Shown: positions 1-32,000, counted from the stretch's first letter. The stretch: 32,000 nt of DNA from Ferroglobus placidus DSM 10642 (GCF_000025505.1 NC_013849.1:690001-722000), one strand, 5' to 3'. Translations and numbers: made by a program. The notes: generated by a model not told the origin, from the letters alone.

Positions 1-1056
1 GTTTATCACCGCAACTATCAGAACTTGCGGACGAACGTTGTTTTTTCCGAGGACGAGCTCGACAGCTTCATAATCAAGCTTGCCCAGCAGTGCGGGAAGC
101 ACATAAGCATAGCTGAGCCTATGCTCGACGCTACTCTTCCGGACGGAAGCAGAATTCAGATGACTCTGGGGAGAGAAGTAACTGACCACGGCTCGACCTT
201 CACGATAAGAAAATTCAGAGACGTTCCTCTTACTCCTATAGACCTAATAGCTTGGAAAACGTTCAGCTTGGAGGAAATGGCTTACCTCTGGCTGTGCATA
301 GAAAACAAAAAGAACTTGATATTCGCAGGAGGAACTGCAAGCGGTAAAACGACGAGCATGAACGCAATAAGCCTATTCATTCCGAAGAACGCTAAAATCG
401 TGAGCATAGAAGATACGAGAGAAGTAATGCTCCCCCACGAAAACTGGATTCCGGCTGTGACGAGAGAAGGTGTCGGAGGGAAAGAGATTGACATGTACGA
501 GCTGCTCAGAGCAGCTCTGAGACAGAGACCGGAGTACATAATAGTCGGAGAAGTCAGAGGTAAGGAAGCTCTAACTCTGTTCCAGGCTATGTCAACCGGA
601 CACACAACTTACTCGACTTTGCATGCGGACAGCGTGAACGGAGTAATTCATCGATTGGAGAACCCGCCGATAAACGTGCCGAGGAGCATGATAGAGGCTC
701 TCGACATAATAAGCATACAAGCTCAAGTTTACCTCGGAAATAAAAGAGTGAGAAGAAATTTGGAAATAGCAGAAATAGTGGGAATGGACCCCCACACAAA
801 GATAATAAAGACTACAACAGTCTTCGCTTGGGACAGCGAAAAAGACGAACACTTAATGATAGGCTCCTCAAAAGTTCTCGAAGAAATAAGAAAAATGAGA
901 GCTTGGAGCAGAAAAGAACTGGAAGAAGAACTCGAAACAAGAAAAAAAGTCCTGAAGTGGATGCTCGATAACAATATCAGAGACTACAAAGAAGTAGCTA
1001 AAATAATTCACTCGTATCAGAGCGATAAGGATAGACTGCTCGAAATGATCTCATGA
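1..1056 (+). CDS. Type II/IV secretion-family ATPase (FlaI/PilB/VirB11-like; archaeal pilus or archaellum assembly), 5'-truncated by window edge
   Basis: Frame 1 is open from nt 1 (track ORF 25..1056). Walker A GGTASGKTT, Walker B/Asp box EYIIVGEVRG and His box STGHTTYSTLHA are present. The stop overlaps the next ORF's start (ATGA). Confidence 0.85.
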   Translation, partial: VYHRNYQNLRTNVVFSEDELDSFIIKLAQQCGKHISIAEPMLDATLPDGSRIQMTLGREVTDHGSTFTIRKFRDVPLTPIDLIAWKTFSLEEMAYLWLCIENKKNLIFAGGTASGKTTSMNAISLFIPKNAKIVSIEDTREVMLPHENWIPAVTREGVGGKEIDMYELLRAALRQRPEYIIVGEVRGKEALTLFQAMSTGHTTYSTLHADSVNGVIHRLENPPINVPRSMIEALDIISIQAQVYLGNKRVRRNLEIAEIVGMDPHTKIIKTTTVFAWDSEKDEHLMIGSSKVLEEIRKMRAWSRKELEEELETRKKVLKWMLDNNIRDYKEVAKIIHSYQSDKDRLLEMIS

Positions 1057-1679
1057 AAAGGATTAAAGAGACCCTCGAAAAATACCCCGAAATATCGGAA
1101 TTCAGCAGGAAATGCTTGGAAAGCAAGAGATACGACTCGAACGTCGTTTTAATGGTAGTAGACGCGGCTTTAACCTCCTCGGGATTGAATTATTTCGGCG
1201 TGGTCGTTCCGAAGGTTCTGGCTTTCAGCGAGAGGTACAAAGTAAAGAGGCTTGATGAGTTTTTAAAGCTGAAGAAGAGCGACTTGCTTAACTTGTGGAG
1301 AAACGAGAGGTGCTGGAACGTAGCTTTTGGTGTAGCCGAGAAGCTCCTCGAATTTGGGAGAGACGTTAAAGCTCTCAGAAAATGGGCTGAAAGCACGGCT
1401 CTCGAAAACTGGAAGAGTTACATGCCGGTAAAAGGCGTGGGAATAAACACCTACCAGTACCTCAGGATGATGGGCGGAGTAGACACAGTCATGCCGGACA
1501 GAATCGTGAAGAGAGAGGTGAGAATAGAATCGAAAGACGACATAGATTTCATAGTTAAAGCGGAAAAGCTTGCAAAAGAAAAAGGAATTCTCGCAGTAGA
1601 GCTGTGCTTTGCTGCCTGGATCGCCCAGTACGATGAGGAAAGAGCCGAGAGGTATTTGAAGCTACTCAAAAATATTTAA
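1053..1679 (+). CDS. Hypothetical soluble protein with helix-hairpin-helix-like motif (possible HhH DNA-binding/glycosylase-like fold)
   Basis: 208-aa ORF with an ATGA overlap to the upstream ATPase. The segment VKGVGINTYQYLRMMGGVDTVMPDRIV resembles the HhH plus Asp region of EndoIII-type proteins. No TM segments. Confidence 0.55.
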   Translation: MKRIKETLEKYPEISEFSRKCLESKRYDSNVVLMVVDAALTSSGLNYFGVVVPKVLAFSERYKVKRLDEFLKLKKSDLLNLWRNERCWNVAFGVAEKLLEFGRDVKALRKWAESTALENWKSYMPVKGVGINTYQYLRMMGGVDTVMPDRIVKREVRIESKDDIDFIVKAEKLAKEKGILAVELCFAAWIAQYDEERAERYLKLLKNI

Positions 1680-1703
1680 ATATTACAGCTCGAATTTTTA
1701 GCG

Positions 1704-2486
1704 GTGAAATGCGATATCTGCGGAAAGGAAGAGGTTCTCCCGTATAGATGCAGCTACTGCGGAGGAACGTTCTGCTCAGATCACAGGCTTCCGGAAAAAC
1801 ACTTCTGCGAAGGGATTTACGACATTCCGGTGAAGGTTAAAAAGGACTGGGAGATTGGTAGGAAAGAAGAGAAGGAAGTTTTAATTCAAAAGCCGAAAAT
1901 TTCGCTTTCCCAGTACGGATACAACAACATCTTTCTCGGGATAATCACTTTAATGTTCTTTCTCTCCCTCGTATTTCCACAGATAATGAATTTTCTCGCT
2001 TTGTATCCGAATAAGTTCTACTTCATGCCCTGGCAGCTCGTTACGAGCATTTTCCTACACGGAAGTTTCGACCACTATCTTGTTAACGCGATAGTCCTTC
2101 TCTTCTTCGGAGGGGAGCTCGAAAGGAGACTCGGATCGAAGAGATACTTGGAGATATTCTTCCTTTCCGGAATCGTAGGAAACATCTTCTACATCCTCTT
2201 CTCCTTCGCAACGAACAACTTCGCTCCGGCAGTTGGAGCTTCTGGAGCCCTTTACGGGATCATGGGTGCTCTGGCTTTAATTGCTCCGGAAATAAGAGTT
2301 CTCCTCTTCTTCGTGATTCCCGTTGACATAAAAACAGCCATACTGCTGTTCGCAGCTTACAACATCCTGATGCTTCCGTTCACAGCCTTTACCGGAGTGG
2401 CTTACATAGCTCACTTGGGAGGGTTGCTCGTAGGACTTTACTACGGTAAAAAGTACTCGATTTACAGGAGGTTCAGACTGCTATGA
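1704..2486 (+). CDS. Rhomboid family intramembrane serine protease with N-terminal AN1-type zinc finger
   Basis: GTG start. The N-terminus CDICGKEEVLPYRCSYCGGTFCSDHRLPEKHFC has the AN1 Cys/His pattern. It is followed by about 6 TM segments carrying the rhomboid GASGALYG (catalytic Ser) and AHLGGLLVG (catalytic His) motifs. Confidence 0.85.
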   Translation: MKCDICGKEEVLPYRCSYCGGTFCSDHRLPEKHFCEGIYDIPVKVKKDWEIGRKEEKEVLIQKPKISLSQYGYNNIFLGIITLMFFLSLVFPQIMNFLALYPNKFYFMPWQLVTSIFLHGSFDHYLVNAIVLLFFGGELERRLGSKRYLEIFFLSGIVGNIFYILFSFATNNFAPAVGASGALYGIMGALALIAPEIRVLLFFVIPVDIKTAILLFAAYNILMLPFTAFTGVAYIAHLGGLLVGLYYGKKYSIYRRFRLL

Positions 2487-3400
2487 AGGCTTGGTGGGAA
2501 AAGGAGAGACTCGAAGACGAGATAGTGGACTGTAGAACGATAATTCTTTCCACTGCAGGCTGCAAGTGGAGAAGATGTAAGATGTGCAGTTACTACTTGG
2601 AAGCGAATCCTAAAGCGAATTCGGAGACTATTCTTAATGAATTCAGAGAGGCTTATGAGAAAGCGGACGTCGTTAAGATATTTACCTCCGGCAGCTTTTT
2701 TGACGATAGAGAAGTAGATAAAGAAGTAAGAAGAAAAATCTACGAGTTCCTCGAAAAAGAAGGCGTGAAAAAGCTCGTTGTTGAAAGCAGACCGGAGTTT
2801 ATTACGGAAGAAGTCGTTAAAGAAATTCAAGAGGCTAAGATTGCTATAGAAGTTGGAATAGGCGTTGAAACGAGCAACGACTGGATTAGAGAGAAGATAA
2901 TAAACAAAGGATTTACCTTTCAGGAATTTAAGAGAGCAGCTTCCATGCTTAGAGAGGCTGGAAGCAGGGTGAAAGCATACCTCCTCCTGAAACCGCCGCT
3001 TTTAAGCGAGGAGGAAGCAATTAAGGATGCGATACAATCCGTGAAAGATGTAGAAAGCTACGTGGACGTGATTTCTTTAAACCTCATGACGGTACACAAA
3101 AACACTTTAGTAGAGAAGCTTTGGAGCAAAAAACTCTACCGACCTCCTTGGTTGTGGAGCGCTGTAGAAGTGTTGAAGAAAAGCAAAATAGAGACGATAT
3201 GCGATCCGGTTGCCGGAGGAAAAAGCAGAGGACCGCACAACTGCTACGACTGCGATCCCGAATTCGTTGAAGCGATAAAAAGTTTCTCTCTCACCCAGGA
3301 CAAATCATATCTTGAAGAAGTTGAGTGCGACTGCGAGGAGCTTTGGGAAGTGAGCCTGAAAGGAGAGAGCTTGGCGAGATTGCCAGTGTTCGTGTTCTAA
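2483..3400 (+). CDS. Radical SAM protein, Elp3-like/TIGR01210-type (possibly archaeosine-pathway RaSEA)
   Basis: 305-aa ORF with cluster motif GCKWRRCKMCSY (CX4CX2C) near the N-terminus and a TIM-barrel-like length. Additional C-terminal Cys residues (HNCYDCD, ECDCEE). ATGA overlap with the rhomboid gene. The RaSEA assignment is from memory of the family and is not verified. Confidence 0.6.
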   Translation: MKAWWEKERLEDEIVDCRTIILSTAGCKWRRCKMCSYYLEANPKANSETILNEFREAYEKADVVKIFTSGSFFDDREVDKEVRRKIYEFLEKEGVKKLVVESRPEFITEEVVKEIQEAKIAIEVGIGVETSNDWIREKIINKGFTFQEFKRAASMLREAGSRVKAYLLLKPPLLSEEEAIKDAIQSVKDVESYVDVISLNLMTVHKNTLVEKLWSKKLYRPPWLWSAVEVLKKSKIETICDPVAGGKSRGPHNCYDCDPEFVEAIKSFSLTQDKSYLEEVECDCEELWEVSLKGESLARLPVFVF

Positions 3401-3410
3401 TCCGACAACT

Positions 3411-3420
3411 TTTTTAAATT
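3411..3420 (+). promoter_or_regulatory. TATA-like box upstream of reverse gyrase
   Basis: TTTTTAAATT is centred about 29 nt upstream of the ATG at 3445, with no Shine-Dalgarno sequence between. This fits a leaderless or short-leader transcript. Confidence 0.4.
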
Positions 3421-3444
3421 TTCGAAACCTCATAAGTAGAATTA

Positions 3445-6400
3445 ATGATTCCCGTCAAATACGCGAATCTTTGCTCCGTATGCCACAAAGACGTAACATG
3501 GGAGGAGCTTGAAAAGAGTTACTGCAGATTCAAAAAGCTTCCTCAATGCTCCTCGTTCCTCGACAAGATCTATAAGGAGTTCGAAGAGTTTTTCAAAAAA
3601 ATTATTGGGGAGCCGAGGTCCATACAGAAATTCTGGGCGAAAAGAGTACTTAGCTTTGAGAGTTTCGCAGCTGTAGCTCCGACTGGAATAGGAAAAACAT
3701 CCTTCGGCAGCGCCATGGCTTTATTCCTCGCGTTAAAGAAGAGAAAGAGTTACATAATCCTGCCTACAACTCTTTTGGTCGCGCAGGTCGTCGAAAATTT
3801 GAAAAAATACTGCGAAAAAGCCGGAATTGACTGCGGTTTGAACGAGGAGAAAGAAGTTACTATAGCTTACTATCACGGGAAGCTGAAAGAGAAGGATAAG
3901 TTCTTCGAAATTCTTGAAAAGAACTCCTTCGACATTCTCGTCACCACAACTCAATTCCTCCCGAGGTATTTCGAAAAGCTAAACGGAAAAATTTTCAACT
4001 TCATCTTCGTGGATGACGTTGATGCGGTTTTAAAAGCTTCGAGAAACGTTGACAGAATTCTGAAACTTCTCGGCTTCAGATACAAAAATGGGAAATGGGA
4101 AGGAAAGCCGAAGGGAGTTTTAATGGTATCCACGGCAACGGCTAAGAAGGGGCAAAAGGTGAAGCTGTTCAGAGAACTCCTCAACTTCGACGTCGGAACA
4201 TCTACGCATGCCGTGAGAAACATAGATGACGTTTACGTCGAAAGAGCTGACGTTGAGGCGGTAAAAGAGATACTGAGAAAGATGGGAAGTGGAGGATTAA
4301 TATACGCGAGAAGTAGCGAGGAGGCTGAAGAGCTCTACAACTCGCTAAAGGATGAGTTCAAAGTTGGATTGGTCACAGCCCAAAGAAAGAAGGACTTCGT
4401 TCTCTTCGAGAGAGGCGAAATAGACTATTTAATAGGGACTGCTTATTACTACGGAACTCTCGTCAGAGGTCTCGATCTCCCCGAAAGGATTAGGTTTGCG
4501 GTGTTCTTCAAAGCTCCGGTGTTCAGAGTTAGAATAGAGGACATAGACACGATCTCTCCGGGAATGGTGAGGGTAATTGCTCTAATATTCAAGGAGGACG
4601 AGAGGGTAAAGAAGTTTATTCCCTACCTTCCCAAAATAACGGAGGGCACGAAGGAATTTGAAGAGCTTAAAAGCATTTTAAAGAAAGTTATAGCCGAGAG
4701 GAAGAAGGAAGTTAAGGACTTCGTTCTCAGAGAGGGAGAGGTAATATTTCCGGACGTGAGAACTTACATCCAAGGCTCCGGAAGGACTTCGAGGCTTTTT
4801 GCCGGGGGAATAACGAAAGGAGCTAGTTTCCTCCTTGAAGATGACGAGGACGTTCTCAAAGCTTTCGTAGAGAGAGCGAGATACTTCGACATAGAATTCA
4901 AGAAAATAGACGAAGTCGACTTCGAAAGCCTGATAAGAGAGATAAACGAGAGCAGAGAAAAGTTCAGGAGGAGAGCAGAGTTCAAAGACGTTATAAAGCC
5001 GACTCTGTTCATAGTCGAAAGTCCGACCAAAGCGAGGCAAATTTCGAGATTTTTCGGACAGCCGAGCGTTAAAGTTATTGGAGATGAAAACGACGTTCAC
5101 GTCGTAGCCTACGAAGTTCCAACGCCGGAGAGAATCCTTATAGTCACCGCAAGCCTCGGACACGTTACAGATTTAATAACGAACAGAGCATTCCACGGTG
5201 TTGAAGTTAACGGAATTTTCGTCCCGATTTACGCTTCGATAAAGAGGTGCAGAGACTGCGGCTATCAGTTTACGGAGGAGAGGGAAAACTGCCCGAAGTG
5301 CGAAAGCTCCAACATCGACGACTCGAAGAAGAGAATAGAAGCTTTGAGAAGGCTTGCGAAAGAGACGGGAGAGGTAATAATAGGCACGGATCCGGATTCA
5401 GAAGGAGAGAAAATCGCCTGGGACATAAAGAACCTGCTCTCCGGCTGTGCTACGATAAAAAGAGCAGAATTTCACGAAGTTACGAGAAGAGCCGTAACCG
5501 AAGCTTTAGCAAATCTTAGAGACGTCGACGAAAATCTCGTGAAAGCTCAGATAGTCAGGAGAGTCGAGGACAGGTGGATAGGGTTCATTCTGAGTCAAAA
5601 GCTGTGGGAGGTTTTCAAGAACAGAAACTTATCAGCGGGAAGAGCTCAAACTCCCGTTTTAGGATGGATAATCCAGAGAGCCGAGGAGAACAAGAAAAAG
5701 AAGACGGTAGCTTTTGTAAAAGAACTCGGACTAAGCTTGGAGGGAATAGCGAAGAAAGAGCTTGAACTTGAAATAGAGCTGATAGAGAAAAAAGAAGAAG
5801 AAAGAACACCGCTTCCCCCTTACACGACCGATTCCATGCTCAGAGACGCTAATGCAATACTGAAAATGAGCGCAAAGGATGCGATGCAAATAGCTCAGGA
5901 ATTGTTTGAGCACGGTCTCATAACTTACCACAGAACAGATTCAACGAGAGTGAGCGAAGTTGGGCTGAGAATAGCCAAGGAGTACCTCGGAGAATATTTT
6001 ACTCCGAGAGAGTGGTTTGCCGAAGGTGCGCACGAGTGTATTAGACCGACGAGAGCCATTGATAGAGACACCCTCCAGAGACTGATAAGCGAGGGAATTA
6101 TCGTGGTGGAAAACTTTACGTGGAGGCACTTCGCCCTGTACGATTTAATCTTCAGAAGGTTCATGGCAAGCCAGTGCAAACCTTACAAGGTTGTGGTTGC
6201 CAAATACAGAATTAAAGCCGACGGTAAGGAGTTCGAGGAGGAGAGAATCATCAAAGCTGAGGGAAGGGCTTACGAACTTTACAAGTCAGTTTGGGTTAGA
6301 AACGAGCTGCCAACCGGAAAGATAAAGGTTGAAGCTGAGATAAGGAGAGTTCCAGCTGCTCCTCTGTACACTCAATCAGACGTCGTTGCTTTGATGAAAG

Positions 6401-6663
6401 AAAGAAGAATAGGACGTCCCTCAACTTATGCGACGATAGTGGACAAGCTCTTTCAGAGGAACTACATAATAGAGAAGGGAGGAAAGCTCGTTCCCACAAA
6501 GCTCGGTTACTCAGTCTATGAGTACCTGATTAACAACTACAGATCCTTCGTTTCGGAAGAGAGAACGAGGTTGCTCGAGGAGATGATGGACAAAGTCGAG
6601 AGAGGAGAAGCCGACTACTTCGAAACTTTAAAAGAAATGTATAACGAGGTAAAGCAAATTTAG
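3445..6663 (+). CDS. rgy: Reverse gyrase (helicase-like domain fused to type IA topoisomerase)
   Basis: 1072 aa. N-terminal Zn finger CSVCHK...C...C, helicase Walker A APTGIGKTS and VDDVD box. Toprim IVESPTKA, second Zn finger CRDCGYQFTEERENCPKCE, and the topo IA active-site region ITYHRTDS. Confidence 0.97.
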   Translation: MIPVKYANLCSVCHKDVTWEELEKSYCRFKKLPQCSSFLDKIYKEFEEFFKKIIGEPRSIQKFWAKRVLSFESFAAVAPTGIGKTSFGSAMALFLALKKRKSYIILPTTLLVAQVVENLKKYCEKAGIDCGLNEEKEVTIAYYHGKLKEKDKFFEILEKNSFDILVTTTQFLPRYFEKLNGKIFNFIFVDDVDAVLKASRNVDRILKLLGFRYKNGKWEGKPKGVLMVSTATAKKGQKVKLFRELLNFDVGTSTHAVRNIDDVYVERADVEAVKEILRKMGSGGLIYARSSEEAEELYNSLKDEFKVGLVTAQRKKDFVLFERGEIDYLIGTAYYYGTLVRGLDLPERIRFAVFFKAPVFRVRIEDIDTISPGMVRVIALIFKEDERVKKFIPYLPKITEGTKEFEELKSILKKVIAERKKEVKDFVLREGEVIFPDVRTYIQGSGRTSRLFAGGITKGASFLLEDDEDVLKAFVERARYFDIEFKKIDEVDFESLIREINESREKFRRRAEFKDVIKPTLFIVESPTKARQISRFFGQPSVKVIGDENDVHVVAYEVPTPERILIVTASLGHVTDLITNRAFHGVEVNGIFVPIYASIKRCRDCGYQFTEERENCPKCESSNIDDSKKRIEALRRLAKETGEVIIGTDPDSEGEKIAWDIKNLLSGCATIKRAEFHEVTRRAVTEALANLRDVDENLVKAQIVRRVEDRWIGFILSQKLWEVFKNRNLSAGRAQTPVLGWIIQRAEENKKKKTVAFVKELGLSLEGIAKKELELEIELIEKKEEERTPLPPYTTDSMLRDANAILKMSAKDAMQIAQELFEHGLITYHRTDSTRVSEVGLRIAKEYLGEYFTPREWFAEGAHECIRPTRAIDRDTLQRLISEGIIVVENFTWRHFALYDLIFRRFMASQCKPYKVVVAKYRIKADGKEFEEERIIKAEGRAYELYKSVWVRNELPTGKIKVEAEIRRVPAAPLYTQSDVVALMKERRIGRPSTYATIVDKLFQRNYIIEKGGKLVPTKLGYSVYEYLINNYRSFVSEERTRLLEEMMDKVERGEADYFETLKEMYNEVKQI

Positions 6664-8564
6664 TCGATGAAGAAAACTCCTGAAGCGTTTTTATCTATTT
6701 TTTCCGCTATTTTCTTCACGACTTCCACGTTCGAAGCTATCCCGCTAATCTCCTTCTTTATCACTGCATCGGCAATAGCTCTCTTGAAGACTTTGCCAGC
6801 CGTCTTCGGAAGTTCCTTAACGAAAACGATGAGTCTTGGAAGAGCGATCCTTCCTATATCTTCTTCTATCTTCTTCTTAATTTTCTCAGCCAAATCATCG
6901 CTTTTTTCGGCAACGACGAAGAGTGCTATGGCTGTTCCTTTAATTCTGTCCGGCACACCAATAGCGGCGCAATCAGCCACCTCCCTCAGTTCCTTAACGA
7001 CCTTCTCTATTTCAACGAGAGAAACTCTGTGACCGCTTATGTTTATAACGTCGTCAGCTCTTCCAGAGATCCATATGTACCCGTCTTCGTCGTAGTAAGC
7101 GTAGTCTCCCGTTAAGTATACTCTCTTACCGAACTTAGACCAGTAAAGCTGCACGTAGGCTTTAGGGTCTCCGTGAATTCCGAGCATGAATCCGGGGAAC
7201 ATTTTCTTTATAACCAGATGTCCGAGCTGATAGGGCTTGGCTTTTTTCCCTCCGCTGTCGTATATGTCCACCTCTATCCCCGGCAAGGGTTTCGAAACTG
7301 AGCCGGGTTTCATGGGTGTTAAGGCTGGAATTGGAGCGATGACTATCCCTCCAGTTTCCGTCTGCCACCAAGTGTCAACTACGGGACATTTCTTTTTCCC
7401 GACTTCCTCGTAAAGCCAGAGCCAGTTTTCAGCTTCGAGGGGCTCTCCGACGCTACCTATCAACCTTAGAGTCGATAAGTCGAAGCTATCTATGTTCCCA
7501 CATCCCTGAAGCATTCTCACAAGAGTTGGAACTGTGTAAAAGACAGTAACTCCATACTTCTCTATCAACTCGAAGGTTCTGCATATGTCTGGATAGTCAG
7601 GAGCTCCTTCGTAGAGGAGAACCGTGGCACCTAAAGAAAGAGGTCCGTAAACCGAGTAGCTGTGCCCGGTGATCCAGCCGAGGTCGGCTGTGCAGAAAAG
7701 AACGTCTTCATCTTTCAGGTCGAGAACTATTTTGCTCGTCGCGTAGACGTGAACGAGGTATCCGCCAGTGGAGTGGATAATTCCCTTAGGCTCAGCAACG
7801 CTCCCAGAAGTGTAGATTATGAAGAGCGGATCGTTAGCATCTGTTATCTCGCATTCCGACTTAGCTTTCTCCTTTCTTACGAGCTCAGCATAGTCGTGAT
7901 CTCTTCCTTCTTTCATATCGATTTCGTTTCCCGCTCTCCTAACGACTACGACGTTCTCTACGCCTTTGTACTCTTCGAGAGCCTCGTCGGCTTTCTCTTT
8001 TAAGTTTATCAAATTTCCCCTTCTGTAGTATCCGTCAGCGGTTATGAGAAGCTTAACTCCTGAATCTTTCATTCTGAAAGCTGCAGATTTCGGAGAAAAT
8101 CCTGCGAATATGAAAACGTGAGTTGCCCCTATTCTCGCGGCAGCGAGCATGGAGATTACCGCTTCCGGTAAATTCGGCATGTATATTCCAACTTTGTCTC
8201 CCTTCTTTACACCAAGATTTCTCAAAGCGTTGGATAGCTTTCCTACTTCTCTGTACAAATCGAAGTACGTCAGAACTCTGTTTTCCCCCTTTTCCCCCTC
8301 CCAGATTATAGCAGCTTTGTTCCTCTTCTCTTTTAAGTGCCTGTCAACGCAGTTGTAGCTTGCGTTTATTTTTCCGTTGACGAAAAATCTGTAGTAGGGA
8401 GCCTTCGAGTCGTCGAAAAACTTCTCCCAAGGTTCAAACCAGTGCAATTCTTTGGCAAAGCTTTCCCAGTAATCTATCCAGTTCTCCTTAGCTTTCGAGT
8501 AGATAGCCGGATCTTTAACGTTCGCTTTCTCGACAAAATCTTCCGGAGGGTATATGCTCTTCAT
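6660..8564 (-). CDS. acs: Acetyl-CoA synthetase (AMP-forming)
   Basis: Motifs YTSGSVAEPKG (AMP-binding signature variant), WWQTETGG and GRADDVINISGHR. The track ORF extends to a TTG at 8624. The ATG at 8564 (MKSIYPPEDF) is preferred, with a TATA-like TCTAAATACG about 30 nt upstream. The stop overlaps the rgy stop by 4 nt. Confidence 0.93.
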   Translation of the reverse strand: MKSIYPPEDFVEKANVKDPAIYSKAKENWIDYWESFAKELHWFEPWEKFFDDSKAPYYRFFVNGKINASYNCVDRHLKEKRNKAAIIWEGEKGENRVLTYFDLYREVGKLSNALRNLGVKKGDKVGIYMPNLPEAVISMLAAARIGATHVFIFAGFSPKSAAFRMKDSGVKLLITADGYYRRGNLINLKEKADEALEEYKGVENVVVVRRAGNEIDMKEGRDHDYAELVRKEKAKSECEITDANDPLFIIYTSGSVAEPKGIIHSTGGYLVHVYATSKIVLDLKDEDVLFCTADLGWITGHSYSVYGPLSLGATVLLYEGAPDYPDICRTFELIEKYGVTVFYTVPTLVRMLQGCGNIDSFDLSTLRLIGSVGEPLEAENWLWLYEEVGKKKCPVVDTWWQTETGGIVIAPIPALTPMKPGSVSKPLPGIEVDIYDSGGKKAKPYQLGHLVIKKMFPGFMLGIHGDPKAYVQLYWSKFGKRVYLTGDYAYYDEDGYIWISGRADDVINISGHRVSLVEIEKVVKELREVADCAAIGVPDRIKGTAIALFVVAEKSDDLAEKIKKKIEEDIGRIALPRLIVFVKELPKTAGKVFKRAIADAVIKKEISGIASNVEVVKKIAEKIDKNASGVFFID

Positions 8565-8775
8565 TATAGAGGAAGTTAATCTTTTAGCGTATTTAGAGTT
8601 AACGAATTTTGCCTGAGTTTTCAAAACTCTACTGATCTTTCCCAGAATCGCTACGTGAAACGTTATGAAACTTTTTGAAGCGTTCTAAAGCCTTTTATCG
8701 CTTATCTCCATTTCGTTTTATCCCCCAACATCTATTGCCCTTCAGTTCTTACTTTCAAATCAGAGGTGATGTGAG

Positions 8776-9198
8776 ATGAAAAGAAGTTTGGTGTTTAGCA
8801 TATTGCTCGGGCTGGTGGCTCTGACAGCCTACGCATCAGCCCACGGATTTGGCATGATGGGGTACGGTATGGGTATGGGAGGTATGTACGGAGAGGATAT
8901 GATGAACTACTATAACACAGACGAAGCACAGACGGAAGTGAGCGGGAAAGTTGCGGCTGTGTACCCAATGGCAATAGTACTTGAAGATGGCAAGTACATC
9001 AGAGTTCCCTGGTGGGTTGCCGCAAATCTAGGCTTAAAGCCGGGAGATGTAGTGAAGGTCGAAGGAGTAAGCTACGGAAACGTGATAGTCCCAACGTACA
9101 TAGAAGCGAACGGTAAAACGTTCCAAAGTCCAGTTTACTACCAGAATCCGGGATACGGTTACTACTCCGGCTACCACTGCCCCATGATGGGGTGGTGA
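8776..9198 (+). CDS. Secreted Met/Gly-rich protein (putative extracytoplasmic Cu(I)/soft-metal binding)
   Basis: SD GAGGTGAT sits 6 nt upstream. Signal peptide MKRSLVFSILLGLVALTAYASA. Mature N-terminus HGFGMMGYGMGMGGMYGEDMM, central beta-rich domain, C-terminus YHCPMMGW. Confidence 0.7.
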   Translation: MKRSLVFSILLGLVALTAYASAHGFGMMGYGMGMGGMYGEDMMNYYNTDEAQTEVSGKVAAVYPMAIVLEDGKYIRVPWWVAANLGLKPGDVVKVEGVSYGNVIVPTYIEANGKTFQSPVYYQNPGYGYYSGYHCPMMGW

Positions 9199-9231
9199 TA
9201 CGATCTTCCCCAATTTTTTGGAGGTTGTGAC

Positions 9232-9480
9232 ATGATGGGATACGGTATGATGGGAGGCATGATGGGGAACAACTTCGGAGGATGGTACTTCGGCAGCTTC
9301 GTCTGGCAGATACTCTGGCTCGCGATAATAGTGGCTGTGATCTACATTCTAATGAACTCACTGAGCTCTGGAAAGAAGAGCGAAGATATGTCCCTTCAAA
9401 TCTTGAAAGAGAGGCTCGCGAGAGGAGAGATCAGCCAGGAAGAATACATCAAGTTGAAAGACGCTCTATCGAGAAGTTAA
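9232..9480 (+). CDS. SHOCT-domain membrane protein with Met/Gly-rich N-terminus
   Basis: SD GGAGGT upstream. N-terminus MMGYGMMGGMMGNNFGG, one TM segment (ILWLAIIVAVIYIL), and C-terminal ILKERLARGEISQEEYIKLKDAL, which matches the SHOCT short C-terminal domain pattern. Confidence 0.75.
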   Translation: MMGYGMMGGMMGNNFGGWYFGSFVWQILWLAIIVAVIYILMNSLSSGKKSEDMSLQILKERLARGEISQEEYIKLKDALSRS

Positions 9481-9493
9481 AGCTGTCGCAACC

Positions 9494-9518
9494 TTTTTAT
9501 ACATTTATTGTAAAATAA
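9494..9518. promoter_or_regulatory. Palindromic site A (TTTTTATACA-TTTAT-TGTAAAATAA) overlapping the TATA region upstream of the thioredoxin-like gene
   Basis: The 10-nt arms match 8/10 as an inverted repeat with a 5-nt spacer. The right arm continues as TGTAAAATAAG. The GTG start at 9523 lies 14 nt after the TGTA. Confidence 0.55.
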
Positions 9519-9522
9519 GTTC

Positions 9523-10002
9523 GTGAAAGAGAAGAGACCTCTACCAATCTTTGCGATGGCTCTCGTACTCTTCGGGGTAGCTGCGATCTTCTTTGGTGTC
9601 AACGAATACGAGGAGTATCCGATAAAATTCTACAGCCTCGAAGAGGGGTTTAAAGTTGCGAAAATGGAAAACAAGCTCGTTTTGGTTTACATCCACTCCG
9701 ATACCTGCTACGTCTGCAGAGCATTCCTTGAGGATCTATCGAAGTACGAAGATTTGCAAAAAACCTTTGAAAAGTTCGTTGTTGTCAAAGTGGACTTTCT
9801 AACTGAGAGGGCTTTAGCAGTGAAGTTCGGCGCTACTGGCACTCCCGAATTCCACGTCTTCTACCCCAACGGCACGCCGATGAAAATAAATGGGGTGAGA
9901 GCAGTTTATATCGGATACGCCGGCTCTCCGGACGATGAAAAAGCGAGAAAGTCCTTAATATCTTTTCTTGAGACCGCTTTAGAAAGCTACGACAGAAGAT
10001 GA
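9523..10002 (+). CDS. Membrane-anchored thioredoxin-fold protein (CxxC)
   Basis: N-terminal TM segment (PIFAMALVLFGVAAIFFGV). Motif VLVYIHSDTCYVCRAF (CYVC) and a cis-Pro-like GTPEFHVF. GTG start; an alternative ATG lies 11 codons downstream. Confidence 0.7.
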   Translation: MKEKRPLPIFAMALVLFGVAAIFFGVNEYEEYPIKFYSLEEGFKVAKMENKLVLVYIHSDTCYVCRAFLEDLSKYEDLQKTFEKFVVVKVDFLTERALAVKFGATGTPEFHVFYPNGTPMKINGVRAVYIGYAGSPDDEKARKSLISFLETALESYDRR

Positions 10003-10010
10003 TCGAAACA

Positions 10011-10035
10011 TTATTATACACCTAACGTAAAATAA
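10011..10035. promoter_or_regulatory. Palindromic site B (TTATTATACA-CCTAA-CGTAAAATAA) upstream of the mini-ORF/rhodanese unit
   Basis: Arms match 8/10 as an inverted repeat. Followed by GG-AG (TAAGGAG) and the ATG at 10041, 15 nt after the CGTA. Same geometry as site A. Confidence 0.55.
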
Positions 10036-10040
10036 GGAGT

Positions 10041-10106
10041 ATGAAAATCGAAAAAGTGAAGAGAGAAAAAAGAGGAGTTTGCAAGTGCCACAACTCTTGC
10101 AGCTAA
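10041..10106 (+). CDS. Candidate 21-aa Cys-rich peptide MKIEKVKREKRGVCKCHNSCS
   Basis: ATG..TAA ORF below the track's size cutoff. It sits at the same distance from palindrome B as the 9523 start does from palindrome A. AAGGAG lies immediately upstream. Basic N-terminus followed by a CxCHxxC tail. Rhodanese follows 31 nt downstream with its own strong SD. Confidence 0.35.
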   Translation: MKIEKVKREKRGVCKCHNSCS

Positions 10107-10137
10107 AATCAAATTTTTATTTTTTGGAGGTGGTTGC

Positions 10138-10533
10138 TTGTCCGGAAAGTTAATAACAGCTTTTGCTATCGGCATCGTTGCAGCGTTTCTGCTCTACAAC
10201 AGCTTCGTTCTCTTTCCAAAGGAAAAAGCCTTCAAATCTGTATCTCCTGAAGAATTTTACAAGCTAATGCAGAACGAAGAAGCTTTTGTAATAGACGTTC
10301 ACGTTCCGGAGCAGAAACATTTAAACGGAACCGATGCTTGGATACCCTACGACAGGATTGAAGAGTTCAAAGACCTCTTACCCAAAGACAAGAACACTCC
10401 CATCCTCGTTTACTGCAGATCCGGACAGATGAGTAAAATTGCCGCTTCAAAACTCGCTCAGATTGGATACAAAAACATCTACGAACTTGATGGAGGTATT
10501 TTAGCTTGGCAAAGAGCCAATCTACCTTACTGA
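10138..10533 (+). CDS. Membrane-anchored rhodanese-like sulfurtransferase domain protein
   Basis: TTG start preceded by GGAGGTGG. N-terminal TM segment (ITAFAIGIVAAFLLY). Active-site loop VYCRSGQMS and the C-terminal GGILAW typical of single-domain rhodaneses. Confidence 0.8.
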   Translation: MSGKLITAFAIGIVAAFLLYNSFVLFPKEKAFKSVSPEEFYKLMQNEEAFVIDVHVPEQKHLNGTDAWIPYDRIEEFKDLLPKDKNTPILVYCRSGQMSKIAASKLAQIGYKNIYELDGGILAWQRANLPY

Positions 10534-10534
10534 G

Positions 10535-11062
10535 CTAAACAAATCCCCACGGAGTTGAAGAGTACTTCCACACCGCTATTAAAACTGAGAAAATCAATAC
10601 CACAATTTTCAATTTTTCGTAGTCCACGAACATAACTTTGGCAAGAAAACTCGAATCTTCGAAGAGGGCATTTTTCTGTATAGTCGAGAGCATCCATACC
10701 GTCCCAACCACACTTGATAAAACGCCAATCAGAAGGAAGAACTCCGTGTACAACGTGAGAAAATAGCTTATTCCCACCCCAAGTAGAGGAACTGCATCAG
10801 TGACATGGTGGAGACAGCAAGCGACCATGCTTCCTGCTGAAATCCCTCCGGTGGCTATGCTTTTACAACTTTCACGATAGGATTTTATGTGGGTGTAGAG
10901 TGCAATCTGCAAACCAAAGCCAGCGCTGATCGGGAATACGTACATCCAGTAATTTTTTAGATTCCAAATAACTCCTTCATAACCAGCTGCGGCGTAATTC
11001 ACGAGAATATAGAAGGTAAGGAGAGAAATAAAAGCTATAAAACCATTTCTCACTTCTTTCAT
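10535..11062 (-). CDS. Polytopic membrane protein with conserved-looking CC-HH motif (function unknown; possible metal/thiol transporter)
   Basis: About 5 TM segments. Motif SAGSMVACCLHHVTDAVPLLG lies inside a TM segment. The ATG at 11062 forms an ATGA overlap with the upstream gene's stop (the track's GTG start is at 11071). The stop is 1 nt from the rhodanese stop (convergent). Confidence 0.6.
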   Translation of the reverse strand: MKEVRNGFIAFISLLTFYILVNYAAAGYEGVIWNLKNYWMYVFPISAGFGLQIALYTHIKSYRESCKSIATGGISAGSMVACCLHHVTDAVPLLGVGISYFLTLYTEFFLLIGVLSSVVGTVWMLSTIQKNALFEDSSFLAKVMFVDYEKLKIVVLIFSVLIAVWKYSSTPWGFV

Positions 11063-11490
11063 ATCTCCCACTCCAAAACCCTCTCACTCTCCAGCTTCAC
11101 AACAAGTTTGAATTTTCCAGCTCTTTCTATTTCTTTCAGCGCCTCTTCGGGAAACTCAAGAATTCCGATTCTGTGATGTCCCCAAGATTTTTCGTCTTCT
11201 TTCCAAGAAACCGGTGAAAACTTTTTTCCGCCTACCTCAAGAGTCGTTCCATTTACTATGTCGTAGATGTATAGGTCTCCGGAGTGCGTGTCGAGTCTGA
11301 AGTAAAAGGTCGGCTTCGTCAATTCTGGATACTTCGGGTTCAGGTACATGGCGGTAACCTGCACATTACCGTAACTGACCTTGACGAGATCCTCTTCTTT
11401 CAATTCCTTAGGTTTGCCGTAGAAGTTATAGAGAATCACAAACACTCCGGCAAAAATGAGAATTGCAGCAATCAACAATTTCCTGTCCAT
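11059..11490 (-). CDS. Membrane-anchored hypothetical protein (extracytoplasmic beta-rich domain, SWGHHR motif)
   Basis: 143 aa with an N-terminal TM segment (LLIAAILIFAGVFVILY). His-containing motifs LDTHSGD and SWGHHRIG. Translationally coupled to the CC-HH membrane protein. Confidence 0.6.
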   Translation of the reverse strand: MDRKLLIAAILIFAGVFVILYNFYGKPKELKEEDLVKVSYGNVQVTAMYLNPKYPELTKPTFYFRLDTHSGDLYIYDIVNGTTLEVGGKKFSPVSWKEDEKSWGHHRIGILEFPEEALKEIERAGKFKLVVKLESERVLEWEI

Positions 11491-11513
11491 GTTTTACATT
11501 TGATGTAAAATAA
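11489..11513. promoter_or_regulatory. Palindromic site C (ATGTTTTACA-TTTGA-TGTAAAATAA) between a TATA box and the start of the 143-aa gene
   Basis: The core TTTTACA-N5-TGTAAAA is a perfect 7-bp inverted repeat. The left arm overlaps the ATG (11490, minus strand). On the minus strand a TATATA box (about 11515-11520) lies just upstream, and another TGTAAAAC half-site lies at about 11527-11534. Confidence 0.6.
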
Positions 11514-11532
11514 GGTATATATCGTTTTTGTT

Positions 11533-11976
11533 TTACACTTCGTCGAAGATGCCAGTGCGACTTCCCGAGGTGTAGTATATTTTAAAGGGCTTGCTTTTAA
11601 CTCCCGGCATTCCAGGAGAGCCCGTCGGCATTCCGGGAAGGGAAATTCCTTCTATAGCTGGTTTTTCCTTTAAAAGTTTGTCTATAGCCTCTCTTGGCAC
11701 GTGTCCGATAACGTAGTAGCCCCCAATGTAAGATACGTGGCAGCTCCAGAGTTTTCTTGGGACTCCGTGTTTCTCGTAAATTTTCGTTAAGCTTTTAACG
11801 TTCACGATTTCAACTTCGTAACCTTCTCCTTCAAGGTACTCCGCATACTTCTCACAACACCCGCAAGCTTCGGGTTTGTAGATCACAACCTGCGATGGAG
11901 CGTTGCCGAAGTTTAAGTAAAGACCGAAAGCTAAAATTACTCCCAGCCCCACCACAAGAAGACTCAAAATTCTCAT
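11533..11976 (-). CDS. DUF411/CopG-family metal-binding protein (membrane-anchored)
   Basis: N-terminal TM segment. Motifs PEACGCCEKY, WSCHVSYIGGYYVIGHVP and LPGMPTGSPGMPG match the DUF411 (CopG copper-resistance) signature as I recall it. Confidence 0.8.
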   Translation of the reverse strand: MRILSLLVVGLGVILAFGLYLNFGNAPSQVVIYKPEACGCCEKYAEYLEGEGYEVEIVNVKSLTKIYEKHGVPRKLWSCHVSYIGGYYVIGHVPREAIDKLLKEKPAIEGISLPGMPTGSPGMPGVKSKPFKIYYTSGSRTGIFDEV

Positions 11977-12003
11977 GGAGAGAGGCGGTCGAAAAAGTAT
12001 AAG

Positions 12004-12028
12004 TATTTTTTCATTAGGTGTAAAATAT
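12004..12028. promoter_or_regulatory. Palindromic site D (TATTTTTTCA-TTAGG-TGTAAAATAT) in the 50-bp divergent region between DUF411 and the methyltransferase
   Basis: Weaker inverted repeat (6/10). Read on the minus strand it gives TTTTACA-CCTAA-TGAAAAA, sharing ACACCTAA with site B. The right arm overlaps the ATG at 12027. Confidence 0.45.
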
Positions 12029-12638
12029 GGTGAAAAAGGGATTGGATAAGAAAAGGTACGATAGAGTTGCTAAATTTTACGATATCTTTGAGTCTCCCAT
12101 GGAACTCTTGGCTTTTTCCTCTTGGAGAAGGGAACTTACGAAAAATGTCGAAGGTAACCTCGTCCTTGAAGTGGGAATCGGAACCGGAAAAAATATACCA
12201 TACTACAAAAACTGGGAGGTAGTTGGAGTTGACATAAGCAGAAGGATGCTGGAAAGAGCCGTAAAGAGGGTTAAAGAGAACAAAAAAGTTGTTCATCTGA
12301 TCCAAGCTGACGCTGAAAGTTTACCTTTCAAGGATGGTGTTTTCGACGCAATCATATCCACCTACGTTTTTTGTTCCGTGGAGAATCCGATAAACGGGCT
12401 CAGAGAACTCCACAGAGTTCTGAAGAAAGGTGGCAAAGCGTATTTTCTCGAACACATGAGGAGCGAAAGTGAATTCGTCGGAAAAATTCTCGACATCCTA
12501 AACCCCCTCTTCAGAAAGCTCGGTCCGGAGATAAACAGGAGAACTGCAGAGAATATAAAGAAAGCTGGATTCAAAATAGTTGAGGAGAGGCACTTAATGA
12601 CGTCTATTTTCAGAATGATAGTGGCTGAAAAAAGTTAG
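12027..12638 (+). CDS. Class I SAM-dependent methyltransferase
   Basis: Motif I VLEVGIGTGKN, post-I VVGVDIS, and FDAIISTYVF plus LKKGGKAYFLEH, typical of the Methyltransf_11/25 fold. Confidence 0.85.
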   Translation: MVKKGLDKKRYDRVAKFYDIFESPMELLAFSSWRRELTKNVEGNLVLEVGIGTGKNIPYYKNWEVVGVDISRRMLERAVKRVKENKKVVHLIQADAESLPFKDGVFDAIISTYVFCSVENPINGLRELHRVLKKGGKAYFLEHMRSESEFVGKILDILNPLFRKLGPEINRRTAENIKKAGFKIVEERHLMTSIFRMIVAEKS

Positions 12639-13630
12639 TTGAGGAGGAGACGTCTTATCAGCTCCTCCACCTTTCCTTCAATAACCTTACAAAGCTTTAA
12701 AGCATCTTCGTAGCTATTCGGAGTGGAAAGTTTCCAAACCTCGTCAACTCTCCGAACATCGACGCTTTCATCAAGAGAAATTACGTAGTCCGCATCTTCA
12801 AGCATCTCTTCTGTTAGCTTTTTCGGCTTTGTCAGCTTGACTCCACGCTTTTTTGCGAACTCTACCGCAACCTCGCTAAGACTCTTCGAAGGAGAAGTCC
12901 CGTAGCTGATAGCGTGCATGTTGTCCGGAGATATTTTATTGAAAACGTACTCAGCTATCTTCGTTCTCAAATCGTTCTTAACGGAAACGAAAAACACCCT
13001 TTTCGTTGACGTTAACTTTCTGTATTTGCCTATGGACTCTGGAACTTCAGGCTTTAACTTGAATTTTCCTATCTCAACACTGCCTACGTCTATAAACCTG
13101 AGCTCAAGTTTAACCGCTTCTTCATCAAACTCTACTACGTTGTAACTGTTGTCCGGCATCAGAACTTTGTAAGAGCTGAGAGAGCCAGCATGAATTACGT
13201 GGGTTCTCAGGAGTTTTGTGGAGTAGGGAACATGCCTGTGACCGGCTAAAACCACTCCTCCGCTACAGTGAAATGCCATAGCTTCAACCATTTCTGCTGC
13301 GTCGATCAGAACGTTCATATTTCTCCCGGTGTGGGGAATCGGAACGAGGTGGTGATGCATGACGACTATGTTTATGCAGTTTTTCCTGACATTTGAAAGT
13401 ATCCACTCTCTCTGCTCGTCCCCCACGTATCCCTCGTCGGAGTCTGGAAGGGTGCTGTCCACTCCTATAAAGACCGCATTATCAACCTTCACCCTCTTTC
13501 TCGTCCTTCCAAAGTACAGCCTGAAGTACTTCAATCCGTCGTTTCTCGCATCGTGATTGCCGGGAACGGCGAGAATCTCAGACTTTATACCAGAAAGCGT
13601 TTCATAAGCATCTCTAAACTCGTGATGCAC
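12635..13630 (-). CDS. Metallophosphoesterase (motifs III-V only) fused to a C-terminal LMW-PTP/ArsC-like domain with Ser replacing the nucleophilic Cys; distal part of a TGA-interrupted gene
   Basis: Track ORF with a GTG start. Motifs VPGNHD, VVMHHH and LAGHRHVP. The C-terminal VFFVSVKNDLRT aligns to the V-C-x-G-N-x-C-R-S P-loop with C->S. The upstream 43 codons, which are in frame, carry the missing DVH and GD motifs. Confidence 0.75.
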   Translation of the reverse strand: MHHEFRDAYETLSGIKSEILAVPGNHDARNDGLKYFRLYFGRTRKRVKVDNAVFIGVDSTLPDSDEGYVGDEQREWILSNVRKNCINIVVMHHHLVPIPHTGRNMNVLIDAAEMVEAMAFHCSGGVVLAGHRHVPYSTKLLRTHVIHAGSLSSYKVLMPDNSYNVVEFDEEAVKLELRFIDVGSVEIGKFKLKPEVPESIGKYRKLTSTKRVFFVSVKNDLRTKIAEYVFNKISPDNMHAISYGTSPSKSLSEVAVEFAKKRGVKLTKPKKLTEEMLEDADYVISLDESVDVRRVDEVWKLSTPNSYEDALKLCKVIEGKVEELIRRLLLN

Positions 13631-13633
13631 TCC

Positions 13634-13765
13634 TCACAGTCCGATATCTCCGGTTAAAACGACCAAGTCCGGCTCGATTTCGTTTATCTGTTTTATAGCC
13701 TTCTCAACCTTGTCCTTCAGCAGCTCAAAGCCGAAATGAACATCCGATATGTGGACGATTTTCAT
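13634..13765 (-). pseudogene. N-terminal fragment of the same metallophosphoesterase, ending at an in-frame TGA (13636..13634)
   Basis: The minus strand reads ATG(13765) MKIVHISDVHFGFELLKDKVEKAIKQINEIEPDLVVLTGDIGL-TGA-G-V(GTG 13630)HHEF. This fragment holds metal-binding motifs I (DVH) and II (GD) and is in frame with ORF 12635..13630. Confidence 0.7.
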
Positions 13766-13809
13766 AAAATAAATCGTGATGAATGCCGTTTTAGAATTTC
13801 GGTTGGAAT

Positions 13810-13822
13810 AAAAATTAAAAAA
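13810..13822 (-). terminator. Oligo-T tracts (archaeal-type terminator signal) after the PEF-CTERM protein gene
   Basis: The minus strand reads TAA-AAAAAATTAAATTTTTTAATTTTTATTCC. T6 and T5 runs lie within 25 nt of the stop. Confidence 0.35.
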
Positions 13823-13832
13823 TTTAATTTTT

Positions 13833-15368
13833 TTACCTCATCATTCTACCCGCAACCAAGGCAGTTATAACGACAGCTATGCCCATCCACACCCCCGAAA
13901 ACTCCGGAATAGAAGTTTGATCCGGAAGAGGGGTTAAAGTAGGCGTTTGAATTGGTGTTGGCGTTCCACCTGCTTGAAGAGGACAGATCGCGTTCGAAAT
14001 CGGAGAAATTCCGGATGTTTGAAGATCTAAGGAGTTTACGTTGATTCCAGCCGGTTGAAGGAGGGGTGCTGGAGCGAACACGTATTCGTCAAATCCAGCT
14101 TCACCGATTTGGGCGTTTGCAACGATTTCGTAAAGGCAAAGACCAGTGACGCTCCCGTAGTCGTTAAGCTTGAGAATCCAGAAGTCCGAGTCGCTCGAGA
14201 AGGATCTCGTGTTTGACGCAACAACGTAGCCGTCGTCGGCTTTTTTAACATCCGCCGCCCAGTCACTTTTGTCACCGCCGTATCTCTTCTGCCACTGAAT
14301 CAATCCGCTGCCGTCAATTTTGAAAATCCAAACGTCTCCTGCTGCGCTCCCAGCTACGACATAGCCATCGTTCACCTTCTGAATTGAGGAGATTTTTTCA
14401 TAGGTACTTTCATTGTACGTTCTCTGCCACCGTATGTGTCCGCTGTTATCGATCTTTAAGATCCAAGACTCGTAGACATTCGGAGAGAGAACGCCGGCAC
14501 TTCTGCTCGTTCCAGCTACAACGTACCCATCATCAGCTTGCTGGAGGGAAGAAAACTCATCAACGACTTTCCAGTCGTATATCCCCTCCCACTCGACAAA
14601 ACCCGAACTGTTAAGCTTTACCATCCAGAGATTCGAACGGTAGGGGTTTGGAAATGAGATAACATTGTAATCGGCTGCAACTCCGGCTACTATATACCCT
14701 CCATCGCCAGTTTGCTGGATGGAGTAAGCTTTATCTCTGTTATACATATCGAGCACTTTTTCCCACATCACATTGCCGTTGGCATCGAGCTTTAAAATCC
14801 AGATGTTGTACTCTATCTCCCGCAATGGATCGGATGGAATTGTAGTGTATCCAGCCACTACGTAGCCGCCGTCACTCGTTTGCCGAATGGAATGGAATGC
14901 GTTCTCCTGAATTGGCTCATCATCAACGTTTTTATCGTATTTTTTAGCCCAGAGGACGTTTCCATACTCGTCAACTTTCATAACGAGTCCGTAGAAAATA
15001 TCAAACTGAGTTCGAGAGCCGCTATAACTCTTCGAACCCGCTTTTCCGGCAATTACGTATCCATCGCTCACTTTCTGAATCGAATACGCGTAATCGTCAA
15101 GAGGTGAGCCATAACTTTTCTCCCATACAACGTTCCCCTCACCATCAAGCTTCACGATCCAGATGTCCGTATCTCCAAGCGAGTCCGTCCAGCCAGCTAC
15201 GACGTAACCGTCGTCAGTTCGCTGGATTGCATAGGCTGTCTCATTACCCTCTCCTCCATAGATTTTTGCCCATTCTGCCTGAACTGGAGTCAGTAGGCAG
15301 AACAGAGCAGCTACCGCTAAAAACAAAATTCTCAATTCAACCACCTTAATTAAATTATTTTTTCTCAA
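13833..15368 (-). CDS. Secreted seven-repeat (beta-propeller-like) surface protein with Thr/Pro linker and PEF-CTERM archaeosortase sorting signal
   Basis: Signal peptide (LFLAVAALFCLLTPVQA). Seven tandem units of about 50-60 aa of the form [AF]YSIQ.T.DGGYVVAG.T...(D/N).W(I/M).K(L/I)D..G.v.W(E/Q)K.Y. The C-terminus is GGTPTPIQTPTLTPLPDQTSIPEFSGVWMGIAVVITALVAGRMMR. The start is uncertain (TTG at 15368 or GTG 8 codons downstream). Confidence 0.8.
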   Translation of the reverse strand: MRKNNLIKVVELRILFLAVAALFCLLTPVQAEWAKIYGGEGNETAYAIQRTDDGYVVAGWTDSLGDTDIWIVKLDGEGNVVWEKSYGSPLDDYAYSIQKVSDGYVIAGKAGSKSYSGSRTQFDIFYGLVMKVDEYGNVLWAKKYDKNVDDEPIQENAFHSIRQTSDGGYVVAGYTTIPSDPLREIEYNIWILKLDANGNVMWEKVLDMYNRDKAYSIQQTGDGGYIVAGVAADYNVISFPNPYRSNLWMVKLNSSGFVEWEGIYDWKVVDEFSSLQQADDGYVVAGTSRSAGVLSPNVYESWILKIDNSGHIRWQRTYNESTYEKISSIQKVNDGYVVAGSAAGDVWIFKIDGSGLIQWQKRYGGDKSDWAADVKKADDGYVVASNTRSFSSDSDFWILKLNDYGSVTGLCLYEIVANAQIGEAGFDEYVFAPAPLLQPAGINVNSLDLQTSGISPISNAICPLQAGGTPTPIQTPTLTPLPDQTSIPEFSGVWMGIAVVITALVAGRMMR

Positions 15369-15547
15369 GACTATTTAAACTTTTCATTAATAAAAATTTT
15401 TATATTAGGAAATTATAATAACTCAATTTATTTCAAATATTTTAACAGATGTAAAATTTAATCATAAAAAATTAAATTCCTTTTCCAGAACAAATGTCAA
15501 CTCGTTACGTGATAAAATTTTTAGGGTTACGAAAATTTACTACCACC

Positions 15548-16132
15548 ATGAGCTGCGTTGCGGAGCTCGCGAAAAGGAGAAAGAGCGTGAGGAAATTCAA
15601 ACCCGACAATTTCGACATGGAAGTAATTATCGAGTGCATAGACGTAGCCAAGGAAGCTCCGTCTGGAAGTAACGCCCAGCCGTGGCATTTCGTCATCGTA
15701 AAGGACGAGGAGTTGAAGAGGAAAGTGAGAGAGGTTTGTGAAAGGGGGGAAAAGAAATTCTACTCTCACGTGAGAGGAGAGCTGGCTGAGTGGTTGAAAA
15801 GCAAAGGGTTGAACTGGGAGAAGCCCTTCCTCACGGAAGCTCCTTACATCGTTGGAGTGTTTGCTAAGAAGAAAGCACCGTATTCGAGGGAGTCGGTATG
15901 GATAGCTGTGGCTTATTTCCTCCTCGCTCTCGAAGAGAGAGGACTCGCAAGCTTAACATACACACCACCGAACAGAGAAGAAGTTGCGGAAGTTTTGAGG
16001 TGTCCTCCAGAGTACAGACTGGAAGTTCTAATTCCCGTAGGATTTTCAGCCGATAGCAAGGAAAAGGAGCCAAGGAAGAGTGTCGAGGAGATTACAAGCG
16101 TGGATTACTTCGATGTCCCGCTAAAAATGTGA
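15548..16132 (+). CDS. Nitroreductase family protein (FMN-dependent)
   Basis: Motifs RRKSVRKF, PSGSNAQPWHFVIV and a C-terminal beta-strand region, typical of the family. The ATG at 15548 is preferred over the track start at 15494, which lies in the AT-rich promoter region. Confidence 0.85.
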   Translation: MSCVAELAKRRKSVRKFKPDNFDMEVIIECIDVAKEAPSGSNAQPWHFVIVKDEELKRKVREVCERGEKKFYSHVRGELAEWLKSKGLNWEKPFLTEAPYIVGVFAKKKAPYSRESVWIAVAYFLLALEERGLASLTYTPPNREEVAEVLRCPPEYRLEVLIPVGFSADSKEKEPRKSVEEITSVDYFDVPLKM

Positions 16133-16137
16133 TCCGT

Positions 16138-16974
16138 ATGAGATTTTACATAGTGGACGTTTTCGCTTTGAAAAAGTACACCGGAAACCAGCTTGCCGTA
16201 TTCAGAGACGCAAGTAAGCTGAGCGAAAAAGAAATGCAGGAAATAGCAAAGGAAATGAACTACTCGGAGACGACGTTCATAATTTCTGAAGACGACTTCG
16301 AAGTTAGAATTTTCACCCCAGAAAAGGAGGTTCCCTTCGCCGGACATCCAGTCTTAGGAACCGCATTCGTAATAATGGAAGAGATACTCGGCAAAGCTAA
16401 AGAGGTGGAGCTAAAACTGAGGATAGGAAAAATCCGCGTTTGGAAGGAAAATGATGTTCTCTGGATGAGGCAAAGCTCGCCGAAATTCGGAAAAGTTTTC
16501 TCCCCGCAGGAGATTTCGAGAGTTCTTGAGATTGGGGAAGAGGAGATCGATAAGAACTTTCCAATCCAAGAAGTCTCCACCGGCTTGCCCTTCATAATCG
16601 TTCCCCTCAAATCTCTCGAATCGCTGAAAAAAGTAAGGGTAAATACTGACGAGCTTTACAAAATCGTCGAGGATTGCGAAGCGAAGGCTATCCTTGCCTT
16701 CTCTCCGGAGACGAGATATGAAGATAACGATTTAAGCGTTAGAGTTTTCGCTCACTACTACGGAGTTCCTGAAGATCCAGCTACTGGAAGCGCCAATGGT
16801 TGCTTGGCAGCTTACCTATCCAAGTACGAATACTTCGGCAGCGATGAAGTAAACATCAAAGTCGAGCAGGGTTACGAAGTAGGAAGACCCTCCCTTCTGT
16901 TTCTACGAGCTAAAGGGGATAGAGTGGAGATTGGTGGTAAAGTTATCATGATTGCGAAGGGCACTTTTATTTAG
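16138..16974 (+). CDS. PhzF-family isomerase-like protein
   Basis: FYIVDVFALKKYTGNQLAVF, NYSETTFI, FAGHPVLGTA and EDPATGSANGCLAAYL match PhzF/YddE family hallmarks. The track start is a GTG at 16129; the ATG is at 16138. Confidence 0.88.
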   Translation: MRFYIVDVFALKKYTGNQLAVFRDASKLSEKEMQEIAKEMNYSETTFIISEDDFEVRIFTPEKEVPFAGHPVLGTAFVIMEEILGKAKEVELKLRIGKIRVWKENDVLWMRQSSPKFGKVFSPQEISRVLEIGEEEIDKNFPIQEVSTGLPFIIVPLKSLESLKKVRVNTDELYKIVEDCEAKAILAFSPETRYEDNDLSVRVFAHYYGVPEDPATGSANGCLAAYLSKYEYFGSDEVNIKVEQGYEVGRPSLLFLRAKGDRVEIGGKVIMIAKGTFI

Positions 16975-16985
16975 GGAGTGATAAA

Positions 16986-17423
16986 ATGAAGTGTATTTGT
17001 GGAGTGGATGGTTGGAAAGTCAAGAAAATAACCGTAGGAAATCACCTCAATCCGGAGTACTGGCATTTGCTCAGCGATGACTTTTACTTCTGCCCAAATT
17101 CGGAGTGCGACGTAGTGTACTTCGATGGTAGAGCAATCTTCACAACTAAAGAAGTTAAAACAAAGGTCTTTTTCAAAGAAAAAGGTTCTCCAAAGCCTTT
17201 ATGCTACTGCAAGCAGGTTACAGAAGAGGACGTCATTGAGGCGATAAAGAGAGGAGCTAAGAGCGTTGAAGAAGTGGAAGAAATAACCGGCATAGGAAAC
17301 GGGGGACACTGCGTAATTACAAATCCGTCAGGCAGATGCTGCAAGCTGTATTACGAAGGATTTATCGAGGACTTGCTTGGGAAAAAAGATAGAGACGAAT
17401 GTCGGGAGTGCTGCGAATCCTGA
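16986..17423 (+). CDS. Cys-rich BFD-like [2Fe-2S]/Zn-binding protein resembling the N-terminal domain of Archaeoglobus CopZ (putative Fe-S metallochaperone)
   Basis: MKCICG...GW.V..ITVG.H, DFYFCPNSECDVVYF, PKPLCYCKQVTEEDVIEAIKRGAKSVEEVEEITGIGNGGHCVITNPSGRCC (BFD-like [2Fe-2S] pattern), and a C-terminal tail DECRECCES. No HMA domain is present. Confidence 0.6.
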   Translation: MKCICGVDGWKVKKITVGNHLNPEYWHLLSDDFYFCPNSECDVVYFDGRAIFTTKEVKTKVFFKEKGSPKPLCYCKQVTEEDVIEAIKRGAKSVEEVEEITGIGNGGHCVITNPSGRCCKLYYEGFIEDLLGKKDRDECRECCES

Positions 17424-17918
17424 CTACTTCAGCTGCTTTAAGTACTCTATCAGATCGTTCAAATCCTTTTCCGTCATCTGCCACCTCGGCATGCACCAGT
17501 TCAACTCCTCTCCCTCATCTCCAATCCCAGAAGTTATAGCTCTCTTTACGTCCTCTTCGCTCATTCCGTGTTCTCCGGAGAGGGTGGAATACCTTATATC
17601 CGGAGTTTTTACACCACACATCATCGGGTAAATTCCTCCCTTCCCGTCAACACCGTGACAGCTCGCACAACCTCCTCCGTGCATCTGAAGCCAAGTTGGT
17701 CCGCCAACAAAAGGTATTCTTTCACCTTTTTCGTTAACTCCGGTGAGAAAAATTTTCTCTCCGTTCGACCTATACTCTCCCACCGGCTGATAGATATTCC
17801 TGTCTCCAAACTGCATGTAGGGCGTTCCACCAAACCAAAACACGTTAGCAGCGATAAATCCCGCGGCAAAAGCTGCTATCGCGACCGCGACAACGATTAT
17901 CGTTTCTCTTGTTTTCAT
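17424..17918 (-). CDS. Membrane-anchored monoheme c-type cytochrome
   Basis: Single CASCH heme-binding motif and an N-terminal TM segment (IIVVAVAIAAFAAGFIAANVF). The ATG at 17918 (MKTRETII) is preferred, because the track start at 18002 would overlap the upstream gene. The stop abuts the stop of ORF 16986..17423. Confidence 0.75.
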   Translation of the reverse strand: MKTRETIIVVAVAIAAFAAGFIAANVFWFGGTPYMQFGDRNIYQPVGEYRSNGEKIFLTGVNEKGERIPFVGGPTWLQMHGGGCASCHGVDGKGGIYPMMCGVKTPDIRYSTLSGEHGMSEEDVKRAITSGIGDEGEELNWCMPRWQMTEKDLNDLIEYLKQLK

Positions 17919-17944
17919 AAATGTTTCTTTTTTACAAAAACTAC

Positions 17945-18454
17945 TTAACGTTTTCCCATATTCAAACAAACATGCCTGAAAGAGCACAATTTTGCAGAGC
18001 ATTTCCTGGGAAAATCCGGCTTGTTTTCAAGAAACCAGCTGAAGTACTCCAGACTTTTTTCGTAAAGTTCCTCATCAAACTCAAAAGACTTCATTTGGGC
18101 TCCGTCTCCGTGAAATTTAACGAGAATACCTTTCTCAACATCGAATATTTTCATGTAGAGATTTAGCTGAGCGATCCACTCAATCGGAAAATTCCTCGAA
18201 GAATTCTTCACCTCTATGACGCACTTCTCCGTTAAAAAATCCGCCTTTCCGACCACAGAAAAGTTTTCAAGCTCCATTTTGCCTTTAGGTTGCTTAACGT
18301 ATTTAACTCCGACTAATTTCAAAAACTCCTCAAACTTCCTTTCAGCCTCAAAACCCTTCCTAACGACCTTCGAAGGAGCTTCGAGCTCCGGATAGTTCAT
18401 TTTGAGGTAAACCCACACCCTGCACCTGAAAACCCAAGAGGCGAAAAATTCCAT
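17945..18454 (-). CDS. Cas4-like/DUF83 PD-(D/E)xK nuclease with four-Cys Fe-S cluster pattern (stand-alone)
   Basis: N-terminal FRCRVW (Cys1). Nuclease core GKADFL...VIEVKNS (D...EVK) and QLNLY (QxxxY). C-terminal CSAKLCSFRHVC. 169 aa. Confidence 0.6.
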   Translation of the reverse strand: MEFFASWVFRCRVWVYLKMNYPELEAPSKVVRKGFEAERKFEEFLKLVGVKYVKQPKGKMELENFSVVGKADFLTEKCVIEVKNSSRNFPIEWIAQLNLYMKIFDVEKGILVKFHGDGAQMKSFEFDEELYEKSLEYFSWFLENKPDFPRKCSAKLCSFRHVCLNMGKR

Positions 18455-18522
18455 AGGGAAGGGAGTGAGAAGCTGAAGATAAGCTTCCTCCGCATTCTGG
18501 AAGTATTGAAAAGAAGAAGATA

Positions 18523-19914
18523 TTACTCTTCTTTTTTTATAAATTCGTCGTGAAGAACTTTTACAGCCTTTCTTCCTTCGTTTTTGCTCACGGCAAAACT
18601 GATATTGTATTCGCTGCAGCTCTGACTTATCATCCTAACGTTTATCCTATTTCTTCCGAGGGTGGAGAAAATTCTACCAGCCACTCCGGGAGTTCCAGCC
18701 ATTCCAGCCCCTACAGCGCTTATCACAGCAACGTCTCTTATCCCCTCCACCTTTATCGAACCGTTCTCGATCTTTTTCAGAGCTTTCATAGCCTTATCGT
18801 AATCTGAATCGTCTATAACTATGGAAAGGTTTAGCTCAGAGGAGCTCTGAGCCACCATGACAACGTTCACCTTATTTTCTGCCAGAATCCTGAAAACTTC
18901 CGTCATTATCTCGGCAAAATCGAATCCAGCTCCGCTGATGTTGACTATCGATACCTTCTCTATTAAGCTCAGAGCTTTAACAACGTCTTTAGTCGAGGTA
19001 ATTCCGTCCCTTATCACGGTTCCCTCCGCTTCTGGATTGAAAGTGTTCTTTATTCTCACGGGAATCTTTCTCTTCATCACCGGCTCAATCGCCCTCGGAT
19101 GCAAAATCTTAGCTCCGAAATGGGACAACTCCATAGCCTCCTGATAACTCAGCTCCGGAATTAGCTTAGCTTCGGGAACTATTTTCGGATCTGTCGTCAT
19201 TACTCCGTCAACTTCCTTCCACAGCCAAACCTCATCAGCATCGATTGCTGCAGCTATCAGAGTGGCTGTTAAGTCGCTCCCCCCTCTTCCGAGGGTTGTA
19301 ATGTTCCCGTCTTTAGTTACACCTATGAAGCCTGTAACAACCGGAACCAACTTCTTTATAGAGATTAGAGGTTCTATTCTGCTTTTTATTAAGCTGTAAA
19401 CTTCCGGGAGGGGTTTTGCTCTTCCGTAGTTAGAATCCGTAACAATTCCCGCATCCCCACCAGTTAGAGCTACGCTGTCCACGCCGAGCGAGATGAGAGA
19501 AGCGGAAAAAATGGGAGCGAGAAGCCTTTCTCCGAAAGAGAGAATGTAGTCCTCGCTCCTCTTCGTCAGCTCACCAAGATAGCTTATCCCGAGGAGGATC
19601 TTTTCAAGCTCGTCTAAAAGGTTGTCTATCCTGTTTATGACCTTCTCTTTAATTCTCTTATCCTTAACAGCCGTCTCGATGGCGTCGTAATGTCTCTTTG
19701 CAAGCTCGGCTATAAACAGCTTTATAAAACCGTGAGAAGCTTCTTTATAGCATTTGTGGGCAGCGTGAAGCAAAGAATCGGTAACCCCTTGCATAGCCGA
19801 GACAACGACGACTACCTCGTTATCTTTAGCATACTTCTTTACGAGGTTCGCGCAGTGGAGAATGTTTTCTCCATCCTTTACGCTGACTCCACCGAACTTC
19901 ATTACAATTCTCAT
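18523..19914 (-). CDS. lysC: Aspartate kinase (with C-terminal ACT domains)
   Basis: MRIVMKFGGVSV, VVVVSAMQGVTD, GRGGSDLTAT, and tandem ACT-like repeats at the C-terminus. The ATG at 19914 is preferred over the TTG at 19923. Confidence 0.93.
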   Translation of the reverse strand: MRIVMKFGGVSVKDGENILHCANLVKKYAKDNEVVVVVSAMQGVTDSLLHAAHKCYKEASHGFIKLFIAELAKRHYDAIETAVKDKRIKEKVINRIDNLLDELEKILLGISYLGELTKRSEDYILSFGERLLAPIFSASLISLGVDSVALTGGDAGIVTDSNYGRAKPLPEVYSLIKSRIEPLISIKKLVPVVTGFIGVTKDGNITTLGRGGSDLTATLIAAAIDADEVWLWKEVDGVMTTDPKIVPEAKLIPELSYQEAMELSHFGAKILHPRAIEPVMKRKIPVRIKNTFNPEAEGTVIRDGITSTKDVVKALSLIEKVSIVNISGAGFDFAEIMTEVFRILAENKVNVVMVAQSSSELNLSIVIDDSDYDKAMKALKKIENGSIKVEGIRDVAVISAVGAGMAGTPGVAGRIFSTLGRNRINVRMISQSCSEYNISFAVSKNEGRKAVKVLHDEFIKKEE

Positions 19915-19920
19915 TCTCCA

Positions 19921-19951
19921 CAAAGCTTCAAATTAGGAAATATAAGCTTTG
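19921..19951. promoter_or_regulatory. 8-bp perfect inverted repeat bracketing the TATA-like box of the aspartate kinase promoter
   Basis: CAAAGCTT-N15-AAGCTTTG. On the minus strand the spacer reads ATATTTCCTAATTTG (TATA-like), 7-37 nt upstream of the ATG at 19914. Confidence 0.35.
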
Positions 19952-20005
19952 CTGAATTCTTCCAATGCCGAATGAACGCTTCTTGAGACTAACTCGAATA
20001 ATTTT

Positions 20006-20743
20006 TTAATCCTTAGCAGCCTCGATAATCTTCTCGATTTCGTTTCCATAGTAAGCGCTCACGAGGGCGAAAATTGAAAGAGAGCAAACCTCAATGATAT
20101 TGTAGATGGTAAAACCTTTAACCGAATGCATAGCTAAGGAAAAAAAGAAGAGCATGAAAGAAGCGGAGACTCCTACAAAAACATCAGTTGTGTGAGGGGA
20201 GATAACTATACTTCCCTTCCTTATTAACTCGCTGTAGCTTCTAAACCTTACTGCTATGAACACGAAAAGAGGTAAAAACGCAAGAAAAATTACGTCGAAG
20301 AAGAAATTCAACTTCGAGCTAACCAAACCTTTCATGTGATCTGCAGCTATTAGAATTACCGCCACGTAAAGCAGAGTTATCCCGAACTTTCCGTAAAAAA
20401 CTGAACTGTCAAGCACAAAGATTTCGTCCTTGTTTTTAGCCAGTACTCTAATTGTAGCAATTAACAAGGCAATTGCAAAAAGTCCGGCTACGATGTTTGC
20501 CAAGCTTACGACACTTTCAGAATCTACTCCAAAAACAAGCGAAAGGAACTCAAACGATTCAACAATACTAATAAAAGCGAAAACTAAAGCGAGCATTGTC
20601 AGATACTTGCTCAGCGAAATCCAGGATTTGACAGCAAGCCTCATCTTTTCTATTTCTCCCGTTCCCGAGAGGTAGAGTAGAAGAAGAGAAGATAAAAGTC
20701 CCAAAGCTGCTACCACGCTTTCAACAACATTAATTATTATCAT
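20006..20743 (-). CDS. Hypothetical polytopic membrane protein (about 7-8 TM)
   Basis: 245-aa ORF that is hydrophobic throughout. TATA-like TTATATATTT lies about 25 nt upstream of the ATG. No recognisable motif. Confidence 0.6.
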   Translation of the reverse strand: MIIINVVESVVAALGLLSSLLLLYLSGTGEIEKMRLAVKSWISLSKYLTMLALVFAFISIVESFEFLSLVFGVDSESVVSLANIVAGLFAIALLIATIRVLAKNKDEIFVLDSSVFYGKFGITLLYVAVILIAADHMKGLVSSKLNFFFDVIFLAFLPLFVFIAVRFRSYSELIRKGSIVISPHTTDVFVGVSASFMLFFFSLAMHSVKGFTIYNIIEVCSLSIFALVSAYYGNEIEKIIEAAKD

Positions 20744-20816
20744 TAGTTATACACTGTTAACATCCAAATATATAAGGTTTTACCTCATTATAAAGTTTAT
20801 AGGAAAAAAGGTTCGA

Positions 20817-20864
20817 TCAGAGCCAGTGGCGTCATCACCGCTCAGACAAGGCTGAATTCATCAT
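20817..20864 (-). ncRNA. C/D box sRNA (2'-O-methylation guide)
   Basis: The minus strand reads AUGAUGA(C)-AUUCAGCCUUGU(12 nt)-CUGA(D')-GCG-GUGAUGA(C')-CGCCACUGGCU(11 nt)-CUGA(D), 48 nt from box C to box D. TATA-like TTATAT (plus 20891-20896) lies about 25 nt upstream of the expected 5' end. A T6 run follows 7 nt after box D. Confidence 0.75.
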
Positions 20865-20947
20865 CTCAAGAAAGTTTAAAGATCGAAGGAATATAACGCT
20901 ATCGCTTCGAGAAAAATATTATAATCTGCCGGCGGAACTTCCGTTGT

Positions 20948-21499
20948 ATGGTCAAGATTTACGTCGTCTACAACTACGGGCAGTACAATCACCTCATCCA
21001 CAGAACTCTAAGAGACTTGGGAGTCGAAACCAAACTGATTCAAAACACAACTCCAGTAGAGGAAATCGACGCTGACGGACTTGTTTTAGGAGGAGGTCCG
21101 TCTTTGGAGAGAACTGGCAATTGCGAGGAGTACGTGAGAAAACTCGACATACCGATTCTCGGCATATGCCTCGGACATCAGCTCATAGCAAAAGTTTTCG
21201 GAGGAGAAGTGGGAAGAGGAAAAACTGGTGGTTATGCGGAAGTAGAGGTTGAGATAGTGGATAAAGATGAGCTGTTCGAAGGTTTTCCGGAGAGGATAAA
21301 AGTTTGGGCAAGCCACATGGACGAGGTTAAAAAGCTGCCGAAAGACTTCAAAGTTCTTGCGAAGTCTGATATATGCGAAATAGAGGCGATGAGACACAAA
21401 AAGAAGCCTATATTTGGCGTGCAGTGGCACCCGGAAGTTTACCACTCGGAGTACGGAGTAGAACTCTACAAAAACTTCGTTGAGATCTGCAAAAGATGA
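20948..21499 (+). CDS. guaA: GMP synthase (glutamine-hydrolysing) subunit A, class I glutamine amidotransferase
   Basis: 183 aa. Motifs GICLGHQ (nucleophile Cys) and VQWHPE (His/Glu of the triad). The size matches the split archaeal GuaAA subunit. Confidence 0.9.
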
Positions 21500-22068
21500 G
21501 GAAGACGACAATATTCTCGATAACTCTGCTACCGATGATGATCGCTTCCGGCATGATGTACTCGGTTCTGCCGATTTACATAGCCGAAGAACTCGGAGCG
21601 ACGAAAACCCAAGTTGGTTCTCTATTCACCCTCGGAGCCATGAGCGGTGCGGTCGCAGCATACATCTCTGGGAGAATAGCCGATAAATACGGAAGAAAAC
21701 CGCTCATTCTAATTTCCCAGATGAGCTTCGCAGCAGTCATGCTGCTTTATTCTTTAATCTCCGATGTCATTTTCGCTTACCCAATCCACCTCATCGAAGG
21801 AGTGGCTTGGAGCACTCTTGGCGTTAGCGCTCCAACGCTTATAGCCGATTTAACGAGAAAAGATGAAAGAGGAGAGGCAATGGGCGTGTATAATTCAACT
21901 TGGAGCGTTGGGTGGATGATCGGTCCGATCCTCGGAGGACTGCTCAGCGACCTATACGGCTTTAGGTTCATGCTCAGAGTGTCTTTCCTGACGATACTAA
22001 CTGGAACTGTCGCATCTTACATCGTTCTAAAAAGCATTAAAGAAGAAATTCGGGAATTTTCTGCTTAG
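21496..22068 (+). CDS. Half-size MFS-type transporter (6 TM, N-domain only)
   Basis: 190 aa with six predicted TM segments. MFS motif [12 protein letters not shown] lies between TM2 and TM3. The protein ends in the region that would be the central loop. ATGA overlap with guaA subunit A; the 3' end overlaps the convergent lysA by 32 nt. Confidence 0.65.
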
Positions 22069-23296
22069 CAATTAAGTCTCCGAAACTCTCCTTTTCCCTT
22101 ATAACGTAAGCTTCGCTCCCCTTCACCAAAACTTCAGCGCACCTCGGTCTTCCGTTGTACTGACTGCTCATAACGAATCCGTAAGCTCCAGCGTCGAAAA
22201 CGGCAATTATGTCTCCCTTCTCAACCCTCGGAAGCTTTCTGTCTTCTCCGAGAACGTCCCCGCTTTCGCATATTGGTCCTACGACGGTGTAAACCTCTTC
22301 CTCCTCCCAGTCCATTTTGTTAGCCACAGCTATTTTGTGGTAAGCTCCGTACATAGCCGGACGAATTAGAAGGTTGAATCCGGCATCCACAGCCACAAAA
22401 TTCTTGTAAGCTCTCTTAACGGCATTTACTCTCGTTAAGAGAATTGTGGTGTTTCCGACCAAGCTTCTTCCCGGCTCAAGCCACAGCTCCGGATTCGAAT
22501 CGAGTCTGCTCTTTCTCTCCTCGTAAACCGGCTTTAGGGCGTTAGCCAAGTCTTCGGGAGTTGGAACACCTTTTCCTTCGTAATCTATCCCCAAACCTCC
22601 CCCTACGTCCACGAATTTTAAATCAATTCCAAGCTCCTCGACTCTCTCTGCGAGATCGAAGATCTTGTTTACAGCCTCAACGAAAGGAGAGATTTCGGTT
22701 ATCTGACTTCCTATGTGGCAGTGAATTCCGATCGGAACAACGTTCGGAAGCTCTAAAGCGAGCCGGTAAGTTTCAACAACCTGCTCAGCGGGAATTCCAA
22801 ACTTTGACTTCTTCAATCCGGTAGCTATCTTCGGATGAGTTTTCGGGTCTATGTCAGGATTTACTCTAAAAGCTATCTCAACTTCCTCTCCCATCTCAGA
22901 TGCAATTTCAGAGATCGTGTAAAGCTCGTCAACGCTGTCTACGCTAAACTTCACCCCAGACTCTATCCCGGCTTTTATCTCCTCTTCGCTCTTCGAATTA
23001 CCGTTGAAAAGAATGAATTTTTTATCGAAGCCAGCTAAAAGGCTGAGATAAAGCTCCCCTTGGGAAAAAACGTCCGCTCCAAAATTTTCCTTCGCAATTA
23101 CCTTCATTATCGCCAAGTTGTTGTTGGCTTTTACCGCATAGAGAACTCTCGCCCAGTTAAAGGCTTTTTTGTAAGCCTCTATGTTCTCCTTAAGCTTTGC
23201 ATAGGACGTGACGTAGAGGGGAGTGCCGAAGCGTTCAACCAAATCTATAACGCTCAGCTCTTCAACGTGCAAAACTCCGTTTCTGCTCTCAAACAT
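22037..23296 (-). CDS. lysA: Diaminopimelate decarboxylase
   Basis: PLP-Lys motif YAVKANNN, HCHIGSQ, GGGLGIDY and GPICESGD. 419 aa. Confidence 0.93.
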   Translation of the reverse strand: MFESRNGVLHVEELSVIDLVERFGTPLYVTSYAKLKENIEAYKKAFNWARVLYAVKANNNLAIMKVIAKENFGADVFSQGELYLSLLAGFDKKFILFNGNSKSEEEIKAGIESGVKFSVDSVDELYTISEIASEMGEEVEIAFRVNPDIDPKTHPKIATGLKKSKFGIPAEQVVETYRLALELPNVVPIGIHCHIGSQITEISPFVEAVNKIFDLAERVEELGIDLKFVDVGGGLGIDYEGKGVPTPEDLANALKPVYEERKSRLDSNPELWLEPGRSLVGNTTILLTRVNAVKRAYKNFVAVDAGFNLLIRPAMYGAYHKIAVANKMDWEEEEVYTVVGPICESGDVLGEDRKLPRVEKGDIIAVFDAGAYGFVMSSQYNGRPRCAEVLVKGSEAYVIREKESFGDLIAKQKIPEFLL

Positions 23297-24443
23297 TCAG
23301 CGCACTCTCCATTCTTTCCAACGCTTCTTTTATTCTTTCAACGCTCCTCGTCAGAGCAAACCTTACGTAACCTTCACCGTACTCTCCAAATCCAACTCCC
23401 GGAGTTACGAGAACTCCGGCTTTGTCGAGAAGGTTTTTCGCAAACTCTATGCTGCTACCGTTAACTCTAAGCCAGACGTAGAACGTTGCCTTTGGTTTTT
23501 CCACTTCAAAACCGAGTTTTCTCAATCCCTCAACGAGAACGTCTCTCCTCTCTTTGTAAACTCTGTTGTTCTCTTCTATAACGCTGTCATCCCCCCTCAA
23601 AGCCACTATAGCGGCATCCTGAATAGCCTGGAAAACTCCGCTATCAACGTTCGTCTTAACCTTCAACAACCCCTTAATAATTTCCTCGTTCCCCACAGCG
23701 TAGCCTATTCTCCAGCCGGTCATGTTGTACGTTTTGCTCAGCGATCCAAATTCTATCGTGCATTCGAAAGCGTCTTCGTATTCTAAAAAGCTCTTAGGTC
23801 TGTAATCGAAGGCAATTTCGCTGTAGGCGGCGTCGTGAGCGAGAATTATGTCGTTGTCTATGCAGAAGTCGACGCACTCCTTTATGAACTCCATTTCCGC
23901 AACAGCCGTTGTCGGGTTGTTAGGATAATTAAGAAAGAATATCTTTGCCTTCCTCGCCACTTCATCGGGGATACTTTCTAAATCCGGCAAAAATTCGTTT
24001 TCCTCCTTAAGCGGAACCTTATAAGGTCTACCTTCAGCCAGTATGGCTGAGGAATAGTAGACGGGATAACCCGGATCCGGAACGAGAACGACGTCTCCGG
24101 GATTTACGAAGGCTAAAGGAAGGTGAGCTATTCCCTCTTTCGAGCCTATCAAAGCTATAACCTGAGTTTCAGGATTCAAATCTACCTTCTTCCTCCTACC
24201 GTAAAATTCAGCTACAGCTTCCCTAAACTCGAGCTTTCCCTCGTAGCTCGGATACTTATGATTCTCCTCTTTTTCAACTGCTCTCTGCATCTCCTCTACT
24301 ATGTGCCGTGGAGTTGGTAAGTCCGGATCTCCGACTCCGAAGTCTATTACGTCAACTCCTTCCAAAACCTTCTTTCTCTTCATTTCGTCCAGTTCGGCAA
24401 ACAAATACGGAGGGAGAGCCTTGAGTCTGTTGGATAGCTCCAC
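23289..24443 (-). CDS. dapL: LL-diaminopimelate aminotransferase-type class I aminotransferase
   Basis: N-terminus LPPYLFAELDEMKRK...DVIDFGVGDPDLPTP. PLP-Lys region SLSKTYNMTGWRIGY. 8-nt overlap with the downstream lysA. An aspartate aminotransferase assignment cannot be excluded. Confidence 0.75.
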   Translation of the reverse strand: MELSNRLKALPPYLFAELDEMKRKKVLEGVDVIDFGVGDPDLPTPRHIVEEMQRAVEKEENHKYPSYEGKLEFREAVAEFYGRRKKVDLNPETQVIALIGSKEGIAHLPLAFVNPGDVVLVPDPGYPVYYSSAILAEGRPYKVPLKEENEFLPDLESIPDEVARKAKIFFLNYPNNPTTAVAEMEFIKECVDFCIDNDIILAHDAAYSEIAFDYRPKSFLEYEDAFECTIEFGSLSKTYNMTGWRIGYAVGNEEIIKGLLKVKTNVDSGVFQAIQDAAIVALRGDDSVIEENNRVYKERRDVLVEGLRKLGFEVEKPKATFYVWLRVNGSSIEFAKNLLDKAGVLVTPGVGFGEYGEGYVRFALTRSVERIKEALERMESALNV

Positions 24444-24472
24444 TCGAACACCTCCTGAAAAGATCTTTTGGG

Positions 24473-25600
24473 TTATCCTCTCTCTTCGATAGGTATATAT
24501 TTTCTTCTAACCGGTCCCACGTACTTTGCACGAGGTCTTATGAGAGTGTTGTCCTTGTACTGTTCAATTATATGTGCCGTCCACCCCGCTATTCTTCCCA
24601 AAGCGAAAATGCAGATGAACATGTCATCCGGGATTCCGAGATTTGCGTAAACGCTTGCTGAGTAGAAGTCTACGTTCGGCAGCAATCCCTTATACTTCCT
24701 GACAGCTTCTTCTATAGCTTCGCTTATCTTGTACCACCTCGGGTCTTTGAGTTCGGCAAGCTTTTTCGCGAGAATCTTCAGTTCTATCGTTCTCGGATCC
24801 ACGACATTCTTGTAAACTCTGTGTCCGAATCCCATTATCCTCTCTCCTCTCTCAAGTTTCTCTTTTACGTAACTTTCAGCCCTCCAAGGCACAGCCACTT
24901 CCCTCAGCATCTCCATAACCTTCTGACTCGCTCCGCCGTGAAGCGGACCCATTAAAGTTCCCGTCGCTGCGACGACGCAAGCGTACATATCGGCGAGAGT
25001 TGAAGCTGCAACTCTTGCTGCAAAAGTAGAAGCGTTAAGCTCGTGATCCGCGTGGAGTATCAAATCGACGTCCAAAGCCCTCGCCTCAACCTCACTCGGA
25101 ATTTCCCCGTGAAGCATGTAGAGGAAGTTTTCCGCGTGGCTAAGCTCTTCGTTCGGATGGATGAGCTTCTGTCCGGTCCTTATTCTGTGGAAGTACGCCA
25201 CTATCGTCGGGAGCTTCGCTATTAAGTTCTTAGCCTTTTCCAGACTCTTTTCCTCGTCTATGTGATGTATGTACTTGTCCAAAGTGCCGAGATAGCTAAC
25301 CGAGGTTCTCAAAGCTACCATGGGGTGGCTGAAGGGAGAGAGGTTCGAAAGCAAGCCTATAACCTGCGGAGGTAGTTCTCTTCTTTCTTTCAACTCTTCG
25401 CTAAAAAGCTCCAGCTCACTTTTCGAAGGTAGCTCTCCGTAAAGGAGCAGATACGCTACTTCCTCGTAAGTGGAATATTTAGCCAGATCGTGGATGTTGT
25501 AGCCTCTGTACTCGAGAACAGCCTCTCCGTTCTCGATAACTATCCTGCTTATCTCGCTCTCGCAAACCACAACATCCTTCAAACCTTCCAGAACTTCCAT
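24473..25600 (-). CDS. gltA: Citrate synthase
   Basis: LILHADHELNAST, GPLHGGA and GFGHRVYK catalytic motifs. 375 aa, typical of archaeal citrate synthase. Confidence 0.93.
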   Translation of the reverse strand: MEVLEGLKDVVVCESEISRIVIENGEAVLEYRGYNIHDLAKYSTYEEVAYLLLYGELPSKSELELFSEELKERRELPPQVIGLLSNLSPFSHPMVALRTSVSYLGTLDKYIHHIDEEKSLEKAKNLIAKLPTIVAYFHRIRTGQKLIHPNEELSHAENFLYMLHGEIPSEVEARALDVDLILHADHELNASTFAARVAASTLADMYACVVAATGTLMGPLHGGASQKVMEMLREVAVPWRAESYVKEKLERGERIMGFGHRVYKNVVDPRTIELKILAKKLAELKDPRWYKISEAIEEAVRKYKGLLPNVDFYSASVYANLGIPDDMFICIFALGRIAGWTAHIIEQYKDNTLIRPRAKYVGPVRRKYIPIEERG

Positions 25601-25601
25601 A

Positions 25602-27113
25602 CTACATCACCTTGAAGGAAGGATACCTATCGAGGATCATTCCGGAAACAATAATTGGGAAGTCGCTTCTTGCGGTTTCTACCGCATTTTGAAGCTTCCA
25701 GTCTTTCTCAGCGTAAATCGTAAATAAAGGATCTCCTTTCTTGACGACCTCTCCCTTCTTTTTGTGAATGACAATTCCAGCACCCTTATCTTTTGGAGCT
25801 CCAGCTGCTCTCGCTATTTTGACTATCGCTTTATTCCTAACAGCCACCACAGCCCCTTCGAAAGAGGCAGTAAAGGTGTGCGTATTTTCCCCGACCATTA
25901 TCTCCTCCGACCTCCTTATTTCCCCTCCCTGAGCCTCAACGATTTCCAAGAACTTCTCGTGAGTTTTGCCTTTCATGAAGAGTTCCTTAGCGTACTCGTA
26001 ACCGTTCATAGCTATTCCAGCCATTTCGAAGAGAATCCCGGCTATTCCAAAGGATTTTTCGAGAAGGCTCGATGACCCCTTCCTCTCCTCCATGGCTTTT
26101 AAAGCTTCCTTAGCCTCTAAAGCTGGTCCTACAGCTCTTCCAATTGGCTGTCCGCCGTATGTTATCGCGCAAGTCACGTTTAGTCCAAGCCTTCTTCCCA
26201 GCTCGACAAAATCGCTCGAAAGCTCTCTTCCCCTCTTCATGTCGGATATCTTCGCTCCCTCACCTACGGGAATGTCTATGACAACATGCTTTGCACCGAC
26301 GGCTCCCTTCTTAGCCATAACGCTTGCTAAAAGCTGTGGTTTGGGATCGAGCGAAAGGGGATACTCCACCCTGATTATCTTATCGTCAGCAGGAGCTATG
26401 TTAGTGGCACCACCCCAAGCGATGACTCCGCCAACTCTTTCCGTTATCTCCTTTATCTCCTCAACGCTCAGATTCACGTTCGCTAAAACTTCCATTGTAT
26501 CAGCCGTGCCGCTTGCAGAAGTTATGGCTCTGCTTGCGGTTTTTGGAATCAGCAAGCCAGCGGAAGCTACCGTCGGAACTATGATAAGGCTGATCTTGTT
26601 GCCGGGAACGCCGCCAATGCTGTGCTTATCGACGACTATTCCTTTCTCGAAGCTTATCGTCTCCCCAGTTTCTATCATAGCTCTCGTCATCCATTCGATC
26701 TCGTCGAAGTCCATCCCTACGAGGTAATTCGAGACGACGAAAGCCGTAAGCTCTATCTCGCTTAAACTGTTGTTTACGATGTCTTCGATTATTTCGTAAA
26801 TCTCGTCCTTCGATAACTTTTTCCCAGAAAGTTTTTTCCTTATGTACTCAACGCTCTTCGGGCGGGAAATCGGAAAAGCTTTGATTTCCTCACCATCTTT
26901 AACTTTAAGCTCCTCAGCAATATTTATCGGAATTCCGATTTCTCCCCTCGCTACTATCTGCGAAGGCTGAGGGAAGATCGTTATGGACTTGCTTCCCTTT
27001 ACAAGCTTTAATCTATCTCCGTGAATTATTCCAATCTCCTTTAAATCTTCTTCATTGGCAAACCCGTAGAATTCGTTCATCTTCACCGGAATAAGTCTGA
27101 CTTTAAAGATCAT
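25602..27113 (-). CDS. deoA: AMP phosphorylase (thymidine phosphorylase family, archaeal type)
   Basis: 503 aa with the N-terminal extension typical of AMPpase. Motifs DKHSIGGVPGNK and SASGTADTME. TATATAAA box lies about 25 nt upstream (leaderless-looking). Confidence 0.88.
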   Translation of the reverse strand: MIFKVRLIPVKMNEFYGFANEEDLKEIGIIHGDRLKLVKGSKSITIFPQPSQIVARGEIGIPINIAEELKVKDGEEIKAFPISRPKSVEYIRKKLSGKKLSKDEIYEIIEDIVNNSLSEIELTAFVVSNYLVGMDFDEIEWMTRAMIETGETISFEKGIVVDKHSIGGVPGNKISLIIVPTVASAGLLIPKTASRAITSASGTADTMEVLANVNLSVEEIKEITERVGGVIAWGGATNIAPADDKIIRVEYPLSLDPKPQLLASVMAKKGAVGAKHVVIDIPVGEGAKISDMKRGRELSSDFVELGRRLGLNVTCAITYGGQPIGRAVGPALEAKEALKAMEERKGSSSLLEKSFGIAGILFEMAGIAMNGYEYAKELFMKGKTHEKFLEIVEAQGGEIRRSEEIMVGENTHTFTASFEGAVVAVRNKAIVKIARAAGAPKDKGAGIVIHKKKGEVVKKGDPLFTIYAEKDWKLQNAVETARSDFPIIVSGMILDRYPSFKVM

Positions 27114-27245
27114 TTAGAGAGACTCTGGCGAAGCGTATATAAAGGTTGCTGTTGGTATTAAAACGCATACGAATTTTTTCGGATTGTGAGAAAAATATAA
27201 ATACTGGCAAAATTCTATTTCCGTTTAAAAAAGGAGGGAAAAATA

Positions 27246-28133
27246 ATGGAACCCACACAAATTCAAAAGGATATTCTCTACGCGCTCGTAACGCTCTACA
27301 AAAAGAAGGGCGGGGGATCAGTAAAAGGAGAGGAGATAGCGGAGCTAATAAACAGAAATCCGGGAACGGTGAGAAATCAAATGCAGGCTTTGAGAGCTCT
27401 TGGACTCGTTGAAGGTGTTCCGGGACCTAAAGGAGGATACAGACCAACTGCAAAAGCTTACGAGCTTTTAGCGATAACGAAGCCGGAAGAAGCGGTGAGA
27501 GTTCCGGTAATCGTAAACGACGAGCTTATGGAAGATTTAAGCGCTGAAGAAATAGATCTACCATCTCTAAGCCATCCAGAGGTCTGTCAAGCGAAAATAA
27601 GGATGATAGGGGATGTTAAAAAGATAAACATCGGAGACAGAATAGTAGTCGGTCCTACTCCGGTGAACGAGCTTATGATTTACGGAAGGGTTATTGGAAG
27701 GGACGACACCGAAAATTCTGTAGTAATAAGCATAGAAAAGATTCACGCCATTCCGAAAGATGAAGTCGGAGAGCACATGTCCGCTCCGATAATAACGAGC
27801 GATGCAGAGGAGACTGTCAAAGAGGCTGCAAAGAGGTTGGCTGAGCACGGAATATATTGCACGCCAGTAAAGAAAAACGACAAGCTCGTAGGAATTTTCA
27901 CGTTAGATCACGCTGTCAAGGCTTTCGTCGAAGGAAAGGAGAACGAGAAAGTGGAGAAAGTCATGAGACCGAAAATCGTCACAGTCGACAAGAGAATAAA
28001 GCTGAGCGAAGCGCTGAGGATAATGAGAGACGAAGACGTGAGAATTTTAGTCGTCACGGACAACGGAAAGCCGGTGGGAGTTATAACGGATCAAAAGATT
28101 CTGAGCATTCTCGCTCCAGAGCAAGTTAAGTGA
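27246..28133 (+). CDS. Putative transcriptional regulator: N-terminal winged-HTH, central domain, C-terminal CBS pair
   Basis: SD GGAGGG upstream. N-terminal QKDILYALVTLYKKKGGGSVKGEEIAELINRNPGTVRNQMQALRALGLVEG (HrcA/DeoR-like wHTH). The C-terminus has two CBS-like units (VGEHMSAPIITSD...; VEKVMRPKIVTVD...VGVITDQKIL). Confidence 0.7.
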   Translation: MEPTQIQKDILYALVTLYKKKGGGSVKGEEIAELINRNPGTVRNQMQALRALGLVEGVPGPKGGYRPTAKAYELLAITKPEEAVRVPVIVNDELMEDLSAEEIDLPSLSHPEVCQAKIRMIGDVKKINIGDRIVVGPTPVNELMIYGRVIGRDDTENSVVISIEKIHAIPKDEVGEHMSAPIITSDAEETVKEAAKRLAEHGIYCTPVKKNDKLVGIFTLDHAVKAFVEGKENEKVEKVMRPKIVTVDKRIKLSEALRIMRDEDVRILVVTDNGKPVGVITDQKILSILAPEQVK

Positions 28134-28145
28134 CACGATTTTTTT

Positions 28146-29138
28146 CTAAATTTTCGTGAAGTGGTTGTATATAGCTGTCGCTATGCCAGCTAACATTGGA
28201 GCTATGAAGAATCCAGCTATTCCTCCAAACAGCCCTCCTCCGATGAAGGAAAGCAGCAAAACGAGAGGGTGTATCTTCGAAGCGTAACCTACGAACTGTG
28301 GTCTTATGAACAGCTCCGGAATGATGTAGAGGAAAACGACTCCTATCACGGTGAAATATATCGCCGAGTAAACGTCAACTGTGAAAAGGTAGATAGCTAC
28401 CGGAGCTATAACCATCCACTCGGCGAAAATTGGGATTATTGCAGCCAAAAACATCAATCCAACGAGGAGGGGTGTGTAGGGGATGTTAAAGGCTATGAAA
28501 AACGGTAAGCTTATGAAGGCTATTATGATAGCAAAAACGAGGTTGCCAAACCAAAGTCCCGTGAATATGCTGTCCACCTCCTCAAAAAATTCCGACGCTA
28601 TTTTTCTGTTCTCCTCTGGGAGAGCCGAAAGCAGTTTCCTCACGAACCTGTCCCCATCGAGAAGAGCGTAAAAGCAGACTATGGAAGAGAGGAAGAAGTT
28701 TAGCAGGAACATTATAAATTTAGCTGTCAAGCTAACGACCGAAACTGAGAACTTCTGGGAAACGAAGGAGTAGAGAGTTGGAACGTACTCCCTAAGTTTT
28801 TGGATGTAATCTTCGCTGACTCCAAACTCTCTTAGAGTTGTAAAAATCTTCTCAAAAAAGTTCTGAAAGTCGGAAAAGATTAGAAGAAGCTGGTACAACC
28901 CCTGAAAAAGACCGTAGAAGAAAATGAAAAATAAAGGCAAAACGATTATTAGGGTAGCTATAAAAGCTGAAAGGACGAGAGGAAGCTTCCTTTCGAATTT
29001 TCTCATGATCGGCTTTGAGGCGTAAGCTAAAGCCACGCCCATAGCTATTCCGTCGAGCAAAGGAGAAATCAGGAGAATTACGGTTATGAAAACCGAAAGA
29101 ATCGAGACGATAACTATGAAGAGGTAGCGATTCTGCAT
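28146..29138 (-). CDS. AI-2E family transporter (UPF0118/PerM-like membrane protein)
   Basis: 330 aa with about 8 TM segments. The topology is family-typical, and the segment YIIPELFIRPQFVG resembles the conserved AI-2E motif. Confidence 0.7.
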   Translation of the reverse strand: MQNRYLFIVIVSILSVFITVILLISPLLDGIAMGVALAYASKPIMRKFERKLPLVLSAFIATLIIVLPLFFIFFYGLFQGLYQLLLIFSDFQNFFEKIFTTLREFGVSEDYIQKLREYVPTLYSFVSQKFSVSVVSLTAKFIMFLLNFFLSSIVCFYALLDGDRFVRKLLSALPEENRKIASEFFEEVDSIFTGLWFGNLVFAIIIAFISLPFFIAFNIPYTPLLVGLMFLAAIIPIFAEWMVIAPVAIYLFTVDVYSAIYFTVIGVVFLYIIPELFIRPQFVGYASKIHPLVLLLSFIGGGLFGGIAGFFIAPMLAGIATAIYNHFTKI

Positions 29139-29139
29139 G

Positions 29140-29832
29140 TTACTTTTTTAGCTCTTCTAAATATAATAACGTTTTCCTAATAATCCCGGAAATCGCATCC
29201 ACTTCGTACTTCGTTAAAGCAGCCCTCCCAAAAGCTCTTTTAAGAACGACCTTCATCCTTCCAATTCTGTGCTCCGGAAACCAGATACTCTTCATCAGCT
29301 TTTCAAAATACTCCACAAGCCTGTCAACATCTTTTTGAGTTGCTATCTCTTCTTTTTCAAATTCGAACTTGCCTTTACTCAGCTCGTAAAGGATCACCGC
29401 TGCTGCATGACTGACGTTCATAACCGGGTATTCCTCGCTCGTGGGAACGCTAACTATTACGTTGCAAAGCTTCAGTTCCTCATCGTAAAGACCGTAATCC
29501 TCTCTCCCGAAGAGGATGGCTGTTTCACCTTTAATCATCTCTCTCAGCTCTTCTGGCGTGTAGTAGGGTCTTCTAATGTACCTCTCAACCCTTCTGCTTC
29601 TAACTCCAGTAGTTCCCACAACGAGGTTCTTCTCTTCAAGATACTCTTTTAGGTTCTCAACTTTTACAGCTTTGTCCAGAACGTCTTTTGCGTGAGCCGC
29701 CGTTATGTAGCTTTCTTTACTCACGTTGCAGTTGTAAAGAACGAGCTTTTCAAAGCCGAAGTTTTTCATGACCCTCGCTATGAATCCGATGTTTTCCGGG
29801 ATTTTGAGCTCAACGAGAACGACTTCAATCAT
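29140..29832 (-). CDS. SpoU/TrmH-family RNA 2'-O-methyltransferase (TrmJ-like)
   Basis: N-terminal VVLVELKIPENIGFIARVMKNFG (SPOUT motif 1). ILFGREDYGL and VSVPTSEEYPVMNVSHAAAVILYEL (motifs 2/3). Confidence 0.8.
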   Translation of the reverse strand: MIEVVLVELKIPENIGFIARVMKNFGFEKLVLYNCNVSKESYITAAHAKDVLDKAVKVENLKEYLEEKNLVVGTTGVRSRRVERYIRRPYYTPEELREMIKGETAILFGREDYGLYDEELKLCNVIVSVPTSEEYPVMNVSHAAAVILYELSKGKFEFEKEEIATQKDVDRLVEYFEKLMKSIWFPEHRIGRMKVVLKRAFGRAALTKYEVDAISGIIRKTLLYLEELKK

Positions 29833-30458
29833 AAAAACGAGCTTGCGATTCTGTAGGATAGCTTTATGTGCTCGCTCGCATTCTTCACAGGATTTTCGTG
29901 TCCCGGATACATTACCTCCACATCGAGAGATGCTAACCTTTTTAAGGAGTTTATAAGATCCCTCGCATTACCTCCCGGCAAATCCACTCTGCCGAAAGCT
30001 CCGTTGGGAAAAACGGTATCTCCGCTGAAGAGAATTTTTTCGTCCTCCTCATACAAGCAAATGCTTCCCGGCGTATGACCGGGAGTGTGAAGAACTCTCA
30101 GAGATAATTCTCCAAGATCTATGTAATCCCCCTCATCGACCTCAACATCTGGGGAGAAGGGAGGATACTTTATGTTAAAAAAAACGGTCGAAAATCCCGT
30201 GGACTTAACGAACTCGTACTCGTCGGGATGAATCACTACTTTAGCTCCGCATATCCTCTTCAAATCGGCTGTTGCCGCAGCGTGGTCAAAGTGGGAGTGG
30301 GTAAGGATGATGTAATCGATTTCCTTAGGATTCACGAACTTTTTAAGTCTCTCAACGAGAAAAACCGCATCTCCCCCAGTGTCGACTACGGCTTTCTTCT
30401 CATCATCTATGAAGTATACGTTTGCCGCAAGCGGAGGAGCGACGATTCTGTGTATCAT
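29829..30458 (-). CDS. MBL-fold metallo-hydrolase
   Basis: ILTHSHFDHAAA (HxHxDH), HTPGHTPGS, and the later GD and H (PGHENP) ligands. 209 aa. Confidence 0.88.
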   Translation of the reverse strand: MIHRIVAPPLAANVYFIDDEKKAVVDTGGDAVFLVERLKKFVNPKEIDYIILTHSHFDHAAATADLKRICGAKVVIHPDEYEFVKSTGFSTVFFNIKYPPFSPDVEVDEGDYIDLGELSLRVLHTPGHTPGSICLYEEDEKILFSGDTVFPNGAFGRVDLPGGNARDLINSLKRLASLDVEVMYPGHENPVKNASEHIKLSYRIASSFL

Positions 30459-30721
30459 ATAAGCTCCTGGCTTTCTATCTCCACGCTTTCGACTCCCTCG
30501 ATGCTTTTAATGTTCTCCACGAGCTTATCTCCGATTCCTTCTTCGTCCGGCATCACAGCCAAGACGAGCAAAGCTTTAAGACCAAAAGCTATCGGTTGAA
30601 TGGCGAAGTCCTTTATCTCAACGTTTTCTGGAGCGACTTTCTTCACTTCCTCCTTTACTTTCTCAAGATCCACTTCCACGTCGCTCGGCATTACCCTCAG
30701 CTTCATGTAAACTTTCCCCAT
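30455..30721 (-). CDS. Translation elongation factor aEF-1 beta
   Basis: 88 aa. MGKVYMKLRVMPSDVEVDLEKVKEEVKK...IAFGLKAL...D has the typical aEF-1beta size and sequence pattern. SD GAGGTGGTGA upstream. Confidence 0.9.
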   Translation of the reverse strand: MGKVYMKLRVMPSDVEVDLEKVKEEVKKVAPENVEIKDFAIQPIAFGLKALLVLAVMPDEEGIGDKLVENIKSIEGVESVEIESQELI

Positions 30722-30730
30722 TTCACCACC

Positions 30731-30889
30731 TCACGGTCCTTCGAAGCCACAGCTACACACGTAATGATTTCCAAGCTGCCTGCACTTCTTACAGCGGTAA
30801 ATTATCTCCCCGCAGTTAGGACACGGAAAGGCTATGTAGTTCGGACCAAACAGAGTAGCGTTGCAGGTGATACAGTGCTTTATTTCCAT
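30731..30889 (-). CDS. Small Zn-ribbon protein (COG2888-type, the usual partner of aEF-1beta)
   Basis: 52-aa ORF not in the track: MEIKHCITCNATLFGPNYIAFPCPNCGEIIYRCKKCRQLGNHYVCSCGFEGP. Four CxxC-type pairs. SD GAGGTGGTGAG immediately upstream of the ATG at 30889. Confidence 0.8.
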   Translation of the reverse strand: MEIKHCITCNATLFGPNYIAFPCPNCGEIIYRCKKCRQLGNHYVCSCGFEGP

Positions 30890-30890
30890 C

Positions 30891-31481
30891 TCACCACCTC
30901 CCTATCAGTGTTCCAACAGCACTTCCTCTCAATATATAATTTTTTACCCTTCCTCTGACGAAGCCGTTGCAGACGAAAATTTCAACTCCAAACTTCTCAG
31001 CAAGCTTTACCGCCAGAGAATCTATGCAGCTTTTTTCCGGAACTTCGTCGTAGTTGAGTTTTTCGGCGAGCTTTCCGTTTACAAAAATTCCGTCAACATC
31101 CGTTACCTTCACAACTTTCCTAATCCCAAGTTTTCCGGCAACCCAAACAGCTACGCTGTCTGAAGTTGCTTCCCAAGAATGGGGGAGTTCGTCGTACTTC
31201 CTCACGAGGGAATAGGGAAGAAGAACCTTCATTCCTTCCAGCTTGAAGTTGAAATCGTCAGCTTCGAGTGTTTCTGCGAAGCTTGATAGGTAGAGTCCGT
31301 AGACGTCCATAGCCTTTAAAGCCATCCAGTGTGCCGTGTCGTCATCCAGATCCATAAGTCTGACTATGTCCGCGAAAACCCAGCCTCCGGGAATTATCAA
31401 ACAGTCTTTTCCCGTCGATTTTATTTCCTCAATAACTTCCTTAGCCCTTTTAAAAACGCTTCCTCCGACTTTAACTATCAT
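30891..31481 (-). CDS. Small amino-acid-kinase-fold kinase, MfnE-like (methanofuran biosynthesis kinase candidate)
   Basis: 196 aa. MIVKVGGSV (KxGGS P-loop of the AAK fold) and IIPGGWVFAD. Overlaps the upstream hydantoinase-like gene by 11 nt. The MfnE assignment is inferred from size, fold and neighbour. Confidence 0.55.
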   Translation of the reverse strand: MIVKVGGSVFKRAKEVIEEIKSTGKDCLIIPGGWVFADIVRLMDLDDDTAHWMALKAMDVYGLYLSSFAETLEADDFNFKLEGMKVLLPYSLVRKYDELPHSWEATSDSVAVWVAGKLGIRKVVKVTDVDGIFVNGKLAEKLNYDEVPEKSCIDSLAVKLAEKFGVEIFVCNGFVRGRVKNYILRGSAVGTLIGRW

Positions 31482-32000
31482 CTTTTAACAGCTCCGCCAC
31501 TGCAAAAGCCGGAAATATCTTAGAAATTTCTCTGCCGAACTCTTTCGAAAGAGATACGTATTCCGCTCCTACTCTTTTCGCAGCTTCCTCTATCAAAACT
31601 TCCCCCATTCCGCAACCGATTACTCTCTCTATACCGTAGCTTTCCATTTTCTCCCAAACCGCCTTCTCAATTTTAGCCAGCATAACCTCGTAAACTTCCC
31701 TCGAAATTCTCTTAACCTCCTCTTCACCGATCTCATCGAGGTCTGCGCAAAACTGCCTCGAAATTCTCTGCATGCACTCCTCGACGCTTCTCCCTCTTCC
31801 GTCAGGAGTTTCGCAGCTGTAGTCCTCCTCATCTATAATTCCGAGAACTCGCATAGCGTCGGCGGAAATAGAAAAAAGCTCAGAAGAGATCTCTTTAAAG
31901 GAGAGAAGGTAGCAAAGCGGTGTTCGGAGCATTCCAAAATACAGCAGCTCTCCTCTCTTCAACCTCTCGTAATCCGTTTTTGCCGCAAGAATTTTTTCCT
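31471..32000 (-). CDS. Hydantoinase-A-like 'H4MPT-linked C1 transfer pathway' protein, MfnF-like; 5' end beyond window
   Basis: The reading frame stays open to nt 32000 (EKILAAKTDYERLKRGELLYFGM...). The C-terminal region has the ELFSISADAMRVLG pattern I associate with the TIGR03123/MfnF family. Confidence 0.5.
   Translation of the reverse strand, partial: EKILAAKTDYERLKRGELLYFGMLRTPLCYLLSFKEISSELFSISADAMRVLGIIDEEDYSCETPDGRGRSVEECMQRISRQFCADLDEIGEEEVKRISREVYEVMLAKIEKAVWEKMESYGIERVIGCGMGEVLIEEAAKRVGAEYVSLSKEFGREISKIFPAFAVAELLKDDS

What the first reader, a model, noticed from the sequence alone, without database searches (positions are those of the whole stretch)
8776..11976. Convergent eight-gene cluster of small envelope-facing Met/Cys/His-rich proteins: candidate undescribed archaeal copper/thiol-handling module without ATPase or regulator
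Seen in sequence: two arms converge with their stops 1 nt apart (10533/10535).

Plus arm:
- A signal-peptide protein with HGFGMMGYGMGMGGMYGEDMM and C-terminal HCPMMGW.
- A SHOCT membrane protein starting MMGYGMMGGMMG. The same Met-Gly module recurs at the DNA level in both genes.
- A TM-anchored thioredoxin-fold protein (CYVC).
- A 21-aa CxCHxxC peptide.
- A TM-anchored rhodanese (CRSGQMS).

Minus arm:
- A DUF411/CopG-type protein (CGCC, GHVP, LPGMPTGSPGMPG).
- A TM-anchored 143-aa protein (SWGHHR), ATGA-coupled to the next gene.
- A polytopic membrane protein with an intramembrane ACCLHH.

Established knowledge: Met-rich motifs and DUF411/CopG are associated with Cu(I) handling in bacteria, and rhodanese and thioredoxin folds mediate sulfur and thiol transfer.

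Inference: nearly every product is secreted or anchored by a single TM segment, which points to an extracytoplasmic Cu(I)/thiol-redox or sulfur-transfer relay. There is no CopA-type P1B ATPase, HMA chaperone or transcription factor in the cluster. I do not know of a described system with this gene combination.
Basis: partly seen in the sequence, partly recalled or inferred. Interest (0 to 1): 0.72.

Follow-up and report, generated by a model that had tools for sequence, protein, structure and literature searches.

The report
Copper-handling envelope cluster, unnamed membrane core
The cluster is real and conserved: it combines a CopG copper protein, methionine-rich surface proteins, a thioredoxin and a rhodanese around an unnamed two-part membrane protein that occurs in about 500 archaeal and bacterial species, usually beside copper pumps, so it is probably a new piece of copper-handling machinery.

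Summary
Seven of the eight ORFs are real genes with the stated motifs and domains. The 21-aa peptide is unresolved. An adjacent SAM methyltransferase (12027-12638) is co-conserved and probably belongs to the cluster.

The core is the ATGA-coupled pair G (143 aa) and F (175 aa). Neither matches any Pfam or NCBIfam model. Elsewhere the two are usually fused into one protein of about 300 aa: five TM helices with an invariant intramembrane M-x2-CC-x-H(H) motif, plus an outward-facing His-bearing beta-sandwich.

A profile search found 2,706 cluster representatives, and a motif scan found relatives in 506 species genomes of archaea and bacteria. All that carry a name are called 'hypothetical'. Some carry cytoplasmic HMA or YHS domains at the N-terminus.

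In 78 loci, 45 have a P1B ATPase, DUF411, YHS or ArsR gene within 8 kb. Most of the ATPases carry the Cu(I) signature.

The copper or soft-metal reading is therefore supported, and the family appears undescribed. It is not specific to archaea, and it is not intrinsically free of an ATPase or regulator. A link to cytochrome c maturation genes in 10 loci keeps a thiol-redox rival alive. No function has been tested experimentally.

The parts
8776..9198 (+). A: secreted 140-aa protein. Signal peptide ending ASA|H, a disordered Met/Gly/Tyr-rich stretch, an OB-fold core, and a conserved C-terminal HCPMMGW.
   Evidence: ORF. No Pfam or NCBIfam match. The 14-member family alignment shows invariant S21, A22 and P136-M137-M138-G139, and near-invariant H23. 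In the AF2 model the core (residues 50-118) has pLDDT about 90 with the beta1-3/helix/beta4-5 order, and the tails are below 50. Foldseek returns only generic OB folds, all with E >= 0.014, and CusF is not among the top 50. Conserved in L012 and in Geoglobus L006.
9232..9480 (+). B: 82-aa protein. Met-Gly tail (inferred to face outward), one TM helix, and a SHOCT domain (inferred cytoplasmic).
   Evidence: SHOCT PF09851 at 6.9e-8, 32.4 bits against a cut-off of 27. TM at residues 23-41, no K/R before it and 8 K/R after it. The Met/Gly-rich stretch plus TM (with or without SHOCT) architecture recurs in 11 of 78 F loci.
9523..10002 (+). C: TM-anchored thioredoxin-fold protein with CYVC (CxxC).
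   Evidence: Thioredoxin_2, _7 and Thioredoxin at about 3e-8, above the cut-offs. Weak match to the C-terminal thioredoxin domain of DsbD, NF001419 positions 465-552. Homologues lie next to G-F in Geoglobus L006 (58% identity) and in L043.
10041..10106 (+). D: 21-aa ORF MKIEKVKREKRGVCKCHNSCS. Status unresolved.
   Evidence: AAGGAG lies 5 nt upstream of the ATG. The ORF and its Cys motif are retained in Ferroglobus MAG L015, but the flanking intergenic DNA is equally conserved and the SD-like site is not. There is no counterpart in L016 or L006, where gene order differs.
10138..10533 (+). E: TM-anchored single-domain rhodanese with active-site loop CRSGQMS.
   Evidence: Rhodanese PF00581 at 5.5e-15. 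Best NCBIfam match is GlpE-type, below the cut-off. A tight CRSGxMS subfamily (E 1e-33 to 1e-52) lies near F in 9 loci from Archaeoglobi, DPANN, Saccharibacteria and Spirochaetes.
10535..11062 (-). F: 175-aa polytopic membrane protein (5 helices in the model of a fused relative) with the motif SAGSMVACCLHHVTDxxP in the third helix. This is the membrane half of the core unit.
   Evidence: No Pfam or NCBIfam match. M79, C82, C83 and H85 are invariant and H86 is near-invariant across 102 diverse members. AF2 model of fused relative P0019: mean pLDDT 86.5, five TM helices, with the CC pair about 10 residues into helix 80-102, i.e. mid-membrane. 2,706 representatives at E <= 1e-3. Relatives in 506 species genomes.
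11059..11490 (-). G: 143-aa TM-anchored beta-sandwich with invariant LDTHSGDLY and SW.HH motifs. This is the outward-facing half of the core unit and is ATGA-coupled to F.
   Evidence: No Pfam or NCBIfam match. Invariant D67, T68, H69, H105, H106, W96 and W103. Fused to the C-terminus of F in P0016 and P0019 and in most top profile hits. The G domain is present in 70 of 78 F loci. Beta-sandwich with pLDDT above 90. Best PDB fold matches are weak: DUF4426 3uc2 (1.2e-3) and H. pylori copper-resistance protein CrdA 9ll2 (3.1e-3, target-normalised TM 0.62).
11533..11976 (-). H: TM-anchored CopG/DUF411 protein with CGCC, SCH, GHVP and GMPTGSPGM.
   Evidence: DUF411 at 4.2e-23. PDB 6WIS (P. aeruginosa CopG) at 5.2e-18 over residues 28-128, with the metal-cluster motifs aligned. 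DUF411 lies within 8 kb of F in 14 of 78 loci.
12027..12638 (+). MT: cytoplasmic class I SAM methyltransferase, divergent from H with a 50-nt gap. Probably part of the module. Substrate unknown.
   Evidence: Methyltransf_11 at 9.7e-26. Best NCBIfam match is the MenG/UbiE subfamily, 96.9 bits against a cut-off of 158, so it is not an equivalog of any named enzyme. Homologues lie next to the G-F pair in L012 (67% identity), L008 (61%) and L013 (56%), with a distant one (25%) near F in L010. Present in 20 of 78 loci overall. A membrane methyltransferase of a different fold (PEMT/ICMT) is fused to F in P0090 and adjacent in 5 loci.
17424..18002 (-). Possibly linked: TM-anchored monohaem cytochrome c, 5.4 kb from the cluster.
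   Evidence: Cytochrom_C at 1.7e-9. It belongs to the same sequence cluster as cytochromes c within the gene neighbourhood of the cluster: directly beside MT-DUF411-G-F in Geoglobus L019 and L020, a few genes upstream of MT-G-F in L021, and directly after F-G in DPANN L078.
16986..17423 (+). Possibly linked: homologue of the N-terminal Zn/[2Fe-2S] domain of Archaeoglobus CopZ, without an HMA domain.
   Evidence: zf_CopZ at 1.6e-15 plus Fer2_BFD at 6.6e-9. PDB 2HU9 at 6.2e-35.

Best explanation
This is a conserved cell-envelope module for handling a thiophilic metal, most probably Cu(I).

Shown:
- The cluster is conserved.
- H is a CopG-family protein with its copper-cluster motifs intact.
- G and F are two halves of one protein family, usually fused. 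The family has an invariant intramembrane Met-x2-Cys-Cys-x-His(His) site and an extracytoplasmic beta-sandwich bearing conserved His residues.
- That family lives mainly in copper or heavy-metal gene neighbourhoods and sometimes carries cytoplasmic HMA or YHS metal-binding domains.

Inferred mechanism:
1. Cu(I) at the cell surface is caught by the thioether-rich tails of A and B and by CopG (H).
2. The His site of G receives the metal and passes it to the Met/Cys/His site in the middle of F.
3. F conducts it across the membrane without ATP, to or from a cytoplasmic acceptor. That acceptor is an HMA or YHS domain in fused relatives. The logic matches CopC/CopD or MerP/MerT.
4. The anchored thioredoxin (C) and rhodanese (E) keep the exposed cysteines of CopG and F reduced or free of adducts.

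The direction of transport, the metal specificity, and the roles of the methyltransferase and of peptide D are not established.
For: Conservation:
- The layout MT | H-G-F | x-E-B-A recurs in L012/L016, where F is 64% identical. G-F | C-E-A' recurs in Geoglobus acetivorans in an unrelated genomic context.

G and F as one unit:
- They are ATGA-coupled here.
- They are fused in P0016 and P0019 and in most of the top 150 profile hits.
- The G domain is present in 70 of 78 F loci.

Intramembrane site:
- M79, C82, C83 and H85 are invariant over 102 diverse members.
- They lie mid-helix in a confident model, pLDDT 86.5.

Cytoplasmic metal-binding fusions at the N-terminus, none with a signal peptide:
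- 2x HMA in P0075, and YHS/TRASH in P0093, P0131, P0180 and P0167.
- An extra TM helix after the G domain in P0044 and P0099 places G outside.

Neighbourhood census of 78 loci from both domains:
- P1B ATPase 28, membrane-anchored MarR 22, DUF411 14, ArsR 10, YHS 9, DUF302 11, DUF5676 10, PadR-TRASH 7, Lrp-TRASH 6.
- 45 of 78 loci have at least one of P1B, DUF411, YHS or ArsR.
- 16 of 21 near-full-length neighbouring ATPases carry the full Cu(I) signature CPC + NX6YNX4P + MXXSS.

Other points:
- H matches CopG 6WIS at 5e-18 with CxCC and the Met motif. CopG binds a tetranuclear Cu cluster and contributes to anaerobic Cu resistance (PMC7558416, citing Hausrath 2020).
- The best fold matches of G include the H. 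pylori copper-resistance protein CrdA, but weakly.
- SHOCT and DUF302 genes have been noted beside archaeal copper islands (PMC5498576). A SHOCT membrane protein was silver-induced in Haloferax (PMC10694973).
- Established knowledge: vicinal Cys pairs in TM helices are the Hg(II)-conducting sites of MerT and MerF, and CPC plus Met forms the Cu(I) sites of CopA.
Against: - There is no experimental datum for any member of the F, G or A families.
- No coordinates were available to check the geometry of the proposed sites.
- The fold matches of G are weak (E about 1e-3), and the membrane domain has no structural relative in the PDB.
- 27 of 78 loci show neither metal nor Ccm markers, although several of those contigs are short.
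- 10 loci place F-G directly beside CcmH/F/E/G. Those genes concern haem and thiols, not copper.
- Two neighbouring ATPases are of the Zn/Cd/Pb type and two are CPH type, so the metal may differ between lineages.
- This window has no copper ATPase, HMA chaperone or metal regulator.
- The recurring methyltransferases (20 loci, plus ICMT-type in 5 loci and one fusion) have no role in the model.
- A is a generic OB fold, not detectably CusF-like.
Confidence: 0.55

Rival explanations
1. Thiol-redox or cytochrome c maturation accessory. F-G would be a transmembrane conduit of reducing power, or a haem/thiol-handling factor, that serves extracytoplasmic thiol proteins: thioredoxin C, rhodanese E, the cysteines of CopG, and CcmH/CcmG. 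It would not transport a metal.
For: In 10 of 78 loci from five lineages, F-G is co-directional with and adjacent to Ccm genes. Examples are G>F>CcmH>CcmF>CcmH in Archaeoglobi L013, L021 and L022 (50-nt gap in L013), and F>G>CcmH>CcmG-like redoxin>CcmE>CcmF in Nitrospirota L074 and L086. None of those loci shows a CcdA within 8 kb. In this window a DsbD-gamma-like thioredoxin and a rhodanese converge on F. Ferroglobus and Geoglobus are rich in c-type cytochromes (PMC8280799).
Against: - F has no match to DsbD_TM, VKOR or DsbB models.
- Known conduits use two cysteines on separate helices or CxxC, not a vicinal CC flanked by Met and His.
- 14 of 78 F loci already contain a CcdA/DsbD-family protein, usually paired with a rhodanese or redoxin. 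F is therefore not simply its substitute.
- Many hosts are DPANN or CPR organisms. To my knowledge these generally lack c-type cytochromes, yet they keep F-G beside CopA-type pumps.
- HMA and YHS fusions point to metal ions.
- The Ccm adjacency can also be read as protection: c-type cytochrome assembly is a key periplasmic target of copper (PMC4600104).
Confidence: 0.2
2. The same kind of module, but for another thiophilic metal or metalloid (Hg, Ag, Cd/Zn/Pb, As/Sb, Se/Te). The methyltransferase would act on the metal(loid) or on a thiol ligand.
For: - A vicinal CC in a TM helix is the MerT/MerF signature (established knowledge).
- Methyltransferases of two different folds are linked to F: class I in 20 loci, ICMT/PEMT in 5 loci and one fusion.
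- ArsR regulators occur in 10 loci. Two neighbouring ATPases are Zn/Cd/Pb type.
- YHS fused to a pyridine-nucleotide disulfide oxidoreductase occurs in 4 loci, which recalls the MerA architecture.
- MT has weak similarity to ArsM-type models.
Against: - No MerA, MerB, MerP, MerR or ArsB/Acr3 family emerged among the recurrent neighbour clusters.
- No mer or ars HMM hit any cluster protein.
- MT has a single Cys and scores far below the ArsM cut-offs (40 to 54 bits against 240 to 575).
- 16 to 18 of 21 neighbouring ATPases are Cu(I)-type.
- CopG and Lrp-TRASH regulators are copper-associated.
Confidence: 0.15
3. Oxidant defence. The Met-rich A and B would act as sacrificial sinks for reactive oxygen or chlorine species, serviced by the thioredoxin, as with the periplasmic methionine-rich peptide of perchlorate reducers.
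For: Met-rich secreted or anchored proteins lie next to an extracytoplasmic thioredoxin. The precedent is cited in PMC9751292 (its ref. 53, Melnyk 2015).
Against: - There is no methionine sulfoxide reductase (MsrA/B/P) in the cluster or among the recurrent neighbours.
- The closest relatives of the host are strict anaerobes of hydrothermal systems.
- This reading explains neither CopG, nor F-G, nor the metal-pump neighbourhoods.
Confidence: 0.03
4. Chance juxtaposition of unrelated small membrane-protein genes.
For: The two arms are separate transcription units. A, B and C are conserved only within Archaeoglobaceae.
Against: - The same combination recurs at 64% identity, and partly in Geoglobus in different flanks.
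- G and F exist as fusions.
- Rhodanese, DUF411, SHOCT and MT recur with F across phyla.
Confidence: 0.02

Closest known systems
CopC/CopD (PcoC/PcoD; Bacillus YcnJ CopC-CopD fusion) copper uptake or handling pair
   Same: An extracytoplasmic beta-sandwich with His ligands is coupled, or fused, to a polytopic membrane protein. It is encoded in copper clusters, has no ATPase domain, and occurs both as separate genes and as fusions.
   Different: There is no sequence match to the CopC or CopD Pfam models. F has 5 helices and an intramembrane CC-x-HH site, whereas to my knowledge CopD is larger and has no such motif. The conserved DTH...HH motifs of G are not the CopC His-brace site.
MerT/MerP (and MerF, MerC) mercury uptake
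   Same: A vicinal Cys-Cys sits in a transmembrane helix as the presumed metal-conducting site. There is a partner extracytoplasmic metal-binding domain, hand-off to a cytoplasmic HMA domain in some relatives, and no energy-coupling domain.
   Different: No mer HMM hit. There is no MerA, MerR or MerB in any of 78 neighbourhoods. The CC lies in helix 3 and is flanked by Met and His-His. The outer partner is a beta-sandwich, not an HMA fold. The neighbours are Cu(I) pumps.
CopG (DUF411), PDB 6WIS
   Same: H is a member. It aligns over about 100 residues at 5e-18 and keeps CxCC, SCH, GHVP and GMPxGSPGM.
   Different: H is anchored by an N-terminal TM helix in an archaeon with no outer membrane. 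It is not next to CopA, Cus or a multicopper oxidase, but next to G-F and a methyltransferase.
Archaeal cop clusters (Lrp/TRASH regulator, HMA/TRASH chaperone, CopA ATPase; 'copper fitness islands' with SHOCT and DUF302, PMC5498576)
   Same: Relatives of F-G sit inside exactly such islands with Cu(I) ATPases, TRASH regulators, SHOCT and DUF302.
   Different: The window's cluster lacks the pump, the chaperone and the regulator. F, G and A are not part of the described cop sets.
CcdA/DsbD with CcmG/ResA: the thiol-reduction arm of cytochrome c maturation
   Same: A membrane protein with essential cysteines is encoded beside extracytoplasmic thioredoxin-like proteins and, in 10 loci, beside CcmH/F/E.
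   Different: There is no homology to DsbD_TM. The cysteines are vicinal and come with Met and His. F co-occurs with genuine CcdA-family genes in 14 loci.

Membership tests
CopG / DUF411 (protein H) | Match to PF04214 above the gathering score | tested here: met
   81.2 bits against 27, E 4.2e-23
CopG / DUF411 (protein H) | CxCC motif and adjacent Met residues that ligate the tetranuclear Cu cluster | tested here: met
   CGCC and GMPTGSPGM align with the same motifs of 6WIS. Role of the motifs as summarised in PMC7558416.
CopG / DUF411 (protein H) | Binds a Cu4 cluster and contributes to copper resistance | not testable with these tools
   Needs metal analysis and genetics.
Rhodanese sulfurtransferase (protein E) | PF00581 above the cut-off, with a catalytic Cys in a six-residue loop | tested here: met
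   56.1 bits against 22.2. The loop is CRSGQMS.
Thioredoxin superfamily (protein C) | Thioredoxin-like Pfam match above the cut-off, with a CxxC motif | tested here: met
   Thioredoxin_2 at 34.5 bits and Thioredoxin_7 at 33.9 bits, both against 27. The motif is CYVC.
SHOCT (protein B) | PF09851 above the cut-off at the C-terminus | tested here: met
   32.4 bits against 27, residues 55-79.
mer operon (MerT/MerP/MerA) for F-G | Sequence membership in MerT, MerC or MerF, and the presence of MerA/MerR nearby | tested here: not met
   No Pfam or NCBIfam mer hit. No MerA or MerR cluster among the recurrent neighbours of 78 loci.
CopC/CopD for G/F | Match to the CopC or CopD models | tested here: not met
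   No hit at E <= 1 for G or F, and none for fused relatives.
CcdA/DsbD for F | Match to DsbD_TM, with two Cys on separate helices in PCxxP-like motifs | tested here: not met
   No DsbD_TM hit for F. The cysteines are vicinal. Genuine DsbD_TM proteins are separate genes in 14 loci.
System I cytochrome c maturation (Ccm) | Cluster proteins match the CcmA-H models | tested here: not met
   No Ccm hit for any of the eight products. There is adjacency to Ccm genes in 10 of 78 related loci only.
CusF-like OB-fold Cu(I) chaperone (protein A) | Structural similarity to CusF, with its His/Met/Met/Trp site | tested here: inconclusive
   The core is an OB fold, but CusF is not among the top 50 Foldseek matches and all matches have E >= 0.014. 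The Met-rich parts are disordered.
Arsenite methyltransferase ArsM (MT) | Score above the ArsM model cut-offs, and the conserved Cys residues | tested here: not met
   40 to 54 bits against cut-offs of 240 to 575. The protein has a single Cys.

The most novel reading that the evidence does not exclude
G-F (and its fused form) would be the founding example of an unrecognised, widely distributed family of ATP-independent Cu(I) or soft-metal membrane conductors. The family has an intramembrane Met/Cys-Cys/His-His site fed by an external His-bearing beta-sandwich.

In anaerobic hyperthermophiles it would work with CopG, Met-rich surface proteins, a dedicated rhodanese/thioredoxin pair and possibly a monohaem cytochrome c. 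Together they would form a self-contained, oxygen-independent envelope copper detoxification or supply pathway that also shields cytochrome c maturation.
Probability: 0.35. Interest if true: 0.78.

Novelty: new variant of a known kind. Interest (0 to 1): 0.62.

Why it matters
Copper handling at the cell envelope is well described for aerobic Gram-negative bacteria (CopA, Cus, CueO, CopC/D). It is poorly understood for anaerobes, archaea and the small-genome DPANN and CPR lineages, which cannot use oxygen-dependent copper oxidases.

This work points to a family with no Pfam or NCBIfam model, found in about 500 species genomes and 2,700 sequence clusters. It sits beside copper pumps and has a striking invariant intramembrane Cys-Cys-His site.

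If it conducts Cu(I), it adds a new transporter class. It would also give a concrete handle on how anaerobes protect thiol-dependent envelope processes, such as cytochrome c maturation, from copper.

The Rosetta-stone fusions (G with F, HMA or YHS with F, ICMT with F) make the hypotheses directly testable.

Tried and rejected
- Word-index homologue searches gave only 19 (F), 18 (G) and 13 (A) relatives and suggested tiny Archaeoglobales-only families. The exhaustive profile search overturned this for F-G.
- Pfam and NCBIfam scans of F, G, A, the fused relatives and several recurrent neighbours (c6, c9, c19, c31, c32, c33) gave nothing.
- Profile searches of PDB sequences with the F-G and A alignments gave nothing below E 0.1.
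- Foldseek against the PDB gave only weak beta-sandwich matches for G, none for the membrane domain, and generic OB folds for A.
- My first neighbour cluster labelled 'rhodanese' (24 loci) proved to be a mixture with TlpA/AhpC-like redoxins. An HMM recount gave 12 loci, 9 of them of the CRSGxMS subfamily.
- I considered F as a CcdA substitute and down-weighted the idea, because genuine CcdA-family genes co-occur with F.
- I considered ArsM or MenG identity for the methyltransferase. All scores are below the cut-offs.
- Literature searches found no description of the F or G family.
- The Hausrath 2020 CopG paper itself is not held in the library, so I cited it through the review PMC7558416.
- The source organism could not be named with certainty. 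The closest labelled genome is a Ferroglobus sp. MAG, with F at 94% identity.

Full report
**1. Observation**

The ORF list for 7000-14000 contains all eight ORFs at the coordinates given. The plus arm is A 8776-9198, B 9232-9480, C 9523-10002, D 10041-10106 and E 10138-10533. The minus arm is H 11533-11976, G 11059-11490 and F 10535-11062 (or 11071 from an upstream GTG). E and F end one base apart. G's stop and F's ATG overlap as ATGA, and the same 4-nt overlap is seen in relatives.

Pfam places four proteins above the curated cut-offs:
- B in SHOCT.
- C in the thioredoxin-like families.
- E in Rhodanese.
- H in DUF411.

A, F and G match nothing in Pfam or NCBIfam. The Met-Gly module recurs at the DNA level, 27 nt at 85% identity, although codon constraints explain much of that. 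Hydropathy gives one N-terminal hydrophobic segment in A, C, E, G and H, and a central one in B with all K/R residues on its C-terminal side. The envelope-facing topology is a sound inference. It has not been measured.

**2. Setting**

The window encodes reverse gyrase, so the host is a hyperthermophile. It holds no P-type ATPase, no HMA protein and no metal regulator anywhere in its 32 kb. The closest labelled genome is a Ferroglobus sp. MAG, with F at 94% identity. Exact copies of the cluster occur in five independent read-set assemblies.

**3. Conservation**

- In an uncultured archaeon (L012/L016, F 64% identical) the layout is methyltransferase | DUF411-G-F | (154-aa protein)-rhodanese-SHOCT-A.
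- In Geoglobus acetivorans, in unrelated flanks, it is G-F | thioredoxin-rhodanese-A'.
- Other Archaeoglobi have MarR-methyltransferase | G-F, or MarR | DUF411-x-methyltransferase-G-F-CcmH-CcmF-CcmH.

The class I SAM methyltransferase at 12027-12638 is divergent from H across 50 nt. It is therefore part of the conserved set. Peptide D is not. It has a good Shine-Dalgarno-like site and survives in the nearest MAG, but so does the surrounding non-coding DNA, and it is absent in more distant clusters.

**4. The core is one protein in two pieces**

Aligning F relatives showed that two of them (P0016, P0019) carry a C-terminal domain that is plainly G, with ...DTHQG... and ...GGHHR.G.L.FP. I used a combined F+G profile to search 1.84 billion cluster representatives. 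It found 2,706 proteins at E <= 1e-3 and 218 at E <= 1e-30. Most top hits are fused proteins of about 300 aa that cover the whole profile.

A motif-seeded scan of one genome per species found relatives in 506 species. These include Archaeoglobi, DPANN lineages, Thaumarchaeota, Hydrothermarchaeota, Methanosarcinales, Nitrospirota, Chloroflexi, CPR, Spirochaetes, Clostridia and Bacteroidetes. None of twenty tested members matches a Pfam or NCBIfam family in the F or G part. Public sources call them 'hypothetical protein'.

Across 102 diverse members, M79, C82, C83 and H85 are invariant. S75, H86, P92, Q52 and several glycines are nearly so. In G, D67-T68-H69, H105-H106, W96 and W103 are invariant.

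An AlphaFold model of the fused P0019 (mean pLDDT 86.5) has five TM helices and a beta-sandwich. The CC pair lies about ten residues into the third helix, which puts it mid-membrane.

Foldseek against the PDB gives only weak matches for the sandwich:
- DUF4426 3uc2, E 1.2e-3.
- The H. pylori copper-resistance protein CrdA 9ll2, E 3.1e-3.
- Nothing for the membrane part.

Profile searches of PDB sequences are also empty.

**5. What the family keeps company with**

Some fused members have extra N-terminal domains, none with a signal peptide:
- Two HMA domains (P0075).
- YHS/TRASH (P0093, P0131, P0180, P0167).
- A PEMT/ICMT-type membrane methyltransferase (P0090).

This puts the N-terminus of F in the cytoplasm and G outside. 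The extra TM helix after G in P0044 and P0099 agrees with that.

I then clustered all ORFs from 85 loci without reference to annotation, and named the recurrent clusters afterwards. Within 8 kb of F, out of 78 loci where F was recovered, the counts were:

| Neighbour | Loci |
|---|---|
| G domain | 70 |
| P1B ATPase | 28 |
| Membrane-anchored MarR | 22 |
| Methyltransferase | 20 |
| DUF411 | 14 |
| CcdA/DsbD family, often with a CC variant | 14 |
| DUF302 | 11 |
| Met-Gly/SHOCT proteins | 11 |
| ArsR | 10 |
| DUF5676 | 10 |
| Ccm genes | 10 |
| YHS proteins | 9 |
| CRSGxMS rhodanese | 9 |
| PadR-TRASH regulators | 7 |
| Lrp-TRASH regulators | 6 |

Forty-five loci have at least one of P1B, DUF411, YHS or ArsR. 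Of 21 near-full-length neighbouring ATPases, 16 carry the full Cu(I) signature (CPC, NX6YNX4P, MXXSS). Two are Zn/Cd/Pb type and two are CPH type.

**6. The other members**

- **H** aligns with P. aeruginosa CopG (6WIS) at 5e-18 with the CxCC and Met motifs. CopG binds a tetranuclear copper cluster and helps anaerobic copper resistance (PMC7558416).
- **A** belongs to a small family with a conserved ASA|H cleavage context, a disordered Met/Gly/Tyr region, an OB-fold core (pLDDT about 90) and a conserved C-terminal HCPMMGW. The fold search finds only generic OB folds.
- **B** shares its architecture, a Met/Gly-rich stretch followed by a TM helix and often a SHOCT domain, with larger proteins in many of the metal islands. 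SHOCT and DUF302 genes beside archaeal copper islands have been noted (PMC5498576). A SHOCT membrane protein was silver-induced in Haloferax (PMC10694973).
- **E** belongs to a tight rhodanese subfamily that travels with these islands across phyla.
- **Possibly linked genes.** A monohaem cytochrome c 5.4 kb away (17424-18002) belongs to the same family as cytochromes encoded in the neighbourhood of the cluster in Geoglobus, another Archaeoglobus and a DPANN genome. Beside it is a homologue of the CopZ N-terminal domain (2HU9, 6e-35).

**7. Mechanism**

Shown:
- The cluster is conserved.
- G and F form one unit.
- The unit has an invariant intramembrane Met/Cys-Cys/His site and an external His-bearing sandwich.
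- Some members carry cytoplasmic metal-domain fusions.
- The neighbourhoods are dominated by copper genes.
- H has a bona fide CopG.

Inferred:
- Cu(I) is captured by the Met-rich tails of A and B and by CopG.
- It is passed to G and then to the site in F.
- F conducts it across the membrane without ATP, to or from a cytoplasmic acceptor, as in CopC/CopD or MerP/MerT.
- C and E keep the exposed thiols serviceable.

I put 0.55 on this soft-metal, most probably copper, handling model. The direction of transport and the role of the methyltransferase remain open.

**8. Rivals**

The strongest rival is a thiol-redox or cytochrome c maturation role (0.2). F-G heads or abuts ccm genes in 10 loci from five lineages, and a DsbD-gamma-like thioredoxin faces it here.

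Against that rival:
- F is not DsbD-like.
- Its cysteines are vicinal and are flanked by Met and His.
- Genuine CcdA-family genes co-occur with it in 14 loci.
- Many hosts are DPANN or CPR organisms, which to my knowledge generally lack c-type cytochromes.
- The adjacency fits the finding that cytochrome c assembly is a prime periplasmic target of copper (PMC4600104).

A different thiophilic metal or metalloid, possibly with methylation, gets 0.15. There are no mer or ars genes among the recurrent neighbours, and the methyltransferase fails the ArsM cut-offs. Oxidant scavenging and chance juxtaposition are very unlikely.

**9. Novelty and verdict**

The cluster is a copper or heavy-metal homeostasis cluster in kind. 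Its core, the F-G family, and protein A are unannotated and, as far as the searched literature goes, undescribed. I classify it as a new variant of a known kind.

It was right about copper/thiol handling and about the lack of a described system. It was wrong to treat G and F as separate curiosities, to call the system archaeal, and to treat the absence of an ATPase and regulator as intrinsic to it.

Noticed in passing
window 12635-13765 (-), stop at 13634-13636: A metallophosphoesterase fused to an LMW phosphatase/ArsC-like domain is interrupted by an in-frame TGA (…LTGDIGL*GVHHEF…), between the conserved GD motif and the rest of the enzyme. Gene callers split it into 43 aa + 331 aa in four assemblies of the same organism. 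It could be a pseudogene, a recoded codon or a strain-specific nonsense mutation.
   Followed up: partly
window 16986-17423 (+): A 145-aa homologue of the N-terminal Zn/[2Fe-2S] domain of Archaeoglobus fulgidus CopZ (PDB 2HU9, 6e-35). It lacks the C-terminal HMA domain and lies tail-to-tail with a cytochrome c gene.
   Followed up: partly
window 17424-18002 (-); L019, L020, L021, L078: This TM-anchored monohaem cytochrome c belongs to a small family found in the neighbourhood of the cluster elsewhere: directly beside MT-DUF411-G-F in Geoglobus (L019, L020), a few genes upstream in L021, and directly after F-G in DPANN L078. It may be an anaerobic redox partner for CopG.
   Followed up: partly
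L024, L026, L053, L071, L080, L083, L039, L027: DPANN archaea share a longer conserved operon: membrane-anchored MarR, a Cys/His-rich 236-aa protein (c6), DUF5676, small peptides ending in MVGGC, a YHS protein ending in SGCCH, an HCPLC membrane protein (c9), a helical protein ending in CCKE (c19), then fused F-G. A Cu(I) ATPase and ArsR often follow. Most of these families have no Pfam model.
   Followed up: partly
L033, L046, L047, L060, L064, L069, L075, L077, L090: Rhodanese or redoxin genes are paired with a CcdA/DsbD-family membrane protein in which each canonical single Cys is replaced by a vicinal CC (FAPCCI…, SACCAPVL). The CC variant falls below the Pfam DsbD_TM threshold but clusters with canonical CcdA.
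   Followed up: partly
L061, L064, L068, L081: A YHS domain is fused to a pyridine-nucleotide disulfide oxidoreductase of the thioredoxin-reductase type, next to F-G. A 61-aa His/Gly-rich peptide ending in GHGCCG lies after F-G in a partly overlapping set of loci (L052, L068, L081, L087). The architecture recalls MerA (metal-binding domain plus flavin disulfide reductase).
   Followed up: no
P0090, P0199; L030, L043, L046, L075: PEMT/ICMT-type membrane methyltransferases are fused to or adjacent to F. Separately, the class I methyltransferase is found in 20 loci. Two unrelated methyltransferase folds are thus linked to the same membrane protein.
   Followed up: partly
window 13833-15368 (-): A 511-aa secreted protein built of repeated 'DGGY/DDGYV…W' units, with a Thr/Pro-rich linker and a C-terminal hydrophobic anchor. 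Pfam gives only a sub-threshold arylsulfotransferase (beta-propeller) hit.
   Followed up: no
window 6660-8624 (-) and L001 13414-15317: The acetyl-CoA synthetase gene beside the cluster is intact here (654 aa from a TTG start). In one assembly of the same organism it is called as two ORFs (451 + 180 aa), which is probably an assembly or sequencing frameshift.
   Followed up: no
window 21496-22068 (+): This MFS transporter ORF is only 190 aa, about half the normal length. Its 3' end overlaps the convergent diaminopimelate/ornithine decarboxylase gene. It may be truncated.
   Followed up: no
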